Shown: one piece after another, positions 1 through 64,000 of the stretch
How positions within the stretch are numbered: position 1 is the stretch's first letter
How the letters are laid out: every line of letters starts with the position of its first letter
Assembly (NCBI GenBank): GCA_038040345.1
Contig: JBBPIQ010000002.1
Coordinates: 189,747-253,746, forward strand
DNA from: Chloroflexota bacterium
GTDB taxonomy: Bacteria; Chloroflexota; Limnocylindria; P2-11E
Direction: 5' to 3'
Length of the DNA: 64,000 nucleotides
Position numbers and translations under genes: made by a program
Notes under the pieces: generated by a model
The model's input: the letters and a program-made list of their open reading frames with translations, nothing else
What the model was told of the DNA's origin: nothing
Databases searched by the model: none

Positions 1-145
1 GACCGGCCGCTCGTCTCGTATTTCACGGTCGACGAGCACGCACCATTCGCTGTCTCGACCGACGGACCCCTCGATCCGGCCGCGGCGGAGCGCGAACATC
101 TCGCCGCCGCGCGACGCGCTGGCGCCAGCCTCGTTATCTCCTCAG

Positions 146-997
146 GTGCCTGGAGCGTCACCGAGTGATGAGCAGGACGGACCGCTGACCCTCGCCGCGC
201 GCCTCGCCCTATACGCGATGCTCGCTGGCCTCGTCGTGGCCAGCTTCACCCTGACTCCCGCGCGCCGCGCGCAGGTGACCGCCGCGCCGACGATCGACGA
301 CGAGCCGGTGGCTGCGCGGATCGCGCCCATGTCGCGTGGTCTGGCCCGAGTGCTTCGCGATATCGACAACCTCGAGCTCACGGTTTCGCCGTCGCCGTCG
401 CCGACGCCCGAAGCAATCGCGGCAATCGAAGTAGTCCCTGAGGCTCTGCCCGAAGCGACGGTCGAGCCGACGCCTGAAGCGACGGTCGAGCCGGAGCCCG
501 AAGCGACCGCCGCACCCGAGCCTCAGCCGGTGGCGACACCCGATCCGACGCCGGAGCCGACGCCACGCCCGACCCCGCGTCCCGTCGCGGCGCTCACGAC
601 CTCCACAACCTTCGCGGCTGAGGTCCACATGCTCGAGCTCATCAACGCGTCGCGCGTGCGCGGAGGTTTGGTGCCGCTCGGGGCGGACATCGGCGTCGCC
701 GACACGGCACGCGCGCACAGCGCCGCCGAAGCGCAGGTCCGCTACGTCTATCACGACGGACCGGACGGGACCGCGAGCTCGCGCGACGTTCCGGCGTGCG
801 GCACCGGTTGGTACGGTGAGAACACGGGCAAGATCTGGAACAACAACGTCGACGCGCTGCACATTGAGTTCATGAATGAGCCCTGGGAGCCCATCAATCA
901 CCGCACCAACATCATGGATCCCGCCTTTCGACGCGTTGGCGTCGGCGCGGTGAACGGGCCGGACGCGATGTACATGACGATGGTGTTCTGCCGCTAG
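146..997 (+). CDS. membrane-anchored CAP (SCP/PR-1-like) domain protein with Pro/Glu/Thr-rich linker
   Basis: N-terminal hydrophobic helix (LALYAMLAGLVVASF), PEATVEP/PTPEPTP repeats, C-terminal CAP-like motifs (HDGPDG, GENTG, HRTNIMDPAFRRVGVG). Confidence 0.55.
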   Translation: MPGASPSDEQDGPLTLAARLALYAMLAGLVVASFTLTPARRAQVTAAPTIDDEPVAARIAPMSRGLARVLRDIDNLELTVSPSPSPTPEAIAAIEVVPEALPEATVEPTPEATVEPEPEATAAPEPQPVATPDPTPEPTPRPTPRPVAALTTSTTFAAEVHMLELINASRVRGGLVPLGADIGVADTARAHSAAEAQVRYVYHDGPDGTASSRDVPACGTGWYGENTGKIWNNNVDALHIEFMNEPWEPINHRTNIMDPAFRRVGVGAVNGPDAMYMTMVFCR

Positions 998-1029
998 CCG
1001 ACCGCGCCCTCTGATAGCGTTCGCACTCG

Positions 1030-2319
1030 ATGGAATACCGCAAGGTCACACTGCCGAACGGGCTTCGGATCCTCGTCGGCGAGATGCCTGAGACGCGCTC
1101 CGTTTCGCTTGCCGTGTATGTCGGCGTCGGATCGCGCATCGAGACGAAGGACGATGCCGGCACGAGCCATTTCCTCGAGCACATGGTCTTCAAGGGAAGC
1201 GCCAAGCGTCCGACCGCGGCCGACATCAGCCAGGTGATCGAGAGCAAAGGCGGCGTGGTCAACGCATCGACCGACAAAGAGGTCACCGTCTTCTGGTCGC
1301 GCGTTCCGGCGCGCCATTACCTCGTCGCGCTGGACGTCATCGCCGACTTGATCCGCGCGCCGATGCTCCGGGCGAAAGATGTCGACTCGGAGCGCAACGT
1401 GATCGTCGAAGAGCTGCGCATGTATCGGGACCAGCCCCAGGACCGCGTTCACACGTTGGTCGACGAGCTTCTCTACCCGCGGCACCCGCTCGGTTGGGAA
1501 GTGGCCGGACGCGAGGAGGTCGTGCTCGGGATGACGTCGGATCGCCTGCGCGAGTTCATGGAGCGCGGCTACGCGCCGTCGCGGACCGTGGTCGCGCTCG
1601 CGGGTCCGCTGCACGCGGATGAAGCGATCGCGGCCGTCGACGAGGCCCTTGGCGGTCTCGCTTCCCGTGAGGTCGTGAAGTCGAAGCCGGCCCCACGCGC
1701 CGGAAAGCCGCACCTGAAGCTGCTCGGAAAGCGGGCCGAGCAGACCAACCTGTGCGTGGGCTGGCGCGCCGTTCACACAACGCATCCCGACAAGTACAGC
1801 CTCGACATGCTCAACGCCGTCCTCGGCGAAGGGATGTCGAGCCGGCTCTTTCTCGAGCTGCGCGAGAAACGCGGCCTCGCGTACGACGTCCACAGCTACG
1901 GTGCGAACTACGCCGACGCGGGGCACCTCGTCGTGTACGCGGGCTTCGCGCCGCAGAACGCCGCCGAGGTCCTGAAGGCGATCATGCGAGAAGTGGAGCG
2001 CCTCCGCGACGAGATCGTGCCGGATGTCGAGATCGACCGCGTGCGCGACTTCGCGAAGGGCCGTCTCGAGCTCCGGCTCGAAGACACGCGCGGTGTATCA
2101 GGCTGGCTCGCGGGGCAAGAGCTCTTCCTCGGGCGTGTTCGTTCGGTCGAGGAGGTCTCCGCGATCATCGACGGCGTGACGACCGCGGACATGCTGCGCG
2201 TCGCGCGCGAGTACCTGCGTCCCGAGCTCGCTTACGTCGCCGCGATCGGCCCGCGCGCGTCGCTCGCCGCGATCGCGCCGCCTGTCGCCGACGAGACCCC
2301 GGTCGTGATGGCGTCGTGA
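1030..2319 (+). CDS. M16 family zinc peptidase (insulinase-like), catalytic
   Basis: HxxEH motif HFLEH near N-terminus, 429 aa, typical M16 length. Confidence 0.85.
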   Translation: MEYRKVTLPNGLRILVGEMPETRSVSLAVYVGVGSRIETKDDAGTSHFLEHMVFKGSAKRPTAADISQVIESKGGVVNASTDKEVTVFWSRVPARHYLVALDVIADLIRAPMLRAKDVDSERNVIVEELRMYRDQPQDRVHTLVDELLYPRHPLGWEVAGREEVVLGMTSDRLREFMERGYAPSRTVVALAGPLHADEAIAAVDEALGGLASREVVKSKPAPRAGKPHLKLLGKRAEQTNLCVGWRAVHTTHPDKYSLDMLNAVLGEGMSSRLFLELREKRGLAYDVHSYGANYADAGHLVVYAGFAPQNAAEVLKAIMREVERLRDEIVPDVEIDRVRDFAKGRLELRLEDTRGVSGWLAGQELFLGRVRSVEEVSAIIDGVTTADMLRVAREYLRPELAYVAAIGPRASLAAIAPPVADETPVVMAS

Positions 2320-2783
2320 GCGCCGAGCGCACGCTCGTCGTGCTCAAACCCGATGCGCTACAGCGTGGGATCGCTTTCGAGATCCTGTCGCGCTTCGAGA
2401 AGCGTGGACTGCGCTTCGCCGCGCTGCGGCTCTTGAAGGTGGACCGCGCGATGGCGGAGAAGCACTACGCCGTGCACAAGGGGAAGTTCTTCTACAACGA
2501 CCTCGTCGGAGTGATCACGGCCTCGCCGGTCGTGGCGGCCGTCGTCGAGGGTCCGAACGCGATCGCCGTGGTGCGTGCGATGGTCGGCTCGACTCGCCCT
2601 CACGAAGCGAGCGAAGGATCGATCCGCGGCGACTACGCGCTCGTCGGTCTCCGCAATCTGGTCCACGCATCCGACGCGCCTGCGACCGCCGAGGCCGAGA
2701 TCAAGCTGTGGTTCCCCGAGGGCATCGTCGAATACACCCGCGACATCGACCGCTGGATGACCGAGGACAAAGCTCCCTCCTAA
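2316..2783 (+). CDS. ndk: nucleoside diphosphate kinase
   Basis: GTG start overlapping the upstream stop (GTGA); TLVVLKPDALQRG...YNDLVGVITASPVVAAVVEGPNAI; the ORF-track 1752..2783 ORF is an upstream fusion artefact. Confidence 0.9.
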   Translation: MSAERTLVVLKPDALQRGIAFEILSRFEKRGLRFAALRLLKVDRAMAEKHYAVHKGKFFYNDLVGVITASPVVAAVVEGPNAIAVVRAMVGSTRPHEASEGSIRGDYALVGLRNLVHASDAPATAEAEIKLWFPEGIVEYTRDIDRWMTEDKAPS

Positions 2784-2973
2784 CCCCGGACGCACCCGCG
2801 AGCGGGTCCTGTCCAAGGGGTAGGGGCCCCTGTCGGCGTAGCCGCTACGCGGGTCCCTCCCTCAGCGCACCCTCCCCGCCTTGCAGCTCTCTGTCGTTCG
2901 CTGCGGGCGGGGCCCCGGGGCACCCGCGCTTCGTGAGAGACCCGCTGCGCCGTGCCACCCGCTCGCGGCTCCC

Positions 2974-4330
2974 CTAGAGAGGTCGCAATGCCCTCAGAAA
3001 CTCATCGGCGAAAGACGCGATAGGCCGAAGGAAGCCGTCCGGTTGTATTCCCCCAATCAACAGCGCCACGAAAATCACGCCGCCGATGATTCCCGCAATC
3101 GGCCGTGGCTCAAGTACCCAACGTTCGATACCGCTTCCGAAGAGGGCGAGCACGGCGCGGAGCTGGCCGACGATCAGAAGGAGCGTGGCGACCACGAGCG
3201 CCGCGCCAGTGAACGGAGCGAACTGGTAGGCGATGAGCTCCATGAAGAAGCGGCCCGGGAATCCGAGAAGCGGCGGCGCGCCGATCAGCGCGAAGCCACC
3301 GACGACGAACGCGAGTGCGGCGAGCGGCGCCTTCCGCGCGGTCGGGCGCTCGGGCGCGCTGCGGCGCTCGAGCGTGCCCGCAGCAAGGAGCTGACCTGAC
3401 GCGGATGCGCCGGTGACGATCACGCTCGCAAGCGCGCCGATGATGCCGGGGCCCGACAGTGTCGCGATGCCGACGAGCGCGGCGCCGAGATTCGAGATCA
3501 CCGAGTAGACGACGAGACGACGCAGATCCGGCGCGCCGCTCGCCAGGAACGCGCCGCCGATGGCCGAGGTCAGTCCGATGCCATGCAACAGGTCTTGCAC
3601 CTTCACGACCTGCACGATCGCGGGCAGCAGGCCGGAGAGCGTGAGGATCTCCACGAACGCGATGAACGTCGTCGGGACCAGGACGCCGAAATACAACGCG
3701 AGCGACGCCGGCGGTACCTCGCCCGCGAGGAGCGCCGCGTGCGTGTGGAACGGGATGGCTGCGAGGAGCAGCGCGAAGGCGACGACGAGCACCACAACGA
3801 GGAGCACGAACGTGTTCGCGGGCTGCTCGTGCGGAAGGCTGGCAGCGAGCGCAAGCGCGGCGATGCCAAGACATCCGCCTAGCGCGACGAAGCCGAAGTG
3901 GCGGGTCGCCGCCTCGACCGAGCGATTCCGATGCACCTGGAAGGTGAATGACCCGACCGGCACGAGAAGTCCGAGAACCAGGAGACCGAAGATGGCGAGT
4001 GGCGCGGTGAGGACGAGCACCCCGAGTGAGGTCGCGCCGACCGCGAGCGCCGTGGGGAAGAAGTTGTACGCGGGTTCGTCTAGCCACACGCCGAGCACGA
4101 GGAGGAAGAGGGTCGCGAGGATCACGCCCGACGCGAGACTGCCCAGTCCGGTCGCACGGAGCTCGAGGTCGAGAAGAGTGCCCGTGGTGTCGAGCGGAGT
4201 CAGGAGGACGAGCGCGAGGGCGACGACGATCGCGACGAGCGAGAAGGGACCGACGATGTTGAGCCGCTTCCGGAGCACGAACGCACCGCACGCCGCGACC
4301 GCGAGGACGAGTGGCGCCGCCGCGATGATC
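2974..4330 (-). CDS. divergent proton-antiporter-like membrane subunit (NuoN/MrpD, Proton_antipo_M-like)
   Basis: polytopic; IPFHTHAALLAGEVPPASLAL resembles the PFHxWLPDAxxGPTPVSAL motif, PDLRRLVVYSVISNLG resembles DLKRLLAYSSISHMG; Arg-rich N-terminal part of ORF 2974..4968 is probably not translated, start approximate. Confidence 0.4.
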
Positions 4331-4916
4331 AATTCTCGCGCACCACACGCTCGTTCACGATGAGGAATCCGCCCGCGAGCGCGATAACGACCTCGACCCA
4401 TCCGAGCAAGAGAGAGAGACCGAGCTGCGGCACGGTGAGAAGACGAACGAGAAGCTCCACACCGGTGATCATCAGGATCGCACCGAGCGATCCGCGGACC
4501 GGGGTCCGAGCGGTCACGAGGATCGCGACGCCCGAAGAGATGAGCCAGAAGGCCGCGACCTGCGCCGTGACCCCGCTCGGATCCTCGCCGATCAGCGGGA
4601 CGCTGACGGTCTCGCTCGACGCGGTGCGAAGCGTCGCGAAGCACGCCGCCGTCGCCGCGGCCGCGACGATCGTCGCGAGCCAGAGCCGCCATCCGGGATC
4701 CTCGCCATATGTCCGGTCGCGCGCCGCCACGTAAAGGATCCCGCACGCCACAAGCGCACCGCAGCCTTCGACGGCGAGTTGGCTCACGGTGAGCTGGCCC
4801 GCGGTCACGACGTTCGCGGCGAGCGACACGCCGAGGAGCGCGACCGCCGAGTAGCGGAGCTGCCGCGAACCGTTCGCGGCGAGGGTCGCGAGCGCGACGA
4901 TGCCGAGGGGGATCAC
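4329..4916 (-). CDS. hydrophobic membrane protein, 195 aa
   Basis: ORF between two antiporter-like genes, several predicted TM helices. Confidence 0.3.
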   Translation of the reverse strand: MIPLGIVALATLAANGSRQLRYSAVALLGVSLAANVVTAGQLTVSQLAVEGCGALVACGILYVAARDRTYGEDPGWRLWLATIVAAAATAACFATLRTASSETVSVPLIGEDPSGVTAQVAAFWLISSGVAILVTARTPVRGSLGAILMITGVELLVRLLTVPQLGLSLLLGWVEVVIALAGGFLIVNERVVREN

Positions 4917-6734
4917 CTAGCGGGTCGACCAGACCAACAGCGCGACGATGAGGACCGCGGCCAGCCACACGCCGGCCCGCTGCTCGAAGAGCGCGAACCC
5001 ACCGGTGGCGACGGTCACGGCGCGCTCGAGCGCTCTAAACGTGGCGACTCCGGTGGGCACCGGGTCGGCCGCCCACACGAACCGTTGCAGTCGCGCGGCG
5101 AAGACCTGGAGGCCGGGCAGAAGCGGCCGCAGCATGCGCGCGGCGATGACGAGGATCGTCGCCGCGACGACCGAACCGATCGCGATGACCGGGTCGATCG
5201 GATCGAGCGGCCGTCGCAGAAGGGTGAGCGCGTCGGGGATCGGCAGCGACAGCAGGCTCGCGAGGAGCGCCGTGCTGAAAAGCGCGGCGACCGCGGCCGC
5301 GATATCGAGACCCGCCGGCGCTTCGCCCTGCGCCAGGCGCCGGCCGGCGTGCGCGAGCTCGAGCACGAGAACGACCATGACGACGAGAACCGCCGCCACC
5401 GCTGTCGTGGGATCCGCGGCGCTCGCCGCGCCGGTCGCGAGGCCGATGACACCGGTCACCGTCCAGACGCTCGTTGCCATGGTCGCCATATAGGCGCGAT
5501 GTGGCGGCATCCACACGCTCTCGAGGAGAGCGGCGAACGCCGCGCCCACCAGGATGAACAGGCCGGACGCGAGCGCGATCGGCGTGCCGACCGCGAACGC
5601 GATCCATAGGGTCGCAAGGGTCACGTCGTGGCGCGCGACCTCCCACTGCTCGGGAAGGGCGAGCGAGACGGCGGCGGCGTAGAGAACGGTCAGCGCAGCT
5701 GCCGCGAGCACGAAGTAGCTCCAATGGAGATCGTCCCACCCAGCCAGCACCGCGGCCGCGACGATCGTCGTCACGATCCCGCGCCGCGACGCGCGACCGC
5801 GCGCGCGCGCCCGCAGCGCGAATGCGACGAGCACAAGCCCGAGCAGAACGAGCCGCGGCACGAGTCCGATGAGCGGAAGCCCAAGGGTCGAAAGGTCGAT
5901 GCTCGTCACCCCGAGAAGACGAAGCAGCACGATCGACGCGGCCACACCCGCTGGCATCGCAAGGAGCCCGCGCAGTGGTTCGCGTTCCGCGGCGAGCAGA
6001 GCCTGGGCGGGCTGATAGCGCCACGGCACGAACGGGTAGAGGCCCGCGAAGAGGCCGGCGCCCGCGGTCGCGGCGAGGATCGCGCCAGGACTGATGGCGC
6101 CTGGGGAGATCGCGTCAAAGGCGAGTGACGCGCCTCCCTGCCGCGCGATGAGCAGCGCCGCCACGACGAATCCCTGGATCCCGACCGCGAAATACCCCGC
6201 GATCCGCATCGCCGAAGGTGCCGGCGCCACGAGCAGCGTCGCGAAAGCGCTCACAGCGGCGAGGACCGCGATGGCGACCGCCGCCGCGACCAGGTCGACC
6301 GTGACCACCACGGCGATGAAGGCGAAGCCGATGGCCAGGGCGAGCGAAGGGAGGAAGCGCGGGGAGCTCGCCGACCGCGCGTTGGCGAGAAGTGCGGCCG
6401 CGACATACGCGAACCCTGCGGAGACGGCCACTGCGCCGAGGCCATCGAGTCGGTACGACGCTTGGATGGTCGGTCCTCCGGCGGCCGACCACTCCCACAA
6501 GGCTCGGCCCGCGGCGAGGGCCGGATCGGTGAGCTGATAGAGAAGAAGGGGCGATATAGCGCCCAAAGTGGCGACCAAGAGGGCGGTCGGCACGCGCCAT
6601 GCCTGTGCGATGCGTCGCGGGGCGACGAGCAGCGCGACCAGCGACAACGTGATCGCGGCCGCGAACAACGTGAATTCCGCTCGCACTATCACCCTGCGGT
6701 AAGGTAGCCGAGGTGGATTTGAGACTCCTCCCAC
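4917..6734 (-). CDS. large polytopic membrane protein, weakly NuoL/MrpA-like
   Basis: 605-aa hydrophobic ORF; SVWMPPHRAYMATMATSVWTV weakly resembles the WLPDA...SALIHAATMV motif; N-terminal boundary uncertain. Confidence 0.35.
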   Translation of the reverse strand: MGGVSNPPRLPYRRVIVRAEFTLFAAAITLSLVALLVAPRRIAQAWRVPTALLVATLGAISPLLLYQLTDPALAAGRALWEWSAAGGPTIQASYRLDGLGAVAVSAGFAYVAAALLANARSASSPRFLPSLALAIGFAFIAVVVTVDLVAAAVAIAVLAAVSAFATLLVAPAPSAMRIAGYFAVGIQGFVVAALLIARQGGASLAFDAISPGAISPGAILAATAGAGLFAGLYPFVPWRYQPAQALLAAEREPLRGLLAMPAGVAASIVLLRLLGVTSIDLSTLGLPLIGLVPRLVLLGLVLVAFALRARARGRASRRGIVTTIVAAAVLAGWDDLHWSYFVLAAAALTVLYAAAVSLALPEQWEVARHDVTLATLWIAFAVGTPIALASGLFILVGAAFAALLESVWMPPHRAYMATMATSVWTVTGVIGLATGAASAADPTTAVAAVLVVMVVLVLELAHAGRRLAQGEAPAGLDIAAAVAALFSTALLASLLSLPIPDALTLLRRPLDPIDPVIAIGSVVAATILVIAARMLRPLLPGLQVFAARLQRFVWAADPVPTGVATFRALERAVTVATGGFALFEQRAGVWLAAVLIVALLVWSTR

Positions 6735-8152
6735 AGCTGCAGCTCAAGGTCACGCCGAAACAGATCGCGGCGAACTACATCCTTCAACTTAGCTCGCTCG
6801 AGCTGCAGGACGTCATTAACCAGGAGCTCCAGGAAAATCCTGCCCTCGATCTCGAGGAGGTGCAGGCCTGCCCGCTCTGCGGTCAGCCCCTCGCCGGCCG
6901 GGTCTGCCTGAACTGCTTCGGCACCGGCAAAGGCCCGTACAAGGGCAGCGAGGACCTCGAGACCGAGCCCCTCGAGGGCACCAGCCTCATGCAGCGCGAC
7001 GAGGAGGAGGATGAGCTCGACCCGATCGTTCGCGCGGAGGCCGAGCAGACCCTCGCCGAGTACCTCTCGTGGAACACACGCGTGCTGCTGCCGAAGCGGC
7101 TGTACCCCGTCGCCGAGTACATCATCGGGAACCTGAACGACTTCGGGTACCTCGAGCTGCCGCTCGAGGAGATCGCGAAGACGCTCAAGGTGTCCGTCGC
7201 CGACGCTACCGAGGTTCTCAAGACCATCCAGGGCATCGAGCCGTGGGGCATCGGCGCTCGCGACACCCGCGAGTGCCTTCTTATCCAGATCGACCACCTG
7301 TCCGAGATCGGCGAGGAGGTGCCCGCGCACGTGCGGTCGATCATTGCCGACCATCTCCGCGAGCTGGGGGAGCACAAGTTCGGCGACATTGCGCAGGCCC
7401 TTCGCGTCTCGCGCGAGGAAGTCCAGCAGGGCTGGGACTGGGTGAAACAGAGCCTCAACCCGTACCCGGCGCACGCGTTCGCCGCTGGCCCTGACGGCAC
7501 CAGCATCGGCGGCCGCCAGGTCGCACTCCGCCCTGACGTGATCATCGTCCGTAACGAGAAGGGCGACTTCGAGGTCGAGGTCATCGAATCGCGGCGGTTC
7601 TCGCTCCGGGTGAACCCGGTCTACCGCCAGCTCGTCGGACAGCTCCAGGCCGCGCGGAGCGCGGGCGCGGCGGCACCGACGATGACCGACGACGAACGCC
7701 AGCACATCCGGCAGTACGTCACGCGCGCGAAGTTCTTCATCGACAACATCAACCAGCGGCGCCAGACGATCGGCCGCATTACCGACGTCATCGTCGAGTG
7801 CCAGAGGGATTTCCTGGACAAGGGCGTTCAGTCGCTCCGGCCGCTCACGCGCGCGGAGGTGGGGGAGCGCATCGGGATGCACGAGTCGACGGTGAGCCGC
7901 GCCACGGCCGGCAAGTTCGTGCTCCTGCCCGCCGGCGAGGTGATCCCGTTCTCCACCTTCTTCACGGCTTCGCTCGGCGTGAAGGACGTGATCAAGAACA
8001 TCATCGAGGCCGAGGACCGCTCGCGGCCCTACTCGGACCAAGAGATCGTCGAAAAGCTTCGCGAGGACAACGGCATCCGCCTCGCGCGCCGCACCGTCGC
8101 GAAATACCGCGAAGAGCTACAGATCCTCCCTGCGAGACTGAGGAAGCGCTAG
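6713..8152 (+). CDS. rpoN: RNA polymerase sigma-54 factor
   Basis: GTG start with upstream AAGG; Gln/Leu-rich region I; HTH ESTVSRA; RpoN box ARRTVAKYREEL at C-terminus. Confidence 0.85.
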   Translation: MDLRLLPQLQLKVTPKQIAANYILQLSSLELQDVINQELQENPALDLEEVQACPLCGQPLAGRVCLNCFGTGKGPYKGSEDLETEPLEGTSLMQRDEEEDELDPIVRAEAEQTLAEYLSWNTRVLLPKRLYPVAEYIIGNLNDFGYLELPLEEIAKTLKVSVADATEVLKTIQGIEPWGIGARDTRECLLIQIDHLSEIGEEVPAHVRSIIADHLRELGEHKFGDIAQALRVSREEVQQGWDWVKQSLNPYPAHAFAAGPDGTSIGGRQVALRPDVIIVRNEKGDFEVEVIESRRFSLRVNPVYRQLVGQLQAARSAGAAAPTMTDDERQHIRQYVTRAKFFIDNINQRRQTIGRITDVIVECQRDFLDKGVQSLRPLTRAEVGERIGMHESTVSRATAGKFVLLPAGEVIPFSTFFTASLGVKDVIKNIIEAEDRSRPYSDQEIVEKLREDNGIRLARRTVAKYREELQILPARLRKR

Positions 8153-8274
8153 CCAGTTAGCGCGACGGCCGCTACTCTCGCGTGCTCGCGGGTCCCTCCG
8201 GCGACCACGTAGGGTCGCCGGCCCCCACTGCGCCGCGAGACCATCGTCCGCCGCGCTGTGAGAGACCTCGACTC

Positions 8275-8553
8275 CTAAGCCCGGGTCTTCCTCTTCGGAG
8301 CGTTTCCCTTAGGAGGTGGGGCGCCCAGCGTCTTGGAGATTTCGTCGACCGAGGCCGACTCGATGTGGTAGCCGAAGGACGTCCGACGCACGCCGGGCAG
8401 GTCCTTGCCACGCATGGCGTCGCGAAGGGCGTGCTCGCGCCAGCCGATCTTCGTCGCGAGCTCGGCCGTCGTCAGCCAGTCGCGGTCCTTGCTCTTCGTC
8501 TTTTCCGATACGTCGGCCTTGGGCTGGGACTTCGATGCTTTTTGCGGTGGCAC
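8275..8553 (-). CDS. small Lys-rich DNA-binding protein, excisionase/MerR-like HTH
   Basis: 92 aa; WLTTAELATKIGWREHALRDAMRGKDLPGVRR resembles HTH_17; basic tails at both ends. Confidence 0.4.
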   Translation of the reverse strand: MPPQKASKSQPKADVSEKTKSKDRDWLTTAELATKIGWREHALRDAMRGKDLPGVRRTSFGYHIESASVDEISKTLGAPPPKGNAPKRKTRA

Positions 8554-8673
8554 AACTCGAACTCTAGCCGGTTTGCGCCTGTCGGCAGGCTGTCCTAAAA
8601 TGACGTCGAAGCGCTGCGGCCCCCTCCGTCGGGGCGGGCGCCTTTTTCTTGGCCTTTTCGCTTTGGGGGTCGC

Positions 8674-10800
8674 TTGAACGCATCGCCTCTTCTGTGGGTC
8701 GTGCCGATCTCTGGCGTCCTGGCACTGGCGGTCGCGGGCTACTTCGCGTACGACGTCCTGCGTTCGCCGACCGGCACTCCCGCGATGCAGAAGGTCGCCG
8801 CGGCGATTTACGTCGCGGCTGTGGCGTTCATGCAGCGCCAGTACCGGACCATCGCGCTCCTCGCCCTCGGCGGCATGGTCGTCATTGGTCTCGTCATCTA
8901 CTTCTTCGAATCGGCGCCCGGCGTTTCCCCGATGGAGCTCGCGATCAAGACATCGATCGCGTTCATCGTCGGTGCAGCGTGCTCGATGGCCGCGGGCATC
9001 GTCGGTATGTTCGTCGCGGTGAAGTCGAATCTACGAACCGCGGCCGCGGCGCAGCATTCGGTCGCAGACGCTCTTCGCATATCGCTTCGCGGCGGTGCGG
9101 TCTCCGGGATCCTCGTCGTCGGTCTGTCGTTGATAGGCGTGTTCGTCATGTTCATCGCGTACGGCGGATTCGAGCATCCCGACCAGGCCCCATTCACGAT
9201 CGTCGGCTTCGGTTTCGGCGCGTCGTTCGTCGCACTCTTCGCGCAGCTTGGCGGCGGGATCTACACGAAGGCCGCCGACCTCGGCGCCGACCTCGTGGGC
9301 AAAATCGAGGCCGGCATTCCCGAGGACGACCCGCGCAACGCGGCTGTGATCGCGGACCTCGTCGGCGACAACGTCGGCGACTGCGCCGGTCGTGGCGCGG
9401 ATCTCTTCGAGTCCACCGCCGCCGAGAACATCGGCGCGATGATCCTGGGCGTCGCGATCTACGCGGTCACCCAGAACCCGGCGTGGATCCTGTTCCCTCT
9501 CGTGGTCCGTGGCTTCGGCCTGATCGCGAGCATGATCGGCATCTTCACCGTGCGCGGCAGCGACACGAAGAGCCCGATGTCGTCGCTCAACCTTGGTTAC
9601 TACATCACGATCGCGCTCTCCATCGCCGGCATGTTCCTCGTCACGAACGTGATGCTCAACGAGAAAGGCGCCGGCATCTGGTTCTTCTATGCCGGCGTCG
9701 TCGGCATCCTCACGAGCCTCGCGTTCGTCTACATCACGCAGTACTACACATCGGGCGACTGGCGACCGGTGAAGGAGATCGCGGAGGCCGCGAAGACGGG
9801 TCCGGCCACGACGATCATCTCGGGGATCGCGGTCGGCTTCGAGACCACCGCCGCGTCGGTGATCACCATCTCCATCGCTCTTTTCCTCAGCCACTGGTTC
9901 GGCGACCAGTGGGCCGCCGCGACCGGTCTCCCGCACGGCGGTATCTACGGCACCGCCGTTGCGACGATGGGGATGCTCATGAGCGCCGCGTTCATCCTGG
10001 CCGAGGACACCTTCGGTCCCATCACGGACAACGCCGGTGGCGTCGCGTCGATGGCCCGCGCGTCGGAGGAGACCCGTGAACGTACGGACCGTCTCGATGC
10101 CGTCGGCAACACCACCAAGGCACTCACCAAGGGGTACGCCGTCGGTTCGGCCGCGCTCGCGGCCTTCCTGCTCTTCTCGGCGTATCTCGACAAGATCGCG
10201 CAACTCACCGGCAAGCCGTTCAACTCTGTCGACCTCGCGAAGGTCGACGTCTTCCTCGGCGGCTTCCTCGGGGCGATGCTCGTGTACCTCTTCTCCTCGC
10301 TCGCGATCCGCGCGGTCGGCCGCGCCGGCGCCGCGATCATCCAAGAGGTGCGGACACAGTTCCGCGAGCACCCCGGGATCATGGCCGGCACCGAGGAACC
10401 GAACTACGCGCGCGTTGTAGACATCACCACCGCTTCGGCGCTGCGCAACATGATCGCGCCAGGCCTCCTCGCCATCGCCGCCCCAATAGTCGTCGGCATT
10501 CTGCTCAAGGCCGAGGCCGAGGCGGCGATGCTGATGGTCGGCACGATGGCCGGCGTCATCCTCGCCACTGTTCTGAACAACGGCGGCGGCGCGTGGGACA
10601 ACGCGAAGAAGTACATCGAGTCCGGGATGCTCAAGGACGAAAACGGCAAGGTCCTCGGCAAAGGCACGCCGGCGCACGCCGCTGCGGTCGTCGGCGACAC
10701 CGTCGGAGATCCGTTCAAAGACACCGCCGGCCCGAGCCTGCACGTCCTCATCAAGCTCCTCGCGACGATCACGCTCGTTCTCGCTCCGCTCTTCGTCTAG
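8674..10800 (+). CDS. hppA: membrane-bound proton-translocating pyrophosphatase
   Basis: TTG start after GGGGGT; about 16 TM segments; signature GDNVGDCAGRGADLFES and DTVGDPFKDTAGPSL. Confidence 0.9.
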   Translation: MNASPLLWVVPISGVLALAVAGYFAYDVLRSPTGTPAMQKVAAAIYVAAVAFMQRQYRTIALLALGGMVVIGLVIYFFESAPGVSPMELAIKTSIAFIVGAACSMAAGIVGMFVAVKSNLRTAAAAQHSVADALRISLRGGAVSGILVVGLSLIGVFVMFIAYGGFEHPDQAPFTIVGFGFGASFVALFAQLGGGIYTKAADLGADLVGKIEAGIPEDDPRNAAVIADLVGDNVGDCAGRGADLFESTAAENIGAMILGVAIYAVTQNPAWILFPLVVRGFGLIASMIGIFTVRGSDTKSPMSSLNLGYYITIALSIAGMFLVTNVMLNEKGAGIWFFYAGVVGILTSLAFVYITQYYTSGDWRPVKEIAEAAKTGPATTIISGIAVGFETTAASVITISIALFLSHWFGDQWAAATGLPHGGIYGTAVATMGMLMSAAFILAEDTFGPITDNAGGVASMARASEETRERTDRLDAVGNTTKALTKGYAVGSAALAAFLLFSAYLDKIAQLTGKPFNSVDLAKVDVFLGGFLGAMLVYLFSSLAIRAVGRAGAAIIQEVRTQFREHPGIMAGTEEPNYARVVDITTASALRNMIAPGLLAIAAPIVVGILLKAEAEAAMLMVGTMAGVILATVLNNGGGAWDNAKKYIESGMLKDENGKVLGKGTPAHAAAVVGDTVGDPFKDTAGPSLHVLIKLLATITLVLAPLFV

Positions 10801-11028
10801 CGAGTCAGCGCGAGCGCGGGTCGTGTCCGGGCGACGGGGGCGAGCAGCGCCGGGGTCTTCTTCGCTCGGCCCCTCGTGGGATCGCGATGGACCGCCCGCC
10901 AGGGGCCGCTCGCTCAGAAGACCCCGACGCCGCTCAACCCGCTCCCCCGTGCCACCCGCGGCCCGCGATCGCCTGTCACCTATCGGGTGATACCGAGCGT
11001 GATGGTCGCTCGTTAATGTTCCGAGAGC

Positions 11029-11784
11029 GTGGCAGGCTCGATCGACTTCAATAGTGATTTGGGCGAGGGCGCCGGCACCGATATGGCCCTCATGCCTTTG
11101 ATAACGAGCGCGAACATCGCGTGCGGTGGGCACGCCGGAAACGAGAACACCATGCGCACCACCGTCGAGCTCGCGATGAAAAACAAAGTCGCGATCGGTG
11201 CGCATCCCGGTTACCCCGATCGCGAACGGTTCGGGCGCGTGGCGATGGACATCCCGGCCCGCGAGCTGATCGAGTCGATCCGTCGCCAGATCGACTCGCT
11301 CGTCGGGATCGCGTCGCGCGTGGGCGCACGCGTCACGCACGTCAAGGTTCACGGTGCGCTGTACAACCAAGGGGAGCGTGACGCGACGATCGCGCGGAAC
11401 ATCATCTTCGGCGTCCAGGCGGCGACCGGCGGGCACGAGCTCGTCATCGTCGCGCCACCCGGCTCGGCGATGCTGCAAGAGGCGAGCGGCATGGGAATGA
11501 AGGTCGCGCGAGAAGGCTTTGTGGATCGCGCGTACGAATCCGACGGCACGCTGCAGTCGCGCTCGGTCGCGGGCTCGGTGCTCACCGATCCAGCGGATGC
11601 GGTGCGGCAGGCCCTTTCGTTCGTGAAGAACGGCGGGGTGACCGCGGTCGACGGGACATTCGTAAAGCTCGCGGTCGACACGCTGTGCCTCCACGGCGAC
11701 ACGCCCGGCGCGCCCGACATCGCGCGTGCGGTCCGTGACGCGCTCGGCAAAGCCAAGGTGAAGGTCGCGCCGTTCCGGTCCTGA
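11029..11784 (+). CDS. pxpA: 5-oxoprolinase subunit A (LamB/YcsF family)
   Basis: IDFNSDLGEG...ANIACGGHAGN...GAHPGYPD motifs. Confidence 0.85.
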   Translation: MAGSIDFNSDLGEGAGTDMALMPLITSANIACGGHAGNENTMRTTVELAMKNKVAIGAHPGYPDRERFGRVAMDIPARELIESIRRQIDSLVGIASRVGARVTHVKVHGALYNQGERDATIARNIIFGVQAATGGHELVIVAPPGSAMLQEASGMGMKVAREGFVDRAYESDGTLQSRSVAGSVLTDPADAVRQALSFVKNGGVTAVDGTFVKLAVDTLCLHGDTPGAPDIARAVRDALGKAKVKVAPFRS

Positions 11785-12413
11785 GCGATCCACGGATCGC
11801 TCCCTTCGGCGACGGCGCGCTCCTCGTCGAGCTCGGCGACCACATCGATGAGGCTGTCGCGGACCGTGCTCGCGCGCTCGCGGACGCGTGGGACGCGCAA
11901 GGTCACGGGCGCGCGGTCCCGGCGTACGCCTCCGTCGTCGTGCGGTTCGACCCACTTCGCATCGCGCCGGCCGACGCTGAGCGCGAAGTCATGCGGCTAG
12001 CGAAGACCCCGGGTCGCGTGGCTATCGAAGGTGGTCGCGAGGTCGAGATCCCGACGCACTACGACGGACCGGATCTTCTCGAGACGGCCGAGCGGTCGAA
12101 GCTCTCCGTCGAGGAGCTCGTCGCGCTGCACTCGGGTCGCACATATCGCGCGTTCTTCCTCGGGTTCCTCCCCGGCTTCGCGTACTGCGGCGTTCTCGAG
12201 CCGCGGATCGTCGCGCCTCGTCTGGTGCGCCCGCGCGAGCGCGTCCCCGCGGGGTCCGTGGCGATCGCCGACGGCCAGACCTCGATCTATCCATTCGATT
12301 CGCCTGGCGGCTGGCGACTCATCGGACGGACCGACGCCCGCATCTTCGACAGTACGAGAGAGCCGCCCGCGCTCATTCGGCCAGGAGATCGCGTGCGGTT
12401 CGTCCCGCTGTGA
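11784..12413 (+). CDS. pxpB: 5-oxoprolinase subunit B (KipI-like)
   Basis: in-frame extension upstream of ORF 11940..12413 (DPRIAPFGDGALLVELGD...); start codon not resolved. Confidence 0.75.
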   Translation, partial: SDPRIAPFGDGALLVELGDHIDEAVADRARALADAWDAQGHGRAVPAYASVVVRFDPLRIAPADAEREVMRLAKTPGRVAIEGGREVEIPTHYDGPDLLETAERSKLSVEELVALHSGRTYRAFFLGFLPGFAYCGVLEPRIVAPRLVRPRERVPAGSVAIADGQTSIYPFDSPGGWRLIGRTDARIFDSTREPPALIRPGDRVRFVPL

Positions 12414-13309
12414 TTCGTATCGAGGCGATCGGGCTGCGCGCGACCGTTCAGGACCGCGGCCGCTTCGGTCATCTTCGCGAGGGCGTTCCGCCGTCCGGTC
12501 CCGCCGATCCCGCCGCGTTCGCCGCCGCGCAGGTCCTGGTCGGTAACGATGTCGCCGCCGCGGCGATCGAGATCGTCGGCGACGCATTCACTTTCCGCTG
12601 CGAGGACCGCCGGATCGTCGCGGTGACCGGGAGAGACGTCGCGCTGCGCGGGCGGGACCTCGTCCCCGGGTGGACCGCGACGTTCGCGCGTCCTGGTGAG
12701 ACGTTCACGGTGCTCTGCGGCGAGCGTTCGCGGTTCGCCTACCTCGCCGTGTCCGGTGGCATAGCGACCGAACCGATCCTTGGAAGCCGCTCTGCGTATC
12801 TGCCCGCCGGCCTCGGCCGCGCCCTGCGGACCGGAGAGGACCTGCCGCTCGGGATGTCTCGCGTGGACGTCGAGCGGGCTGGTCGTTTCGCGGTCAGTCC
12901 TGATTACGACACCGGACAGATACGCGCCATCACGGGTCCGCACGCGCAACGTTTCACCGATGAGGCCGATTCCCTGTTCTTCAGCTCCGAATTCCGGGTG
13001 GAACCCGCGAGCGACCGCATGGGCGCGCGCCTGAGCGGCCCCCGGATCGCAGCGCGCGAAGGCGAAATCCTCACCACCGGTGTCGTCGCCGGAGCTGTGC
13101 AGATCCCGTCAGGTGGCGCGCCGATCGTCCTGCTCGCGGAGCATCAAGCGACGGGCGGCTACCCGGTGATCGCGACAGTGGTCACCGCGGATGTCGGTCT
13201 CGTCGCTCAGCGCCTGCCAGGCGAACGCCTTGGCTTCACGCGGGTCGATCGAGGTTTCGCAGTCGCGGCACTTCGCGACGCGCGCGCGGCGCTCGAGGCC
13301 ATCGCATGA
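12410..13309 (+). CDS. pxpC: 5-oxoprolinase subunit C (KipA-like)
   Basis: GTG start overlapping pxpB stop; IRIEAIGLRATVQDRGRFG... Confidence 0.8.
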   Translation: MIRIEAIGLRATVQDRGRFGHLREGVPPSGPADPAAFAAAQVLVGNDVAAAAIEIVGDAFTFRCEDRRIVAVTGRDVALRGRDLVPGWTATFARPGETFTVLCGERSRFAYLAVSGGIATEPILGSRSAYLPAGLGRALRTGEDLPLGMSRVDVERAGRFAVSPDYDTGQIRAITGPHAQRFTDEADSLFFSSEFRVEPASDRMGARLSGPRIAAREGEILTTGVVAGAVQIPSGGAPIVLLAEHQATGGYPVIATVVTADVGLVAQRLPGERLGFTRVDRGFAVAALRDARAALEAIA

Positions 13310-13396
13310 CGAAGCGAGACCTGCTCGCAGTCTTCCCAGCGGTCCGCGCTTGCCGCAATCTAGCCAACGAATGAAGCGGCATCGCCGGGTGACCGG

Positions 13397-15055
13397 ATGA
13401 CCGACGAAGTCGATCCGCGGCTCGTCGCCCTCGGCCTCGTGCCGGGTCCCGCCGCAGCGCCCGCGCCGCCGGATTGGGAGACGGCCGCTCCGCCGAAGCC
13501 CACCGACTGGGTGATCCCGACGGCTCCGGCTGTTGCACCTCCGCCGCCGCCTCCGCCTCAGCCCTCGGCGACCCCATCGGTGAGCATGCCAGCACACAAA
13601 CCGCTCACCGTCGGCGATCTCTTCCCGGGGATGGGTAAGTTCAGCGGCACGCCCTCGCCGGACGCCCCCGCGGCGCAACCACCACCGCCGACTTTCACGC
13701 CGGCGCCGCAGTCGTTCGCACCGGCCGCACCACTCGCTCAGCCCGCAACGCCACCACCGCCGCAGACATTCGCGCCGGCGCCCGCGTACACGCCGCCTTC
13801 GTACACGGCGCCGGTCGCGCCGCCGGAGCCTGAAGCGCCGGTCCGCGAAGCGCCCCCGCCGCTGCCTCCACTCGCCGCCGCGATGCCGACGCCAGTCGCT
13901 AAAGCGGTCGAGGCGCCGGCGATCCCGACGAAGAAAGAGAAGGCGGCGAAGCCCAAGAAAGAGAAAGCCGCGAAGGCCGAGAAGGCCGCCAAGCCCGCGA
14001 AGCCCGAGGTCGTGAAGCCCGAGAAGGTGAAGGCGCCGCCAAAGCCGCGGTTCGTCCTTCCGCCGAGCGGCGTCCTTCTTCGCGGACCGATCGTCATGGG
14101 CTACCCGGAGCAGAAGCTGCAGATCACGCTCGAGCAGCTCGGCTTCCGTATCAACGCGAAGGAGCCGATCGACGTCGCCTGGACGGACGTTCGCGAGATC
14201 AAGTCGCGGCGCGGGCGAGTCGTCGTGCGCACGAAGGGCAGGCCCGTCGCGTTCGGCATTCCGGTCGAAGGCGTTGCCGAACCGACGCTCTCCGGTCCAC
14301 TCGCGCGCGTCGTCAAAGAGGCGAGCGGCGGCAGCCTCGACCTTGCCGGGAGCTCGTTCCTCGAGCTGCAGAACGCGACCGATTCGCTGCGCGACCACTT
14401 CCACGACGAAGACGACCCGCTCGTTCCGACCGTGGTCGGCCTCGTGTTCGGGCTCGCAGGTCTGACGTTCACCGCACTTCTGCCGGATGCGCTCGCCATC
14501 GCGACGCGCACACCTGTCGCCGTCGGCGCATACCTGCTCGACTATCCCCTCGCTGGATTCGACCCGCGCATCCTCGCTGCCGCGTTCGCGGCCGCTGCGA
14601 TGCTGGCCGCGGGGATCGTGCGCGTCGCGATGGGGAAGGCTGCCACCGCATGGGCGCGTGGCACGCTCCGCGGCTGGCACGAAGGCGCGCGCCGGCCGGT
14701 CGCTCTTCTCCGCCGCGGGCTCGCCGCGATCGTGCTGAACCCGTCGATCGCGGCGGCCGTCCTGCTTGCCGCGATCGTCATGTGCCTACCGAGCGCGCGC
14801 GCGCAGACGATCATCGACGAGAGCGGCTTCCACATCATGCGGGCGCTTCCATTCTTTGACGACAACCGCTCGTGGACGTCGGTGAAGGACATGAAGACCG
14901 TCCCGGCGCCCACGGTGCAGCACTTCGAGGGTGTCGCCGTAATCTTCACTTTCACCGACAACTCGCAGGTCTCGACGCTCGACGCGCACCTGCGCGGCGG
15001 GACCGATAAGCAGCTGCTCACGAGCGCCACCCAGTGGCAGCGCGAGGCGCAATAG
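13397..15055 (+). CDS. hypothetical Pro-rich / Lys-rich protein with C-terminal hydrophobic domain
   Basis: 552 aa; poly-Pro segment, KKEKAAKPKKEKAAKAEKAAKPAKPE repeat, later TM helices. Confidence 0.45.
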   Translation: MTDEVDPRLVALGLVPGPAAAPAPPDWETAAPPKPTDWVIPTAPAVAPPPPPPPQPSATPSVSMPAHKPLTVGDLFPGMGKFSGTPSPDAPAAQPPPPTFTPAPQSFAPAAPLAQPATPPPPQTFAPAPAYTPPSYTAPVAPPEPEAPVREAPPPLPPLAAAMPTPVAKAVEAPAIPTKKEKAAKPKKEKAAKAEKAAKPAKPEVVKPEKVKAPPKPRFVLPPSGVLLRGPIVMGYPEQKLQITLEQLGFRINAKEPIDVAWTDVREIKSRRGRVVVRTKGRPVAFGIPVEGVAEPTLSGPLARVVKEASGGSLDLAGSSFLELQNATDSLRDHFHDEDDPLVPTVVGLVFGLAGLTFTALLPDALAIATRTPVAVGAYLLDYPLAGFDPRILAAAFAAAAMLAAGIVRVAMGKAATAWARGTLRGWHEGARRPVALLRRGLAAIVLNPSIAAAVLLAAIVMCLPSARAQTIIDESGFHIMRALPFFDDNRSWTSVKDMKTVPAPTVQHFEGVAVIFTFTDNSQVSTLDAHLRGGTDKQLLTSATQWQREAQ

Positions 15056-15059
15056 CCGA

Positions 15060-15653
15060 TCAGGCCTTCTTGCCGAGACGCTCGACGTATTTCGCGAGCA
15101 CGTCCGTCTCGACGTTGACGAGGTCGCCCGGCGCTAACGAACCGAGTGTCGTGCGCTCGGCAGTATTGGGGATGAGCGCGATCTCGAAATAGGTTTTGCC
15201 GAGGGCCGCGATCGCAAGCGATACGCCGTCAAGCGTGATGAACCCCCTCACCACGATGTAGCGGGCGAGGCCCTTGGGCACCGCGAAACGCAGGCGCGCC
15301 GCCCCACCGCCCTGCTCGCGACGACCGACCAGCTTGGTCGTCGCGTCGACCTGCCCTTGCACGAAGTGGCCGCCAAGTGCCGTCGTCGGCGTCGCCGCAG
15401 GCTCGAGGTTCACGCGCGTTCCGCGGATCGCACGGCCGAGTGTCGTACGCGAGAGGGTCTCCGCGACGACGTCGACGGCGAACCCGTGGGTGTCCCGCTC
15501 CACGACGGTGAGGCACACGCCGGCGACGTTGACGTTCGCGTCGATGCCGAGGTCCTGGGCCACATGTGACGAAGCGATCTCGAGTCGGAGACCCGACGCC
15601 TTCGGAGCGGTGTGTCGGACTGCACCTATCTCCGCGACGGCCCCGGTGAACAT
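15060..15653 (-). CDS. ribE: riboflavin synthase
   Basis: MFTGAVAEIGAV...GVCLTVVE...GFITLDGVSLAIA, two lumazine-binding repeats. Confidence 0.85.
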   Translation of the reverse strand: MFTGAVAEIGAVRHTAPKASGLRLEIASSHVAQDLGIDANVNVAGVCLTVVERDTHGFAVDVVAETLSRTTLGRAIRGTRVNLEPAATPTTALGGHFVQGQVDATTKLVGRREQGGGAARLRFAVPKGLARYIVVRGFITLDGVSLAIAALGKTYFEIALIPNTAERTTLGSLAPGDLVNVETDVLAKYVERLGKKA

Positions 15654-16721
15654 CTAGTCGAGCGTTCCTTCCAGCGCCAGATCGGCGCCGAGCCTGCGCA
15701 CGCGCACGTCGTGAAGCTCGCTCGCCTTCGGGACACCTTCGAGCGCCGGCGGTCCGTCACCGCCCGCAACGGGCGACATGAGAAGGAGCACGCGATCGGC
15801 GAGACCGCCACGCACGAGCGCGCCGGCCACCTGCGGCCCGGCCTCGCTCATCACGGTATTCACGCCGTGCTCGCCGAGCCAGCGGAGCACAGCGCCGAGG
15901 TCGAGTCCACCGTCGGCGCGCGGAGCGGTGACCAGCAGCACTCCCGCCTCGCGAAGCTTGTTCGTGCGGCGCACGTCGGCATCGCGCGCGACGAAGATCA
16001 CGGTGCGCTGCGGATCCTTCGCCCGCACGATCTTCGCTGTGATCGGAGTGCGCGCGTCCGCGTCGACGATGACGCGCAGCGGATCCCGTCCTTTGACCTC
16101 GCGTACCGTGAGTGCGGGGTCGTCGGCGAGAACGCTATCGATCCCGGCGAGGACCGCATCCGTGCGGTCGCGCAGGCGATGCACCTCGCGAAGGGCGGGC
16201 TTCCCCGAAAGGTCGCGCCGCCCGGGGACTGCCGCGCGGCCGTCGACCGTGGTCGCGAGCTTCAGCAGCACGAATGGCCGCCCGCGCTTCAGACGAGACA
16301 CGAATCCCGCGTTGAGGCGCTCGGCTTCATCTCGGAGAAGGCCCTCCTCGACCTCGATCCCGGCGGCGCGGAGCCCGCGTATGCCCTTGCCGTCGGTGCG
16401 CGGATCCGGGTCGCGCATCGCGACGACGACCCGCGCGATGCCCGCCTCGCGAACCGCGTCGACGCACGGCGGCGTGCGGCCCTGGTGCGCGCACGGCTCG
16501 AGATTCGTGAAGAGCGTCGCGCCGCGCGCGGCCTCGCCGGCCTTGCGGAACGCGTTGACCTCCGCGTGCGCCTCGCCGGCCGCGTGGTAGTAACCCTCGC
16601 CGACCACCTTGCTATCGCGAACAACAACAGCGCCGACCAGAGGATCGGGGCTGGTCCTGCCGGCACCGCGCACGGCGAGTCGGAGCGCGCGGCGCATGTG
16701 GATGGTGTCCGTGTCGATCAC
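15654..16721 (-). CDS. ribD: bifunctional pyrimidine deaminase / 5-amino-6-(5-phosphoribosylamino)uracil reductase
   Basis: HAEVNA and EPCAHQGRTPPC deaminase motifs followed by a reductase domain. Confidence 0.85.
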   Translation of the reverse strand: MIDTDTIHMRRALRLAVRGAGRTSPDPLVGAVVVRDSKVVGEGYYHAAGEAHAEVNAFRKAGEAARGATLFTNLEPCAHQGRTPPCVDAVREAGIARVVVAMRDPDPRTDGKGIRGLRAAGIEVEEGLLRDEAERLNAGFVSRLKRGRPFVLLKLATTVDGRAAVPGRRDLSGKPALREVHRLRDRTDAVLAGIDSVLADDPALTVREVKGRDPLRVIVDADARTPITAKIVRAKDPQRTVIFVARDADVRRTNKLREAGVLLVTAPRADGGLDLGAVLRWLGEHGVNTVMSEAGPQVAGALVRGGLADRVLLLMSPVAGGDGPPALEGVPKASELHDVRVRRLGADLALEGTLD

Positions 16722-16936
16722 GGCTGCTAGTCTGCGGCCCTCGTGACCGTCGTGAAGAAGCCCGGCGCCACGAACCCCGGGGGACGAGCTCCTTCAGTCC
16801 GCTCTCGCGCAGCTTGACCGCGCCGCGAAGGCGATCAATCTCGACCCGAGGATGCACCGCTTCCTGCAGCAGCCCGAGGGGAGAACACTCGGCCCCGATT
16901 GCATAATTATCCACTCGACCGCATAATTCCCCGTCT

Positions 16937-17959
16937 ATGCCGACGAAGGTCGCGATCGTGGGCGTCACCGGTTATGCGGGCGGCGAGCTCGCGCGTCTTG
17001 TGCTGCGACACCCCGAGGCGAGGCTCGTCGCCGCCGTGGCGCGCTCGCATAAAGGCGAGTCGTTGCGTGCCGTGCAGCCGCACCTGCACGCCGCACCGGA
17101 TTCGCTCGTGGTCGGGACGGACGTAGACGACGCCGAGGTCGTCTTCACGGCGTTGCCGGCGGGCGAGGCCGCGAAGCAGGCTCGCGCATGGCTCGACGAC
17201 GGCCGCACCGTCATCGACATCGGGAGCGACTTCCGCCTCCGCGATCCGAAGCTCTACGAGCGCTGGTACGGCTACACGCATCCCGCACCCGAGCTGCTGA
17301 AGGAAGCGGTCTACGGCCTCACCGAGCTGACGCGCGATCGCGTGCGAACCGCGCGCCTCATCGCCAACCCCGGGTGCTATCCGACCGCGGCGCTGCTGGC
17401 GCTGCTTCCCGCGCTGAAGGCGGGACTCGTGACCGAGGACGTCATCGTCGACGCGAAGTCGGGCGTGAGCGGCGCCGGTCATGCCGTCGAAGACGCGTTC
17501 CTCTTCGGCACGATCGACGAGAGCGTTCGCCCATACGGCGTGCCGAAGCACCGGCACACGCCGGAGATCGCGCAGGAAGCCGCGGCGCTTCTCGGCAAGC
17601 CGCTCAAGCTCACGTTCACGCCGCACCTCATTCCAATGAACCGCGGCCTCATCGCGTCCTGTTATGCACCGCTTCGTTCCGGCAAGACCATCAAGGACGT
17701 TGCGGCTACGTACGCGAGGGAATACGCGGAGGAGCCCTTCGTACGCGTCCTCGATACCTATCCCTCGACAAAGGCGACCCTCGGCAGCAACTGGTGCCTC
17801 GTGCACGCCCTCGTCGACGAGGAGAACTCGCGTCTCGTCGCGTTCGCTGCGCTCGATAACCTGGTGAAAGGCGCTGCGGGCTCGGCCCTGCAGAACTTCA
17901 ACGCGCGGTTCGGCTATCCCGAAACGATGGGGCTCGAGGCGCTGCCGCTGTGGCCGTGA
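16937..17959 (+). CDS. argC: N-acetyl-gamma-glutamyl-phosphate reductase
   Basis: MPTKVAIVGVTGYAGGEL...ANPGCYPTA. Confidence 0.9.
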   Translation: MPTKVAIVGVTGYAGGELARLVLRHPEARLVAAVARSHKGESLRAVQPHLHAAPDSLVVGTDVDDAEVVFTALPAGEAAKQARAWLDDGRTVIDIGSDFRLRDPKLYERWYGYTHPAPELLKEAVYGLTELTRDRVRTARLIANPGCYPTAALLALLPALKAGLVTEDVIVDAKSGVSGAGHAVEDAFLFGTIDESVRPYGVPKHRHTPEIAQEAAALLGKPLKLTFTPHLIPMNRGLIASCYAPLRSGKTIKDVAATYAREYAEEPFVRVLDTYPSTKATLGSNWCLVHALVDEENSRLVAFAALDNLVKGAAGSALQNFNARFGYPETMGLEALPLWP

Positions 17960-19131
17960 TCAACGACGTCCTCGGATTCACGGTGGGCGTCGCGTCGGCG
18001 GGTGTAAAGGACGGGACGCGCCGGCGCACGGACGTCGCGCTCATCGTCTCGGACCGCGACTGCGCGGCGGCGGGTGTCTTCACCACGAACGAGGTGATCG
18101 CCGCACCGTGCGTCGTGACGCGGAAGCATCTCGAGCACGGAAGGCTTCGCGCGATCGTCGTGAACTCGGGCAACGCCAACGCCTGCACCGGAGAGGCGGG
18201 CGAGCGCAACGCGATTGCGATGGCGCAGGCGGCGGCCGACAAGATCGGTTGCGATCCGCACGAGGTCGCCGTGGCGAGCACGGGCGTCATCGGGGTCCCG
18301 CTGCCCGTCGAACGGATCGCGGCCGCCGTGTCCGCGATGAGCCTGCGCGCCGGTGACTGGAACGAGGTCGCGAAGGCGATCATGACGACCGACACCCGGC
18401 CCAAGCTGCAGAGCGTCGAGGTCCCCCTCGCTGGGGGGGTGGTGCACCTGCGCGGAGTCGCGAAGGGCGCCGGGATGATCCATCCCAACATGGCCACGCT
18501 GCTCGCGTTCGTGTTGACCGACGCGGAGGTCGCGGCCGAAGAGCTTCAGGAAATGCTCGAGGACGCCGCGGACGCGAGCTTCAACCTGATCAGCATCGAT
18601 GGCGACACGAGCACCAACGACACGCTCCTCATCCTCGCGAACGGCGCGTCGGGTATCGAGCCCCGTGGCGACGACCTGGGGAAGTTCGGCGCAGCGGTCC
18701 GCGGTCTTTGCGAGACCCTGGCCCGAGAGGTCCTCGCCGACGGCGAAGGGGTCACCAAGGTCTTCGAGGTCCAGGTTAGTGGCGCGGCGTCCGCCGAGGA
18801 CGCGCGACGCGCGGCGCGGACGATCACCACTTCGAATCTCGTGAAGACGGCCATCCACGGCGCGGATCCGAACTGGGGCCGCATCCTCGCGGCCGCGGGA
18901 CGCTCCGGCGCGAAGGTGGATCAGACCAAAGCCAGCGTGCACATCGCCGACGTCGCGGTGTTCGCGCAGGGCTCGCCGCGCGCGTTCGACAGTGACGCGG
19001 TGCGCCGGGTGTTCGAGCAACGGGACATCACCATCGGCGTGGACCTCGGCGTGGGTTCAGAGTCCGCGCACGCCTGGGGCACCGATCTCTCGGCGGACTA
19101 CGTGCGGATCAATGCCGAATACACCACGTAA
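17950..19131 (+). CDS. argJ: glutamate N-acetyltransferase / ornithine acetyltransferase
   Basis: GTG start overlapping argC stop; NSGNANACTGE...ATLLAFVLTDA. Confidence 0.9.
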   Translation: MAVINDVLGFTVGVASAGVKDGTRRRTDVALIVSDRDCAAAGVFTTNEVIAAPCVVTRKHLEHGRLRAIVVNSGNANACTGEAGERNAIAMAQAAADKIGCDPHEVAVASTGVIGVPLPVERIAAAVSAMSLRAGDWNEVAKAIMTTDTRPKLQSVEVPLAGGVVHLRGVAKGAGMIHPNMATLLAFVLTDAEVAAEELQEMLEDAADASFNLISIDGDTSTNDTLLILANGASGIEPRGDDLGKFGAAVRGLCETLAREVLADGEGVTKVFEVQVSGAASAEDARRAARTITTSNLVKTAIHGADPNWGRILAAAGRSGAKVDQTKASVHIADVAVFAQGSPRAFDSDAVRRVFEQRDITIGVDLGVGSESAHAWGTDLSADYVRINAEYTT

Positions 19132-19900
19132 GGACCTGCTCGTGTTGAAGATCGGCGGATCGGTGGGCGCCGAGAACGACGCCGCGCTCGACGCGGTCGT
19201 CGCTCTGAACGACGCGGGTCATCCGCTCGTCGTCGTGCACGGCGGCGGCCCGCTCGTGGGCGAGTGGGCGGAACGGATGGGCATGCAGACGCGCTTCGTG
19301 CGCGGGCTCCGCGTCAGCGACGCCGAAACGCGCGACGTCGCGCTCGCCGTGCTCGGCGGGCTCGCGAACGGGCGCGTCGTCGCCACGCTCATCGCGCGCG
19401 GCGTCCCTGCGGTCGGCCTCACCGGCATCGACGGCGGGATGCTCCGCGCCGAACGCGAGGACGCCGAGCTTGGTTTCGTGGGGCGCGTAACCCTCGTCGA
19501 CAGCGCGCTCCTTGAGGAGCTCATCGACGCGGGCCGCGTTCCGATCGTGGCGCCGGCCGCGCTCGATCGCACCTCCGGTGAAGTGCTCAACGTCAACGGC
19601 GACGCGGCCGCGGGCGCGATCGCTGCAAGCCTCAGCGCGCGACTTCTCGTGTTCGTCACCGACGTGCCCGGCGTTCGCGGCAAGGACGGTCGCGTGATCG
19701 CTCAGCTCGACGCGGACAAAGCCCGCGCGCTCGTCGACGATGGAACGATCGAGGGAGGCATGCTCCCCAAGGTCGAGGCGTGCCTCATCGCGGCCGCTGC
19801 GGGGTGCCGTGCGGCCATCGTGGCGACGCGCGGGGTCGATTCCGTCGAGCGGCTCCTCGCCGGCGAACAGGTCGGCACCGTCTTCGAGGCCGCGGCATGA
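19112..19900 (+). CDS. argB: acetylglutamate kinase
   Basis: LVLKIGGS...VVVHGGGP; ATG at 19112 or GTG at 19142; the ORF-track 18992 start is an upstream extension. Confidence 0.85.
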   Translation: MPNTPRKDLLVLKIGGSVGAENDAALDAVVALNDAGHPLVVVHGGGPLVGEWAERMGMQTRFVRGLRVSDAETRDVALAVLGGLANGRVVATLIARGVPAVGLTGIDGGMLRAEREDAELGFVGRVTLVDSALLEELIDAGRVPIVAPAALDRTSGEVLNVNGDAAAGAIAASLSARLLVFVTDVPGVRGKDGRVIAQLDADKARALVDDGTIEGGMLPKVEACLIAAAAGCRAAIVATRGVDSVERLLAGEQVGTVFEAAA

Positions 19901-20378
19901 GGGACGCGCTCGCGCGCAAGCATCACCGGCAGCAGGCGCTGCTTCGCGTCGTCTCCCGGCAGCGACTATCGACGCAGGCCGACCTCGTCCGCGCGCTCCG
20001 TGGCGCAGGGTTCGCCGCGACACAGGCGACGGTCTCGCGCGACATCGTCGAGCTCGGCCTCGTGAAGGTGGCGCGCGACGGGACGCACGCCTACGCTCCG
20101 CCCTCCGCGGCCGCGCCCGGCGGCGGGATTGAGCGGCTCCGCCGGTTCTGCGAGGACTACCCGGTGGAGGGAGCGCTGGCCACGAATCTCGTGGTCCTGC
20201 GATCGCTTCCCGGGACCGCGAATGCGCTCGCCGCGGCGCTCGATGCGTCGCGGTTGGAAGAGGCGGTCGGCACGCTTGCCGGAGACGACACGGTCTTCAT
20301 CGCGGCCACCAACGAACGCCATGCGCGGGCGCTCCTCGGCCGACTGGCGACGTTCGGCATCGCGCGGAAGGGGACGAG

Positions 20379-20382
<4 letters not shown>
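19897..20382 (+). CDS. argR: arginine repressor
   Basis: ATG overlapping argB stop; RQQALLRVVSRQRLSTQADLVRAL...ATVSRDIVELGLVKV. Confidence 0.8.
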
Positions 20383-21670
<1,288 letters not shown>

Positions 21671-21674
<4 letters not shown>

Positions 21675-23056
21675 GCGAAGAAAAGAAGCCACTCTGGTCC
21701 GGCCGCTTCACGACGGGGACCGACCGCTCGATGCTCTGGTTCACGAGCTCGCTGGAGCTCGACCATCGCATCCTGCGGTACGACGTCCGCGGCAGCCTCG
21801 CGCACGCCAGGATGCTCGGCCGCCAAGGGATCCTCGCGGCGGAGGACGTGAAGCGAATCGTCGGGGGACTCGAGCGGATCCTCGAGGAAGTCGATCAGAA
21901 GCGGTTCCCATGGCCGAGTGACCTCGAGGACGTGCATACCGTCGTGGAGCATCGTCTCCGGGATCTCGTCGGTGAGGTCGCGGGAAAGCTGCACACCGGC
22001 CGAAGCCGCAACGATCAGATCGCCCTGGATCTGCGACTCTTCACGATCGACGCACTAGAGCAGCTCGACTCGGCGATCCTCGATCTCGCGCGTGCCCTGG
22101 TGGAGCGCGCGGCCGACGAGACGACAACGCTGATGCCGGGCTATACGCATCTTCAGCGCGCGCAACCCGTTTCTCTAGCACACCACCTTCTCGCGCATGT
22201 CGAAGCATTGCGGCGGGACCGCTCGAGGGTTGCGGAAGCGCGGGAGCGCGCCGCGACGTCACCCCTCGGTGCGGGAGCCCTGGCTGGCGCGCCGTATCCA
22301 CTTGACCCTGGATCGGTCGCGAAGGAGCTCGGGCTCGGCCAGGTGTTCCGCAACAGCATCGACGCCGTTTCCGATCGCGACTTCGTCGTCGACTTCGTTT
22401 ACGTGTCCGCGCTAACGGCGATGCACGCATCGCGTCTCGCCGAGGAGCTCGTGCTCTGGACATCCAGCGAGTTCGGCTTCGCCGAGTTCGCCGACGCACA
22501 CGCGACCGGGTCGAGCATCATGCCGCAGAAGAAGAACCCCGATGTCGCCGAGCTGGTTCGCGGTCGTTCCGGTCGCCTGCTCGGAGATCTGGTGGCGGTC
22601 CTCACGACGATCAAGGGTCTGCCGCTCGCATACAACTCCGATCTTCAGGAGCAACGGGTGCCCCTGTACGACGCGACGCGTCTTCAGGCGGCGCTGCAGG
22701 CCCTAGCCGCGGTCATCCGAGGCGTCCGATTCGATCGCGATCAAATGCGGCGCGCGACCGATCGCGGGATGCTCGCCGCGACGGATCTTGCCGACCATCT
22801 CGCAAAGCGAGGTGTTCCGTTTCGTGAGGCTCACGAGGTAGTCGGAAGGATCGTTCGCGACCGGCTATCGCGGGGAGGCGACCTCGGCGACCTGACGCTC
22901 GAGGAGCTGCGCCACTATCACGAACGCTTTGAGGCGAGTGCGATCGAAGAATCACGACCAGAGAATTCGCTGGCCTCCCGCGCCTCACCGGGCGGCACCG
23001 CGCCCGACCGCGTGCGCGAGGCTCTCGCGGAAGTCACAGCGGCGCTGAAGCAATGA
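21671..23056 (+). CDS. argH: argininosuccinate lyase
   Basis: GTG start overlapping argG stop; WSGRFTTGTD...GSSIMPQKKNPD; the 975-aa ORF 20129..23056 is a fusion artefact. Confidence 0.9.
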
Positions 23057-23604
23057 GCGTGGCCATTCGTCCCGCGCGCGTCGAGGACGTCGACGACATG
23101 CAGACCCTCATCAACCGGTACGCAGCGGAAGACCGGATGCTCGAGCGGTCGCGCGATTTCCTGCTCGAGCATCTCCGCGACTTCCTCGTCGCCGAGGACG
23201 CGTCCGGGTTTCTCGGTTGTTGCTCCCTCGCGGTGCTGACGCCGGACCTCGCGGAGGTACGTTCGCTCGCCGTGCGCCCCGAGGCGTCCGGCCGCGGCAT
23301 CGGCCGCCAGCTCGTCCGCGCCTGCGTCGCCGAGGCGCGGCGACTCGGACTGCGCCGCGTGTTCGCGCTCACCCTGGTGCCCGACTTCTTCCAGCAGTGC
23401 GGGTTCGTTCTGACGAGCCTCGGCCGGCTGCCGGAGAAGAGCGCATCGGAGTGCCCGGTCTGCCCCAAGCGCTTCGCGTGCGACGAGCACGCGATGCTCC
23501 TGCACCTCGACGGGACCATTCCCGAGCCGCTCGCATCGAGCGAGCCGGTCGGCTACACGCGGCTCTTCCTCGGCGTCGAGCCGGGAGGGAAGTCGGCGCC
23601 GTGA
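23053..23604 (+). CDS. GNAT acetyltransferase, candidate short-form N-acetylglutamate synthase
   Basis: single GNAT domain (RGIGRQLVRACVAEARRLG) directly after argH with overlapping stop/start; C-terminal CPVCPKRFACDEH. Confidence 0.6.
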   Translation: MSVAIRPARVEDVDDMQTLINRYAAEDRMLERSRDFLLEHLRDFLVAEDASGFLGCCSLAVLTPDLAEVRSLAVRPEASGRGIGRQLVRACVAEARRLGLRRVFALTLVPDFFQQCGFVLTSLGRLPEKSASECPVCPKRFACDEHAMLLHLDGTIPEPLASSEPVGYTRLFLGVEPGGKSAP

Positions 23605-23609
23605 GCCGC

Positions 23610-23981
23610 ATGGGAAAGGCCGCACGGTTCTTCGCGGCCGGATTCGACACGGTCGCGATCGGCATTCTCGCTTTCAACGAGACCGGTGGGCGATTCGCGG
23701 CGAGCCTCGCCGAGTTCGTCCTCTGGGGTTCGGTGCTGGCGGCGGCGATCTGCGCGATCGTCATCCTCGTAGAGAGCCTCGCGCCGCTTGCCTGGATCGC
23801 CATCGGTTACATGCTCTTCGCCGGTCTTCTCACACAGGGAAGTCCGCATTTCGGTTTCGTTCTGCTCGCGCTCGCCCTCGCGCCGATGGTCCCGCGGCCG
23901 CGAGGCTCGCTGAGCCTCGGGATCGGCATCGCCGCGGTCTCAGCTCTGGTGTCGCGCGTCGCGATCACATTCGCCCCTTGA
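23610..23981 (+). CDS. small hydrophobic membrane protein
   Basis: in-frame ATG/GTG at 23601-23610; three predicted TM helices. Confidence 0.3.
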   Translation: MGKAARFFAAGFDTVAIGILAFNETGGRFAASLAEFVLWGSVLAAAICAIVILVESLAPLAWIAIGYMLFAGLLTQGSPHFGFVLLALALAPMVPRPRGSLSLGIGIAAVSALVSRVAITFAP

Positions 23982-23997
23982 GTACCATCGAGGGCTG

Positions 23998-25566
23998 TTG
24001 ACGACTCGCCCGACGGTCCGAGCCGCGAACGGTCTGGTCGCGAGCGGACATCACCTCGCGACGTCCGCTGGTCTCGCCGCTCTCCGCGAAGGTGGCAACG
24101 CCGCCGATGCCGCTGTCGCCGCGGCGGCGGTCTGCGCCGTCGTTATGCCGCATCGCACGTCGATCGGCGGCGACATGTTCGCGCTCTTCTACGACGCGCG
24201 GTCGCGCGAGGTCACCGCGTACAACGGTTCAGGCGCCGCTCCGCATGCTCTCGATCCCGAGAGCTTCGGCAAGGCTTTCCCGGCGCAGGGCGCCACCATC
24301 GCGACCGTCCCCGGCCTCATCGCGGGGCTCGCGGATCTTGTCGCCGACCACGGCCGTCTCGGCCTCGATCGAGCGCTCGCTCCGGCGATCGGCTATGCGG
24401 AGAACGGTTTTCCCGTGAGCGACGTCCTTGCCGAGGTGATCGCCGACGAGGGAGACCGGATCGCGCGCGACGAGCAGGCCGCACAGATCTTCGGTCCGCG
24501 CGGGCGCTGGCCCGGTGCGGGGGAGATGCTCCAGCAGCGGGACCTCGCGGCAGCACTGCAAGCCGTCGCCCGCGACGGCGCGGACGCGTTCTATCGCGGC
24601 GATCTCGGTGAGCGCTTCGCGACGGCGATCGCGTCGATCGGCGGTGCGATCGACCGCGCCGACCTGGCCGCGCATCGCACCGATCGCCCCGAGCCCCTTT
24701 CCATCAGCTATCGCGGTCTGCGAGTCTTCGGTCAGCCGCCGGTCTCGCAGGGACACATCCTTCTCGAGGAGCTCGCGATCGTCGAAGGCATCGACGTCCG
24801 TGCGCTCGAGTGGGGGAGTGCCGACCTCATACATCTCATGGTGGAGACCAAGAAGCTCGCGTTCGCCGATCGCGACGCGCACGCGGGCGATCCCGCACGC
24901 GTCGACTTCGATGCTCGCCGCTTGCTCGACGCCGAGTTCGTCGCGAGCCGCCGCCGCGCCGTGAACGCCAAAGCGAGCGAGCGCAGCGAGGCGGGCTCGC
25001 TCATGACGCCGGCCGACACCACATACCTCGCGATCGTGGACCGCGACGGCAACGCGGTCTCGCTCATCGAGAGCGTGTTCAGCGCGTTCGGCGCGGCCAC
25101 GGTGGTACCGGGTACCGGGATCCTCCTCAACAACCGACTCTCGGGCTTCTCGCTCGATCCAAGTTCGCCGAATGCGGTCGCGCCGGGCAAACGCCCCGTG
25201 CACACGTTGAACACGGTGATCGCGCTCGAAGGGTCGATGCCGCGATTCGTTTTCGGCACGCCCGGACGCCACGCCCAGGTGCAGACGAACTTCCAGCTCG
25301 CGGTGGGACTCATCGACTTCGGCATGGACGTGCAGCAGGCGATCGAAGAACCCCGTTGGTATCACGACTCGGGGCGCACACTGAAGATGGAGCGCCGTTA
25401 TCCCGAGGCCGTCCGTCGCGCGATGGCGGCGAAGGGGCACGAGGTCGCGGTGCTGGGAGATTGGGACGAGATCACCGGGGGCGCACAAGCGATCGCGATC
25501 GACCCGAACGGATCGTTCGCCGGTGGCGCGGATCCGCGCCGCGAGGGTCAGGCCGCTGGGTATTAA
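23998..25566 (+). CDS. ggt: gamma-glutamyltransferase family protein
   Basis: TTG start; TSIGGDMFALFYD...TTYLAIVDRDGNAVS; no obvious signal peptide. Confidence 0.85.
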   Translation: MTTRPTVRAANGLVASGHHLATSAGLAALREGGNAADAAVAAAAVCAVVMPHRTSIGGDMFALFYDARSREVTAYNGSGAAPHALDPESFGKAFPAQGATIATVPGLIAGLADLVADHGRLGLDRALAPAIGYAENGFPVSDVLAEVIADEGDRIARDEQAAQIFGPRGRWPGAGEMLQQRDLAAALQAVARDGADAFYRGDLGERFATAIASIGGAIDRADLAAHRTDRPEPLSISYRGLRVFGQPPVSQGHILLEELAIVEGIDVRALEWGSADLIHLMVETKKLAFADRDAHAGDPARVDFDARRLLDAEFVASRRRAVNAKASERSEAGSLMTPADTTYLAIVDRDGNAVSLIESVFSAFGAATVVPGTGILLNNRLSGFSLDPSSPNAVAPGKRPVHTLNTVIALEGSMPRFVFGTPGRHAQVQTNFQLAVGLIDFGMDVQQAIEEPRWYHDSGRTLKMERRYPEAVRRAMAAKGHEVAVLGDWDEITGGAQAIAIDPNGSFAGGADPRREGQAAGY

Positions 25567-27679
25567 CCGCGGCGTAGTTGCCGCGGTCGCGATCTTGTGC
25601 GCCTCGGTGCTGAGCGCCTGCGAGCCTGGACCTCCGCCGGCCGAGCCCATCGCGCGCCAGTACGCCGCCGCATGGCAGAAGTCCGATTACCAGTCGATGT
25701 GGGACCTGTTGACCGACGACGCGAAGCAGCAGGTCACGACCGCGGGCTTCATCGACCGGCTGCCGCGCATCGCGGAGGAGATGACGCTCCAATCGCTCGA
25801 CCCAAGGCCCGGTGTGGCGACGCACCCGGCGCTCCCGAACGGGTCGCCGGACCCGCGAAAGGCGAGCGTGCCGCTCGACGTCATCTTCCATACGCAGCGC
25901 GTCGGTGATTTCGCTCGCGCAATCACGCTCCAGCTCGTGATGGTCGGCGAGAAGGACAAAGCGGTCTGGCGGATCGCGTGGACCCCCGAAGCGATCCTTC
26001 CGCATCTCACCGCGGGCCGTCTGGTGCGCATGACGCGCCTGCCCACCTCGCGAGGCCGGATCGTCGCTCGCGACGGCACCGAGCTCGCCACATTCATCGA
26101 AGCGGGCGTGGTCGGCGTGATCACCGGACAGATCCGCTCAGAGGCGGGGCTGTTGTCGTCGCTGTCATCCGTGCTCGCGATGACGCCCGACCAGATCAAG
26201 GCGAAGTACACGCAGTCCTGGGTGAAGCCCGATCTCTTCGTGCCGATCAAGACCGTGCCCACGACGCAGCTCGACGCCCTTCGTACGCGGCTCTCTCTGA
26301 TCGAGGGAGTTCAGGTGCAGGCGACGCGCGTGCGCAGCTACCCGACCGGACTTGCGTCGCAGACCCTCGGCTACCTCGCTGAGGCGAGCGAGGACGAGGC
26401 AAAGGCGAAGACGGCGCGCGGCGTCGAGGCCGGTGACCTCATCGGCAAGAAGGACACCGGGCTCGAGGCGACCCTCGACGACGAGCTCGGCGGGAGTTAC
26501 GGATTCCGTCTCGGCATCGTCGAGTCTGATGAGCGACCCGTCGAAACGCTCTCCGAGACCGCGCCGGTGCCCGGACGCGACGTCGTCCTCTCGCTCGATC
26601 CCAAGCTGCAGCGCGCGGCCGAGAACGCGCTCGGGAATCAGAAGGGCGCGATCGTCGCCGAGGATCCGTGGTCGGGCGAGATCCTCGCTCTAGCGAGTCG
26701 GCCGACGTTCGACTTGAACGCGCTCGTGTCGGGCGACGCCGCCGCGATCGCGCGCTATTCGTCGGATCCGAACCGGCCGTTCTTCAACCGCGCGACGTTC
26801 GGCCAATACCCGACCGGGTCGTCGTTCAAACCGATCACCTCGGCCGCCGCGCTCCGGAACGGCGTCTACAACTGGGGCGACAAGATCGACTGCCCGGCAC
26901 GCTGGACCGGCTACGGCGAGCAATGGGCGCAGCTCAACCACGAAACAAAGGCGCTCGGGCCGATCGACCTCCGCACCGCGCTCGCGCGCAGCTGCAACAC
27001 GTTCTTTTACGAGATCGGCAAACGCCTCAACGATCGCGATCCGAACATCCTGCCGAACACCGCGAAGAGCTTCGGGCTCGGGAAGGCCACGGACATCGAC
27101 TTCGTCTATGAGGCGGAAGGGATAGTTCCGAGCCCGGACTGGAAGAAGACGTACTTCACCAACCCCGCCGACCAGGTATGGAACCCGGGGGACGCGACGA
27201 ACCTCGCGATCGGGCAGGGGTTTCTGCTCGCGACGCCGCTGCAGATGGCGAACTACACGTCGACGCTCGCCAACGACGGCATCCTTTGGAAGCCGCGCCT
27301 CGTGATCGAGCTCCGCGACCGAGACGGCAAGACCGTCAAGACTTATCCGAAAACGCAGATGGGCTCGGCGCTCTCGATCCCGACGGACCTTTCGCTCATC
27401 CGCGACGGTATGCACGCTGTGACGAACGATCCCGACGGCACGGTGTCCTTCGTTTTCCAGAACTACTCGCCCACCACGGCGGGAAAGAGCGGTACGGCCG
27501 AGTCGCCGACTCCCGGCAAGGTCGACGCGTGGTTCATCGGGTGGGCCTCGTTCGAGCAGCCTTCGATCGCGATAGCCGCGGTCCTCGACGAATACACGGA
27601 GAGACCGGGCGTGTTCGGCTCGGTCGACTCGGCCATCGCCGTGAAGGCCGTATTGACCGCGAAGTTCGCCACGCCGTAG
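25523..27679 (+). CDS. penicillin-binding protein (transpeptidase) lipoprotein
   Basis: lipobox LSAC, then SSFKP, SCN and KSGTAE motifs; start may lie downstream of 25523. Confidence 0.75.
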   Translation: MARIRAARVRPLGINRGVVAAVAILCASVLSACEPGPPPAEPIARQYAAAWQKSDYQSMWDLLTDDAKQQVTTAGFIDRLPRIAEEMTLQSLDPRPGVATHPALPNGSPDPRKASVPLDVIFHTQRVGDFARAITLQLVMVGEKDKAVWRIAWTPEAILPHLTAGRLVRMTRLPTSRGRIVARDGTELATFIEAGVVGVITGQIRSEAGLLSSLSSVLAMTPDQIKAKYTQSWVKPDLFVPIKTVPTTQLDALRTRLSLIEGVQVQATRVRSYPTGLASQTLGYLAEASEDEAKAKTARGVEAGDLIGKKDTGLEATLDDELGGSYGFRLGIVESDERPVETLSETAPVPGRDVVLSLDPKLQRAAENALGNQKGAIVAEDPWSGEILALASRPTFDLNALVSGDAAAIARYSSDPNRPFFNRATFGQYPTGSSFKPITSAAALRNGVYNWGDKIDCPARWTGYGEQWAQLNHETKALGPIDLRTALARSCNTFFYEIGKRLNDRDPNILPNTAKSFGLGKATDIDFVYEAEGIVPSPDWKKTYFTNPADQVWNPGDATNLAIGQGFLLATPLQMANYTSTLANDGILWKPRLVIELRDRDGKTVKTYPKTQMGSALSIPTDLSLIRDGMHAVTNDPDGTVSFVFQNYSPTTAGKSGTAESPTPGKVDAWFIGWASFEQPSIAIAAVLDEYTERPGVFGSVDSAIAVKAVLTAKFATP

Positions 27680-27715
27680 CCACCGGAGGCTCTGGACCTC
27701 GGTACTAGGCTCGGC

Positions 27716-28501
27716 GTGATGCGACGCGTGCTGACGTGCGCTCTGCTCGCGGTCCTGTTGTCCGCTTGCAGCGTTGAGGCTCCCGAATATCGACCGACGC
27801 CCACGCCGGTACCCTCGGCCACGGTCGTCGCGAAGCCGGACATTCTGCCGCTCACATACGAGGTGAATCCGCTCGAGCTGCCTGGCGGCACGGTGGCAGT
27901 AAAGAAGACGGCGATCTTCTTCTCGAACCCCAACACGTTCGTGCTGGACTGGTTCATGACGGTGCGCTTCAAGAGCGCGGACGGACTCGCCGTCACCGAC
28001 GAGCGCATCGGAAATGCGGGAGTGCCCCCTGATCGAGCCGACGCGAAGTTCCAGAACTGGTATTTCCCGATCCCGCCGGGCGACTCCTGGACGGTCGTCA
28101 GGTACGACAAGGCGTTCACCAAGAGCGACGTCCAGGAGTTCAAGGTCGCGAGGAGCCTCACCACGATCGGCGAGGTCGGCGGCGTTGGGATCGCTGACAA
28201 GACGTGCGCGAATGACGCCGCGGTCGGCGTGATCGGATGCGATCTCGGCATCTCCGCGACGGCGACCGTGCCGGGGTTCTCGAAGCTCCACCTGGTCGTT
28301 CTCGTGCGGAGCGCGGCATCCCCGCGGCAAGTGATCGGCGCTCTGCAGTGGCGTCCCGAGCTCGCAACAAGCGGAAAACCGTGGTTCAACCTCGAGGCAG
28401 GGGAGACGGTGAAGATCCAAATGCACGATGGCTACCCGACCCCGTCCGTCCCGTGGGAATACGAGGTCTTCGTGCACGCGTACCAGTTCTCAAGCCAGTA
28501 G
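27716..28501 (+). CDS. hypothetical lipoprotein
   Basis: signal peptide with lipobox LLSAC, 261 aa. Confidence 0.5.
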   Translation: MMRRVLTCALLAVLLSACSVEAPEYRPTPTPVPSATVVAKPDILPLTYEVNPLELPGGTVAVKKTAIFFSNPNTFVLDWFMTVRFKSADGLAVTDERIGNAGVPPDRADAKFQNWYFPIPPGDSWTVVRYDKAFTKSDVQEFKVARSLTTIGEVGGVGIADKTCANDAAVGVIGCDLGISATATVPGFSKLHLVVLVRSAASPRQVIGALQWRPELATSGKPWFNLEAGETVKIQMHDGYPTPSVPWEYEVFVHAYQFSSQ

Positions 28502-28576
28502 CCGACGCTCTAGACTTTTCGTATCCCCACGCTGACTGAAGCCCCTGCCTCGCGCCGCCTCGACAACGGGCTGGTC

Positions 28577-29806
28577 ATGCACGCGCTCGAGGCGCGGCAC
28601 GCGCCGGTCGTCTCGCTGTGGGTCTGGTACCAGGTCGGCGGCCGCAACGAGGTGCCCGGGACGACCGGGATGTCGCACTTCCTCGAGCACATGCTCTTCA
28701 AGGGCACGCCGAAGCATCCGAAGGGCGAGCTCGACAAGCTTCTCGCGCGATACGGCGCGCTGTGGAACGCCTTCACGAGCGAGGACGTGACCTGCTACTT
28801 CGAGACGGTGCCGGCCGAGCGCTACCCGGTCGCGCTCGAGCTCGAGGCAGACCGCATGCGGAACGCGCTCATCACTTTGGAAGAGACCGAGGCCGAGCGC
28901 AACGTCATCGTGAGCGAGCGCGAGGGGCTGGAGAACGACCCGTCGTTCCTACTCGGGGAGCAGCTGCAGGCCGTCGCGTTCGCGCGACATCCCTACGCGC
29001 AGGGCGTCATCGGCAGCAAAGAAGAGATCAAGCTCATGACGCGCGATGGTCTGTACGCGCATTACCGCCGTCACTACGCGCCGAACAACGCGTATTTCAT
29101 CGTCGCGGGCGACGCGCCCGCGGAGGAGCTGCTCGATCGCGCTGCGAACGCGTTCGGCTCGCTCGATGCGGAAGCACCGATCGAACCGCCGAAGGCACCG
29201 GAACCGCCGCAGTACGGCGAGAAGCGCGTCGTCGTTCGCCGCGCGGGCGGCGCGCTCCCGATCATCCAGATCGGCCACAAGGCCCCGCGAGCTTCGGACC
29301 CGCGCGCGGCCGCGCTTTCGGCGCTCGCGGTCGCGCTCGGTGGCGCGACCGCCGGCGGGGGAGAAGCGGCGTCGGGACGGTCGTCGCGTTTCTATCGCGC
29401 GCTCGTCGACACCGGGCTCGCCACTGAGGTAGACGCGTCGTTCTCGCTCATGAAAGATCCGTATCTCTTCATCGCGGAGGCGCATATGCGTCCGGGCGTG
29501 ACGCACGACAAAGTGGAACGGGTGATCCTCGAGGAGCTCGAGAAGGTCTCACGCTCGGCGCTCGACGACGAGGAGTTCGGCCGCGTCCGCAGGCAGATGC
29601 TGTCGGCGAGCGCGTTCATGACCGACACGGTGACCTGGCGTGCTTTCCGTTTCGGACAGCTCCTCGCGACCGGCGCCGCCACGTCGCTCGGCGAGTGGTA
29701 CGACCGTCTCGCCGCGGTCACCGCGGAGGACGTCCGCGCCGCCGCGGAGTCGGTGTTCCAGGAGAAGGGCCGTGTCGTGGGCTGGTTCGTGCCGGAGTCC
29801 TCGTAA
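28577..29806 (+). CDS. M16 peptidase, catalytic subunit
   Basis: HFLEH motif; frame is open from 28502 so the true start may be a non-canonical codon upstream. Confidence 0.8.
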   Translation: MHALEARHAPVVSLWVWYQVGGRNEVPGTTGMSHFLEHMLFKGTPKHPKGELDKLLARYGALWNAFTSEDVTCYFETVPAERYPVALELEADRMRNALITLEETEAERNVIVSEREGLENDPSFLLGEQLQAVAFARHPYAQGVIGSKEEIKLMTRDGLYAHYRRHYAPNNAYFIVAGDAPAEELLDRAANAFGSLDAEAPIEPPKAPEPPQYGEKRVVVRRAGGALPIIQIGHKAPRASDPRAAALSALAVALGGATAGGGEAASGRSSRFYRALVDTGLATEVDASFSLMKDPYLFIAEAHMRPGVTHDKVERVILEELEKVSRSALDDEEFGRVRRQMLSASAFMTDTVTWRAFRFGQLLATGAATSLGEWYDRLAAVTAEDVRAAAESVFQEKGRVVGWFVPESS

Positions 29807-31062
29807 TGGACGTCCGCCGGCACGGTCTCGATAACGGCCTGCGCGTCGCCGTCGTCCCTATCCCCGGGCTTCTCTCCGCCGCGGTGCTCCTCGCCATCGA
29901 GGCGGGGCAATGGTTCGAACCCGCCGGCCGTCCTGGCATCGGACGCCTTACGGCCCAGGCCATGCTGCGCGGCACCACCACGCGCGACGCGAAGACGTGG
30001 GCCGACGCGCTGGACGGCATCGGCGCCGCCGCGCGTCTCGACGTCGGCTCGCATGCCGCGACCTTCAGCGCGCAATCGCTCGGGAGCGATCTCGATGTTC
30101 TGCTCGAGCTGATGGCGGACGCGGTCGTGCGTCCGGCATTCGCCGACAAGGAAGTCGAGCTCGTTCGACAGCAGACCGTCGCGCAGATCGAGGAGGACGC
30201 GAAGAACACACGCGCGGTCGCCGAGAGCGCTTGGCGCGAGCTCGTCTATCCAAAGGGACATCCCTTCCGCGCGCGTCCGATCGGCGATCTCGGCGTGGTG
30301 CGCACCGCGACGGCCGACGATCTTCGAGACCATCACCGCCGCGCTATCCGACCGGATGGCGCGGTCCTCGTCGTCGCCGGCGGGGTCGACGCGAAGCAGG
30401 TCTTCGACGCCGCCGCGACGGCGTTCTCATCGTGGAAGGCCGCCGGGTCTCGCGAGGATCGCAAAGTCCCGGAGGCGCGTCTGACGACGGCCGTGCGAAA
30501 GCTCGACGTCGTGCCCGACAAGACCCAGAGCGACATCGTGCTCGGCTGGCCCGGACTGCCGCGGACCGATCCGCGGTTCGTCGCGGCGCGTGTCACCAAC
30601 ATGGTCTTCGCGGCGGACACGTTCGCAAGCCGCGCGGGCCACGTTGTCCGCGACGAGCTCGGGCTCGCGTACTACGTCTTCAGCACGATCGGCGGTTCGC
30701 GTGGCCAGTCGCCGTGGGTCGTGCGCATGGGCGTGAACCCGATCAACGTCGAGCGCGCGGTGAGCACGACGCTCGACGAGCTGCGCAAGATCGTCGACGG
30801 CAAAGTCGCTGAGGACGATCTCGAGCTCGCGCAGGACAAGCTCGTCGGCGAGCTGGATGTCGCACGCGAGAGTCCGGCCGGCGTCGCGTCGCTGCTTCTC
30901 GAAGGCGAGGTCTTCGAGCTGGGCGATGATTACGCCGAGCGCTATCCACGCGAGCTGCGCGCGGTCACGCTCGAGCAGGTCGTCGAGATGGCGCGCACCT
31001 TCCTCATGCCGGACCGCTACGCCCTCGCGATCGCCGGGCCGCCGCTTCCCGAACGAGATTGA
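29806..31062 (+). CDS. M16 peptidase-like, non-catalytic partner subunit
   Basis: TAATG overlap with upstream gene; M16 fold pattern but no HxxEH. Confidence 0.75.
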   Translation: MDVRRHGLDNGLRVAVVPIPGLLSAAVLLAIEAGQWFEPAGRPGIGRLTAQAMLRGTTTRDAKTWADALDGIGAAARLDVGSHAATFSAQSLGSDLDVLLELMADAVVRPAFADKEVELVRQQTVAQIEEDAKNTRAVAESAWRELVYPKGHPFRARPIGDLGVVRTATADDLRDHHRRAIRPDGAVLVVAGGVDAKQVFDAAATAFSSWKAAGSREDRKVPEARLTTAVRKLDVVPDKTQSDIVLGWPGLPRTDPRFVAARVTNMVFAADTFASRAGHVVRDELGLAYYVFSTIGGSRGQSPWVVRMGVNPINVERAVSTTLDELRKIVDGKVAEDDLELAQDKLVGELDVARESPAGVASLLLEGEVFELGDDYAERYPRELRAVTLEQVVEMARTFLMPDRYALAIAGPPLPERD

Positions 31063-31421
31063 GCTTTCCAAAGGCGACCCTCGCGCTGCTCGATCGCGCG
31101 GACGAGGTCGACATCGAGACGCGGTCGCCGAAAGGCACCACGCATTCCGTCCCGATCTGGATCGTGGCCGACGGAGACGATGTGTTCATACGCGCCGTTC
31201 GTGGGCCGACGTCGCGCTGGTACCGCGAGCTCGTGGCTGGTCCGGGGGCGCTCGTCGTGAACGGAAAGCGCATCCCGGTGCGCGCGATCGCGGCCGCGGA
31301 GAGCGCATCGGTGAAACGCGCCTCGGATGGCTACCGAAAGAAATATCGGAAGGGCAGCTCCCTCGATTCGATGCTGGTCCCGTCGGTGCTGCCGACTACG
31401 GTCCGGCTCGAGCCGGCTTGA
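31059..31421 (+). CDS. DUF2255-like small protein
   Basis: TTG start overlapping upstream stop; 120 aa. Confidence 0.4.
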   Translation: MSFPKATLALLDRADEVDIETRSPKGTTHSVPIWIVADGDDVFIRAVRGPTSRWYRELVAGPGALVVNGKRIPVRAIAAAESASVKRASDGYRKKYRKGSSLDSMLVPSVLPTTVRLEPA

Positions 31422-31434
31422 TCGCCGCCGCGCG

Positions 31435-32343
31435 CTAGGGAGCCGTGCCCTCCTGCGCCTGGAAGCGGTCCGATAGCGTCGCGGCCTCGTCGAGACGGTC
31501 ATTCCAGCGATTGTCGAGCGCCTCGAACGCGTTCGCGGGCGACGTAGCGGACAGAAGCGAGTAGTCGCGGGCGATCGCCGCGGCATCGCGGAAGTTCTTC
31601 GCCATGGCCGCGCGGTACCACTCCAGTCTCGTCGGCGCGGTCGAGTTCGCGACGGCGTCAGCGATGCCCGCATACACGACCGACGCGTTCGCCATGTCGG
31701 CGCTGTCTGTCGCATCCCACGGGCCGGGCCGGCTCGCGACGCCGTTCACGAGCGCGCTGGCTTTGGCGACGTCGAGACTGGTGGCGTCGATCATCGTGTT
31801 CCACTTGTCGCGATCGGCCGCTGCTTGTGCGGCTTGCGACTCGCCCAGACCGACGAAGCCGGCGGAGAGGACGCCCACCGCGATGAGGCCGCCGAGCACC
31901 GCGAGATGCGTCGCCTGACGCGCTCCGCTCGGCACCGTGAGATATCTGAGCAGGCCGCGCACGAGCTGGAAGCCGCCGAAAAGCAGCGGCCCCCAGGCCA
32001 GGAAATACGTGCCGTGCGAGAACGCGTAGGTCACGGCGGTGACGAGCGCGCCGCCGGCGAACCAGAGACCACCCCGCCGGGCGTAGCGGAACGCCGCACC
32101 CGCGTCATCAGCGGCGTCGGCAACGTTGTTCTGCGCCGCCGCCGCAAGCGCCTCGTCGTACGCGGAGCGCTTCGTGGGATCGACGAGGGTCGCGAAGGCC
32201 GCGTCGAGCGCCGCGCGAAACTGCGCGACCTTGCTGTCCGACGCCTGCTCCTGGAGACGAAGCACGTCGCGGCCGTACGCCGAGCGGATCTCCAATTCGC
32301 TCGCGTGGGGCGGAACTCCCAGGAGCTCGTAGTAGCTGTTCAC
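31435..32343 (-). CDS. J-domain-like membrane protein lacking HPD
   Basis: SYYELLGVPPHASELEIRSAY...KRSAYDE matches a J domain except the HPD tripeptide is replaced (LRLQEQ); followed by TM helices. Confidence 0.5.
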   Translation of the reverse strand: MNSYYELLGVPPHASELEIRSAYGRDVLRLQEQASDSKVAQFRAALDAAFATLVDPTKRSAYDEALAAAAQNNVADAADDAGAAFRYARRGGLWFAGGALVTAVTYAFSHGTYFLAWGPLLFGGFQLVRGLLRYLTVPSGARQATHLAVLGGLIAVGVLSAGFVGLGESQAAQAAADRDKWNTMIDATSLDVAKASALVNGVASRPGPWDATDSADMANASVVYAGIADAVANSTAPTRLEWYRAAMAKNFRDAAAIARDYSLLSATSPANAFEALDNRWNDRLDEAATLSDRFQAQEGTAP

Positions 32344-32366
32344 CGCGCGCGATCGTGACAGTCACG

Positions 32367-33179
32367 TCAGCGCGCCGGAAGGCGAACCGTCCCGGATGAG
32401 ACCTCCACGAGACCCTCGCGCGCGAGTACCCGAACGAGGCGCGGTACTCGCGCGTCGTTGATACCCCTTCGAAGCGCCTCGACCTTCACACCGCGAGTTG
32501 ACATTGCGAGCTGGCGCACGATCGCGCCGCGCACGCGGCGATCGCTCGCTCCGAACGGCGATTGCCTTCGCTGCGATGGTTCATCGATGCCGTCGTAATC
32601 GCAGATCGTCCGGATCGGACAAACCTCGCAATGCGGGCGCTTCGCGAGGCAGATCGTCGCGCCGATGTCCATGAGCGCGTGATGCCATCGCGCCGGCTCG
32701 CGCTTGGAGCCGAAGCGCGCGTCGAGTTCGACGCCTTCGCGATCGGTGGCGAGACGACCAAGGATCGCGCGGCCGAGCACGCGGCGGATGTTCGTATCGG
32801 CGAACGCCGTCGGCTCGTCAAGGGCGAAGCACGCCACCGCCGACGACGTGTACGCGCCGATGCCCGGGAGCGCGTCGAGGCCCGCGACCGTGCGCGGGAG
32901 CGACGAGCCCATCCGTGCGATGCGGTGCAGGTCTCGCGCGCGCCGGTTGTACCCGAGGCCCGACCACTCGCGCAGCACCTCACCGAGCGGCGCGCGCGAG
33001 AGCGCGCGAAGCGTCGGGAACCGCCGCAGGAAACGTCGATACGCGGGAAGGACACGCGAGACCTGCGTCTGTTGGAGCATCACTTCGCTCACCAGGACGC
33101 GGTATGGGTCGCGCGTGCGGCGCCACGGAAGGTCGCGGCCGGAGCGGCGGTACCAGGAGAGGACGCGGCTGCGGAACAT
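32367..33179 (-). CDS. mutY: A/G-specific adenine glycosylase-like (MutY/Nth HhH-GPD family), short form
   Basis: LSWYRRSGRDLPWRRTRDPYRVLVSEVMLQQTQV; HhH; Fe-S cluster CLAKRPHCEVCPIRTIC; start taken at MFRSRV. Confidence 0.7.
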   Translation of the reverse strand: MFRSRVLSWYRRSGRDLPWRRTRDPYRVLVSEVMLQQTQVSRVLPAYRRFLRRFPTLRALSRAPLGEVLREWSGLGYNRRARDLHRIARMGSSLPRTVAGLDALPGIGAYTSSAVACFALDEPTAFADTNIRRVLGRAILGRLATDREGVELDARFGSKREPARWHHALMDIGATICLAKRPHCEVCPIRTICDYDGIDEPSQRRQSPFGASDRRVRGAIVRQLAMSTRGVKVEALRRGINDARVPRLVRVLAREGLVEVSSGTVRLPAR

Positions 33180-33321
33180 CGCCGGAGAGGCCGGTGTGTC
33201 GTACAATTCCGGCACAGAAGAGTACGCCGGGTTGAGTGCTGAGGGCCTTCGGCCTTCAGCGCTTTTCATTACAAGGAACCGCACGGTGCAGAAGCCGTGC
33301 GCAGAGAGAGCGGAGGCTCCG

Positions 33322-33792
33322 ATGAACAATCTTGAGAAGCCTGTCTACGTCTCCGCGGATGGTCTGAAGAAGATCCAATCCGAGCTCGACGATCTGAAGG
33401 CCGCGGGCCGTCAGCGCGTGGCCGAGCGCATTCACGCCGCGATGGAGTTCGGGGACTTCAGCGAGAACTCCGAGCTCGAGCAGGCGAAGAACGATCAAGC
33501 GTTCCTCGAGGGACGGATCATGACGCTCGAGCAGCAGGTGAAGAACGCGCAGATCATCGACCAGAAGACGCACCACGATAAAGTCGAGATCGGCAGCCAC
33601 ATCGTCGTAGAGGCGCAAGGCTCGAAGGAGCAGTACGTCATCGTCGGCTCGGCCGAGGCCGCGCCCGCCGAAGGACGTATCTCGAACGAATCTCCGGTCG
33701 GCAAAGCATTGATGGGACACCGCGCGGGGGAGACGGTCCGGCTGGTCGTTCCGGCCGGCGCGGTGGAGATGAAGATCCTCACCGTCCGTTGA
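33322..33792 (+). CDS. greA: transcription elongation factor GreA
   Basis: MNNLEKPVYVSADGLKKIQSELDDLK...; the ORF-track 32704 start is an upstream extension. Confidence 0.85.
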   Translation: MNNLEKPVYVSADGLKKIQSELDDLKAAGRQRVAERIHAAMEFGDFSENSELEQAKNDQAFLEGRIMTLEQQVKNAQIIDQKTHHDKVEIGSHIVVEAQGSKEQYVIVGSAEAAPAEGRISNESPVGKALMGHRAGETVRLVVPAGAVEMKILTVR

Positions 33793-35378
33793 GCTCCGGG
33801 CACGAGGCGGCCTTCTGGGCCGACGAAGAGGTGGGACGCCTCGCACCCGGCCGGCCGCACGTCGTGCGCGATTCGAAAACTCCCTCGGGGCCCGTGCCGA
33901 TATCTGGCCTGCGCGGTCCGATCATCAGTGACGCGCTCTTTCGCACCTTCAAGTCGCACGCTCTCGACGTGCGCTTCGTCTACACGATCGACGACTACGA
34001 CCCCATGGACTCGCAGTCGATGAAGGAACGCGCCGGCATGGCGGAGCACATGGGCAAGCCGCTCTGCATGATCCCGAGCCCCGATCCTTCCGTCGGAACG
34101 GACTTCGCCGACTATCACGCGACCCGCTTCGTCGCGCTCTTCGCGGGCCTCGGGATCACGCCCGAATTCCACCGGATGCGCGATCTCTATCGGACGGGCG
34201 AGCTCGATCGGCAGATCGATCTCGTGCTGCGCAATGCCGAGACGATCCGTCAGGTCCACAAGCGCATCGCGAACGTCGACCACCCCGAGGGCTGGCTCCC
34301 CGTCGCGGTGATCTGCGAGAACTGTGGACGAATCGGCACGACGCTTGCGACCGACTACGACGGAAAGACCGTCGCTTACGAATGCAAGCGCGACTACGTG
34401 GAGTGGGCCCAAGGATGCGGGCACAAAGGGCGCATCTCTCCGTTCAAGGGAAACGCGAAGCTTCTGTGGAACGAGCAGTGGTGCGCGCAATGGGATCACT
34501 TCAACGTCACGTATGAGGAAGGCGGCAAGGATCTGCTGACCGCGGGCGGATCTCGCGAGCGCTCGAACGAGATCTACCGGGAGGTCTTCAAGAAGGAGCC
34601 TCCGCCTGGCTTGCAGCATGAGTTTTTTCTTCTCGGCGGCAAGAAGATGGCGAGCTCGAAAGGCATCGGCGCCGAGGCGCACGAGATCGTGGCGATCTAT
34701 CCGCCAGAGATCGTTCGCTTTCTGATGCTGCGGACGCCTCCAAAGCGCCACCTCGAGTTCGATCCGGCCGGCATGACCCTGCCCCGTCTGATGGATGAGT
34801 ACGACCGCGCCGCGGACGCGTACCGCGAGGACCCCGAGAGCGATCTCGCAAAGACCTGGCGTCTCTCGCAGGTCTCGCCGACGCCGGCCGCGCCCGGCTT
34901 CCGCGTGCGCTTCACGACTATCGCGGCTTGGCTGCAGATCCCGAGCATCAAGCCCGACGCCGAGGCCGAGAAAGAGAAGGGTGCGCTCCTGACCGACGCG
35001 GAGCTCCGGGAGCTGCACCGGCGTCTCGAGCTCGCCCGCGCCTGGCTCGAGCGATGGGCTCCCGACGAGGCGAAGTTCCAGGTGCAGGAGACGACCCCGC
35101 CGGTGGAACTCACGCCGGAGCAGCGCCGCTACCTGATTGAGATCAAGTCACTGATCGGCACGGTCCACGATGCGGCTGAGATGCAGAACCGGCTCTACGA
35201 GGTCGCGAAGAAGGTCGGCCTCGTGAAGGCGGACGGCAAGCCCTCTCAGGACGCGTTCGCGGCGATCTACCTCGCCTTTCTCGGCAAGCCGAACGGACCG
35301 CGAGCGGGGTGGCTGCTCCTCTCGATAGACCCCGACCGCGTGCGCCGCCGCCTCGACGACCTGGGTCGTGCCGCGTGA
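33789..35378 (+). CDS. lysK: class I lysyl-tRNA synthetase-like protein
   Basis: TTG start overlapping greA stop; TPSG...IDDYD and KMASSKG motifs; the expected HxGN signature reads PISG. Confidence 0.75.
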   Translation: MSSGHEAAFWADEEVGRLAPGRPHVVRDSKTPSGPVPISGLRGPIISDALFRTFKSHALDVRFVYTIDDYDPMDSQSMKERAGMAEHMGKPLCMIPSPDPSVGTDFADYHATRFVALFAGLGITPEFHRMRDLYRTGELDRQIDLVLRNAETIRQVHKRIANVDHPEGWLPVAVICENCGRIGTTLATDYDGKTVAYECKRDYVEWAQGCGHKGRISPFKGNAKLLWNEQWCAQWDHFNVTYEEGGKDLLTAGGSRERSNEIYREVFKKEPPPGLQHEFFLLGGKKMASSKGIGAEAHEIVAIYPPEIVRFLMLRTPPKRHLEFDPAGMTLPRLMDEYDRAADAYREDPESDLAKTWRLSQVSPTPAAPGFRVRFTTIAAWLQIPSIKPDAEAEKEKGALLTDAELRELHRRLELARAWLERWAPDEAKFQVQETTPPVELTPEQRRYLIEIKSLIGTVHDAAEMQNRLYEVAKKVGLVKADGKPSQDAFAAIYLAFLGKPNGPRAGWLLLSIDPDRVRRRLDDLGRAA

Positions 35379-37054
35379 ACGGCAAGCTTCCCGTCGCGAT
35401 CCTCTGGCACATGCACCAGCCCTACTACAAGCACCCGCAGACGAGCGAGTTCGTCCTGCCGTGGGTGCGCCTGCACGCGTCGAAGGACTACCTGCACATG
35501 GCGCGGCTGCTTCAGGAGTTCCCACGCGTGAAGGTGAACTTCACGATGGTGCCGAGCCTCCGCGATCAGCTCGAGGATTACGCGCGCGGCGCCGACGACG
35601 AGGACACGCGACTCACGATGCGCACGGTCGATGGCGTGCTCGCGGATGAGGAGCGCGCGCACATCCTGCGGCGGTTCTTCTCCATCCACCACGGCAACGT
35701 CATCCACCGCTATCAGGAGTACCGTCGGCTTCTGCAGCTGGCGATGGTGACCGGCGACCGACACGAGCTGCTCTCGGACGATTACTTCGTCGATCTCGCG
35801 CTCTGGTTCAACCTCGCGTGGATCGATCCTGACGACATCCGCGCCGATCAGCGTCTCGTCGAGCTCGCCGATAAAGGCGCGCGGTTCACGCGCGAGGACG
35901 TGCGCTACGTCATCGGGCGCCAGCGCTTCATGGCGTCAGGCGTACCGCACCTCTATCACCGGCTCGAGCGCGACGGCCAGGTCGAGATCCTTACCACGCC
36001 CTACTACCACCCGATCCTCCCGCTGATCATCGACGACCGATCGGCGTTGCGGTCCGATCCGTCCGCGCAGCTTTCCGAGACGCCGTTCAGGTATCCGGAT
36101 GACGCCGCGTTCCAGCTCGAGGAGGCGGTCGCGTCACACGAGCGCGCGTTCGGGCAGAAGCCCCGCGGCGTGTGGCCGTCGGAAGGCGCCGTCTCGCCGG
36201 AAGCCGCCGACGCGATCCGCAAGGCCGGGCTCTCGTGGTTCGCGTCGGATGAAGGTGTGCTCGCGCGATCGGTCGACGTCGAGCTGCGGCGCGACGAGGT
36301 CGGTGCGCTCCTCGAGCCCGCGCTTTTGTACCGCCCGTATCGGCTCGCGAACGGCGCGACGGTCATCTTCCGCGATCGCGAGCTCAGCGACCACATCGGC
36401 TTCGTGTACGGCGACATGAAGCCCGAGGACGCGGTCCGCGACATGATCGCGAAGCTCGAGCGCGCGCGTGACCGCCTGCCGAACGAGGGCGGGCCCTATA
36501 TCGCGTCGATCATCCTCGACGGCGAGAACGCCTGGGAGCAGTACCCCAACAACGGCAACGACTTCCTCCGCGCGCTGTACGGCAAGCTCGAGGCGGACGA
36601 TCGTTTCGAAACAGTGCGCATCTCCGACTTCTTGGAGAAATCGCCGGCAACGGTCGAGCTTCCGCGGCTCCACACCGGGTCGTGGATCGAGGCAAACCTT
36701 CGCGTGTGGACCGGCGAGCCCGCGCACGCTCGCGCGTGGAGCGCGCTCGAGCGCACGCGCCGCTTCGCGCAGGAGCAGTGGGGCTCGCTCCGCTTCATGC
36801 CCAAGAGCGTCCGGCAGCCGCTGATGGTCGCCGAAGGCAGCGACTGGTTCTGGTGGTACTCGAGCCGCAACTCGTCGCCGGAGGACGGGGTCTTCGACGC
36901 GCTATTCCGCGCGAACCTCGAGGTCGTGTGGTGGTTCGCGGGTGCGGAGCCGCCGGACGACCTCCGAAGCCCGCTCATGGATCCCCAACGCTTTGCCGCA
37001 CCGACTAACCGCATCGGTGCGATGCTTCCAGGCTCAGGTGAGCGATACGGCTAG
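35375..37054 (+). CDS. glycoside hydrolase family 57 protein (alpha-glucan branching/amylase-like)
   Basis: GTG start overlapping lysK stop; PVAILWHMHQPYYK...ASDEGV...ILDGENAWE. Confidence 0.8.
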   Translation: MNGKLPVAILWHMHQPYYKHPQTSEFVLPWVRLHASKDYLHMARLLQEFPRVKVNFTMVPSLRDQLEDYARGADDEDTRLTMRTVDGVLADEERAHILRRFFSIHHGNVIHRYQEYRRLLQLAMVTGDRHELLSDDYFVDLALWFNLAWIDPDDIRADQRLVELADKGARFTREDVRYVIGRQRFMASGVPHLYHRLERDGQVEILTTPYYHPILPLIIDDRSALRSDPSAQLSETPFRYPDDAAFQLEEAVASHERAFGQKPRGVWPSEGAVSPEAADAIRKAGLSWFASDEGVLARSVDVELRRDEVGALLEPALLYRPYRLANGATVIFRDRELSDHIGFVYGDMKPEDAVRDMIAKLERARDRLPNEGGPYIASIILDGENAWEQYPNNGNDFLRALYGKLEADDRFETVRISDFLEKSPATVELPRLHTGSWIEANLRVWTGEPAHARAWSALERTRRFAQEQWGSLRFMPKSVRQPLMVAEGSDWFWWYSSRNSSPEDGVFDALFRANLEVVWWFAGAEPPDDLRSPLMDPQRFAAPTNRIGAMLPGSGERYG

Positions 37055-37784
37055 CTCCGGGCGGATCCTCCCCGGCGGTCTCGGGTACCTCCGGCCGCCG
37101 GCCGAGATCGAGCTGAGCGCGTACGGCCTCGACCTCCGCGGCCTGCGCGTTGCCGACATCGGCTCCGGCGAGGGACGGCTCGCGCTCGGCGCCGCTCGCG
37201 ACGCGGCCTCTGTGCTCGCCGTCGACCCAGATCGCGGCGCGCTCGCGCGTGGGCGGGCCGAGGCCAAGCGGCAGGGCGTTTCAAATGTGACGTTTCGCGA
37301 GGGAGCCGCGCAGTCGCTTCGACTGCCGGACGCATCGTTCGACGTGGTGATCTTCTCGTGGACGCTCTGATGAGTTGCGCGCAAGGGCATGGTCGATGCC
37401 CTCCAGGAGACCCACCGGATCCTCGTCGAACGAGGCGTCTTCGTCGACGCGCGTCCTGATTCGCGCGTCGCGGTGCGGGTGCACGCCGGGAGCGCCCGCG
37501 GCCGCGTGATCGGGACCATCGGCACGCAGCGCCTCGCGAAGACCGACGATCAGCTGTCAGACAGAGCGGTCCGCGATGTCCTCCGCCGAAAGCTCTTCCG
37601 ATCGCGGCGGCGCGGCCGGCTCTTGCACGCGATCCCGTTCGAGGATTCCGACGAGCTCAACGACTACCTGAAGGACCACCTGCGCCTCTCGAAACGTGTC
37701 CGGTGGCTGGCGCCCGCGGCGCGCCGCGCGACGCCGCTCTTCGTCGAGCGCGCGGTGCGGTTCGAAATACTGGAGAAGCTCTAG
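37038..37784 (+). pseudogene. class I SAM-dependent methyltransferase interrupted by in-frame tandem TGA-TGA
   Basis: motif I VADIGSGEG, then FDVVIFSWTL, TGA TGA at 37368-37373, then the same frame continues VARKGMVDALQETHRILVERGVFV. Confidence 0.55.
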
Positions 37785-39034
37785 CTCGACGTGAGGGCGA
37801 ACGCCGTCTCCCAGATAGCCTCGTAGCCGTCGAGCACGCGCGGCCATGCGAACCGTTTCGCGGTCGCCTTGCCGTCGGCGCGGATCGTGCGCACCACCTC
37901 GGGGCGAGTGCCAAGGGTCGCGTACGTCGCGAGCAGCTCGCGCGGGTCGTCGCTCTGCATGACCACCGCGTTGCCGAACGGGACCGCGTAGTCCTCGCCG
38001 GTCCGGCCAACGTACGCGACGCCGCCGGAGGCCATGACCTCCAGACCGACGAGGCCGAATGGTTCCTTCTCGGAGTTCGCGAGAACGCCATCCGCGGCCT
38101 GGTACATCGCGCGGAGACTGCGCTCGGGGATGAAGTAGTCGAGAAAGAGCACGTCGGCCGAGCTCGCCGCGACCGCGGCGGCGAGGTCCTTCGTCACCCC
38201 CTCTGCCGGGAGGGCGATGCGCTCGATCGAGAGCCCGCGCGCGCGGATGCGCGCGCCGACGATGTCCGCGTACGGGCTGCGGCTTCCGCGCATGAGCAGC
38301 CGCGGCCGCGCGCCGGTGTCGCGCATGAAGGCGATCGCGTCGATCGCCCAGAGCCAGCGCTTGTCGGGATCGAAGCGCGCGACCTTCACGAACGTCGGAC
38401 GGTCGCCGAACGCCTCGCGCAGCGGGCGAGCCTCGGTCGGTGGAAGCGGCTTGAGCCAGCGCTCGGCGATGCCGTTCGGCAGCACGGCGGCGTCCACGTC
38501 GAGGGCCGACATCTCGGCGCGCATGAAGCGCGAGACCGTCGTTATCGAAGCGGCGCGGCGGAGCAGTGGGAATTCGATGCTGCCGAATCCGTAGGTGTTG
38601 TTCGCGTTCCAGAGGATCGCGGCCGCGCCCGGCATGCGAACGTTGAGGATCGCGGCGGTCCCGATCGCGGCGTTGGCGGTCTGCCAGTCCTCGAAGAGGA
38701 GCACGGTGCGCCGTCCTTCCGAGGCGGACGCGGCGACGAGGTCCGCCAGGTGCGGCGGAACCGTGCGCGAGAAGTCGCGCCACTTCCCGTCCTCGCCGTC
38801 ATACACGTCGCGCGGGTGATAGCCGCTGATCCACTGGGACCACCGCTCGAGAACGAGGCGCCCCTCGTCGCGTTCCTCGCGGGCCGGCAAAGTCGGATCG
38901 CCGACGAATAGCTGATGCACGAGGTACCCGCGATGCACGAGAGCCTCGGCAAGATCGATCATGCGCGTGGCGAGGCCGCCGACGAACGAATAGCGGTCGG
39001 GTCCTTCGAAGGCGACGAGCACCACGTCGTACAC
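37781..39034 (-). CDS. GT4 family glycosyltransferase
   Basis: EKEPFGLVGLEVMASGGVAY GT4 C-terminal motif; likely GTG start at 39034 (track start 39124). Confidence 0.75.
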   Translation of the reverse strand: MYDVVLVAFEGPDRYSFVGGLATRMIDLAEALVHRGYLVHQLFVGDPTLPAREERDEGRLVLERWSQWISGYHPRDVYDGEDGKWRDFSRTVPPHLADLVAASASEGRRTVLLFEDWQTANAAIGTAAILNVRMPGAAAILWNANNTYGFGSIEFPLLRRAASITTVSRFMRAEMSALDVDAAVLPNGIAERWLKPLPPTEARPLREAFGDRPTFVKVARFDPDKRWLWAIDAIAFMRDTGARPRLLMRGSRSPYADIVGARIRARGLSIERIALPAEGVTKDLAAAVAASSADVLFLDYFIPERSLRAMYQAADGVLANSEKEPFGLVGLEVMASGGVAYVGRTGEDYAVPFGNAVVMQSDDPRELLATYATLGTRPEVVRTIRADGKATAKRFAWPRVLDGYEAIWETAFALTSS

Positions 39035-39063
39035 GGGAGAGCACGGATAATGGCACGCGCTCC

Positions 39064-40326
39064 ATGACGCCTCTCCAGCGCATCCGCGAGGACCCCGAGG
39101 AAGTGCGCGACATGCTCGTCGCACGCGGCTTCGACGCGCCCCTAGACCGGATCCTCGAGCTCGACCGAAAGGCGCGCGATCTCCGGGCCCAGGTGGAGTC
39201 GCTCAACGCCGAGCGGAACAAGGCGAGCCGCGGCGGGCCGCCCAGCGACGAGGTCAAAGCCCGGATGCGCAAGGTGGGGGAGGAGATCAAGTCGCTCCAG
39301 GCCGAGCTCACCGCCCTCGAGGCCGAGCGCGACGAGAAGCTCCTGTGGATACCGAACGAGATCGACCAGCGCGTCCCGCGCGGCAAGGACGAGCACGACA
39401 ACAAGGTCGTCCGCCAGGACAAGCCGAAATCGCTCGAGCTCGCTCCGCGGCCGCACTGGGAGTTCGGCGAGTCGCTCGGGATCCTCGACATCCCGCGGGG
39501 GACGAAGCTTTCGGGCTCGCGCTTCTACGTGCTGCGCGGCGCCGGCGCGGCTCTGCAGCGCGCGCTCATCGCGTGGATGATCGATCTCAAGATCGCCGCC
39601 GGCTTCACCGAGATCTACCCCCCGTTCGTCACACGGCGCGAGACGCTCATCGGGAGCGCGCACCTTCCGCACTTCGACGAAAACCTCTACCGCGACGAGG
39701 ACGACGACGTGTGGCTCGTTCCCACCGCGGAGCCGCAGCTCGTGGGGCTGCATCGCGACGAGACGCTGGACGCGGCGACCTTGCCGCGGCGCTACGTCGC
39801 GTACACCGCGTGCTTCCGCCGCGAGCACATGAGTGCGGGCCGCGATGTCCGCGGGATCAAGCGCGGGCACCAATTCGACAAGGTCGAGATGGTGGTGCAC
39901 TGCGCGCCCGACGAATCGCCTGAATGGCTCGACAAGATGACCGCGCTCGCTGTCGAGGTGCTCGAGAAGCTCGAGCTGCCGGTGCGCGTGACGGAACGGT
40001 GCACCGGCGATCTCGGATTCACGGCGCTGCGCGGTTTCGACGTGGACGCGTGGGGCCCGGCCGCGAACGAATGGCTCGAGGTCTCATCGGCGTCGAACTG
40101 CGGCTCGTTCCAGTCCGAGCGCTCGAACATCCGCTTCCGCCGCGAGGCCGGCGGGAAGCTCGAGCACGTTCACATCCTCAACGCGTCGGGCCTCGCCCTG
40201 CCTCGACTGATGATCGCGATCATGGAGAACTACCAGCGCCCGGACGGTTCGCTCGAGATCCCGAAACCGGTTCGTTCCTATATGGGGGGCCGCGAGAAGA
40301 TCGCGCCGGGAGAGTTCTCCCTCTAA
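39064..40326 (+). CDS. serS: seryl-tRNA synthetase
   Basis: N-terminal coiled coil; class II motifs (FRRE, GLALPR). Confidence 0.9.
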   Translation: MTPLQRIREDPEEVRDMLVARGFDAPLDRILELDRKARDLRAQVESLNAERNKASRGGPPSDEVKARMRKVGEEIKSLQAELTALEAERDEKLLWIPNEIDQRVPRGKDEHDNKVVRQDKPKSLELAPRPHWEFGESLGILDIPRGTKLSGSRFYVLRGAGAALQRALIAWMIDLKIAAGFTEIYPPFVTRRETLIGSAHLPHFDENLYRDEDDDVWLVPTAEPQLVGLHRDETLDAATLPRRYVAYTACFRREHMSAGRDVRGIKRGHQFDKVEMVVHCAPDESPEWLDKMTALAVEVLEKLELPVRVTERCTGDLGFTALRGFDVDAWGPAANEWLEVSSASNCGSFQSERSNIRFRREAGGKLEHVHILNASGLALPRLMIAIMENYQRPDGSLEIPKPVRSYMGGREKIAPGEFSL

Positions 40327-43300
40327 GCGCTCTCTGCCTTGCCTTCGAGGTCGAGCTCGGCGATGCGGCGTCGCGTGCGCTCGGCCAGATAGGTCGGGCC
40401 GTTCTCTTCGAAGACAGCGAGGGCCTCGATACATTCGTTGCGCGCCCCGGCCACGTCGCCGTGCGCCGCGAGCAAGCGCGCCGAGGCTGCGCGGATCTCC
40501 GCGCTCGCCACGGGGAGCCCCAGGCGGAACGCGTGCTCCAGACCTTCGGTCCGGCGCGCGTCGGCCATCGCGAGGTCGTCGCTCGCGCACGCGACCTCGA
40601 TGAGGGTCGCCGCGATCCCGGCGCCGCAGCGGCGGCACTCGTGTTCGATCGCGGCGGCATGGGCGGCCGCGGCGTGCTGCCCGGCATCTTCAAGCGAGCC
40701 CTGATACAGAGCCAGGCGGGCCAGCTCCGCGGCGATCCGCGGCGCGAGGTGGGCCCTCGCCGGCGAGCGCTCGGCGACGGCGCGCGCCTCCGACAGGGTC
40801 GTCGCGGCGGAGATGAAGTCGCCGCGCTCGATGGCAAGCGAGCCCAGCACGAGCAAGGTGGACGCGGGATCGGCCGGCTGTGGGCCCTGCGCGAGCGGAT
40901 CCGCGAGGCCCAGCGCGCGCCCCAGGGTGGCCTCAGCCTCGGCGAAGCGACCGAGCCCGAAGAACGCCCGACCGAGAGCGCGGAGCGCCCCCGCTTCGCC
41001 GGAGACGTTGCCCAGTCGCGATTCGGCCCCGAGGAGCTGGTGCGCCAGATCTTCGGCCTTCGCGAGCTCCCCGCGATCGAGCGCCGCGTAGGTAAGGAGC
41101 GCGAGAGCTCGGGCCAGTCCGGAGAGGTCACCGATCGCCGTGGCGTGCTCGACGCATCGCTCGGTCGCGCGGAGCGCTTCGTCCGCGGCGCCCGAGTCGG
41201 CAGCGAAGATCGCGACGGCTTCCTCCGCGGCGAGCGCGAGACCGCGATCGTTCGCGGCGAGCGCCTCTTTCACGGCGGTACGCCCGACGGCGAGAGCCTC
41301 GGCCGGTCGCTCGTCTGAACGCGCGAGGTACGCCTTGGCGAGCGTGAGCTCCGCCCGTTCGCGTCCCTCTGCAGGGGTCAGGCGATCCGCCTCGGCGAGA
41401 TGCTCGGCCGATCGCTGCGTCTCATGCGCGCGCGCCGCGAGCTCGCCGGCGCGGCGCCGAAGTGCCGCGCGCACGACATCGTCGGAAAGCGGGCCGCTGA
41501 GCGCATCCTCGGCGATCGCGAGAGCGTCCTCGTGCCCGAGCGCGCGAGCCGCATCGCACGCCTCCACGAGTGCGCGGGCGCGCTCGGATTGGCCACCGCC
41601 GGGGAGCCGCTCGGCGAGACGCGCCGCCGCGCGATAGTGATGAAGGCCATCCGCGAGCGCGTACAACGCGACGGCGCGGTCGCCCGATCGCATCGTGTAG
41701 TCGATCGCGCGGGTGACGTGCGTGGACTCGGCGAAATGATTGGCGAGAAGCTCGGGCTGCTGGACCGCGACCTCGGGCATCACGCTCTCGATCACCTGGC
41801 CGATGCGGCCGTGCAAGTCCTCGCGGTTCCGCGGTGAGATCGAGTCGTACACGAGCTCGCGCAACAGCGATTGCCGGAACCGGTAGTCGCCGTGGCTCGC
41901 GAGCTCCAACAGGCCGCGAGCGCAGAGACTCGCGAGGGCCGAATCGACATCGAGGTCCTGGCCGAACAGCGCCCGCAGCAGGCCGGGCTCGCAGGCGCGC
42001 GCAGCGACCGCGGTCGCGTGAAGCACGCGCCTTTCCGGACCGACCGCGAGCTCCGCCCGCCGCAGCAGGAGCATCGGAAGCGCATCGGGTAGCTCGCGCA
42101 TCCGGCTGACGTCGGCGAGCGGCGATGCGTCCTCGCGCACGACCACGACGCCGGTCGCGACGAGCCACCGCGCCGTCTCCTCTATATAGGTGGGGCTGCC
42201 GGCGCTTCGGGAGACGACGTCGTCCACGGCCTCCTGCGGGAGCGCGCTCGCCGGGAGAAGGGCCTGAAGGAGAGCGGCGCTCGAACCGCGGTCGAGCGGT
42301 GTGAGCCGGATCTGCACGTGGCCGCGGCTCGTCGACCAGGGTGGATTCAGCTCCGGGCGATACGTCGTCACGAACAGCGCCGCGGTGCTTGCGAGCGCAG
42401 GCGCAAGCGCGGCCAGGAGCTCCTGCGACGCCGCGTCGGCCCACTGCACGTCGGACAGCGCGAGGATGACCGGCTGCGTGCGAGCGACGCGAAGGATGAG
42501 ATCGCGGATCGCGCGGTCAAGGAGCTTGCGGCGCGTCTCGCCAGAGAGCGGCGGCAGCGTGAGGCTGTAACCGAGAGCGGCGAGCACGAGCTTCGCGGCC
42601 TCGGGCTCCATGCTGGGGACCGTTTCGGTGAGCATGCGGTGCGCGATCTCTGTCGGCGCGTTCGTGCCGATCGCGAGCGCTCGCCTGAGGAGGTCGGAGA
42701 TCGCGCCGTATGCGCGGTGCGCGTCGTATGGCGAGCATCGTGCCCGAGCGACGCGCGCGCCAAGCGCACGCGGATCGGCGAGCAGCTCGTCAACCAGCCG
42801 CGTCTTCCCGAGCCCGGCCTCGCCCACGATCGAGACGATGTGGCCCTTTCCGGCGAGCGCCTCATCGAGTGCGCCCAAGAGCAGCCCCATCTCCTGATCG
42901 CGACCGATCAGCGGAGCGCGGCCGCGGTCGGTCGCGGCGGTCTCGACACGAAGGAGCCGCCACGCGACGAGGGGCGCGCTCTTGCCTTTGGCGGCGACGG
43001 GCGGGTGCGGCTCGTAGGCGAAGAGACCCGGAGCAAGACGGTATGTGGCATCGCCGACGAGGACCTCGCCCGGCTCCGCCGCCTGCTCGAGCCGCGCGGC
43101 GACGTTTACGGCGTCGCCGAGCACGCCGAACTCGCTCTCCTTGTCGCCGACCGCCCCCGCGACCGCGAGGCCGGTGTTTATCCCGATTCGCAGCGCGAGG
43201 TTGCGACCGGTGCGCTCGGCGATGCGCTCGTTCTCGCGATCCAGCGCGCCGAGGATCGCGAGGGCGGACCGTTGCGCGCGTGCCGGATGATCGACCTCGT

Positions 43301-43607
43301 TGTCTACCGCGCCGAACACCGCGACGACGGCGTCCCCGATGTACTTCTCGATGAGGCCGCCGGACGCCCTGATCTCCACGGCGATCGCGTCCCACGCGGC
43401 GCGCATGTTCTCGTGGAGCTCTTCCGGATCGAGGCGCTCCGCAAGCGCGGTGAACCCGGAGATGTCCGCGAAGAGGACCGTGACCTGCTTCGTCTCGCCC
43501 TCGACGGGCGCGCGCGCGAGAAGCCGCGCGCCGCATTTTCCACAGAAGCTGTACGCAACAGGCATCTCCGTCGCGCACTTCGGACAGGTGATCGTCGCTC
43601 CCCGCAT
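40323..43607 (-). CDS. zinc-ribbon / class III adenylate-guanylate cyclase / STAND-type ATPase / TPR protein
   Basis: CPKC...CGKC ribbon; VTVLFADISGFT...YIGDAVVAVFG cyclase motifs; Walker A GEAGLGKT; long alpha-helical repeat C-terminus. Confidence 0.75.
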   Translation of the reverse strand: MRGATITCPKCATEMPVAYSFCGKCGARLLARAPVEGETKQVTVLFADISGFTALAERLDPEELHENMRAAWDAIAVEIRASGGLIEKYIGDAVVAVFGAVDNEVDHPARAQRSALAILGALDRENERIAERTGRNLALRIGINTGLAVAGAVGDKESEFGVLGDAVNVAARLEQAAEPGEVLVGDATYRLAPGLFAYEPHPPVAAKGKSAPLVAWRLLRVETAATDRGRAPLIGRDQEMGLLLGALDEALAGKGHIVSIVGEAGLGKTRLVDELLADPRALGARVARARCSPYDAHRAYGAISDLLRRALAIGTNAPTEIAHRMLTETVPSMEPEAAKLVLAALGYSLTLPPLSGETRRKLLDRAIRDLILRVARTQPVILALSDVQWADAASQELLAALAPALASTAALFVTTYRPELNPPWSTSRGHVQIRLTPLDRGSSAALLQALLPASALPQEAVDDVVSRSAGSPTYIEETARWLVATGVVVVREDASPLADVSRMRELPDALPMLLLRRAELAVGPERRVLHATAVAARACEPGLLRALFGQDLDVDSALASLCARGLLELASHGDYRFRQSLLRELVYDSISPRNREDLHGRIGQVIESVMPEVAVQQPELLANHFAESTHVTRAIDYTMRSGDRAVALYALADGLHHYRAAARLAERLPGGGQSERARALVEACDAARALGHEDALAIAEDALSGPLSDDVVRAALRRRAGELAARAHETQRSAEHLAEADRLTPAEGRERAELTLAKAYLARSDERPAEALAVGRTAVKEALAANDRGLALAAEEAVAIFAADSGAADEALRATERCVEHATAIGDLSGLARALALLTYAALDRGELAKAEDLAHQLLGAESRLGNVSGEAGALRALGRAFFGLGRFAEAEATLGRALGLADPLAQGPQPADPASTLLVLGSLAIERGDFISAATTLSEARAVAERSPARAHLAPRIAAELARLALYQGSLEDAGQHAAAAHAAAIEHECRRCGAGIAATLIEVACASDDLAMADARRTEGLEHAFRLGLPVASAEIRAASARLLAAHGDVAGARNECIEALAVFEENGPTYLAERTRRRIAELDLEGKAESA

Positions 43608-43696
43608 CGGCCAACCGAGGTTACGTCGGGGGACCTGTCATCCGGGTGTCGGCGAGGTGTGTTAGCAAGTCACCCGTTCAGGTGACTTTCGGCCTA

Positions 43697-45037
43697 ATGG
43701 ACGAGCGCTGGCGCGGGCTCACCGTGGGCCTCGTTCTCAACGTGACGTTCGTCGCGTTCGAAGCGCTCGCGATCGCGACGATCATGCCGCTCGTCGCCGA
43801 CGACCTCGGCGGCATCGAGCTGTACGGATGGGTCTTCAGCGCTTTCCTTCTCGCGAATCTCGTCGGGATCGTTGTGGCCGGCGAATTCGCCGACCGCTTT
43901 GGTCCGGCGATTCCATTCGGCGCCGGCCTCGCTCTATTCGCGCTCGGCCTTCTCATCGGTGGCCTTGCGCCATCGATGCCTGTGCTCGTGGCGGCTCGTG
44001 CGGTGCAGGGACTCGGCGCCGGCGCGATACCCGCCGTCGCTTACCTGGTGATCGGCCGCACGTATCCAGATGCGCTCCGGCCGCGCATGTTCGCGATCCT
44101 CTCGACGGCCTGGGTCGTTCCCGGCATCGCCGGCCCGGCCCTCGCCGCGTTCGTCGCGGACCACATCGGCTGGCGCTCCGTGTTCCTTGGTCTCCTGCCA
44201 CTCGTGATCGTCGCCGGATCGCTCGCGCTGCGCGAGCTGCGCACCGTTCCGGGCAATCCCGATCGCGCGGCTCGGGGCGTGCTCGTCGATGCGGTCCGCG
44301 TCGCGTCAGGAGCGGGGCTCGCGCTCGCAGGCCTTCAGGCCCGCGACATCCTCATAACGCCCGCGCTCCTCGCGATCGGACTTCTGGCCGGTCTCCCAGC
44401 GCTGCGAAAACTCCTGCCGCGCGGCACGTTCACAGCGCAGGGCCCATTGCCCGCGGCGGTGCTTTTAAAGGGGATCCTCACATTCGCATTCTTCGCGGCG
44501 GATGTGTTCGTGCCGCTCACCGTGACAACCATCCGCGGCGAGAGCGTCGTCCTCTCGGGGCTCGCGCTCACCGGCGGCACGATCGCCTGGACCACGGGCG
44601 CGTGGATCCAGGAGCGGACGGTCTTGCGCGTTGGCGAGGCTCCGCTCGTGCGGAACGGCTTTCTCCTGATCGCGATCGGGATCGCCGGGATGGGTGTCGT
44701 GCTGGCGGGCGCGGTGCCCGCGTGGCTCTGCGTCCCGGTGTGGGGCATCGCCGGTCTCGGGATCGGGATGGCATACAGCTCGATCTCGCTCACCGTGTTG
44801 CGCCACGCCCCCTCGGGCAGCGAAGGCGCGAGCGCCGCGGCGATGCAGCTCGCGGACGTTCTCGGGAACGCGCTCGGCACCGGCATCGGCGCGGTCGCGG
44901 TCGCCGCCGCGGTCGCCGGACTGGGCAGCGCTGTCGTCGGAGTTGCGATCACCGACGCCATGGCCTGCGCCGTCGCGATCGCAGGCGTGTTCGTCGCTTC
45001 AAGGCTCCGTTCGCCCGACGCCGCGCCCTCGATGTAG
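43697..45037 (+). CDS. MFS transporter
   Basis: about 12 TM helices; GEFADRFGP and LGLLIGGLAP loops; start taken at MDERWRGL. Confidence 0.7.
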   Translation: MDERWRGLTVGLVLNVTFVAFEALAIATIMPLVADDLGGIELYGWVFSAFLLANLVGIVVAGEFADRFGPAIPFGAGLALFALGLLIGGLAPSMPVLVAARAVQGLGAGAIPAVAYLVIGRTYPDALRPRMFAILSTAWVVPGIAGPALAAFVADHIGWRSVFLGLLPLVIVAGSLALRELRTVPGNPDRAARGVLVDAVRVASGAGLALAGLQARDILITPALLAIGLLAGLPALRKLLPRGTFTAQGPLPAAVLLKGILTFAFFAADVFVPLTVTTIRGESVVLSGLALTGGTIAWTTGAWIQERTVLRVGEAPLVRNGFLLIAIGIAGMGVVLAGAVPAWLCVPVWGIAGLGIGMAYSSISLTVLRHAPSGSEGASAAAMQLADVLGNALGTGIGAVAVAAAVAGLGSAVVGVAITDAMACAVAIAGVFVASRLRSPDAAPSM

Positions 45038-45583
45038 AGCCCATCGGGTAGCGACCAGGAGCAGCGCGGTGTAGCCGACGGTCGCCACGACCAAGACCGC
45101 CTTTAGATCCGAGACGTCTGCGCCTGTTTGGTCCCGCATGAACCAGATGACGGCCTGGTAGTCCGTGTACGCGCTTTCTGCTCCGCGGGGCAGCGTCTCG
45201 GGCACTTTGGCCTGAAGACCTTGCACGAGCTGGAGGATGAGATCGCCTGACCACGCGATGCCGATCGCCGATAGGAGCATCCACCGCTTCAGCCCGGCCC
45301 GCTCGCCACTTGCGAGCAAAAGAATGGCAAACCAGCAAAGCAGTTGGGTGAAGACGACCCCGCCGAAGTTGACGAGTACGTTCGCAATGTCTCCCAGTCG
45401 GGATGAGTCGTACAAGTTGCAGCCCATACAGGCGCTTTGTCCCTGCGCCTGATAGAGCACGTAATGAGCGGAATCATCGCCAAGTAGCTTCGCGAATATG
45501 GTGTGTCCGATCTCGTGGACGTTGACCATGACGAAGAGGAACGCAAGCCCGAACACAAGCCACCGGAAAAATGCCGCGATCAC
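44999..45583 (-). CDS. membrane protein with HExxH motif (putative zinc metalloprotease)
   Basis: VNVHEIGHTIFAKLLGDD within a hydrophobic 194-aa protein; convergent overlap with the MFS gene. Confidence 0.45.
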   Translation of the reverse strand: MIAAFFRWLVFGLAFLFVMVNVHEIGHTIFAKLLGDDSAHYVLYQAQGQSACMGCNLYDSSRLGDIANVLVNFGGVVFTQLLCWFAILLLASGERAGLKRWMLLSAIGIAWSGDLILQLVQGLQAKVPETLPRGAESAYTDYQAVIWFMRDQTGADVSDLKAVLVVATVGYTALLLVATRWALHRGRGVGRTEP

Positions 45584-45607
45584 GACGGGAACCCTACTCT
45601 GTGAGTT

Positions 45608-46061
45608 ATGGCCGAGATTCGTATCGTGCGCGCCGGGCGCAACGAGCTCGATGACCTCGCTCCGCTCTTCGATGGCTACCGTCAGTTCTACGGACAGCGG
45701 TCGGACCTCGCCGCCACGCGCGCGTTCCTCGGCGATCGGATCGAGCGCGACGAGTCCGTGACCTATGTGGCGTACACGGGTTCACGAGAGCCGGTCGGGC
45801 TTCACCCAGCTCTACCCATCGTTCTCGTCCGTCTCACTCAAGCGCCTCTGGATCTTGAACGACCTCTTCGTTCGCTCCGACATTCGACGTGGCGGGGTCG
45901 GGCGAGCGTTGCTCGAGCGAGCGAGGCGCCACGCGGTCGACACGGGCGCCAAGGGCCTCGTTCTCAACACTGGGGTAACGAACACGCCCGCGCAGACCTT
46001 GTACGAATCTTGCGGCTGGAAGAAGGACGACGAATTCTTCCAGTACCACCTGTTCCTCTGA
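45608..46061 (+). pseudogene. GNAT acetyltransferase with +1 frameshift
   Basis: N-terminal part in ORF 45608..46069 and C-terminal GNAT core (GVGRALLERARRHAV...GW) in ORF 45765..46061 join if one G is removed from the GGG run at about 45797-45799. Confidence 0.55.
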
Positions 46062-46091
46062 GCCGATAGCTCTTCCTCGGCCCACGGGCGC

Positions 46092-46128
46092 ACTTGACAG
46101 CTGGCCTGTAAGCCTGTAGTAAACCAAG
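46092..46128 (+). promoter_or_regulatory. sigma-70-like promoter upstream of arsR-like gene
   Basis: TTGACA, 17-nt spacer, TAGTAA in an AT-rich island. Confidence 0.35.
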
Positions 46129-46159
46129 TAGTTATTTAACCGGAAGGTACAATAGATAG

Positions 46160-46510
46160 ATGGCGACCGACCACCTCAGCGCGACGTTCGCGGCCATCGC
46201 CGACCCGACGAGGCGGGCGATCCTCGCGCGCCTGGCGTCGGGAGAGGCCTCGGTCACGGAGCTCGCGAAGCCGTTCGACATGACGCTTCCCGCGGTCTCG
46301 AAGCATCTCAAGGTGCTCGAAAACGCGGAGCTGATCTCGCGCGGACGGGACGCCCAGTGGCGCCCGGCGCGGCTCGAGGCGGCGCGTCTGCATGAGGCCG
46401 CGAAATGGATGGAGCGCTACCGGATCTTCTGGGAGCAGAGCCTCGATCGCCTCGACCAGCATCTGCGTGAACTACAAGGGGAGGACAAGAAGCATGGCCG
46501 CAAGAAATAG
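46160..46510 (+). CDS. ArsR/SmtB family transcriptional regulator
   Basis: FAAIADPTRRAILARLASGEASVTELAKPFDMTLPAVSKHLKVLENAELI wHTH. Confidence 0.8.
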   Translation: MATDHLSATFAAIADPTRRAILARLASGEASVTELAKPFDMTLPAVSKHLKVLENAELISRGRDAQWRPARLEAARLHEAAKWMERYRIFWEQSLDRLDQHLRELQGEDKKHGRKK

Positions 46511-46994
46511 CGTGAGCGCGCCGGAGCGGACCGTCGTCACGACCCGGGTCTTCGATGCGCCGCGCGAGATGGTCTACAAAGCCTGGACCGATCCGAAGCA
46601 GCTCGCGCAGTGGTTCCCGCCAAAGGACTTCACCTCGCCGCGGTGCGAGGTCGACGCGCGGCCGGGTGGCATCTTCCGCGTCGACATGAAGGGACCGGAC
46701 GGGCCGCCGTTCAACGGCGAGGTACTTCCCGGCAAGGGCATCTTCCGCGAGGTCGTGCCGAACGAACGCCTGGTATTCACGTTCGGCGGCGAGGAAGGCG
46801 CGCCGCCCCCGCCGATCCTCGTCACCGTTCTCTTCGAGGCGCAGGGCAACAAGACCAAGCTGACTATCCACCAGACCGCCGAGACGGTCGCCGAGTACGA
46901 GTCGCTCATCAAGCTTGGCGTGACCGAGGGCCTGCGACAGAGCTTCGATAAGCTGGACGAGCTCCTCGCTCGCCGTAAAGGACAAGCGCGGTGA
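46494..46994 (+). CDS. SRPBCC (AHSA1-like) family protein
   Basis: RVFDAPREMVYKAWTDPKQLAQWF...; start at internal ATG of ORF 46392..46994. Confidence 0.7.
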   Translation: MAARNSVSAPERTVVTTRVFDAPREMVYKAWTDPKQLAQWFPPKDFTSPRCEVDARPGGIFRVDMKGPDGPPFNGEVLPGKGIFREVVPNERLVFTFGGEEGAPPPPILVTVLFEAQGNKTKLTIHQTAETVAEYESLIKLGVTEGLRQSFDKLDELLARRKGQAR

Positions 46995-47128
46995 GCACGA
47001 CGAATCGAATCCTCACTTTGACCCGCGTGTTCGACGCGCCGCGGGAACTTGTATGGAAGGCCTACACCGACCCAAAGCACATCGTGAAGTGGGCGTTCTC
47101 CAGGCGTAGTCGCGTAGAGTCCGCGTAG
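46991..47128 (+). pseudogene. truncated second SRPBCC gene (N-terminal about 36 codons only)
   Basis: VSTTNRILTLTRVFDAPRELVWKAYTDPKHIVKWA, then an unrelated tail and stop. Confidence 0.4.
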
Positions 47129-47147
47129 CACGTGGGGGAGCAGACGA

Positions 47148-47540
47148 ATGGCCGCACCGAAGACCGCCGCCAAGAAGCCCGCGGCAAAGAAGACCGGCGC
47201 GGGCGTGGACGATCGCTATTTCGCTGAGCAGCCCGCCGACAAGGCGGCGTTGCTCGAGAAGCTGCGCGCCCTCGTGAACAAGGGAGTGCCCGACGCGGAC
47301 GTCTCGATCAAGTGGGGCGTGCCGTTCTACCAAATGAATGGAAAGAACATCTGCGCGCTCGCCTCATTCAAGGACCACGTCGGCATCAACTTCTTCGCGC
47401 CGCCGAGCGCGTTCGTCGATCCAGGCAAGAAGCTCGAGGGCAGCGGCAAGGGCAATCGAATGCTCAAGGTCCGCACCGCCGCCGATGTCGACAGCGCCAG
47501 CATTCTTCGTTGGCTCAAGGCGGTCGTCGCTGCGAACTAG
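47148..47540 (+). CDS. DUF1801 (YdhG-like) domain protein
   Basis: Lys-rich N-terminus; WGVPFYQMNGKNICALASFKDHVGINFF. Confidence 0.6.
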   Translation: MAAPKTAAKKPAAKKTGAGVDDRYFAEQPADKAALLEKLRALVNKGVPDADVSIKWGVPFYQMNGKNICALASFKDHVGINFFAPPSAFVDPGKKLEGSGKGNRMLKVRTAADVDSASILRWLKAVVAAN

Positions 47541-47585
47541 GACTAGGCTTCACGTAGCGACCAAACCAACTCAGGGGGAGACAAC

Positions 47586-47996
47586 ATGAACCTCAATGGC
47601 CTACTCATCGGAACAGAGAACCCGGACCGACTCAGGGACTACTACACCAAGCTCTTCGGCAAGCCCAACTGGGACGAGGGCGGCTACTTCGGATGGCAGA
47701 TCGGTAGTGGCTCGATGACCGTCGGGCCGCACGACCAGGTCAAGGGAAAGAACACCACGCCAGGTCGGCTGATCTGGAACATCACCGCGGCCGACGTCAA
47801 GGCAGAGTTCGAAAAACTGAAGGCCGCGGGCGCCACCGTCGTGAAGGAGCCCTACCAGATGGATGAGGCTCCTGGGCAGCAGATGTGGATCTCGACGTTC
47901 GCCGACCCGGACAACAACTATTTCCAGCTCATGACCCCGATGGAGATGCCGACGGAGGCTGACCGACCGGTGGCCGATATCGGAGCGCGTTCCTAA
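47586..47996 (+). CDS. VOC (glyoxalase/bleomycin-resistance fold) family protein
   Basis: 136 aa, typical small VOC architecture. Confidence 0.55.
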   Translation: MNLNGLLIGTENPDRLRDYYTKLFGKPNWDEGGYFGWQIGSGSMTVGPHDQVKGKNTTPGRLIWNITAADVKAEFEKLKAAGATVVKEPYQMDEAPGQQMWISTFADPDNNYFQLMTPMEMPTEADRPVADIGARS

Positions 47997-48011
47997 GGCC
48001 GGGCTCTTCGC

Positions 48012-48392
48012 CTAGCGGGTCTTTTCGATCTCGGCGACGCGGGCTCTTACGATCTTCGTCACGAGCCCGTACGGAAGCGGCTTGTTTGCGGGAAACTGAA
48101 GTGTGCCTTTGCTCTGCACGTAGGCCGTGAGTTCGTCGGCGTGCGCGTCGATGAACTTGCGGCTGGTGCCGTACAGGGCGGTGTGAGCCTTCCAATAGGC
48201 GAAGTACGCAACTCGTTTCCCGTCTTGCTTGAACCCCGCCATCCCGTAGCTGACGATCTCGGTCGCCTTCGGCGCGGCTGCCTTGATCGTCTGGCGCAGC
48301 TTCGTCAGTGCGGCGCGCCTGTCCTTCGGTGCGGACGCGATGTAGTCATCGACGGTCTTCGAGGGTTTCGTGGTGACCTTCCGTATCGGCAT
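48012..48392 (-). CDS. DUF1801 domain protein
   Basis: VAYFAYWKAHTALYG; real start at internal ATG of ORF 48012..48677. Confidence 0.55.
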   Translation of the reverse strand: MPIRKVTTKPSKTVDDYIASAPKDRRAALTKLRQTIKAAAPKATEIVSYGMAGFKQDGKRVAYFAYWKAHTALYGTSRKFIDAHADELTAYVQSKGTLQFPANKPLPYGLVTKIVRARVAEIEKTR

Positions 48393-48394
48393 TT

Positions 48395-48736
48395 CTAGAC
48401 CGCCGGCCCCGAGTGCTCGATCCAATACACCATTGCGAACACAACGGCGGCCGCGAAAACCTGCAGCGCGAGCACTGGGAGCGCCGCTCGTGGCGCGCGC
48501 GGGAGCCAGGTCAGCGCGAAATACCCCATCACCGCCAGTTGCACCGGCATGAGGAGCTGGAAGAGGTGCGCCTCGGTGCCCTCGTCGGCCTGGCGGACCA
48601 GCCCATTCGTGGCGACGAATCGCACACCTAGGACCAGCAGCAAAACGGGAATCGCGATCGGCAGCCAACCGCTCCAATGCGTTAGCGGTGAGGTTCGTGG
48701 ACTCGTGGTGGTCGCCATTGGCGAAATGCTACCCAC
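48395..48736 (-). CDS. small membrane protein
   Basis: 113 aa with three hydrophobic helices. Confidence 0.3.
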   Translation of the reverse strand: MGSISPMATTTSPRTSPLTHWSGWLPIAIPVLLLVLGVRFVATNGLVRQADEGTEAHLFQLLMPVQLAVMGYFALTWLPRAPRAALPVLALQVFAAAVVFAMVYWIEHSGPAV

Positions 48737-48748
48737 GACGCGACGACT

Positions 48749-49120
48749 TCATGATCCTCTGAAGCGATCGAGCTCGCGGCGCTCGCGCTTTGTCGGACGG
48801 CCGCTGCCCGGCTCTCGTACGGCTACGCGTGGCTGTCGCTTGACCACCGGCGCAGGCGGGCTGTGGTCGACCATGCACTTCGCCGCCGCCGGCGCCCCAA
48901 CGCGCTTTTCGATGATGACCACGACCTCGAGAATGCGGGGACGCCCGACGAACGCGTCGATGCGGTCGCCGACCTTCACCTGCGTCGACGCCTTGGCCGC
49001 ACCGCTGTTCACGCGCACATGGCCGCCACGGCAGGCGGCCGTCGCTTCCGACCGAGACTTATAGATCCGGACGGCCCACAGCCAGATGTCTACCCGGGTT
49101 TTTTCTGTGCCTGTGACCAT
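48749..49120 (-). CDS. S4-domain RNA-binding protein (Hsp15/HslR-like)
   Basis: RVDIWLWAVRIYKSRSEATAACRGGHVRVNSGAAKASTQVKVGDRI; basic C-terminal tail. Confidence 0.55.
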   Translation of the reverse strand: MVTGTEKTRVDIWLWAVRIYKSRSEATAACRGGHVRVNSGAAKASTQVKVGDRIDAFVGRPRILEVVVIIEKRVGAPAAAKCMVDHSPPAPVVKRQPRVAVREPGSGRPTKRERRELDRFRGS

Positions 49121-49486
49121 CAAGGCTCCGAGAGCGAACGTTAACGACTGGCACAAGCCTCGGTGCATCGCGACCGTCCCGGGCGCGGGCGACCGATTTG
49201 TCTCCGATTTCGACACCGAAGACACCTAGGCTCGTTTAGCGGCACCTCTCAGCGCATCGGACCCAAAGATAGGCCCGGTTTGTTTCCTGGGTTACGAAAT
49301 CGTCATCGGGGTGTGGCTCCGATTCGCGCATGATTCGGTTCGTGGCGCGACGTTGGTCGGTGCCACCTGCACGGCGATCTGATCGCTGACGCCAGGGGGG
49401 GCGGCGCGATCGTCTACACGGCGCAAAGAGCGTCGGAGCGCGCGGATACGACAAGACGAAGAAGATTTGAAAGAAGGCACCTCTCA

Positions 49487-50452
49487 ATGACAACGAACAT
49501 TACCCACGCGCGTCCTCGAGTTCGCGGTCCAAAATTACTGCTGACAGCTGCGGTCGCGGTCATGCTCGCGATGAGCATGCTCACGTTGGGAGGACCCACC
49601 GCGAACGCGGCGGCTCCAGGACCATCCCTTGGAATCGCTGGCAACTTCGCGATCCTCAGCGCAGCCGACGGGGGTTTGGGAGCGGTGACCTGTGTTGGCC
49701 CCGCCACGATCATCGGAAACCTGGGCTCCTCTGGCGTCCCGGCCTCGATCACTCCAGGCACGTGCACGATTACGGGGTCGCAGACCGCGCCGGTCTCGGC
49801 TGGAGTTGTAGCGGCCTTTGACAAGGCGTATGCGGCGCTTGGGCTCGTGCCGTGCACCACGACCATCCTTACTGCGGCCTACACGACCACGACGCTCTCG
49901 CTCGGGTCCGGTGTCACCTGTTTCCCGAACGGGCTGACGTTCACAGACAGCACGTTGATCCTCACCGGGAGCGGGCCCTGGCTCATCGAGGTCGGGACTC
50001 TGGCCACCGGCAACAGCGGCGCTCTCACGGGCACCAATCTCCATATGGTCCTGCCCGCTGGCGCGAACCCGTGTGACGTGACGTGGTGGGTCCGCGCGGG
50101 TGCGTCCATGACCACTTCGAACGCCACCGGCACGCAGTTCTTCGGCACGGTTCTCGCCGGGGCGGCAATCACCGTGATCGGGACGACCGTTGGAACCTTC
50201 AACGGGCGGGCTCTCGCCAAAGCCGCGGTGTCGATCACCGGCGGCACCTTCACCGGCTGCACAGGCGGAAGCCTTGGCGGCGGAGGCAAGAACAAGGACA
50301 AACACGAGGCCTGCAACCAGGGCGTAGGCAACGGGCCCGAGGACTGTGATCCGGGCAACTCGAACCAGGGCGACGACGACCGTTCGAACGACGAGAACGG
50401 CGGGACGCCTGGGCACCCTGGCCGCCAAGGCGGCAACGACAAGGACGACTAG
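49487..50452 (+). CDS. secreted DUF3494 (ice-binding-like beta-helix) family protein
   Basis: signal peptide; LGIAGNFAILSAADGGLGAVTCVGPATIIGNLGSSG motif; Thr/Gly-rich repeats; acidic Gly/Asp/Asn-rich tail. Confidence 0.65.
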   Translation: MTTNITHARPRVRGPKLLLTAAVAVMLAMSMLTLGGPTANAAAPGPSLGIAGNFAILSAADGGLGAVTCVGPATIIGNLGSSGVPASITPGTCTITGSQTAPVSAGVVAAFDKAYAALGLVPCTTTILTAAYTTTTLSLGSGVTCFPNGLTFTDSTLILTGSGPWLIEVGTLATGNSGALTGTNLHMVLPAGANPCDVTWWVRAGASMTTSNATGTQFFGTVLAGAAITVIGTTVGTFNGRALAKAAVSITGGTFTGCTGGSLGGGGKNKDKHEACNQGVGNGPEDCDPGNSNQGDDDRSNDENGGTPGHPGRQGGNDKDD

Positions 50453-50473
50453 GGCCGCACTGGCCAAGAACGA

Positions 50474-50514
50474 GGCGGAGGGACCCCTTCGGGGCCCTTC
50501 CGCCTTTTTTCTTT
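50474..50514 (+). terminator. rho-independent terminator between convergent genes
   Basis: GGCGGAGGGACCCC-TTCG-GGGCCCTTCCGCC hairpin followed by TTTTTTCTTT. Confidence 0.6.
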
Positions 50515-50524
50515 AGCTCGACTT

Positions 50525-51595
50525 CTAGAGCTCGCGATCCAGGGCGAGCAAGATCCTGCACATGCGGTCGACGCGGCGGCGTGACCAGCCGGGCTCTCGC
50601 TCATGCGTGTCGAGTCCCGGTGCGGAGTTCACCTCTAATACGGTGCACCTCTTTGGCAGCGCATCGGATGGTTGACTGAGGACTAGGTCCAGGCTGGCGA
50701 GGCGCAGGCCCATGTCGCCAACCACTCGGATAGCGAGCGCTCCTAGCTTGGGGTGCAGCACTTCAGTCACCAGCCGAACGTCACCACCCACGCCGAGATT
50801 GCCGCATGGCAGAAGCTCGACGCGTTGACCTGCGGTAGGCACCGTTTCGAGCGCCTGGCGACTGTGGGCGAGGTGCCTGCCCACCCGGACATCGTCTACG
50901 CGCAGCCGGGTCGGGTGCCCTGCTGCGCGGCTGCGTCGCTGGCCAGTCGCGATGAGCTTGCGAATACTGGAGTGGCCATCACCGAGCACGTACGGCCGCG
51001 TCTTCTCGCTCGCCATCAGGACCTCGCCGTCGAGGACGACTATCGAGCAGTCGCTGCCGCGTGCGATGCGCTGCACCAGGAGCTTCTTGGAGGCGGCGAA
51101 GACCTCACGGGCGGCCGCGTAGAACTGCGCGCGGGTATAGACGACGCACACGTGCTGGTCGCCGGAGCTGTCGTTTGGTTTGAGTAGCACTGGCAACCCG
51201 AGCCTCTGCGCGTACGCGTAGGCGCCCCCGATGCCGCGCGCCTCGTGGAGCCGCCCGTAATACGAGAAGCTGCGTCCAGTCGGGACCGTGTGGCCCAACT
51301 GCTTGAGCACACGCGCGGTGGCGTCCTTATCGAGAGCGATCGCCGCCGCACCAAGGGTGTTGAGGTCCCATTGCAGTCGGTGGAAGTAGCGCACGCGACC
51401 TGACGGAAGGGTGATCCTGCCCGAGTTGTCCGCCTTGGGTATGACCTCCAGTTTGGCACCGACGAGGTCGCAGGCCTCCTTGAGACGCGAGAGGAACGGC
51501 GTCTTCACCTCGCGATCTATGGCCGCCTGAGGCGATCGAGTTCGCGGGGCTCTCGCTTGACCACGGGCACAGGCGGGCTGTGGTCGACCAGACAC
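50525..51595 (-). CDS. ATP-grasp family ligase (RimK/GshB-like fold)
   Basis: C-terminal VLEVNSAPGL motif; alternative start about 51508; N-terminus overlaps the S4 remnant. Confidence 0.55.
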   Translation of the reverse strand: MSGRPQPACARGQARAPRTRSPQAAIDREVKTPFLSRLKEACDLVGAKLEVIPKADNSGRITLPSGRVRYFHRLQWDLNTLGAAAIALDKDATARVLKQLGHTVPTGRSFSYYGRLHEARGIGGAYAYAQRLGLPVLLKPNDSSGDQHVCVVYTRAQFYAAAREVFAASKKLLVQRIARGSDCSIVVLDGEVLMASEKTRPYVLGDGHSSIRKLIATGQRRSRAAGHPTRLRVDDVRVGRHLAHSRQALETVPTAGQRVELLPCGNLGVGGDVRLVTEVLHPKLGALAIRVVGDMGLRLASLDLVLSQPSDALPKRCTVLEVNSAPGLDTHEREPGWSRRRVDRMCRILLALDREL

Positions 51596-51720
51596 TTCGC
51601 CGCCGCACTGTTCACGCGAACCCGGCCACGGCAGGCGGCCGTCGCCTCCGAACGGGTCTTATAGATCCGGACGGCCCACAGCCAGATGTCTACCCGGGCC
51701 CTCTCGATATGGGCGTGAAA
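51517..51720 (-). pseudogene. degenerate duplicate of the S4-domain gene at 48749-49120
   Basis: about 190 bp near-identical to 48749-49110 with two in-frame internal deletions (about 54 and 117 bp) that remove the S4 core. Confidence 0.5.
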
Positions 51721-51752
51721 GGCGACGGAGCGGATTTTGTGCTCCCGTGCAT

Positions 51753-52262
51753 TCAACCATGGGGAGAGTTCTCGGAAGGCGAGCGATTTGGACTGAGCAG
51801 TCGCATGAAGATCAGGAGGCTGCTGACCAATAGGGCTGGCACATAGATGGCCACAATGACCCAATTCACGCCCAGCGAATACGTGAACACATTGTCGCGG
51901 ACCGATTGAACGATCGCGTTGACCGTATCTAGCATTCCGACGATCACGCAAAGCCAGACCAATGGGATCGCGCCACTGAAACGGGCACGGAGGGCGATGA
52001 GTGCCAGTAGTGCCAAAAATGCCGTCGCCAGGTCGCCATATCCGATCATCACCCGGAACTCCATCGGTACTCCCGCGTCGACGGAGCCGGGAGCCAGGAT
52101 CGTCCCGCCAACAACGCGAAACGCGTGGATCCAGAGCAGTGGCGCGAGGGCTACCTCCCGCGGCAACTTGGACAGGCGAGGCGCTACGTACCAGAAGCCG
52201 ATGAGCGCATATGCCGCCAGGCTCAACGTGAATTGAATTCCGAAGAGCGCGATTGGGTCCAT
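51753..52262 (-). CDS. membrane protein, 169 aa
   Basis: 4-5 predicted TM helices. Confidence 0.35.
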   Translation of the reverse strand: MDPIALFGIQFTLSLAAYALIGFWYVAPRLSKLPREVALAPLLWIHAFRVVGGTILAPGSVDAGVPMEFRVMIGYGDLATAFLALLALIALRARFSGAIPLVWLCVIVGMLDTVNAIVQSVRDNVFTYSLGVNWVIVAIYVPALLVSSLLIFMRLLSPNRSPSENSPHG

Positions 52263-52334
52263 GAATCGTCCCTCCCGTGGTCATAGTCTTCCATTCATGA
52301 ACATCTGGGATGTCGTACGCCAGAGGGTCGGAGC

Positions 52335-53231
52335 GTGATCCTCGTGACTGGCGCCACCGGCCTAAATGGTGGGGAGCTGGTGCGGAGGCTGTCGGCCCGC
52401 GGCGTCGCCGTACGTGCGCTGGTTCGCAATGCCACTGGCGCCAATGCTCCAAAAGCGGCCGAGTTGTCGCGGCTGGCCGGCGTCGAGGTTGCTGAAGCCG
52501 ATATGGCCCGTCCGCAGACTCTGGCGTCTGCGCTCAAGGGAATCGATCGAGCGATGCTCATTTCTTCCTCAGACCCGACCATGGGGGAGGTCCAGTCGGC
52601 ATTCATCGACGCGGCAGCCCTTGCTGGTGTGCGTCATGTCGTGAAGCTCTCCGGAATAATCCCCGACCTCAACTCGCCTTTCAGGTTTGCTCGCATGCAC
52701 GGCGAGATCGAGCAGCACCTGGAGGCGTCGGGGATGGCCTTCACGCATCTCCGCGCGGGCGAGTTCATGCACGCGTACTTCCGCCAGGTGCCGTCGATCG
52801 TCAACAGAGGTGCCTTGTCCTTGCCAATGGCTGACGCGCGGATCGCAGCCATAGACATCGGCGACATCGCTGACGTGGCCGCGGACGTGCTCACCGGTTC
52901 GGGACACGAAGGCAAGACGTACCCGATCACGGGTCCGGATGCGCTCACGATGACCCAAGTCGCAGCTGCGCTCTCCGCTGCGACGGGCAAGCCGATCCGC
53001 TACGTCGACGTGCCGCCCGAAGACGCCAAGGCCGCCCAGCTCGCCGCGGGCATGCCTGCGTATCTCGCAGATGGACTGGCCGAGCTCTTCGCGGAGCGTC
53101 GTAAGGGAAAAGAGGCGACCGTGTCGCCGGTGATCCAGACGATCTTCAAGCGCCGACCCTTGAGCTTCGAAGACTTCGCTCGACGCCATGCGGCGGTCTT
53201 CCGCGGCGAACAGCCGGCGCCGAGGGTCTGA
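52335..53231 (+). CDS. NmrA-like NAD(P)-binding (atypical SDR) protein
   Basis: GTG start; ILVTGATGLNGGELVRRL Rossmann motif. Confidence 0.7.
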   Translation: MILVTGATGLNGGELVRRLSARGVAVRALVRNATGANAPKAAELSRLAGVEVAEADMARPQTLASALKGIDRAMLISSSDPTMGEVQSAFIDAAALAGVRHVVKLSGIIPDLNSPFRFARMHGEIEQHLEASGMAFTHLRAGEFMHAYFRQVPSIVNRGALSLPMADARIAAIDIGDIADVAADVLTGSGHEGKTYPITGPDALTMTQVAAALSAATGKPIRYVDVPPEDAKAAQLAAGMPAYLADGLAELFAERRKGKEATVSPVIQTIFKRRPLSFEDFARRHAAVFRGEQPAPRV

Positions 53232-53504
53232 CGAGTCTCCGCGATCGCGCCGGTCGATCTAAGAGCCGCGCGTTCTCCAGTTCGCACTCGGACTTAAGAC
53301 CAGGCTCGCGGCGCGACCGAGCGGTCGTCGGTCTCGACAGGGCATAGTCGGACTGCTAGTACTACCGAGTTCGGCGTACTGCGGTCATGGGCAAGGCCGC
53401 CCGGGGTGGGGAGGAGTCATTAGGACGAACCTTCCGCAGCGTCGTGGCGGCACGCCTGCAAGACCGAGCACCGCGCTCGAACAGAGATAGAGGGGAGACA
53501 CGGA

Positions 53505-54125
53505 ATGACCGAATCGCGTATTAGCCGACGTGGGATCTTGAAGACCGCTGGGGCGCTAGGCGTTATCGGAGCGCTTTCGTCATCGGCGACCGCGCTCGCG
53601 GATGACGGCGAAGGGGGAGAAGGGGCAAGATTCCGCTGGGACATCATCAGCATCGACTTTACGACCGGCACGGTGTCGGCGGGGGGCAGCGCGTCCGCCC
53701 GCGCAAACCTCGACACGGGGATCATCACGCTCACCGGCTCGGGGACCTTCCGACCTGGCCAGCGCAAAGCGGTGACTGGCGGGGGGACCTGGTCGACGAC
53801 CGGGACCGCGGGTGTCGGCCACGGCACCTACAGGGTGACTGAGCTCGTCGAGTGGCACCTGGCCCCGGGGACGTTCCCGCTGACGATCGACGCCATCGGC
53901 GACAAAGCCGACGCTCGCGCAGGACTGGCGGTCCTTCGCGTCCGGTACTCAGACCAGAGCGAGGGGATCCTCGTGGTGAGCTGCACGATCGCTGGGACCC
54001 CGTCTTCGGTGTTTGAGGGGATCAGGACGTCCAGGGGCTTTGTCTATTACTGGAACGGCGACATCGCGGCAGACAACGTGAACCACACGCTCTTCCACTT
54101 CCTGTCAAAGGCGGAAAAGGACTAA
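53505..54125 (+). CDS. Tat-signal secreted hypothetical protein
   Basis: twin-arginine motif SRRGILKTAGALGVIGAL...A; Thr/Gly-rich. Confidence 0.5.
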   Translation: MTESRISRRGILKTAGALGVIGALSSSATALADDGEGGEGARFRWDIISIDFTTGTVSAGGSASARANLDTGIITLTGSGTFRPGQRKAVTGGGTWSTTGTAGVGHGTYRVTELVEWHLAPGTFPLTIDAIGDKADARAGLAVLRVRYSDQSEGILVVSCTIAGTPSSVFEGIRTSRGFVYYWNGDIAADNVNHTLFHFLSKAEKD

Positions 54126-54214
54126 GACCGCTGAGAGCAGAGGAAGGCGGCGCAGCGGCCGCCGCCTTCCTGACCCCGCGAGCCCTCGACACTTCGGCTA
54201 TTCAGCGCTGCCGC

Positions 54215-54793
54215 TCAAGCGCTCGAACCAAAACCAGAGGAGTCGCTCGTGTCCGGCGGCACTGGCGCTCCGTCCTTCGTTCCCGTGGAGACGAAGTTCG
54301 CCTTCAGCTCGCGCAACGGGTCAGGGCCGTTCGAGTGCCTAGCGCTCGCACCGAGCGCTGTGCGGGGTACTGCGGGCAGCGGCAACTTCGATACCAACGT
54401 CATGTATGTCACCGGGACGATCACCTCGGCTGAGGTCAACGGGCAGACCGCGGTCTTGAAGGGGTGCGGCGGTCTTGAAATTGATCGTTGTGCGTGCAGG
54501 GAGCGGCAGGAGTAGGCGCGCTTCTGGTCGATGATGATCGGCGCGTTCAGGTGCTCGATCCGCTCGACGTCGGGCTGCCCGTAGTGCGGCATGAAGCCTT
54601 GGACGAAGAAGGTGAACGTCTCGTTGAGCTGCCGCTGCGCCTCGGCGGCGATCGTGTCGAACACGAGCGAGGACTTCCCCGAGCCGGAGATGCCGGTGAA
54701 GACTGTGATCTTCTGCTTCGGGATGGACAGCGAGACGTTCTTGAGGTTTTTCTCGCGGGCGCCGTGGACCTCGATGAACGGATGGTCGGTCAT
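54215..54793 (-). pseudogene. UvrA-like ABC ATPase, N-terminal fragment only
   Basis: first about 93 codons match the UvrA N-terminus (GAREKNLKNVSLSIP, Walker A GISGSGKSSL, FDTIAAEAQRQ, IIIDQK); the remainder of the ORF is unrelated. Confidence 0.5.
54441..54480 (+). other. tRNA-Ser(UGA)-derived 5' fragment
   Basis: exact 16-nt match TGCGGCGGTCTTGAAA to the D-stem/anticodon arm of the tRNA at 56651; partial repeat CCGCGGTCTTGAA just upstream. Confidence 0.4.
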
Positions 54794-54900
54794 GCGTCGA
54801 CCCTAGAGCGCCGCGAGCATCACTTCAGGCAGCGCCGGATGCTGGCGGCGTCGAGGTCCTTCTCGCACCGCCGCTTGAGCATCCGGCGTTCTTACTCGGG

Positions 54901-55374
54901 CTAGCGGGCGTGCGCGGCCACCCAAGTGGCGAGGCTGTCGAGAGACCCGCGGGCGCCCTCCGCGGCGTAGTACTTGGCGACCTTCTCGTCTCTCTCTTCC
55001 TTGCTGCCGAAGACCAAACGGAGTGTCGCCTCGGTCGTGGCGCCGCGCTCGGCGAGCGTCAGGACGGTCTTTACCTGGTTGGGGTCGTCCTTGCCCATCC
55101 CGTACATCCAGACGATACGTTCCGGTGGGGTGATCTCTTTCCAAACGAAGTGGTTCGGGTACTCGCTGCCGTCGGGGCCGTGGATCGTCGCGTCCCAGAC
55201 ACCGCCCGGCTTGAAGTCGAACGAGTGCGTGGTGATCTCGCCGCCCTTCGGCGCACACCACTCCTCGAGGTGGGCGGCGCTGGTGAACGCGTCGAACACG
55301 AGTCGTCGTGGCCCCTCGATGATCCGCGAGACTACGATCTCGCGCTCCGCCTCAGTGCTTGTTTCGGTTGCCAT
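54901..55374 (-). CDS. SRPBCC (AHSA1-like) family protein
   Basis: RIIEGPRRLVFDAFTSAAHLEEWCAPKG... Confidence 0.7.
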   Translation of the reverse strand: MATETSTEAEREIVVSRIIEGPRRLVFDAFTSAAHLEEWCAPKGGEITTHSFDFKPGGVWDATIHGPDGSEYPNHFVWKEITPPERIVWMYGMGKDDPNQVKTVLTLAERGATTEATLRLVFGSKEERDEKVAKYYAAEGARGSLDSLATWVAAHAR

Positions 55375-55741
55375 CTGTGTGCTCCTTCTGCTGCAATTTC
55401 TTCACGTATTCGTTTAGCCTCTCGAAGTTCTCGTTCCAGTACTGCTCGAATCCGACGACCCATTCGTGGACCGGCTCAAGGCCGCGCGCGTCGAGCGCGT
55501 AGAGCCGCTGCTGTCCCGACTCGCGAACGCGCACGAGGCCGACCTCGCGCAGCACACGAAGGTGCTTCGACGTCCGGGGCTGCGTGATCCGCAGCGCTCG
55601 GGCGAGCTCGTTCACCGGGCGCTCGCGCCCCTTCAGGAGCATGAGGATCCGGCGACGCTGCGGCTCGGCCACCGCGTTGAAGGCATCGGAGGTGGTCGCG
55701 GCTCGGGCCATGTCGCTTGAAATATATGTCCATATCGGCAT
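55352..55741 (-). CDS. ArsR/SmtB family transcriptional regulator
   Basis: FNAVAEPQRRRILMLLKGRERPVNELARALRITQPRTSKHLRVLREVGLV; start at 55741 or 55711. Confidence 0.7.
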   Translation of the reverse strand: MPIWTYISSDMARAATTSDAFNAVAEPQRRRILMLLKGRERPVNELARALRITQPRTSKHLRVLREVGLVRVRESGQQRLYALDARGLEPVHEWVVGFEQYWNENFERLNEYVKKLQQKEHTDGNRNKH

Positions 55742-55848
55742 ATGTCAAGAAGCGGTGCCGGAAGATTGGCTCGCAAACATTTGATCAGCCTCGTTGTTTC
55801 GCGAGAGAGCTCTTGGGGCGATTCAGATCACCATCGCAAGCTCGGTCC

Positions 55849-56328
55849 TCAGCGCACCGCTTTCTTTACGAACGCGCCGATCCTTGCCTCTTCGGCCGCA
55901 GCCAACTCCGTCAGCGCGTAGGCGACCGGCCACATAGCGCCTTCGTCGAGGTTCGCCGCGTCGCTGAAGCCGAGCGTCGCGTATCTCGTCTTGAACTTCT
56001 GCGCGTCTTGGAAGAAGCAGACGACCTTGCCGTCTTTGGCATACGCGGGCATCCCGTACCAGAGCTTCGGAGACAGGGCTGGCGCGCTGGCTTTGACGAT
56101 CGCGTGGAGCCGCTTGCCCAGGGCGCGATCCGGTTCCCGCATCTGGGCGATCTTCGCGAGCACCGCGCTCTCCCCGTCCGCCTTGTCCGCGGCCGCCTTC
56201 AGCTCTTGGGCGCGCTCCTTCATCGCGGCTCGTTCCTCCACGGTGAATCCCTTGGACGTCTTGCCGCTCGCGGTGGTGCTCTTGGCGGACTTCTGCGCGC
56301 CCTTCTTTGCAGGTTTCCTCTGAGCCAT
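55849..56328 (-). CDS. DUF1801 domain protein with Lys-rich N-terminus
   Basis: [19 protein letters not shown]. Confidence 0.6.
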
Positions 56329-56650
56329 GGTGTCTGCTGACCTCCTGCGCGTCTGCGGCGCTGAGCCGCGGCCCCAACATTACGGAGTCTGAGCCCCGCC
56401 TCGCACTTTAGTGGGTCGCCGTCCGCGAGGATGCGATGGGTGGCATGGGAGTCGCGATGCCGCTGGTAGCGGTCGCAGTCGCACCGCACCTTTCGCCTTA
56501 TCGTCCTGCACCACGCGTTAAGCAACGCTCTTCTCGCGAGGGCCCAAGCAGCCAACGCCCGTCGGCCTTGATGATGGGCATCAGAAATGGGCATCAGTTC
56601 TCCAACCCTGGTGTCCCAAGTCTGTTCAGGAGCCCCATCATTGTTGCCTC

Positions 56651-56737
56651 GGAGGGGTGGCAGAGCGGTCGAATGCGGCGGTCTTGAAAACCGCTACGTC
56701 CTTAGGGGCGTCGTGGGTTCGAATCCCACTCCCTCCG
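56651..56737 (+). tRNA. tRNA-Ser (anticodon UGA)
   Basis: acceptor GGAGGGG/TCCCTCC, anticodon stem GCGGT/ACCGC with loop CTTGAAA, long variable arm, T-loop GTGGGTTCGAATCCCAC, discriminator G; CCA not encoded. Confidence 0.8.
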
Positions 56738-56744
56738 CAGTGTG

Positions 56745-57020
56745 CAACTGACGATGTCAACTGACATCTGTGGTCTTGCTCTTTTTGGCGCAGCCGCTCG
56801 TACGGAGTCTGACCGCCCAGGGCGCCGAGGGGCCGGTCGAAAGTGTAGAAGTCCTCCCACTCTTGAAGTTTGGTCATGAACAGCTCGCTCTGGTCGACGA
56901 CGACGCCATTGAGCTCATCCCATCGCCGGGCATCCAGGAGCCTCTGTCGCCGGAGGGTTGAGGGAGCGAGGAGTTGGGCAGCACGTTCGCGTTGGCCTTG
57001 CCGCTCGCCGGATCGGACGG
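56745..57020 (-). mobile_element. DDE transposase/integrase C-terminal remnant
   Basis: minus-strand frame reads ...LQEWEDFYTFDRPLGALGGQTPYERL, resembling the rve-core YNxxRPHxxLGGxTP motif; no N-terminal catalytic region present. Confidence 0.4.
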
Positions 57021-57022
57021 GG

Positions 57023-57763
57023 TCAGTTCTTCTCGGCGTCGGAAGCGCTGACGAATCGGTAGCCGGCGCCCGGGACCGTCTCGATGTACCGGGGCTTGTG
57101 CCAGTCGTCCTGGAGCTTCGCCCGCAGCGCCCGCACGTGGCGGTCCACGACGTTGCTCTCGATCACGAAGTCGGTGCCCCAGAGCGCGTCGAGGATCTGC
57201 TCGCGCGTGAGGACGCTCCCGGCGTTGGCGGCGAGAAGGTACAGCAGTGCCTGCTCGAGCGAGGTGAGGTGCAGCTCGTGTTCGCCAGCGAGCACCTTTC
57301 GGTTGAGAACGTCGATCTCGAGGTCACCAATGCGCAGGCGCGGGACCAGCTCTACGGCGCTGCCGTGGGTCCGGCGGATCACCGCGTGGGCGCGGGCGAC
57401 CAGATCGTCCGGCACGAAGGGGATGCCGATGTAATCGTCCGCGCCGCGCTCGAAGGCGTCGAGCTTCCCGCGGAGGTCGCTGCGCCGGGTGAGGGCGATG
57501 ACCGCTGTCGACCCCTGGGCGCGCGCCTCGTTGATGAGCTGGATCCCCCGACCGGCCTCGATGTCTATGTTGACCAGAAGGAGATGGGGCTTCCACTCCA
57601 CGATCGCGCCCTTGGCCTGATTCACCGTTTCCGCGATCCGGCGGGCGTATCGCCCATGCCGCAGGGTGAGGTCGACGGTGTTCGCGAGCGCTTTGTCGCC
57701 GATGACCAAGAGCACGCGGACCGCGCGGTCGGATTCTCTTGCGGCCGGCTCGGCCTCTGCCAT
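57023..57763 (-). CDS. OmpR-family response regulator (orphan)
   Basis: receiver domain followed by winged helix (ETVPGAGYRFV); no histidine kinase gene adjacent. Confidence 0.75.
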   Translation of the reverse strand: MAEAEPAARESDRAVRVLLVIGDKALANTVDLTLRHGRYARRIAETVNQAKGAIVEWKPHLLLVNIDIEAGRGIQLINEARAQGSTAVIALTRRSDLRGKLDAFERGADDYIGIPFVPDDLVARAHAVIRRTHGSAVELVPRLRIGDLEIDVLNRKVLAGEHELHLTSLEQALLYLLAANAGSVLTREQILDALWGTDFVIESNVVDRHVRALRAKLQDDWHKPRYIETVPGAGYRFVSASDAEKN

Positions 57764-57772
57764 CGGCCCATT

Positions 57773-58342
57773 CTAGGCTTGGCTGTTCTCGTAAATACGC
57801 ACGCCGAGCTCGCGGCTCAGCGGAAGTGGCCAGCCGGAGGGACCGCGCCCAACCGATACCGGATCGTCATAGCTACCGAGGAGCACCAAGAGACCCGCGT
57901 GCGTCCCGACAGGCGCTCCGATCCAGACCAGACCTACCGCGTGGCTCGTCGTTCCGTCGCCGGCCGGCTCTTGGCTGAGGGTGACCGGAGGAGCGCCGCC
58001 GGTATTGATACCAGATTCGGTCACGGCGAGCCGGAAGTGCGAAGGCGGACTTTGCGAGCCCTCGGCGATCCTCGGCCCGTAGTGTTTCGGCACCGCCCAG
58101 CTCGAGACCAACGGTTCGAGAGCCGCGCGTTGTGCCGCGTCGGCCTCGGTCGACTCTCCCGCGTGGAGCGCTCTGAGCATCGCGACGTCGCGTCGGTCGT
58201 CGATGCTCGTCAATAGAGGTATGGCGGGTTCGATCCCGTGTGGCGACCCCGCCACGATTCGCGCGGCCGCGCCGTCCACATCTGCGACGCGCAGCCGGAA
58301 CTCTTCGAGCACGAGGACGCGGATGGGGTCAGCGATCGACAC
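57773..58342 (-). CDS. hypothetical protein upstream of the response regulator
   Basis: 189-aa ORF with normal composition, 10-nt gap to the regulator gene. Confidence 0.35.
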   Translation of the reverse strand: MSIADPIRVLVLEEFRLRVADVDGAAARIVAGSPHGIEPAIPLLTSIDDRRDVAMLRALHAGESTEADAAQRAALEPLVSSWAVPKHYGPRIAEGSQSPPSHFRLAVTESGINTGGAPPVTLSQEPAGDGTTSHAVGLVWIGAPVGTHAGLLVLLGSYDDPVSVGRGPSGWPLPLSRELGVRIYENSQA

Positions 58343-58463
58343 TGTCTTGAACCCTGACGCCTGGGGGTGTCCTTGTCATGACCTTGCCGTCATCTGCGCC
58401 GCATCTGCCGCATGACTGTTTGGTCATGACTCGAGCAAGCAACCAGCCCAAGATGCAGTCGAG

Positions 58464-59441
58464 GTGTCCGACATGAAGAACTCAAAGGCACTCGCTGCGA
58501 CGGTCGTCATCGCGCTCATCATTGCGATCGGCGCGATGGCAGGCACCGCTGCGAATGCGGCAACTTCCACTGTTCCCCTGGGAACGGCTGCCAGCTTCTC
58601 GGTCCTCGGCGGTCTGGCAGTGACCAACACAGGCCCGACCACCACCGACAAAGACGTAGGGGTTTGGCCCGGTACCTCGGTGGGCGCGTGGCCGCCCGGA
58701 ATAGCCGGCGGGGCAATCCACGCGGGTGACGCCGTCGCGCAGCAGGCCCAGAGCGACCTGACCACCGCGTATAACAACGCCGCAGGACGAACGCCGTTCA
58801 CGGTTGTGGGTGGCGATCTCGTCGGGCAGACCCTCGTTGGTGGCGTCTATAGAGGCGGCACGCTCGGTCTCACAGGAGTGCTGACCCTCGATGGGCAGAA
58901 CGATCCAGCGTCCGTCTGGATCTTCCAGACGCCGGCAACCCTCATCACCGGGTCGTCGAGTCTTGTGAGCTTCATCAACGGCGCGAGCCCGTGCAACGTC
59001 TTCTGGCAGGTCGGGAGCTCAGCGACTCTGGGAACGGGCTCCACCTTCGTCGGCACGATCATGGCTCTAACCAAGATCACGGTCACTACCGGCGTGACCG
59101 TCTATGGCAGAGCGCTGGCCCGGAATGATGCCGTGACATTGGACAACGACCGATTCCTAACGTCAGTGTGCGCATCTGCGCTAAACATTCCGCCGACGCG
59201 GCCACCGTTCACGGTTGCACCTTCGGCAACTCCGATAGCCGCGCCCACAGCGACCCCGATCGGTGCGGCCACTCCAACCGCAGCGCCGACAGTCGCTCCA
59301 ACCGCAGCGCCGACAGTTCATCTAACAGTCCTGCCATCAACGAGCACGGCGGAGTCGTGGGGTCCGCTCGCGCTGCTTGGCCTGGCCCTGGCCAGCTTCG
59401 GGGCGCTTCTGCTGCTTCGTAGACCACTTCGGAACTTCTAG
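58464..59441 (+). CDS. secreted DUF3494 (ice-binding-like) protein with Pro/Thr/Ala linker and C-terminal hydrophobic-basic tail
   Basis: signal peptide; LGTAASFSVLGGLAVTNTGPTT; PTAAPTVAPTAAPT linker; C-terminus LPSTSTAE + hydrophobic helix + RRPLRNF. Confidence 0.65.
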   Translation: MSDMKNSKALAATVVIALIIAIGAMAGTAANAATSTVPLGTAASFSVLGGLAVTNTGPTTTDKDVGVWPGTSVGAWPPGIAGGAIHAGDAVAQQAQSDLTTAYNNAAGRTPFTVVGGDLVGQTLVGGVYRGGTLGLTGVLTLDGQNDPASVWIFQTPATLITGSSSLVSFINGASPCNVFWQVGSSATLGTGSTFVGTIMALTKITVTTGVTVYGRALARNDAVTLDNDRFLTSVCASALNIPPTRPPFTVAPSATPIAAPTATPIGAATPTAAPTVAPTAAPTVHLTVLPSTSTAESWGPLALLGLALASFGALLLLRRPLRNF

Positions 59442-59763
59442 CGAGATCCTCGCGCAAGACCGCCAAGCCAGGTGAAGATCCAGCTCAGTGCACTTGGCTT
59501 GGCGGCGGCGTGTGCGAGCAACTTGTTCGCGGATTCTCAGCTCCCGGACGCAAGTCGATCCATTGTTCAGGATCCTTCTCATAGTTGCGCTCGTCGTCAT
59601 AGTTCCGCGTGTTGGTCGACGAGGCGATCCGCCTGCTACTACAGCAATTCCTGTAGCAGAGACGAGCGACGGCCGCGCACGATCGGGGACGACACCGGAC
59701 GGGCTGCGCGATTTTCTCGAATGAATCGACGTTAGCGGACGATCATGGACGGGCCGGGGCGCA

Positions 59764-59818
59764 CTTGAAAACCGCTGAGGGTGCAAGCTCTCCGTGGGTT
59801 CGAATCCCACCCCCTCCG
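59764..59818 (+). other. partial tRNA-Ser-like sequence (anticodon loop to 3' end), att-like
   Basis: CTTGAAAACCGCT ... GTGGGTTCGAATCCCAC CCCCTCC G shares anticodon loop, T-arm and acceptor 3' strand with tRNA-Ser but has a different variable arm and no D-arm. Confidence 0.5.
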
Positions 59819-59833
59819 CAGATCGTTAGGGAA

Positions 59834-60292
59834 TCAACGGCGGGCTTTTAGCGCGGCCTCGATCTCGTCGAGGTGCTCGCGGCGGTGATCGGCGCGTACC
59901 GGATTGATCGGGCTGTCGGGGTCGCCCGGCCAAAGCCGGTCCAGGGGCAGCTTCGCTACGCGCGCGTCCGTCTCGTCGGCGATCCGCAGGGCGAACTTCG
60001 CGGCCTCTCTCGGCGCGATCGCGTGGATCAGCGGACGGGTCGAGTCGTTGAGCCAGTCGCCGCCGGGCTCGGCGTCCGACGTCGCCCACGGTTCGCCGCG
60101 ATCGATCTTCTCGGCGAGGACCAGAACGCGGATGTCCCAGTACGCGATGTGACCGAGCACGCCGGCGACGGTCCAAAACTCGTTCACGGGAGCGGTGAGC
60201 GCGTCGTCGTCCAAGCTTTTGATGAGCGCGCGCAGACGCTCGCGTTCGCGGGTGTTCGCATCGATGTAGGAGCGATCGTCAGCCATCGTCGT
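59834..60292 (-). CDS. hypothetical protein, possibly DinB/YfiT-like
   Basis: start at MADDRSYID inside ORF 59834..60487; family assignment tentative. Confidence 0.4.
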   Translation of the reverse strand, partial: TTMADDRSYIDANTRERERLRALIKSLDDDALTAPVNEFWTVAGVLGHIAYWDIRVLVLAEKIDRGEPWATSDAEPGGDWLNDSTRPLIHAIAPREAAKFALRIADETDARVAKLPLDRLWPGDPDSPINPVRADHRREHLDEIEAALKARR

Positions 60293-60294
60293 AG

Positions 60295-61008
60295 CTAGGC
60301 GCGGCCGGCGTGAGCCTTCGCGACGTCGCCGATGATCTCGGCGAGCTCCTTTGGCCGCGACCACATCGGCCAGTGGCTCGTCGGCAGGTCGACCCAGGTG
60401 ACATTGCGTAGCTCGGCGAGACCCCCGAGCCACGCCTGGCCCTCCTTGACCGCGTCCTTGTATTGCGCGGACGTGTACCCCGTGCACACGACCGTGCTCG
60501 GCACGTCGAGGCGCGCGGCGTTCGTCAGCTTGGCCGCCCCGCGCAGCGCGGCGCCCGGCTCGGGAACGGCCCGGCGCCGGAACGTCTCGAGCTGCTCCTT
60601 GGAGAGCCCGTCGAGGTTCTCGTCTGCCGCGAGCTTCTCGAGCGAGGGCATCGGCTTCTCCGCCGCGTCGAAGCTCGCGTCGAGCGCGGCCGTCGCTGGG
60701 CCGGTGTCGACGTAGACAATCGCCGCGAGCTGCTTGGGGATGCGGTCGGTAACCGCATACCCGGGGGCCCCGGCACCACTATGCACCGCGAGCACGACAC
60801 GATCCCCCGCGGCCTTCACCGCGTTGCAGATCGCGTCGACGTGGTCGGCGAACGTGATCGCGGATCGATCGGCATCCGCCGACTCGAGACCGGGCAGCGT
60901 CACCGCCGTCACGCGGTGACCGTCGGCACGCAACGCGGCGGCGACCTCGTCCCACGCCCACGCGCCGAGCCAGAAACCGGGAACCAGGACGATCGGTGCA
61001 GTCGTCAT
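60295..61008 (-). CDS. alpha/beta hydrolase fold protein
   Basis: start MTTAPIVLVPGFWLGAWAW with upstream GAGGA; nucleophile-elbow-like LAVHSGAG. Confidence 0.6.
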   Translation of the reverse strand: MTTAPIVLVPGFWLGAWAWDEVAAALRADGHRVTAVTLPGLESADADRSAITFADHVDAICNAVKAAGDRVVLAVHSGAGAPGYAVTDRIPKQLAAIVYVDTGPATAALDASFDAAEKPMPSLEKLAADENLDGLSKEQLETFRRRAVPEPGAALRGAAKLTNAARLDVPSTVVCTGYTSAQYKDAVKEGQAWLGGLAELRNVTWVDLPTSHWPMWSRPKELAEIIGDVAKAHAGRA

Positions 61009-61086
61009 TCCTCGGACCCTAGCGCGGGCAACGACATCGCGCATCCGGGCGGCTAGAGTCCATCCAGAAATCCTCGGAGGTGCGTC

Positions 61087-61167
61087 ATGTCCTGCGCTTG
61101 TGGAGCGTGCTGCGGTAAATGCTGTTCCGGCGTGAGCACCGAGACCAAGCCCAAGCCGACCAAGTAG
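61087..61167 (+). CDS. 26-aa cysteine-rich micropeptide (metallothionein-like or leader peptide)
   Basis: GGAGG 6 nt upstream of ATG; MSCACGACCGKCCSGVSTETKPKPTK, 7 Cys in 13 residues. Confidence 0.4.
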   Translation: MSCACGACCGKCCSGVSTETKPKPTK

Positions 61168-61280
61168 CTTCGAATCCCGTCCGGGGTATGCTCCCCGCGG
61201 CCCGGGGGAGGATGCGCGCTTCCAGAGATCGCGACCCGGACCTTCGCGCGTCGGTGTGAGCGCGGCGGAGGAGGGACTGC

Positions 61281-62738
61281 ATGGCTGCACGGGCGGCACG
61301 AACGGCCAGAAGGCCGGAGGCGCCGGCGATTCTTGAGCGGTTATTCAAGCTTCGCGAGAACTCGACCACGGTAAGCACCGAGGTCATTGGCGGCATCACG
61401 ACGTTCTTCGTGATGGCCTACATCATCGCGTTGAACCCGATCATCCTGAACTATGTCGGGAACGCGGGCCTTCAGGACAAGAACCTCGGGCCCGGCTTCC
61501 CGCAAACGGTCGCGATGACCGCGCTCTGCGCCGGCGTCCTCACGATCGCGATGGGTCTTTACGCGAACAGGCCGTTCGCGATGGCCGCCGGCCTCGGTCT
61601 CAACGCGGTGGTCGCGTACCAGCTCGTTCTCGGCACTCCGCCGCTGCCGTGGCAGGCCGCCATGGGGATCATCCTCATGGAAGGCATCGTCATCACCGCG
61701 CTCGTCCTGAGCGGCCTGCGCGAGGCCATCCTCAATGCGATCCCGATGCAGCTCAAACAGGCGATCGGCGTGGGCATCGGCCTCTTCATTCTGCTGATTG
61801 GACTCGTGAATGCCGGTTTCGTGACCCGCGGCGTGGGCACAGTCGTCACGTTGTCGCCTCTTAACACAGGCCCAATCCTGACGTTCGTCATCGGTCTCAT
61901 CATCACGCTCGCGCTCTTCGCCCGCGGCGTGCGGGCGGCGCTACTGCTCGGCATCGTCGGGACGACGATCGTCGCGGGTCTCCTACACGCGGTCTTCTCG
62001 ACGTACGTGCCCTCGACGGCTCCAGGCACGGCGCAGCTTCCCACGTCATGGTTCGAATTCCCCAACTTCTCGAACGCGCTCAGCGGACTGAACTTCAGCG
62101 CGTTCGCGACCATCGGCGTCCTCGCGACGATCCTCGCGGTGTTCACGATCATGCTGTCGGACTTCTTCGACACGATGGGCACCGTCATCGGCATTGGCGG
62201 CCAAGCCGGGTGGCTCGACAGCAAGGGCCGGCTCCCTGGCATCCGCAAGATCCTTCTTGTCGACTCGGTCGGTGCGGCGTTCGGCGGCCTCATGGGCGCG
62301 TCGAGCAACACGACCTATATCGAGTCTGCCGCGGGCGTCTCGTCCGGCGCGCGGACGGGCCTCGCGAGCGTGGTCACCGGCATCCTGTTCCTCGCCGCGA
62401 TGTTCATCGCGCCGGTCGTGGCGGTCATCCCGCCTGAGGCGACCGCGCCCGCTCTGGTCATCGTCGGATTCCTCATGGCGGGCATCGCGTCGAAGATCGA
62501 CTTCACCGATCTCGAGCTGGGTCTCCCCGCCCTGCTCACGATCGTGATCATGCCGTTCACGTACTCGATCACGAACGGCATCGGCGCAGGGTTCATCACC
62601 TTCGTCTTCATCAAGCTCGCACGCGGCAAGGCGAACGAGGTCCATCCCCTCATGTGGGGCGTCGCGCTCGCCTTCCTCCTGTACTTCGCGCAAAACGTCT
62701 ACGCCAGCGCGTTCGGCGTGGGTGGGTACCGCGAGTAG
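61281..62738 (+). CDS. NCS2 family nucleobase permease (AzgA-like purine permease)
   Basis: GGITTFFVMAYIIALNP...; about 13 TM helices; true start may be slightly downstream. Confidence 0.8.
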   Translation: MAARAARTARRPEAPAILERLFKLRENSTTVSTEVIGGITTFFVMAYIIALNPIILNYVGNAGLQDKNLGPGFPQTVAMTALCAGVLTIAMGLYANRPFAMAAGLGLNAVVAYQLVLGTPPLPWQAAMGIILMEGIVITALVLSGLREAILNAIPMQLKQAIGVGIGLFILLIGLVNAGFVTRGVGTVVTLSPLNTGPILTFVIGLIITLALFARGVRAALLLGIVGTTIVAGLLHAVFSTYVPSTAPGTAQLPTSWFEFPNFSNALSGLNFSAFATIGVLATILAVFTIMLSDFFDTMGTVIGIGGQAGWLDSKGRLPGIRKILLVDSVGAAFGGLMGASSNTTYIESAAGVSSGARTGLASVVTGILFLAAMFIAPVVAVIPPEATAPALVIVGFLMAGIASKIDFTDLELGLPALLTIVIMPFTYSITNGIGAGFITFVFIKLARGKANEVHPLMWGVALAFLLYFAQNVYASAFGVGGYRE

Positions 62739-62804
62739 CGTTCGGTCCGGCACCTAAAGGAGAGGCCCTGCCGCGCTGGCAGGGCCTCTTTCTATGCTGA
62801 ACAC

Positions 62805-63575
62805 GTGGAGCCACGAGCAGCGGTCCGCGAAGCGCTCGAGCGCGGTGAGCGCGCGGCCCTCGTCACGGTGACGGCGCTCGAGGGAAGTCCGCCGTCGCGC
62901 GAAGGCATGGCGCTCGGCGTGCTCGAAAGCGGCGAACGGTTCGGCAGCCTGGGGTGCGACGGATTCGACGAGTCCGGCGAGCACGACGCGACGCGCGCGT
63001 TGCGCGAACGCGTTCGACTCGAGCGCACGTACGACTGGGACGATGCGTCGCGCATCCGCGTCGAGGTCCGTCCATTCGTGCCGGGCGAAACGGTCCCTGG
63101 ATCGACCGCGCGGCCCGAGCTGATCGTTATCGGAACAGGTCCGGTCGCGCGCGCGCTCGCGACCATCGGGAAGGTCCTCGGGTTCACGATCCGCGCGGTC
63201 TCCGTCGGTGCATCCGATGCGCCGGAGCCTGATGAGCGCATCGTCGTTCGTGACGCGACCGAGCTCACCAGGCTGCGCCTCGGACCGGAGACCTATGTCG
63301 TCATCGCCGGGCACGACCGCGAGTTCTCGCAGGCGGCATTGCGCATCCTTCTCCTTTCGGAGGCGCCGTATCTCGGGATGATGGGCAGCCGCCGGCACAC
63401 CGGCGGTCTTCTCGACGAGCTACGTGCCGCGGGAATCTCTGATCGATCGCTCGCGCGCGTGCACACGCCGGTCGGTCTTGACCTTGGAGCGCAGACGCCG
63501 GAAGAGATCGCGCTCGCTGCGATCGCGCACATCGTCGCCACACGTAGGGGGAGGAGCGGGTCGCCTCTCGCCTGA
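62805..63575 (+). CDS. XdhC/CoxI family molybdo-enzyme maturation protein
   Basis: GTG start; LVTVTALEGSPPSREG... and Rossmann-like LIVIGTGPVARALA. Confidence 0.7.
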   Translation: MEPRAAVREALERGERAALVTVTALEGSPPSREGMALGVLESGERFGSLGCDGFDESGEHDATRALRERVRLERTYDWDDASRIRVEVRPFVPGETVPGSTARPELIVIGTGPVARALATIGKVLGFTIRAVSVGASDAPEPDERIVVRDATELTRLRLGPETYVVIAGHDREFSQAALRILLLSEAPYLGMMGSRRHTGGLLDELRAAGISDRSLARVHTPVGLDLGAQTPEEIALAAIAHIVATRRGRSGSPLA

Positions 63576-63619
63576 CCGGGCCGGCACGGGTAGACTCGCT
63601 CTGGGTTTGGTGACCTCAC

Positions 63620-63712
63620 GGGGAGGTCGCATAGTTGGCCTAGTGCGCGGGTTTGCTAAACCCGTAAGGATGCCGTAAGGCGCCTTCGAGGGTTCGAATC
63701 CCTCCCTCCCCG
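63620..63712 (+). tRNA. tRNA-Ser (anticodon GCU)
   Basis: acceptor GGGGAGG/CCTCCCC, anticodon stem CGGGT/ACCCG with loop TTGCTAA, long variable arm, T-loop GAGGGTTCGAATCCCTC. Confidence 0.8.
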
Positions 63713-63725
63713 CAGTTGTGATGTC

Positions 63726-64000
63726 TCAGGACATCGAGGACACCTGTCTCACGACATTGTGGACAGGTGTCCGCGCGCCGAAATAGCGGCGGCTCGGATC
63801 GAGGGTGAGCTCGCGTAGCAGCTGACCGTCGTCGCGGACGATCCGGACGTTCGCGCCGGCGATGAGCAGACGGATCCGCTCACCCTTGTGCGCGCGTCCG
63901 ACGTAGATGTGCCGCAGCTGGCTCAGGTAGCGCAGCGTGACTCGACCGCAGCTATCCACCTTGTCATGGCGGACCCGGAAGTCGGTGACCGTCTCCGGCA
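63726..64000 (-). mobile_element. transposase/integrase gene, C-terminal part (continues beyond window)
   Basis: stop 13 nt downstream of the tRNA-Ser(GCU) 3' end on the opposite strand; C-terminus ...GERIRLLIAGANVRIVRDDGQLLRELTLDPSRRY; family assignment tentative. Confidence 0.45.

What the first reader, a model, noticed from the sequence alone, without database searches (positions are those of the whole stretch)
49487..50452. First of two divergent DUF3494 (ice-binding-like) paralogues, in mobile-looking context
The window encodes two secreted proteins with the N-terminal signature of the DUF3494 beta-helix family (here, and 58464-59441). This copy has an acidic Gly/Asp/Asn-rich tail and sits between the S4 repeats. 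An 11-mer GGCACCTCTCA occurs just upstream of its start (49476-49486) and again upstream of the divergent S4 gene (49241-49251), suggesting a shared regulatory site.
Basis: partly seen in the sequence, partly recalled or inferred. Interest (0 to 1): 0.5.

Follow-up and report, generated by a model that had tools for sequence, protein, structure and literature searches.

The report
Secreted beta-helix protein with unknown conserved tail
The gene is a real, secreted, divergent member of the "ice-binding-like" DUF3494 beta-helix family, and its "acidic tail" is an almost invariant 45-residue peptide module found on many unrelated secreted proteins and absent from the databases searched, while the proposed 11-base regulatory site looks like chance.

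Summary
ORF 49487-50452 (+) is real. It is identical to a hypothetical protein of a Chloroflexota MAG. The local Pfam copy gives no PF11999 hit even at E<=10. Other evidence still places it in DUF3494: a profile-profile match (hhalign probability 100%, E 5.6e-44), a confident AlphaFold beta-helix (residues 45-262, pLDDT >90), and Foldseek, whose top 31 PDB hits are all DUF3494 ice-binding proteins.

The main new result is the tail. Residues 276-316 (C-N-Q-G-V-G-N-G-x-E-x-C-D-P-G-N-S-N ... S-N-D-E-x-G-G-x-P-G-x-P-G) are the most conserved part of the protein. A profile of it finds 226 protein clusters. The motif is almost always at the C-terminus, and two thirds of the best 150 clusters lack a DUF3494 core. 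Those carriers include PKD/HYR/TSP3/EGF giants, SLH proteins and small secreted proteins. The module also forms the C-terminal part of lasso-type precursor-like peptides beside PqqD/B2-protease genes. It has no Pfam, NCBIfam, PDB or literature match.

The S4 repeats are real; the second copy is a decayed pseudogene. The region has low GC. The 11-mer exists, but it is one of 51 comparable repeat pairs in the window and is not conserved in orthologues.

Function is inferred: an extracellular surface-binding protein whose tail is a binding module. Ice binding is untested.

The parts
49487..49612 (+). N-terminal export signal (aa 1-42): basic n-region RPRVRGPK, hydrophobic LLLTAAVAVMLAMSMLTL, and A-N-A before the mature end
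   Evidence: Read from the sequence. AlphaFold predicts a helix at residues 17-31 with low pLDDT. The segment is conserved in orthologues. No signal-peptide predictor was available, so the cleavage site is inferred.
49619..50272 (+). Divergent DUF3494-type right-handed beta-helix with a flanking alpha-helix (aa 45-262). It has six invariant Cys: C69, C93, C123, C145, C196 and C258.
   Evidence: AlphaFold pLDDT is above 90 over this range, with a helix at 105-118. The Foldseek PDB top 31 hits are all DUF3494 ice-binding proteins, with E 3e-9 to 5e-6 and target TM-score 0.65-0.80; the next hit has E 0.34. hhalign gives probability 100% and E 5.6e-44. Pfam PF11999 gives no hit.
50273..50311 (+). 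Gly/Lys-rich linker (GGSLGGGGKNKDKHEA), variable in length and sequence among homologues
   Evidence: Alignment A2.
50312..50449 (+). Conserved C-terminal module (aa 276-321): CNQGVGNGPEDCDPGNSNQGDDDRSNDENGGTPGHPGRQGGNDKDD. The stop codon is at 50450-50452.
   Evidence: It is invariant in 51 homologues from several phyla. A profile of it finds 226 clusters at E<=1e-3 among 1.84 billion representatives, and the profile match ends a median of 1 residue from the C-terminus. Conservation is 88-98% at about 20 positions, and is the same in carriers without a DUF3494 core. Pairwise identity is 0.97 at codon positions 1+2 and 0.68 at position 3. It has no Pfam, NCBIfam or PDB match. AlphaFold pLDDT is below 50.
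50472..50512 (+). Terminator-like GC-rich hairpin followed by a T-run, between this gene and the convergent ATP-grasp gene
   Evidence: Sequence read. The terminator scan found it at 50490-50506 plus the T-run.
49468..49477 (+). Purine-rich TGAAAGAAGG, the probable ribosome-binding region. It is the conserved part of the immediate upstream sequence.
   Evidence: It is kept upstream of the orthologues in L001, L003 and L006.
49476..49486 (+). 11-mer GGCACCTCTCA, copy 2. It overlaps the end of the purine-rich stretch and the spacer before the ATG.
   Evidence: Its core is not conserved in orthologues.
49241..49251 (+). 11-mer GGCACCTCTCA, copy 1. It lies about 120 nt upstream of the probable S4 start (ATG at 49120, preceded by GGAG).
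   Evidence: There is no counterpart in the L001 upstream region.
48749..49225 (-). Intact S4-domain gene (repeat copy 1). The likely true start is the ATG at 49120.
   Evidence: Pfam S4 at E 5.8e-11. Start context read.
51527..51698 (-). Decayed second copy of the S4 gene (pseudogene fragment, with internal deletions of about 117 and 51 nt). It overlaps the 5' end of the longest reading of the ATP-grasp ORF.
58464..59441 (+). Canonical DUF3494 paralogue with a Pro/Thr/Ala linker and an LPSTS + TM + RRPLRNF cell-wall sorting signal. It is the orthologue of the gene that directly precedes the tail-bearing gene in relatives.
   Evidence: PF11999 at E 1.5e-53. TIGR01167 LPXTG_anchor scores 15.9 bits, exactly the cut-off. 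It is 54-58% identical to the L003 and L006 first genes.

Best explanation
The gene encodes a Sec-exported extracellular protein with two working parts. The first is a divergent DUF3494-type beta-helix (aa 45-262), the scaffold that binds ice in characterised relatives and that is thought to bind other surfaces in bacteria from non-icy habitats. The second follows a short Gly/Lys linker. It is a 45-residue C-terminal peptide module: a Cys-x10-Cys loop, CNQGVGNGxExCDPGNSN, followed by SNDExGGxPGxPG. This module is a portable, autonomously selected unit. I propose that the module is the protein's binding end. It would be disordered on its own and become ordered on binding a ligand (a metal ion, a mineral or matrix surface, or a partner protein), so that it tethers or targets the beta-helix outside the cell. 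Shown here: the ORF, the fold, family membership by profile and by structure, the conservation of the module, its portability, its C-terminal position and protein-level selection on it. Inferred: secretion (from the signal sequence, and from T2SS neighbours in proteobacterial relatives), the Cys-Cys disulfide, and the binding role. Ice binding is neither shown nor excluded.
For: Fold and family. More than 1,282 homologues were found, most carrying a precomputed PF11999 hit. Module: it is invariant in 51 homologues while the core falls to about 55% identity. A profile finds 226 clusters at E<=1e-3 and 99 at E<=1e-10. Of the best 150, 101 score no hit to a profile of this subfamily's beta-helix core; by inspection some of the short ones are C-terminal fragments of DUF3494 proteins. 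Carriers include proteins with PKD, HYR, TSP3, EGF_CA, DUF11 and SLH domains. About 70% of the full-length carriers without a core have an N-terminal hydrophobic signal. The module co-occurs with independent anchoring devices (SLH domains, N-terminal membrane anchors), which argues that it is not itself the anchor signal. Twenty of 150 carriers have more than 20 residues after it, so a free C-terminus is not required. Third codon positions vary (identity 0.68) while positions 1 and 2 do not (0.97), so selection acts on the peptide. Its first half aligns to the DUF4215/TIGR02232 cysteine-rich acidic repeats of P0262. Neighbouring paralogues in relatives carry other C-terminal devices, including His/Asp/Lys-rich tails. 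About ten proteobacterial loci place the gene next to gspK-L-M-N-D genes. A genome scan found 177 relatives in more than 10 bacterial phyla, plus two MAGs labelled as archaeal.
Against: There is no direct evidence for any ligand. AlphaFold gives no confident structure for the module, either in the full protein (pLDDT 32-40) or alone with 70 sequences (mean pLDDT 46). No PDB relative was found. No conserved partner gene was found within 10 kb in 87 loci. The module also occurs as the C-terminal part of lasso-type precursor-like peptides next to PqqD, a B2-type protease and an ABC exporter. That fits a released or modified peptide at least as well as a tethering module. The beta-helix is missed by the curated Pfam model.
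Confidence: 0.5

Rival explanations
1. The protein is a genuine ice-binding (antifreeze or ice-adhesion) protein used by a soil Chloroflexota bacterium during freeze-thaw, and the tail is an accessory.
For: The 31 best structural matches are all experimentally characterised DUF3494 ice-binding proteins. Several MAGs that carry relatives have isolate names suggesting permafrost, palsa or glacier-fed-stream samples (record titles). The literature treats DUF3494 as the commonest microbial ice-binding fold (PMC11645318).
Against: Sequence identity to characterised ice-binding proteins is only 20-28%. The Pfam model fails. This subfamily has six invariant core cysteines and a Gly-rich insertion that set it apart from the canonical neighbours. 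DUF3494 proteins are common in non-freezing habitats, where their function is unknown (PMC11645318). The tail also sits on many carriers that have no ice-binding fold.
Confidence: 0.2
2. The tail is a C-terminal sorting or processing signal recognised by a dedicated, not yet identified enzyme or secretion step. It would be analogous to LPXTG, PEP-CTERM or MYXO-CTERM, in line with the 'choice-of-anchor' pattern of the neighbouring paralogues.
For: It is at the C-terminus, with the profile match ending a median of 1 residue from the end. It is portable between unrelated secreted proteins. It is very strongly conserved and predicted to be disordered. Paralogues in the same loci carry LPSTS, PGF-like or other TM-plus-basic signals.
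Against: It has no hydrophobic segment or basic cluster of the kind that defines the known sorting signals. It occurs in monoderm, diderm and archaeal-labelled MAGs. No conserved partner gene was found in 87 neighbourhoods. It co-occurs with SLH domains and other anchors. Twenty of 150 carriers extend more than 20 residues beyond it, and two carry Cys-less internal copies.
Confidence: 0.2
3. The module is a bioactive peptide, either released by proteolysis at the basic residue before the first Cys or modified enzymatically. The DUF3494 domain would act as a carrier or pro-domain.
For: Stand-alone precursor-like peptides (P0320, P0325, P0310, P0317) have an N-terminal part that fits the lasso leader motif YxxPxLx3Gx5Tx, followed by a short Gly/Ser-rich stretch and then the module. 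In two independent loci they sit between PqqD plus a Transglut_core3 protease and an ABC exporter plus NTP_transf_5. Kinase and nucleotidyltransferase tailoring of lasso precursors is documented (PMC8498205). A Lys, Arg or His usually precedes the first Cys.
Against: No RiPP-type genes lie near the window gene or near the 87 DUF3494-type loci. No cyclase was seen in the two RiPP-like loci. RiPP-like contexts were seen only for four peptides (P0320, P0325, P0310, P0317). Cleavage is pure inference.
Confidence: 0.1
4. One reading: an ordinary DUF3494 paralogue with a low-complexity acidic tail, co-regulated with the divergent S4 gene through the shared 11-mer.
For: The 11-mer is present exactly twice, both times in the S4/DUF3494 intergenic region.
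Against: Tail conservation rules out a meaningless low-complexity tail. The 11-mer is statistically unexceptional, is not conserved upstream of orthologues, is a direct rather than a palindromic repeat, and its upstream copy lies about 120 nt from the probable S4 start. The intergenic RNA fold is no better than shuffles (z +0.61).
Confidence: 0.03

Closest known systems
DUF3494 / Pfam PF11999 ice-binding proteins (e.g. EfcIBP 6EIO, LeIBP 3UYU, ColAFP 3WP9, FfIBP 4NU2, TisAFP 3VN3)
   Same: The predicted fold is the same: a right-handed beta-helix with a long flanking alpha-helix. Target TM-score is 0.65-0.80. Both have an N-terminal export signal. Profile-level sequence homology to canonical family members is clear.
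   Different: Identity is only 20-28%. The curated Pfam HMM misses it. It has six invariant core cysteines and an SAADGGGGAVTC insertion. It carries a conserved 45-residue C-terminal module that was absent from the non-tail paralogues examined in neighbouring genes. Ice binding is untested.
SfIBP_1 of Shewanella frigidimarina (6BG8) and other DUF3494 proteins fused to surface-attachment modules (PEP-CTERM, DUF6701, beta-sandwich domains; PMC11645318)
   Same: A DUF3494 domain combined with an extra module that is thought to place or tether it at a surface.
   Different: Here the extra module is a 45-residue Cys-loop, Gly/Asn/Pro-rich peptide. It has no membrane segment and matches no described family.
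Cysteine-rich acidic repeat (NCBIfam TIGR02232 myxo_disulf_rpt / Pfam DUF4215)
   Same: The first half of the module, C-x-x-G-x-x-N-G-x-E-x-C-D-x-G-x-x-N, matches the repeat units of P0262 (ten stretches, E 5.4e-7). Pfam and NCBIfam identify those units as DUF4215 and TIGR02232.
   Different: The module itself does not reach either HMM. It is a single terminal copy with only two Cys. It has a second conserved half (SNDExGGxPGxPG) that the repeat lacks.
C-terminal protein-sorting signals (LPXTG/sortase, PEP-CTERM/exosortase, MYXO-CTERM, PGF-CTERM) and Haft's 'choice-of-anchor' families
   Same: It is a terminal, portable tag on otherwise unrelated secreted proteins. Paralogues in the same loci carry such classical signals.
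   Different: It has no hydrophobic helix or basic tail. No cognate sorting enzyme was found nearby. It occurs across very different envelope types.
Lasso-peptide-type RiPP precursors with B1 (PqqD) and B2 protease, kinase and nucleotidyltransferase tailoring (PMC8498205)
   Same: Stand-alone copies of the module follow a leader that fits YxxPxLx3Gx5Tx and lie in PqqD - Transglut_core3 - precursor - ABC - NTP_transf_5 clusters.
   Different: The window protein has a Sec signal and a 220-residue folded domain instead of a leader, and no RiPP genes lie nearby. The RiPP-like loci show no cyclase. In some of these peptides no acidic residue is in the position needed to form a ring.

Membership tests
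DUF3494 / Ice_binding (PF11999) | Match to the curated Pfam HMM above the gathering score (28.7 bits) | tested here: not met
   There are no Pfam hits for aa 1-321 even at E<=10. The paralogue at 58464-59441 scores 182 bits. Close relatives (76-82% identical) carry precomputed PF11999.14 hits, marked weak for P0017.
DUF3494 / Ice_binding (PF11999) | Significant sequence homology to bona fide family members | tested here: met
   BLASTP against the window's canonical paralogue gives E 3e-8. hhalign of profile A2 against 39 canonical neighbours gives probability 100% and E 5.6e-44 over 197 columns. hmmsearch with the canonical profile gives 108 bits.
DUF3494 / Ice_binding (PF11999) | Right-handed beta-helix with one long alpha-helix packed alongside | tested here: met
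   In the AlphaFold model, residues 45-262 have pLDDT above 90 and there is a helix at 105-118. The Foldseek PDB top 31 hits are all DUF3494 ice-binding proteins at probability 1.00, and the next hit has E 0.34. This rests on a prediction, not an experimental structure.
DUF3494 / Ice_binding (PF11999) | Ice-binding activity (thermal hysteresis, recrystallisation inhibition) | not testable with these tools
   This needs recombinant protein. The literature notes many DUF3494 proteins of unknown function in non-freezing habitats (PMC11645318).
C-terminal sorting signals (LPXTG, PEP-CTERM, MYXO-CTERM type) | Short signature motif followed by a hydrophobic transmembrane segment and a basic cluster | tested here: not met
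   The tail is entirely hydrophilic and gives no NCBIfam sorting-domain hit. By contrast the second paralogue has LPSTS + TM + RRPLRNF and reaches TIGR01167 at its cut-off.
C-terminal sorting signals (LPXTG, PEP-CTERM, MYXO-CTERM type) | A cognate sorting enzyme encoded in the genome, often nearby | tested here: inconclusive
   No gene family other than DUF3494 paralogues recurs in more than 14 of 87 neighbourhoods of +/-10 kb. Genome-wide co-occurrence could not be computed.
Cysteine-rich acidic repeat (TIGR02232 / DUF4215) | Match to the family HMM | tested here: not met
   Pfam gave no hit to the whole protein, tail included, at E<=10, and NCBIfam gave none to the tail alone at E<=1.
Cysteine-rich acidic repeat (TIGR02232 / DUF4215) | Motif C-G-D-G-x5-E-x-C-D-x-G-x-x-N, with paired cysteines | tested here: inconclusive
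   The tail profile aligns to ten repeat units of P0262 at profile positions 5-22 (E 5.4e-7). Those units are DUF4215/TIGR02232. This is a resemblance over 18 residues only.
Lasso-type RiPP precursor (applies to the stand-alone module, considered for the tail) | Leader with YxxPxLx3Gx5Tx and adjacent B1 (PqqD) and B2 (transglutaminase-core protease) genes | tested here: not met
   The window protein has a Sec-type signal and no PqqD or B2 genes nearby. The feature is met for P0320 and P0325 in L088 and L090. The leader motif is recalled from the literature, not recomputed here.

The most novel reading that the evidence does not exclude
The 45-residue module, CNQGVGNGxExCDPGNSN...SNDExGGxPGxPG, is an undescribed autonomous peptide unit that microbes deploy in two ways. 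One is as the C-terminal part of an exported lasso-leader-type (RiPP-like) precursor. The other is as a C-terminal appendage on secreted beta-helix, adhesin-like, SLH and possibly pilin-like proteins. In this reading it binds something chemically universal, for example a metal ion or a mineral or oxide surface. That would explain its near-invariance across more than 10 bacterial phyla plus two archaeal-labelled MAGs, and its company of His/Asp-rich tails. The tail-bearing DUF3494 subfamily would then be a non-ice, surface- or mineral-binding system of soil and groundwater microbes.
Probability: 0.25. Interest if true: 0.75.

Novelty: new variant of a known kind. Interest (0 to 1): 0.5.

Why it matters
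DUF3494 is best known for ice binding, yet most bacterial members come from organisms with no obvious need for it, and their function is an open question. This subfamily ties the fold to a strictly conserved peptide module that also occurs on adhesin-like giants, on small secreted proteins and in RiPP-like precursors. That gives a concrete handle on the question: a 46-residue peptide that can be synthesised and tested for metal, mineral or partner binding. It also defines a protein module that Pfam and NCBIfam lack. Adding it would improve annotation of several hundred 'hypothetical' secreted proteins, and it shows that the curated PF11999 model misses a sizeable branch of its own family.

Tried and rejected
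- Pfam and NCBIfam scans of the protein and of the tail alone gave nothing.
- A PDB sequence search with the protein and with the tail profile gave nothing meaningful.
- AlphaFold on the tail alone with a 70-sequence alignment gave mean pLDDT 46 and no secondary structure, so no fold search was attempted on it.
- Rfam on 48-60 kb found only tRNA-Ser above its gathering score and nothing in the upstream leader. The leader's RNA fold is no better than shuffles (z +0.61), so a riboswitch or leader-RNA idea was dropped.
- A promoter scan of 49150-50650 found no sigma-70-like site.
- A search for a conserved partner gene in 87 neighbourhoods found only lineage-specific neighbours: T2SS genes in about 10 proteobacterial loci, Crp-type regulators, histidine kinases, thioredoxin in 6 loci and YggT in 8.
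- The idea that the two paralogues were split by a simple insertion was rejected. The gene order is also reversed relative to relatives, and neither YggT nor the third gene of the relatives' cassette is in the window.
- The third gene of that cassette looked sortase-like by eye, but it has no Pfam, NCBIfam or PDB support, so this is not claimed.
- Looking up the window protein and P0004 by exact sequence in the contig index found nothing.
- A profile search of the word-indexed protein database with the tail returned mostly short or fragmentary ORFs and added little beyond the RiPP-like peptides.
- Full-text searches for the motif strings found no paper.
- A genome-wide count of the 11-mer in the source MAG could not be done, because collection scans need at least 14 specified bases.
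Full report
**Observation**

The ORF at 49487-50452 (+) exists and encodes 321 aa. It is 100% identical to 'MAG: hypothetical protein AABM40_07420 [Chloroflexota bacterium]' on a 374,644-nt contig. The second paralogue at 58464-59441 exists and matches Pfam PF11999 (Ice_binding) at E 1.5e-53.

The flagged copy gives no Pfam hit at all, even at E<=10.

The S4 repeats are real. An intact S4-domain gene lies at 48749-49225 (-) (Pfam S4, E 5.8e-11). A second, decayed copy at about 51527-51698 is 88-95% identical in the retained blocks and has two internal deletions. The 11-mer GGCACCTCTCA occurs exactly twice in the window, at 49241 and 49476.

**The folded domain**

Despite the Pfam miss, the protein belongs to the DUF3494 superfamily. 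The evidence is as follows.
- BLASTP against the window's canonical paralogue gives E 3e-8 over the C-terminal coils, with shared motifs PC[DN]V.W.V, F.GT..A and GRALA.
- The protein has more than 1,282 homologues, most of which carry a precomputed PF11999.14 hit. For the 76%-identical P0017 that hit is marked weak.
- hhalign of a 51-sequence subfamily alignment (A2) against 39 canonical DUF3494 neighbours gives probability 100% and E 5.6e-44 over 197 columns. An HMM of those canonical proteins scores the window protein at 108 bits.
- AlphaFold2 with A2 gives pLDDT above 90 for residues about 45-262, a stack of beta-strands with a helix at 105-118.
- In a Foldseek search of the PDB, the first 31 hits are all DUF3494 ice-binding proteins, including 6EIO, 3UYU, 3WP9, 4NU2, 3VN3 and 6BG8. 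They have E 3e-9 to 5e-6 and target TM-score 0.65-0.80. The next hit drops to E 0.34.

The N-terminus reads as a Sec signal: RPRVRGPK, then a hydrophobic stretch, then ANA. This is by inspection, since no predictor was available. The subfamily is set apart by six invariant core cysteines and a Gly-rich insertion, SAADGGGGAVTC.

**The tail**

In alignment A2 the C-terminal 45 residues are the most conserved part of the protein. CNQGVGNGPExCDPGNSNQG...RSNDExGGxPGxPGRxGG is essentially invariant, while the beta-helix core falls to about 55% identity.

A 48-position profile of the tail (A3) was searched against 1.84 billion representative proteins. It finds 226 clusters at E<=1e-3 and 99 at E<=1e-10. 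Several further results define the module.
- Position: the profile match ends a median of 1 residue from the C-terminus, within 5 residues in 105 of 150 and within 20 in 130 of 150.
- Carriers: only 49 of the best 150 clusters contain the DUF3494-like core. By inspection, some of the shortest of the other 101 are C-terminal fragments of DUF3494 proteins.
- The other carriers include proteins of 600-2,350 residues with PKD, HYR, TSP3, EGF_CA, DUF11, DUF642 and prenyltransferase-like domains. They also include an SLH-domain protein and Tat- or Sec-signal proteins of 80-260 residues. Some have an N-terminus that looks Flp/TadE-like by eye, but Pfam is negative for one that was tested (P0225).
- Conservation is 88-98% at about 20 positions and is equally high in carriers without a DUF3494 core.
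- In 46 genomic copies, codon positions 1+2 are 97% identical and third positions 68%. The constraint is therefore on the peptide, not on the DNA.
- The module has no Pfam, NCBIfam or PDB match, and the motif strings occur in no paper of the searchable library.
- Its first half resembles the DUF4215/TIGR02232 cysteine-rich acidic repeat.
- AlphaFold gives no confident structure for it, in context or alone.

**An unexpected second context for the module**

Four small peptides, P0320 (Kovacikia minuta CCNUW1), P0325, P0310 and P0317, have two parts of interest. The first is an N-terminal stretch..YTAPA[VL]QDWGKVV[DE]LT.., which fits the lasso-peptide leader motif YxxPxLx3Gx5Tx. That motif is my recollection of the literature. 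After a short Gly/Ser-rich stretch comes the module.

In two independent loci (L088, L090) the gene order is PqqD, Transglut_core3 protease, peptide, an unknown gene, an ABC exporter and NTP_transf_5. This resembles lasso clusters with kinase and nucleotidyltransferase tailoring (PMC8498205). No cyclase was seen in either locus.

**Context here and elsewhere**

In related Chloroflexota contigs (L003-L007) the orthologue lies 45-110 nt downstream of a canonical DUF3494 gene. That gene has a Pro/Thr linker and an LPSTS + TM + basic sorting signal, and it is the orthologue of window 58464-59441 (54-58% identity). In L003-L006 a membrane-anchored protein of 213-230 residues with no family match follows the pair; L007 has a YggT-like ORF there instead.

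In the window the two genes are 8 kb apart and in the reverse order. The third gene and the YggT neighbour are absent. In L001 an 84%-identical orthologue stands alone, next to genes for a VCPO_2nd-domain protein (Pfam PF22778) and a glyoxal-oxidase-like protein.

A scan of 185,579 species genomes found 197 motif matches, of which 177 are relatives with the beta-helix core. They come from Chloroflexota, Dormibacterota, Gemmatimonadota, Beta- and Gammaproteobacteria (including cultured Ramlibacter), Nitrospirota, Myxococcota, Acidobacteriota, Planctomycetota, Methylomirabilota and Actinomycetota, and from two MAGs labelled as archaeal.

In 33 of 87 loci, further DUF3494 paralogues lie nearby with other C-termini: none, LPSTS, PGF-like, or His/Asp/Lys-rich. 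About ten proteobacterial loci place the gene beside gspK-L-M-N-D, which fits type II secretion in diderms. No partner gene is universal.

The window's 45-60 kb stretch has 63-65% GC, against 67-72% over nearly all of the rest. It contains tRNA-Ser, a decayed S4 copy, a truncated P-loop ATPase ORF that looks like a UvrA N-terminus by eye, and many small accessory genes. The context is therefore flexible rather than demonstrably mobile.

**The 11-mer**

With one mismatch allowed there are still only two sites, and 26 of 100 dinucleotide shuffles give at least two. The window contains 51 direct repeat pairs of at least 11 nt within 300 nt, against about 21 +/- 4 in Markov-2 simulations, so this pair is one of many.

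Upstream of the orthologues, the conserved pieces are the purine-rich TGAAAGAAGG and the start ATGACA. The 11-mer core reads GGTACCTCTCG, GGCTCCT-TCG or GGCTC---TCG.

The other copy lies about 120 nt upstream of the probable S4 start (ATG 49120, preceded by GGAG) and has no counterpart in L001. I conclude that it is a chance repeat overlapping the ribosome-binding region.

**Mechanism**

Best-supported reading, at confidence about 0.5. The protein is Sec-exported and extracellular. Its DUF3494 beta-helix provides a flat binding face. Its C-terminal module is a portable binding peptide that is disordered alone, probably has a Cys276-Cys287 loop, and tethers or targets the protein.

The arguments for a binding end rather than a sorting signal are these.
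- It has no hydrophobic segment.
- It co-occurs with independent anchors such as SLH domains and membrane anchors.
- Some carriers extend well beyond it.
- It is present across very different envelope types.
- No cognate enzyme gene was found nearby.

The rivals are ice binding (0.2, and not exclusive of the main reading), an unrecognised sorting or processing signal (0.2), and a released or modified peptide, as the RiPP-like relatives suggest (0.1). None of the functional statements has been tested experimentally.

**Comparison and novelty**

By fold and by profile homology the domain is a member of DUF3494, although it fails the curated HMM. The module fails the tests for known sorting signals and for TIGR02232/DUF4215. 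It works like an appended surface-interaction module, as in SfIBP_1 or the PEP-CTERM/DUF6701-bearing DUF3494 proteins discussed in PMC11645318.

I rate the whole as a new variant of a known kind: a known fold joined to a conserved, widely shared module that the databases searched do not describe. Interest is moderate (0.5). The gene itself is ordinary. The module is a real and testable lead on what non-ice DUF3494 proteins do.

Noticed in passing
L088 4911-10390 (Kovacikia minuta CCNUW1, CP083582.1) and L090 2-5759: Stand-alone copies of the tail module lie behind a lasso-type leader (YxxPxLx3Gx5Tx) and a short Gly/Ser-rich stretch. The cluster order is PqqD, Transglut_core3, peptide, an unknown gene, an ABC exporter and NTP_transf_5. 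No cyclase gene is seen. This may be an undescribed RiPP-like class.
   Followed up: partly
window 59170-59441: The second paralogue ends in a Pro/Thr/Ala-rich linker with 24-nt tandem repeats (59272/59296). It then has LPSTS, a hydrophobic helix and RRPLRNF, an LPXTG-type cell-wall sorting signal that scores exactly the TIGR01167 cut-off.
   Followed up: partly
L003 6831-9848; L006 6904-9880; L007 432-2449: In related Chloroflexota the LPSTS-anchored DUF3494 gene and the tail-bearing DUF3494 gene are adjacent. In L003-L006 a membrane-anchored Cys-rich protein of 213-230 residues follows them. By eye its motifs (AAHAYTQFGRI..GDIV.., LTSATCGP..VVQGR) recall a sortase, but Pfam, NCBIfam and a PDB sequence search give nothing.
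   Followed up: partly
L029 4957-5826; L047 4937-6136; L051 11157-12131; L055 11795-12817; L075 10797-12095: Neighbouring DUF3494 paralogues end in long His/Asp/Lys-rich tails (for example HDKDKHHDKDKHHDGDKD), which suggest metal binding. Some tail-bearing proteins, including the window's KNKDKHEA, have short (K/H)D runs just before the module.
   Followed up: no
L016, L017, L027, L029, L033, L041, L051, L052, L081, L086: In about ten proteobacterial loci the tail-bearing gene lies next to type II secretion genes gspK, L, M, N and D, in several of them directly downstream of gspN (confirmed by Pfam). This suggests a dedicated T2SS cargo relationship.
   Followed up: partly
window 51517-51700 and 50525-51595 (-): The decayed S4 copy overlaps the 5' end of the longest reading of a weak ATP-grasp-like ORF (Dala_Dala_lig_C and RimK, both below their cut-offs). 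That ORF's true start is probably further downstream.
   Followed up: no
window 45000-60000: This stretch has about 4-5 points lower GC (63-65%) than the rest of the window. It is packed with small accessory genes (DUF1801 x2, glyoxalase, ArsR, SRPBCC, NmrA, DinB). It also holds a truncated P-loop ATPase ORF (54215-54793) that looks like a UvrA N-terminus by eye, and tRNA-Ser at 56651-56738.
   Followed up: partly
window 56638-56877 (-): This short ORF begins LQEWEDFYTFDRPLGALGGQTPYERL, which by eye resembles the C-terminal end of an rve-type transposase or integrase. The rest of the ORF overlaps tRNA-Ser on the other strand. Pfam is negative.
   Followed up: no
window 49242-49261 and 50645-50668: GCACCTCT followed by CAGCGCATCGGA recurs inside the 3' part of the ATP-grasp ORF, with a 4-nt insertion (ttgg). 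This is 20 matching bases in all. It may be chance, with a rough post-hoc estimate of a few percent.
   Followed up: no
window 49325-49400 vs L001 9845-9925: About 75 nt of the non-coding region upstream of the gene is alignable with the upstream region of the 84%-identical orthologue, although the neighbouring genes differ. It may be a promoter or 5' UTR carried along with the gene. It has no Rfam match and no unusual RNA fold.
   Followed up: partly
codon 288 (window 50348-50350) and homologous codons in 46 loci: The invariant Asp of CDPGNS is encoded by GAT in 41 of 46 copies, although these genomes are GC-rich and GAC would be expected. This synonymous bias is unexplained.
   Followed up: no
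window 53505-54125 (+): A 206-residue protein with a twin-arginine-like signal (SRRGILKTAGALGVIGAL) and no Pfam match.
   Followed up: no
P0201, P0205 (representative proteins, source unknown): Two internal, Cys-less copies of a module variant (HFNQGLGNGSEGGDPGKS..SNDE.GRTPG) occur in Ser/Cys-rich proteins. The motif is therefore not always terminal or disulfide-bearing.
   Followed up: no

Follow-up and report, generated by a model that had tools for sequence, protein, structure and literature searches.

The anticodon loop of a tRNA-Ser(UGA) gene as a probable two-sided island attachment site in an uncultured soil Chloroflexota lineage

The tRNA-Ser(UGA) gene and its neighbourhood

The DNA analysed is a 64-kb stretch of a Limnocylindria-type Chloroflexota genome, referred to here as the window, and relatives are cited by their handles (L001, L002 and so on). 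A tRNA-Ser(UGA) gene, proposed in an earlier note made from the sequence alone, was called at 56651-56737/8 by both ARAGORN and Rfam (57.4 bits). The intact gene (56651-56738, + strand) is followed by a co-oriented partial copy at 59764-59819 (+), which comprises gene positions 33-88 and extends to the 3′ end of the gene; the earlier note had seen this copy (59764-59818) and its different variable arm, both of which were confirmed. The two share a 13-nt identity block, CTTGAAAACCGCT, at 56683-56695 (+) and 59764-59776, formed by the anticodon loop and the 3′ strand of the anticodon stem and beginning at the first base of the loop, CTTGAAA. Beyond this block, gene and copy diverge in the 17-nt variable arm (GAGGGTGCAAGCTCTCC against ACGTCCTTAGGGGCGTC), agree throughout the T arm GTGGGTTCGAATCCCAC, and show a single substitution, C for T, in the 3′ strand of the acceptor. 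Upstream of the gene, a 16-nt sequence, TGCGGCGGTCTTGAAA, occurs exactly twice, at 54465-54480 and within the gene at 56674-56689. This upstream piece, on the + strand, is internal to the gene (positions 24-39 only) and ends at the last base of the loop. The match is exact, as the earlier note reported. With up to two mismatches, 0.04 occurrences are expected, and in 2000 second-order Markov simulations tRNA and window shared a stretch of 16 nt or more with P = 0.005.

The DNA between the gene and its 3′ copy has the gene content listed in the earlier note. Starting 3 nt beyond the tRNA discriminator base, a terminal remnant of an IS481-family insertion sequence (56741-56960, - strand) retains about 200 bp, namely one end, TGTGCAACTGACGATGTC, with its TGT... 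terminal repeat, and the last ~44 codons of the transposase. Its segment 56782-56913 is 86% identical (tblastn) to a transposase of L004, which itself belongs to the IS481 family (it scores 248 bits with NF033577, whose cut-off is 224), and the same IS end recurs at L004 5653. The transposase remnant of the earlier note is real, therefore, as part of an insertion sequence that is separate from the integration machinery. Insertion of an IS 3-4 nt beyond a tRNA discriminator base was seen at three loci; we know of no such target preference in the IS481 family. The cargo consists of an orphan OmpR/PhoB-type response regulator (57023-57763, -; Response_reg and Trans_reg_C in Pfam, and NCBIfam), an open reading frame for a hypothetical protein of 189 aa (57773-58342, -) that has no match in Pfam or NCBIfam, and a secreted ice-binding-like (DUF3494) protein (58464-59441, +; PF11999, E = 1.5e-53). 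The right end is occupied by an arm (59636-59763, +; the P side of the right junction) with two 25-nt direct repeats (59667-59691 and 59727-59751) and a palindrome (59636-59659). In L017 and L006, the arms that precede 3′ fragments can be aligned with it only weakly. Beyond the 3′ copy lies the native right flank, beginning with a DinB_2 gene (59834-60286, -; Pfam, and a gene call in L001). As the earlier note had stated for intact integrases, none was found among the open reading frames scanned in 51.5-63.6 kb; those of the island have no PF00589 match, and nothing similar to the integrase family of L016 was detected in the whole window (tblastn, E < 1).

To the left of the tRNA gene lie, all on the - strand and assigned with Pfam, the genes DUF1801 (55849-56328; the source also names the protein DUF1801), ArsR (55352-55741) and AHSA1 (54901-55374), which are common to the sister genomes at ~97% identity. 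Next comes a UvrA-like pseudogene (54517-54793, -), of which the N-terminal 93 codons are left; its residues 6-93 match positions 5-92 of the 943 in the NCBIfam UvrA profiles, and only ~10 codons of this gene survive in the sisters. The 16-nt piece begins a 44-nt scar (54465-54508) flanked on both sides by truncated genes; the second of these, for a secreted protein (54249-54464, +), breaks off at 54464 and keeps its 5′ part (~105 of 163 codons). Its nucleotide homology spans 54242-54470 at 88%, and intact orthologues are found at L021 1731-2222 and L025 4584-5075. The stretch 54441-54464, in which a first GCGGTCTTGAA occurs, belongs to the native coding sequence of this conserved 163-aa gene. 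A tRNA origin was considered for it and rejected, the native GGCAGACCGCGGTCTTGAAGGGG resembling tRNA positions 9-23 by chance.

An insertion between the tRNA gene and DinB_2

The sister genomes belong to Ca. Limnocylindria and are 95-98% identical to the window. Three of them, L035-L037, hold both flanks (window 54763-56689 matches L035 11568-9641 at 96.8%, and 59758-63715 matches L035 6500-2541 at 98.0%) but lack 56696-59763; their tRNA site is occupied by a different, 5′-type island. In L002 the tRNA stands directly beside DinB_2. The comparison with close relatives suggested in the earlier note is in this way informative. The intact tRNA of the sisters has exactly the variable arm of the 59764-59819 fragment and directly adjoins DinB_2. 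More widely, L002, L003, L004 and L035-L037 have intact tRNAs whose 3′ half is of the fragment type, and this half directly adjoins DinB_2 in L002 and L035-L037. In a three-way alignment the sister tRNA is identical to the window's left junction as far as CTTGAAAACCGCT and to its right junction from that block onwards; left of the displaced fragment the DNA has no relation to tRNA, and the boundary is sharp at the loop. Since the sister tRNA beside DinB_2 carries the variable arm of the fragment, the window must carry an insertion of 3,081 bp, measured from repeat to repeat (56683 to 59764).

The crossover of this insertion falls in the block starting at CTTGAAA, and a foreign 3′ half has repaired the gene. 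The window tRNA is chimeric: positions 1-32 and the upstream region are native, while the part 3′ of the crossover block has a foreign variable-arm allele, which is present in intact tRNAs of other lineages. The same variable arm is found in 3′-half-only copies in L005, L008, L009, L013, L017, L006 and L010, including tandem arrays. Such copies start at gene positions 27, 28 or 32, at the loop or a few bases before it, and the arms upstream of them bear phased direct repeats. The insert is unremarkable in composition, with a GC content of 0.649 against 0.673 and a tetranucleotide usage at the 82nd percentile; the GC deviation for which the earlier note proposed a check was not observed. The right junction is spanned by the independent, 100% identical assembly L001, and the left junction of this right-hand island is present in the source assembly alone.

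The upstream scar and the history of the site

Islands of the opposite polarity occupy the same tRNA in relatives. In the sisters, a 3.1-kb island has displaced the native 5′ half (positions 1-39). More generally, L035-L039, L016 and L004 have the native 5′ half (positions 1-39 or 1-35) shifted upstream together with its upstream region, and the island supplies the tRNA with a new upstream region and 5′ half. In the window, L016 and L035-L039, the displaced 5′ pieces extend to the last base of the loop, and in L004 they stop inside it. In L016 and L014, two loci where a 5′ half (positions 1-39) has likewise been displaced, the tRNA is preceded at a distance of 130 nt by a truncated gene for a tyrosine integrase, and L003 has an integrase remnant in the same place; most 5′-type island copies in these relatives have no integrase. 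The earlier proposal that tyrosine integrases cross over at this loop gains from the recurrence of the same breakpoints in many relatives and from these accompanying genes and remnants, which are circumstantial evidence for catalysis by a tyrosine integrase. The window also contains a bipartite motif, GGCATCAGAAATGGGCATCA (56577-56596, +; 98 nt upstream of the anticodon arm). It occurs 21 times in 310 kb, and 20 of these copies stand, on one side or the other, at fixed distances from the anticodon arm of this tRNA.

The scar resembles the left junction of the sisters' island. The 16-nt piece and its 3′ neighbour match L035 9656-9633 exactly over 24 nt and, after a 10-nt gap, at 14 of 15 nt, so the piece is more than a chance match. 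Its non-tRNA part, TTGATCGT...GTGCAGGGAGCGGCA (54481-54508, +), shows in-register homology to the first bases of the 5′-restoring island and would be a remnant of an island arm (P′ side); the alignment score of this part alone was reached in none of 5000 shuffles and, among 4989 36-mers drawn at random from the window, in one. The loss of tRNA positions 1-23 would be accounted for by a deletion with its junction at 54464/54465. The scar is joined to the secreted-protein gene off the core, which makes the junction illegitimate rather than integrase-type. Because the genes between the 16-nt piece and the tRNA are conserved in the sisters, 54465-54508 would mark either the edge of an older island or a scrap that was relocated.

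The earlier note was right that both pieces come from the tRNA and break at its anticodon loop; the 3′ one starts with the first base of the loop, and the 5′ one ends with the last. Its view that they bracket one element fails: they represent two events of opposite polarity, and the left-flank genes are ~97% identical in the sisters. An integrated element is present from the tRNA to the 3′ piece, a part absent from the sisters, while the genes from the scar to the tRNA are shared with them. We conclude with good confidence that the anticodon loop of this gene has served as an attachment site from both sides, with a 3′-restoring island on the right and the scar of a 5′-restoring island on the left.

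The strongest competitor concerns the scar, which could be filler (a 5′-type junction piece or the attachment site of a free element) captured at a deletion/repair junction between the secreted-protein and UvrA-like genes, AHSA1-ArsR-DUF1801 being ordinary chromosome. It deserves a substantial, though minority, share of belief: that block is 96.8% identical in sisters in which no scar was found at the corresponding place, between NmrA and the UvrA stub, each border of the scar is a truncation point of a gene, and the remnant measures just 44 nt. Against this, it lies upstream of the tRNA and is co-oriented with it, as expected of a displaced 5′ fragment, L004 has tandem arrays of displaced 5′ halves at this very tRNA, and the larger deletion at the corresponding place in the sisters would have removed any scar. 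As to the insert, it is quite improbable that, in place of site-specific integration, homologous or illegitimate recombination brought it in from a related bacterium with a different tRNA-Ser allele. The host-like composition, the lack of an integrase and the fact that the replacing variable arm is a native allele in other lineages agree with such an origin, but homologous exchange replaces a 3′ half and would not duplicate it; moreover, the fragment starts exactly at the first loop base beside unrelated DNA, and the breakpoints of independent 3′ fragments in several other lineages (27, 28 or 32) and of displaced 5′ halves (35 or 39) cluster in or near the loop. Finally, that the fragments are decayed paralogous tRNA-Ser genes or chance similarities in unrelated genes is barely credible, since, although a chance look-alike does stand just left of the 16-nt piece in a real gene, chance is excluded statistically for the pieces themselves, no decayed remainder is attached to them, and the sisters have an intact tRNA with an identical 3′ half at the position of the fragment.

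Under the two-sided reading, an element would have entered on the right by tyrosine-integrase-type site-specific recombination, its putative recombinase crossing over inside CTTGAAAACCGCT. This element probably carried its own copy of the 3′ part of the tRNA, keeping the gene intact at the left junction (56651-56738), and would have pushed the native 3′ part 3,081 bp to the right (59764-59819), still joined to its original neighbour DinB_2. What appears to remain of it are the response regulator, the hypothetical gene, the ice-binding-like protein and the repeat-bearing arm. An IS481-family element may then have inserted 3 nt past the tRNA, and a deletion leaving ~200 bp of it may have removed the integrase and the tRNA-side arm, a loss that would have stranded the island. 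On the left, the scar would consist of tRNA positions 24-39 followed by the first arm bases of a 5′-restoring island. Most likely, an older island of the sisters' 5′-restoring family began there and ran to the present tRNA. A short-homology deletion would have fused the scar to the secreted-protein gene, and a second deletion would have truncated the adjacent UvrA-like gene. AHSA1-ArsR-DUF1801, which forms the conserved flank on the left of the tRNA, may represent the body of that island; if it is island DNA at all, it is old.

A bolder reading, which we consider rather unlikely, is that the anticodon loop in Limnocylindria-type Chloroflexota is a two-sided capture platform at which integrase-less packets of 1.4-4 kb, bounded by attachment sites, are inserted and stacked to the left and right of the gene by an integrase acting in trans. 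Its arm-type binding sites would then be provided by the bipartite GSCRTCA repeats, which lie at set distances from the core on either side, and the near-universal absence of integrases would be a design feature, like that of integron cassettes or CIMEs, rather than decay.

Comparison with known tRNA islands

For a soil lineage that is uncultured and little studied, the locus provides a clean, comparatively verified case of how islands at a tRNA gene turn over. A single site holds a 3′-restoring island in one strain and a 5′-restoring one in strains 95-98% identical, which indicates recent and frequent exchange. It illustrates how an island may be stranded by an IS hit beside the tRNA and a subsequent deletion, and how junction scars may survive far from obvious islands. 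It also flags the ice-binding-like protein and the orphan regulator as strain-specific accessory genes, and supplies sequence-defined attachment sites and candidate arm motifs, for which partners could be sought among the integrases of this family that abound in Chloroflexota.

In the Islander survey, a 3′ fragment marks 3760 islands and a 5′ fragment 159 (of 3919), and 2083 have an anticodon-centred site (PMC4383910). The right-hand island resembles the anticodon-centred islands of Williams' sublocation classes and of Islander in its intact tRNA with a co-oriented displaced 3′ fragment, in an identity block that begins at the anticodon loop and is bounded by it with symmetric stem flanking, in the 3′ replacement supplied by the element, in its absence from the sisters, and in the tandem arrays of relatives. 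Its full tRNA, same-strand end fragment, length (3.1 kb, small but inside the 2-200 kb range) and absence from relatives are those of an Islander island, but the lack of a tyrosine integrase inside it would lead the integrase filter of Islander to reject it, and its tRNA-side arm is replaced by the IS481 remnant. The islands that displace 5′ fragments in that survey (PMC4383910) find their like in L035-L039, L016 and L004, where the native 5′ half is displaced upstream and an island-supplied replacement is present. An integrase stands just upstream of the restored tRNA in L016 and L014, whereas the window retains only the 44-nt scar, the tRNA part of which is internal to the gene.

Cis-mobilizable elements (CIMEs), attachment-site-flanked DNA without integration genes, have been described beside streptococcal ICEs. 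The window island shares with them a recombinase-less cargo between junction sites and the tandem accretion at one site; its right junction keeps a repeat-bearing arm, but the arm of its left junction has been lost to the IS, no cognate integrase or helper element was found in the 64-kb window, and mobilisation in trans is doubtful. The IS remnant, in turn, agrees with the IS481 family in its terminal repeat and in the resemblance of its C-terminus to the full transposase of L004, and differs from a complete member in its reduction to one end and the last codons. On the whole, the locus is a well-documented example of a known process rather than of a new one, and it leaves the current understanding of how tRNA-gene islands work unchanged.

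The tRNA-Ser(UGA) gene and the insertion on its 3′ side

An intact tRNA-Ser(UGA) gene is placed by ARAGORN and Rfam at 56651-56737 or 56738 (57.4 bits), with the anticodon loop CTTGAAA at gene positions 33-39. Positions 33-88 recur at 59764-59819, where the block CTTGAAAACCGCT and the T arm are identical to those of the tRNA, the 17-nt variable arm differs, seemingly still able to fold as a stem-loop, and the acceptor 3′ strand differs by a single base. That strand opens in the tRNA with a T at 56730, which pairs with position 7 as a G-U wobble; the equivalent base is C in the displaced fragment and in every relative examined. A 16-mer, TGCGGCGGTCTTGAAA (tRNA positions 24-39), is found again at 54465-54480; in 2000 Markov simulations, tRNA and window shared a stretch of 16 nt or more with P = 0.005. 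The intact gene, its partial 3′ copy and the exact 16-nt upstream copy, all noticed earlier from the sequence, are thus borne out. At the gathering score, Rfam returned two tRNAs and nothing else, and the fragment gave sub-threshold tRNA-like matches at most.

Relatives show what the 3′ copy represents. Species-representative genomes, scanned for the variable arm of the fragment, yielded three intact tRNA-Ser(UGA) genes with exactly the fragment's 3′ half. Much closer sisters (L035-L037, e.g., GCA_036564745.1) were retrieved through a DUF1801 protein look-up. In L035, positions 6500-2541 are 98.0% identical to window 59758-63715 and the intact tRNA abuts a DinB_2 gene, the neighbor of the fragment in the window. 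Up to CTTGAAAACCGCT the sister tRNA agrees with the window tRNA, and from that block onward with the window fragment, which reads as the textbook case of an uninterrupted site compared with its two junctions. This three-way alignment shows a 3,081-bp insertion in the window, repeat to repeat from 56683 to 59764, which supplied a replacement tRNA 3′ half and displaced the native one. The right junction is spanned by an independent assembly (L001) with 100% identity; the left junction is known from one assembly. The comparison with relatives lacking the insert, suggested in the earlier note, came out in its favor: L002 (Ca. Limnocylindria) and L035-L037 have the tRNA directly beside DinB_2, with the fragment-type 3′ half. 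L002 was also considered as a simple empty site, a reading that had to be qualified: its upstream region is unlike that of the window and its contig begins 80 nt before the tRNA, and it documents the unoccupied 3′ side only. In L002, about 250 nt (638-886) replace the alpha/beta-hydrolase gene found between DinB_2 and a permease in the window (60295-61180) and in L035-L037.

The variable arm now in the window tRNA has been found in 13 loci of a metagenome scan. Intact tRNAs carry it in six, which makes it a native allele of other lineages. The other seven have a 3′ half only, beginning at the anticodon loop or slightly ahead of it (gene position 27, 28, or 32). Two of the metagenomic loci hold two 3′ halves each, 3.9 kb apart (L017, 1655-1711 and 5574-5630; L013, 5182-5238 and 9101-9157), with TetR, amidase, and hydrolase genes and no integrase between them; uninterrupted counterpart sites are present in L011 and L015. 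Immediately upstream of the metagenomic 3′ fragments, direct repeats recur in phase: GTACAGCCAC is present in two copies and CGGGAYGAG in three to four, spaced 10 nt apart. The counterpart arm of the window (59636-59763) has its own 25-nt direct repeats. Such repeat-bearing DNA would fit an integrase-binding arm.

Cargo, composition and the missing integrase

The island carries an OmpR-type regulator, a hypothetical protein, an ice-binding-like/DUF3494 protein, and the C-terminal remnant of a transposase, so that the gene list of the earlier note was correct, including its lack of an integrase; no recombinase was observed in the window. Exact-protein look-ups for the response regulator, AHSA1, and P0121 matched no record, probably due to differing start codons. 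The C-terminus of the ice-binding-like protein (59290-59441), with Pro/Thr/Ala-rich repeats followed by LPSTS, hydrophobic residues, and RRPLRNF, is similar to the cell-wall sorting signals recognized by sortases. The compositional deviation that had been thought worth checking is absent: GC content is 0.649 in the insert and 0.673 in the window, and in tetranucleotide distance the insert ranks at the 82nd percentile of stretches of its size. Either the DNA came from a donor of similar composition, or the island is an old one.

In the window, an IS481-family end (TGTGCAACTGACGATGTC) starts 3 nt past the tRNA discriminator base, followed by the last ~44 transposase codons, 86% identical to the full copy in L004. 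To judge from L019, where integrase and tRNA form a convergent pair, this remnant would occupy the place expected for the tRNA-proximal arm and integrase of the island. Insertion of an IS481-family element followed by an adjacent deletion, removing both, would be the simplest account of the missing integrase. IS481-family insertions lie 3-4 nt past the discriminator base in three loci (window, 56741-56960; L004, 5653-7117; L007, 127-1405), the transposase reading toward the tRNA. They look independent, since the L007 element, a complete IS with terminal repeats, encodes a protein only ~30% identical to the L004/window type. The recurrent placement could be due to a preferred target or to persistence where an insertion does no harm; a literature search on IS481 targeting of tRNA 3′ ends gave nothing relevant.

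Islands of opposite polarity and the upstream scar

The sisters L035-L037 share with the window the AHSA1-ArsR-DUF1801 genes, the upstream region and tRNA positions 1-39 (96.8% identical to window 54763-56689). Next comes a 3.1-kb island with a DoxX-like gene, two methyltransferases and no integrase, after which an island-borne upstream region is joined to a tRNA with the native 3′ half. The L035-type site consists of the 5′ half and the arm TTGATCGT... Set against the window insert, this structure shows one attachment site filled in opposite polarities, by a 5′-restoring island in the sisters and a 3′-restoring island in the window. In L016, the intact tRNA is preceded at a distance of 4.7 kb by a 100% identical copy of its positions 1-39, which keeps the native upstream region. 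The DNA in between contains toxin-antitoxin-like genes, recognized by eye from translations, and a truncated tyrosine integrase gene that stops 130 nt short of the tRNA. The same integrase also occurs in L014, with a remnant at the corresponding place in L003. The family (PF14659 + PF00589) is very large in Chloroflexota. Of three full-length homologues of the L016 integrase (L018-L020), one adjoins a tRNA-Arg in the usual convergent arrangement and two are without any tRNA, so that these contexts say nothing about tRNA-Ser. Two displaced 5′ halves are stacked in L004 (1050-1088 and 2530-2564; 1.5 and 3.0 kb apart). The tandem units of L017, L013, and L004 have cargo genes in each and integrase in none.

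The window and loci, 310 kb in all, contain 21 copies of a bipartite motif, GSCRTCA-N3-6-GSCRTCA, and for 20 of these the spacing to the anticodon arm of tRNA-Ser(UGA) is fixed. Pairs lie 96-107 nt upstream of the arm, in native and island-borne upstream regions alike, and also 111 nt downstream, in the island arm of the sisters (window, 56577-56596; L035, 9753, 9544, and 6598, minus strand; L003, 3977; L004, 971, 2457, and 5479; L016, 9057). These pairs may serve as arm-type integrase sites or, alternatively, as a promoter element. In the sister contig L038, an extra 143 nt with a second GGCATCA motif pair (4340-4483) separate the displaced 5′ half from the conserved upstream region and could represent a further junction remnant.

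The upstream 16-mer belongs to a 5′-type junction as well, to judge from its flanks. From 54465, 24 nt (TGCGGCGGTCTTGAAATTGATCGT) match exactly L035 9656-9633, the left junction of the sisters' island, and beyond a 10-nt gap GTGCAGGGAGCGGCA agrees with that junction at 14 of 15 nt, the match being in register with the core. None of 5000 shuffles reached the score of the non-tRNA part, and of 4989 random 36-mers from the window one did. To the left, 54249-54464 encodes the first ~105 codons of a conserved 163-aa secreted-protein gene (orthologues at L021 1731-2222 and L025 4584-5075), interrupted at 54464. To the right, the scar ends at ~54508 and a UvrA-like gene is reduced to 93 codons (54517-54793), the two pseudogenes facing each other. 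In the sisters, ~10 UvrA-like codons remain, joined to NmrA; because this deletion is different and larger, the region beside NmrA is a decaying one. The 16-mer is thus a genuine remnant of a 5′-type junction, set between two deletion endpoints. The left deletion probably owes its position to a chance resemblance between the secreted-protein gene and tRNA positions 9-23 (GGCAGA-GCGGTC-GAA).

We moderately favor the scar being the start of an older island that reached the present tRNA, in keeping with its orientation, the side of the tRNA on which it lies, and the tandem arrays of L004. That it is a relocated scrap is less probable, though a serious alternative, given the AHSA1-ArsR-DUF1801 block conserved in the sisters. 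Coincidence or a secondary attachment site was dropped in view of the 24-nt match. A 5′ tRNA piece starting at 54441, as the start coordinate given in the earlier note would imply, was rejected, as that stretch (...GGCAGACCGCGGTCTTGAAGGGG) is native coding sequence of the 163-aa gene, not tRNA.

Comparison with known systems

The locus probably arose by ordinary site-specific integration, with the anticodon loop of a tRNA gene as the target, and has since decayed. Scanning viral contigs with the present variable arm of the window tRNA gave no matches, and a general tRNA-Ser(UGA) 3′-half pattern retrieved large-phage tRNA arrays and one unrelated 50%-GC phage tRNA only; neither scan found a phage or provirus attachment site. 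This is a known kind of system. Both 3′- and 5′-restoring types are already known: in Islander, a 3′ fragment marks 3760 islands and a 5′ fragment 159, and anticodon-centred sites number 2083 (PMC4383910). Mildly unusual are the use of the attachment site from both sides in near-identical strains, the small islets at this tRNA all without an integrase (a truncated one being kept only in L016 and L014), the bipartite GSCRTCA motif with its fixed spacing to either side of the core, and the IS481-family insertions recurring just past the tRNA.

What the first reader, a model, noticed from the sequence alone, without database searches (positions are those of the whole stretch)
56738..57020. GATGTC-N4-GACATC palindrome and transposase remnant directly 3' of tRNA-Ser(UGA)
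Immediately after the tRNA lies GATGTCAACTGACATC, and the minus strand then encodes only the last 40-85 residues of a DDE transposase (YTFDRPLGALGGQTP). The same arrangement recurs at the second tRNA-Ser (63713-64000), which suggests a tRNA-Ser-targeting mobile element family.
Basis: partly seen in the sequence, partly recalled or inferred. Interest (0 to 1): 0.5.

Follow-up and report, generated by a model that had tools for sequence, protein, structure and literature searches.

The report
IS481 elements targeting tRNA gene ends
The two palindromes are the tips of two different IS481-type jumping genes that landed 3-4 bases past the ends of the two tRNA-Ser genes, and their relatives do the same at every kind of tRNA gene, a site preference I could not find described.

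Summary
GATGTC-N4-GACATC occurs only twice in the window, 15 and 7 nt after the two tRNA-Ser genes, and each is followed on the minus strand by the C-terminus of an IS481-family DDE transposase.

The palindromes are not terminators or att sites. They lie in the right inverted repeats of two distinct IS481 lineages:
- **Locus 1 (56741-~56914):** a ~175-bp remnant of a canonical ~1.0-kb IS481.
- **Locus 2 (63717 to the window end):** the right end of a ~1.27-kb element whose transposase carries an extra C-terminal beta-barrel.

Both tips start 3-4 nt after the tRNA discriminator base.

Among 70 right ends of the second lineage, retrieved by protein similarity alone, 58 abut a tRNA 3' end or tRNA-like 3' fragment (one is a tmRNA) and 7 lie in tandem arrays. 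They cover 13 isotypes, always in one orientation. Thirty-four full copies have perfect or near-perfect 15-16-bp duplications of the tRNA end. Copies 100% identical sit at different tRNAs within one genome. The remnant's clade also targets tRNA ends, while sister clades use the classic CTAG site.

So the elements target tRNA ends, not tRNA-Ser specifically. I found no published description, but could not consult ISfinder.

The parts
56651..56737 (+). tRNA-Ser(UGA), intact; the discriminator is G56737. The next 3 nt (CAG, 56738-56740) are native trailer.
   Evidence: ARAGORN; Rfam RF00005, 57.4 bits, model 1-71 ending at 56737. A partial paralogous copy at 59760-59821 shares ...CCGCAG and then diverges.
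56741..56914 (-). Remnant (~175 bp) of the right end of a canonical ~1.0-kb IS481-family element ('family 1', tRNA-targeting clade). The tip TGTGCAACTGAC... starts 3 nt after the discriminator. The left ~830 bp are deleted.
   Evidence: The tip GTGTGCAACTGACG is shared with right ends of IS481 elements elsewhere. blastn gives 74-79% identity to L119/L205/L194/L184 over window 56740-56914. It clusters with the tRNA-associated clade L119/L205/L194.
56753..56768 (.). Palindrome 1, GATGTC-AACT-GACATC, at positions 13-28 of the family-1 right inverted repeat.
   Evidence: The homologous position in the nearest relatives reads GGTGTC-N4-GACACC, a change on both arms that keeps the symmetry. CTAG-targeting sister elements have no palindrome there.
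56773..56913 (-). Pseudogene fragment: the last ~47 residues of an IS481 transposase (end of the rve_3 region). There is no in-frame stop before the tRNA.
59760..59821 (+). Partial copy (~60 nt, anticodon loop to 3' end plus CAG) of tRNA-Ser(UGA), followed by an unrelated trailer. It serves as an unoccupied comparison site for locus 1 and may be the far boundary of a decayed integrated islet.
63620..63712 (+). tRNA-Ser(GCU), intact; the discriminator is G63712. The next 4 nt (CAGT, 63713-63716) are spacer.
   Evidence: ARAGORN; Rfam RF00005, 55.1 bits, ending at 63712.
63717..64000 (-). Right end of a ~1.27-kb IS481-family element with a C-terminal extension ('family 2'), cut by the window end. 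The tip is TGTGATGTCTCAGGACATCG...
   Evidence: 89% nt and 92% aa identity to the complete 1271-bp element at the orthologous tRNA-Ser(GCU) locus of a Chloroflexota MAG (L006). The terminus is conserved in most of the 80 retrieved loci.
63720..63735 (.). Palindrome 2, GATGTC-TCAG-GACATC, at positions 4-19 of the family-2 right inverted repeat. This is the first of two ~16-bp repeat units; the second is at 63743-63758.
63726..63998 (-). Last 90 codons plus the stop of the family-2 transposase (...VHNVVRQVSSMS*). The stop codon (TCA on the + strand, 63726-63728) lies in the palindrome loop. Residues 8-65 are predicted to form a six-stranded beta-barrel.
   Evidence: AlphaFold mean pLDDT 79, above 87 over the barrel blocks. 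The best PDB matches are the transposases IstA and TnsB.
63738..63772 (.). 11-bp inverted repeat GGACACCTGTC ... GACAGGTGTCC inside the right inverted repeat; it makes the region strongly self-complementary.
   Evidence: strand folding z = -5.3 and -6.4.

Best explanation
Both palindromes belong to the right-hand terminal inverted repeats of two different IS481-family insertion sequences. Each is a single-gene DDE element that inserted at the 3' end of a tRNA gene.

**Shown for relatives.** The element is inserted so that its tip lies 3-4 nt after the discriminator base, the position just past where CCA sits in the mature tRNA. The staggered cuts duplicate the last 15-16 nt, roughly tRNA positions 61/62 to 76. 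The tRNA gene therefore stays intact on one side, and a short orphan copy of its end lies at the other side.

**Inferred for the window.** Locus 2 (63717 onward) is such a copy, probably intact, whose left end lies beyond the window. Locus 1 (56741-56914) is a decayed copy of a second lineage that has lost its left ~830 bp.

**Inferred.** Target choice is made by the transposase itself, reading the part of the gene that all tRNAs and tmRNA share: the T-arm sequence GGTTCGAATCC at a fixed distance, with the acceptor 3' strand. The reasons are that the elements are too compact to carry an accessory protein or a guide-RNA gene, and that tRNA 3' fragments are also hit.

**Inferred.** The GATGTC-N4-GACATC motif is a unit of the transposase-binding sites in the element ends. 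It is not a signal of the tRNA gene.
For: **Identity**
- Full-length relatives pass NCBIfam's IS481 equivalog cut-off of 224 bits: 239.8 bits for L006 (family 2) and 276.4 bits for L194 (family 1). Both have HTH_32, rve and rve_3 domains.
- The window fragments are 92% aa identical to L006 and 70% to L194.

**Targeting, family 2.** The 80 loci were retrieved by a peptide pattern, blind to flanks.
- Of 70 right ends with at least 40 nt of flank, 48 abut an ARAGORN tRNA 0-5 nt from the tip.
- Ten more abut a T-loop-bearing tRNA-like 3' end. One of these is a tmRNA; the others give no Rfam tRNA match.
- Seven are followed by a 15-16-nt tRNA-end copy and then the left end of another element copy (tandem arrays). 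Five are other.
- The T-loop core lies 18-19 nt from the tip in 55 of 58 flanks. 13 isotypes are represented.
- Of 37 putative full-length elements, 34 have duplications of 15 bp (23) or 16 bp (11); most of these are 1.27-1.38 kb (two are 2.0-2.5 kb), and 32 of the 34 duplications are perfect.
- Copies 100% identical within one genome sit at different tRNAs, each with its own matching duplication: Ser/Gln, Ser/Tyr/Ser and Ser/Lys.

**Targeting, family 1.** Among 26 genuine right ends found with the tip sequence, the clade containing the window remnant lies at tRNA ends with 15-bp duplications, in either orientation. Sister clades lie at CTAG.

**Junction at locus 1.** Similarity between the intact tRNA locus and its partial copy at 59760-59821 ends exactly at 56740/56741.

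**Palindrome is part of the element**
- It travels with the element to all tRNA types.
- The same 16-bp unit recurs at positions 27-42 of many family-2 left ends, away from any tRNA.
- There is no T-run terminator and no Rfam family other than tRNA.

**Compactness.** L006 is 1271 bp with an ORF at 3080-4267. That leaves 74 nt and 9 nt of non-coding sequence, all of it inverted repeat.
Against: - Neither window copy shows its left end or a duplication, so insertion by transposition is inferred from relatives.
- Nothing here shows protein binding to the palindrome or to the T-arm. Recognition by the transposase itself is inference.
- A few family-2 ends (5 of 70) and one family-1 end (L184, tip 8 nt after the discriminator) do not fit the exact rule.
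- Within family 2, one-arm changes in the palindrome are common and uncompensated. After a search that was itself biased towards the motif, 7 unique tips are perfect, 16 have 5 of 6 pairs and 16 have 3-4 of 6. Strict symmetry is therefore not required.
Only 26 of its 120 loci were genuine element ends.
Confidence: 0.85

Rival explanations
1. The palindrome works mainly at the RNA level. Because the element replaces the native 3' trailer of the tRNA, a hairpin at its tip could stop or process read-through tRNA transcripts. That would protect tRNA maturation and shield the convergent transposase gene from antisense transcription. This could coexist with the main explanation.
For: - The perfect palindrome sits at the tip that faces the tRNA 3' end in family 2, which always has this orientation.
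- In family 1 it is present in 8 of 12 tRNA-associated right ends (counting the window and L148) and in 0 of 15 CTAG or other ends.
- The window copy differs from its nearest relatives by a change on both arms that keeps pairing: GGTGTC/GACACC versus GATGTC/GACATC.
- The locus-2 end is unusually structured (z = -5.3).
Against: - The stem has only 6 pairs and no U-tract. The locus-1 fold is no better than shuffles (z = -0.8).
- The same unit occurs inside left ends, far from the tRNA.
- Family 1 inserts in both orientations, so its palindrome often faces away from the tRNA (L194, L109, L127).
- Arm changes in family 2 are mostly uncompensated.
- The family-1 association rests on about two clades, so the counts are not independent events.
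Confidence: 0.15
2. The palindrome is a native terminator or processing signal of tRNA-Ser genes, and the transposase fragments are unrelated debris.
For: Both copies lie just downstream of tRNA-Ser genes.
Against: - The partial tRNA-Ser(UGA) copy keeps the native trailer (CAG|ATCGTTAGGG) and has no palindrome.
- The motif is found next to 13 tRNA isotypes, always as part of an IS481 terminus, and also in left ends.
- There is no T-run.
- There are only two copies in 64 kb.
Confidence: 0.02
3. These are attL/attR junctions of an integrase-type (tyrosine recombinase) island that carries its own copy of the tRNA 3' end, with the palindrome as the integrase core site.
For: tRNA 3' ends are the classic integrase target. 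A ~60-nt partial tRNA-Ser(UGA) copy lies 3.07 kb downstream of locus 1, which may mark an older integrase-type event at that tRNA.
Against: - The elements are 1.0-1.4 kb with a single DDE transposase and no integrase.
- Identical element copies carry different 15-16-bp repeats, each matching its local tRNA. The repeats are therefore made at insertion, not carried by the element.
- The element ends are TGT-type inverted repeats.
Confidence: 0.02
4. There is no targeting. Insertions are random, and only those in harmless places such as tRNA trailers survive.
For: Insertions just outside a tRNA gene are likely to be tolerated.
Against: - The position is nucleotide-precise: the T-loop offset is 18-19 nt in 55 of 58 flanks.
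- Family 2 has a constant orientation.
- 93% of ends (65 of 70) are at tRNA-type sites or in tandem arrays at them, although such sites are a tiny fraction of the neutral intergenic DNA.
- 100%-identical copies are all at tRNAs.
Confidence: 0.01

Closest known systems
IS481 family insertion sequences (IS481, IS1002, ISLxc2)
   Same: A single DDE (rve) transposase with N-terminal HTH domains, TGT-type terminal inverted repeats and a size of about 1 kb. Full relatives pass NCBIfam NF033577. Sister clades of the locus-1 element use the classic CTAG target; NCTAGN is documented for ISLxc2 in PMC2516522.
   Different: The target is the 3' end of any tRNA or tmRNA gene, with a 15-16-bp duplication instead of 6 bp at NCTAGN. 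Family 2 adds a ~100-aa C-terminal beta-barrel and is 1.27-1.38 kb.
Tyrosine-integrase islands and prophages that integrate into tRNA/tmRNA 3' ends
   Same: The same genomic address. The tRNA is left intact, a short direct repeat of the tRNA 3' end flanks the insert, and tandem accretion occurs at one tRNA.
   Different: The chemistry differs: DDE transposition with a duplication made at the target, not recombination with an element-borne attP copy. One element serves all tRNAs, whereas an integrase is specific for one. There is no integrase gene.
Tn7-like elements and type V-K CRISPR-associated transposons that home downstream of tRNA genes
   Same: A DDE (rve-type) transposase, insertion just downstream of tRNA genes, and fixed orientation (family 2). 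The family-2 C-terminal barrel resembles the TnsB and IstA barrels, though weakly.
   Different: Those systems need several proteins (TnsB/TnsC/TniQ, with or without Cas12k and a guide RNA) and are many kilobases long. These elements have one protein and no room for a guide RNA.
Eukaryotic tRNA-gene-targeting elements: Dictyostelium TRE and DGLT-A, yeast Ty3 (PMC5006619, PMC5911963), and Dada DNA transposons (PMC3706591)
   Same: The same strategy: tRNA genes used as safe, multicopy landing sites. Dada elements are also DNA transposons whose insertion specificity is tied to small-RNA genes.
   Different: The retrotransposons are generally held to be tethered through the RNA polymerase III machinery and to land tens of bases from the gene (my background knowledge, not checked in the papers). 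Each Dada family is specific for one RNA gene and inserts inside it. Here a bacterial element lands at one fixed nucleotide after any tRNA.
Site-specific insertion sequences of related DDE families (IS1397/ISKpn1 in REP palindromes; IS30-type elements in palindromic hot spots)
   Same: Transposases of the IS3/IS481/IS30 type that choose a repeated, structured, harmless sequence as target.
   Different: The target class is different. This comparison is from memory and was not tested here.

Membership tests
IS481 family (ISfinder/NCBIfam) | Single DDE transposase matching the IS481 profile above its curated cut-off | tested here: met
   Full-length relatives score 239.8 bits (L006, family 2) and 276.4 bits (L194, family 1) against NF033577, cut-off 224. 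rve, rve_3 and HTH_32 domains are present. Window fragment 1 matches profile positions 249-284 (E 2.3e-4). Window fragment 2 lies beyond the profile but is 92% identical to the L006 C-terminus. The window copies themselves are partial.
IS481 family (ISfinder/NCBIfam) | Terminal inverted repeats beginning TGT; element about 0.95-1.3 kb | tested here: met
   Both window tips read TGTG.... Relatives: family 1 is 1002-1007 bp; family 2 is mostly 1268-1384 bp, slightly above the usual range. The size range is quoted from memory of ISfinder.
IS481 family (ISfinder/NCBIfam) | Short target duplication (4-15 bp, quoted from memory); NCTAGN target in the classic members | tested here: inconclusive
   Relatives give 15 bp (family 1; L205, L194) and 15-16 bp (family 2). 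The CTAG target is not used by these clades but is used by sister clades. The window copies lack their left ends, so their own duplications cannot be seen.
IS1202 group / ISNCY (rve transposases with 15-17-bp duplications) | Transposase matching the ISNCY_2 profile above its cut-off | tested here: not met
   NF033594 scores 82 bits against a cut-off of 250 for L006 and 37.5 bits for L194.
Tyrosine-recombinase integrative elements at tRNA genes | Integrase gene; the flanking repeat is an element-borne attP copy of one specific tRNA | tested here: not met
   The elements have a single DDE ORF. Identical copies have different repeats that match each local tRNA.
Tn7-like / CRISPR-associated transposons homing at tRNA genes | TnsB with TnsC/TniQ (with or without Cas12k and a guide RNA); multi-kb element | tested here: not met
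   The elements are 1.0-1.4 kb with one ORF. Only the C-terminal barrel shows a weak fold resemblance to TnsB and IstA (E 0.12-1.3).
Intrinsic terminator | G+C-rich stem followed by a T-run | tested here: not met
   No terminator-like sites were found in 56500-57100 or 63500-64000.
Known structured RNA (Rfam) | Match to a curated covariance model | tested here: not met
   Only the two tRNAs reach the gathering score. Nothing matches over the palindromes.

The most novel reading that the evidence does not exclude
Single-protein IS481-family transposases have acquired a nucleotide-precise, pan-tRNA (and tmRNA) 3'-end target specificity that regenerates the gene. This happened in at least two lineages whose transposases are only about 27-35% identical, and in both it is accompanied by a G[AG]TGTC-N4-GACA[CT]C palindrome near the right tip. 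This target-selection mode has not been described for bacterial insertion sequences. A bolder version, much less likely, is that the palindromic tip or a host tRNA takes part in target capture. That would explain why close CTAG-targeting sisters differ mainly in this part of the end.
Probability: 0.45. Interest if true: 0.75.

Novelty: new variant of a known kind. Interest (0 to 1): 0.6.

Why it matters
- **Mechanism.** It would be a compact bacterial counterpart of the tRNA-gene 'safe harbour' strategy known from eukaryotic retrotransposons and Dada transposons. One ~315-395-aa DDE protein inserts at a fixed nucleotide after any tRNA without damaging the gene. That makes a concrete question testable: how does a DDE transposase read a tRNA gene?
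- **Possible tool.** It suggests a small site-directed insertion tool.
- **Genome annotation and assembly.** These elements mimic integrase att sites through short repeats of tRNA ends. They break short-read assemblies at tRNA genes. They also provide repeats for rearrangements between tRNA loci (L009).
- **This window.** Both tRNA genes present are occupied.

Tried and rejected
- **Pfam on the two short window fragments.** Nothing useful.
- **Retrieving the rest of element 2.** Contigs encoding the neighbouring XdhC protein break inside the element's end.
- **Plasmid relatives of family 1 (L001, L002).** They have no tRNA nearby. This first suggested that locus 1 was a coincidence, and the metagenome scan overturned that.
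- **The closest protein homologues of fragment 1 (L086-L089).** These are CTAG-associated remnants, not tRNA-associated.
- **A tRNA-like sequence regenerated at the left junction.** Read by eye from the junction sequences, the left junction does not rebuild a T-arm; this was not tested by a dedicated computation.
- **A guide-RNA gene inside the element.** Rejected for lack of space.
- **Compensatory evolution across family-2 tips.** Not seen; most arm changes are one-sided.
- **Literature.** Ten full-text searches on IS481 with tRNA, target and related terms found no description of tRNA targeting by IS481 elements (one search returned an error). Papers opened to check were irrelevant. The IS reviews by Siguier and Chandler are not held. 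ISfinder and TnPedia could not be consulted.

Full report
**1. Observation**

The window has two tRNA genes: tRNA-Ser(UGA) at 56651-56738 and tRNA-Ser(GCU) at 63620-63713. The Rfam tRNA model ends at the discriminator bases G56737 and G63712.

GATGTCAACTGACATC lies at 56753-56768 and GATGTCTCAGGACATC at 63720-63735. With one mismatch allowed, these are still the only two matches to GATGTC-N4-GACATC in 64 kb, against 0.16 expected.

Behind each palindrome the minus strand encodes a transposase C-terminus.
- **Locus 1.** LNGVVVDQSELFMTKLQEWEDFYTFDRPLGALGGQTPYERLRQKEQD (56773-56913) matches the end of the NCBIfam IS481 profile and annotated IS481 transposases on actinobacterial plasmids.
- **Locus 2.** Ninety uninterrupted codons end in ...VHNVVRQVSSMS*. 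The stop codon lies inside the palindrome loop.

The palindromes lie 15 and 7 nt after ARAGORN's tRNA ends, not directly at them. The remnant at locus 1 ends near 56914, not 57020.

**2. Locus 2 belongs to a tRNA-end-specific IS481 lineage ('family 2')**

Homologues of the 90-residue fragment in the protein database are nearly all short pieces, as expected for a repeat that breaks assemblies. The contigs that encode the neighbouring XdhC gene break inside this element's end.

A scan of one genome per species with a conserved peptide, blind to flanking DNA, returned 80 loci from Chloroflexota and many Actinomycetota. The best is the orthologous XdhC/tRNA-Ser(GCU) locus of a Chloroflexota MAG (L006). 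It shares 90% nt identity in the flank and 89% in the element, and carries a complete 1271-bp element with a 395-aa transposase. That protein passes the IS481 equivalog cut-off at 239.8 bits against 224. It has HTH, rve and rve_3 domains plus about 100 extra C-terminal residues.

The terminus ...GATGTC-N4-GACATCACA is conserved across most of these loci. Of 70 right ends with at least 40 nt of flank:

| Flank of the right end | Count |
|---|---|
| tRNA called by ARAGORN, 0-5 nt from the tip | 48 |
| tRNA-like 3' end with a T-loop at the same offset, no ARAGORN call | 10 |
| 15-16-nt copy of a tRNA end, then the left end of another copy (tandem array) | 7 |
| Other | 5 |

- One of the ten uncalled flanks is a tmRNA gene; the others checked give no Rfam tRNA match.
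- The T-loop core lies 18-19 nt from the tip in 55 of 58 flanks.
- 13 amino-acid isotypes and 22 identified anticodons are represented.
- The orientation is always the same: the transposase C-terminus faces the intact tRNA.

Of 37 putative full-length elements, 34 have duplications of 15 bp (23 cases) or 16 bp (11 cases), 32 of them perfect. In each case the duplication is the 3' end of the adjacent tRNA. Most of these elements are 1.27-1.38 kb.

Copies that are 100% identical within one genome sit at tRNA-Ser and tRNA-Gln; at tRNA-Ser, tRNA-Tyr and tRNA-Ser; and at tRNA-Ser and tRNA-Lys. Each has its own matching duplication. These are therefore true target duplications from recent transposition, not att-site homology. 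The target is any tRNA-type 3' end.

Where the gene encodes CCA, the tip follows CCA directly. Where it does not, 3-4 arbitrary bases intervene. The window copy has G-CAGT-TGT.

**3. Locus 1 belongs to a second lineage ('family 1')**

The remnant has the tip GTGTGCAACTGACG..., which is shared with right ends of canonical ~1.0-kb IS481 elements.

A metagenome scan with that tip gave 120 loci. Twenty-six carry the transposase C-terminus inside and are genuine. They fall into clades with different flanks.
- Several clades abut CTAG, the classic IS481 target. NCTAGN is reported for ISLxc2 in PMC2516522.
- The clade that contains the window remnant (L119, L205, L194; 71-78% nt identity) abuts tRNA 3' ends or orphan copies of them.
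- So does a second clade (L184, L203, L109, L127, L159).

L205 and L194 are 1003-1004-bp elements at the same tRNA-Tyr locus in two metagenomes. They lie in opposite orientations, each with a 15-bp duplication of the tRNA end. L194's transposase scores 276.4 bits on the IS481 model.

In the window the tip TGTGC starts at 56741, three bases after the discriminator. A ~60-nt partial copy of the same tRNA at 59760-59821 keeps ...CCGCAG and then continues with unrelated sequence. The similarity ends exactly at the element's tip. The remnant is thus a genuine tRNA-end insertion that later lost its left ~830 bp.

In comparisons of full-length relatives, transposases of the two lineages are only about 27-35% identical.

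**4. What the palindrome is**

In family 2 each end carries two ~16-bp units of the form GATGTC-N4-GACATC followed by GnnGACA, about 23 bp apart.
- At the right end the first unit occupies positions 4-19.
- At the left end the tip unit has a degenerate left arm, and a complete unit often sits at positions 27-42.

This layout is typical of transposase-binding sites, and I infer that this is what the units are.

Symmetry is not strictly kept. Among 39 unique right tips, 7 are perfect, 16 have 5 of 6 pairs and 16 have 3-4 of 6. The changes are mostly one-sided, and the search itself favoured the motif.

In family 1 a perfect six-pair palindrome at positions 13/14 onward is present in 8 of 12 tRNA-associated right ends and in none of 15 CTAG or other ends. 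The nearest relatives of the window remnant have GGTGTC/GACACC where the window has GATGTC/GACATC, a double change that keeps the symmetry. This association is striking, but it rests on about two clades.

There is no T-run terminator at either locus and no Rfam match. The locus-1 hairpin folds no better than shuffled sequence, while the locus-2 end is strongly structured. An RNA-level role in shielding tRNA processing or the convergent transposase gene is not excluded. It is less well supported, because the unit also occurs in left ends and because family 1 inserts in both orientations.

**5. Mechanism**

- **Shown:** DDE-type elements with TGT ends; duplication of tRNA positions ~61/62-76; the tRNA left intact, which allows repeated insertion and tandem arrays, including a mixed array of both lineages in L127.
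- **Inferred:** copy-out/paste-in transposition, as proposed for the related IS3 family (background knowledge).
- **Inferred:** the transposase itself reads the target. The elements have one ORF and almost no non-coding DNA: L006 has 74 nt and 9 nt, all inverted repeat. That leaves no room for a guide RNA or an accessory protein. tRNA 3' fragments and a tmRNA are also hit. The determinant therefore lies in the T-arm plus the acceptor 3' strand, the only sequence common to all targets, at a fixed distance from the cut.
- **Weak support:** the extra C-terminal domain of family 2 is predicted to be a six-stranded beta-barrel (mean pLDDT 79). Its best solved-structure matches are IstA and TnsB transposases (probability up to 0.99, but E 0.12-1.3). 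This is the barrel that follows the catalytic core in Mu-type transposases. Family 1 lacks it and still targets tRNAs, so it cannot be the sole determinant.

**6. Comparison and novelty**

The elements are members of the IS481 family by profile score, end type and size. They differ from described members in target and duplication length. In outcome they behave like tRNA-directed integrases and like Tn7-type tRNA homing, but with one small DDE protein. In strategy they parallel eukaryotic tRNA-targeting retrotransposons and Dada transposons (PMC5006619, PMC5911963, PMC3706591).

Ten full-text searches found no report of tRNA targeting by IS481 elements. ISfinder, TnPedia and the main IS reviews could not be consulted, so prior curation cannot be excluded.

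I rate this a new variant of a known kind. The window features themselves are ordinary IS ends. The interest lies in the target rule they reveal.

Noticed in passing
window 59760-59821 (with 56739-59759): A ~60-nt partial copy of tRNA-Ser(UGA), from the anticodon loop to the 3' end, lies 3.07 kb downstream of the intact gene. This is the pattern left by integrase-type islands. The stretch between holds the IS remnant, an OmpR-type response regulator (57023-57763, minus strand), an ORF at 57773-58342 (minus strand) and a 325-aa ORF (58464-59441) that I read as secreted from its sequence; that reading was not tested. No integrase is present, so this may be a decayed islet.
   Followed up: partly
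L031 4289-4641: In an Acidimicrobiaceae MAG, a family-2 element abuts the CCA end of the tmRNA gene (Rfam RF00023, 149.6 bits). The target class therefore includes tmRNA.
   Followed up: partly
L009 ~3006-4275; L007 ~3019: The left flank of the L009 element carries the tRNA-Ser(GCU) end duplication, but its right flank is tRNA-Leu(UAG). L007's left flank carries a tRNA-Leu(CAA)-type duplication. This suggests recombination between element copies at different tRNA loci, that is, IS-mediated rearrangement.
   Followed up: partly
L127 (around 4230-4246); also L038, L039, L041, L045, L046, L048, L050, L064, L066, L073: Elements occur in tandem arrays at one tRNA, separated by 15-16-nt copies of the tRNA end. 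L127 is a mixed array: a family-2 right end, a 15-nt tRNA-Arg end copy, then a family-1 end.
   Followed up: partly
L194, L205 (family-1 elements); L086 1697-1876: In the tRNA-targeting family-1 clade the transposase ORF runs through the right tip with no stop codon inside the element. In a CTAG-associated relative, the TAG of the target site supplies the stop (...CAC AGC TAG).
   Followed up: partly
L004, L005 (contigs with the window's XdhC gene, 62805-63575): Two short-read assemblies of apparently the same organism end about 170 nt after the XdhC gene, inside the IS end. This suggests the element is multicopy in that genome.
   Followed up: no
L006 4270-5004 versus window 62500-63760: The orthologous tRNA-Ser(GCU) locus in a Chloroflexota MAG (90% nt identity) is occupied by the same element type (89% nt). 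The junction differs by one base (CAG|TGT versus CAGT|TGT). This is either an old shared insertion with an indel or an independent hit at the same site. It also suggests the window comes from a Limnocylindria-like Chloroflexota genome.
   Followed up: partly
L003 1458-2803 (Arthrobacter plasmid NZ_CP012477.1): A family-2 element on a plasmid sits at a tRNA 3' fragment that neither ARAGORN nor Rfam calls as a full tRNA, with a 15-bp duplication TGGTGCCCCGGGCGG.
   Followed up: partly
L037 1822-3107: This is one of the few non-tRNA targets. It has a 15-bp duplication, CTGATAAGGAGCGAT, next to GAATCGGACC, a near-match to the T-loop sequence at the usual offset. That fits T-loop read-out.
   Followed up: no
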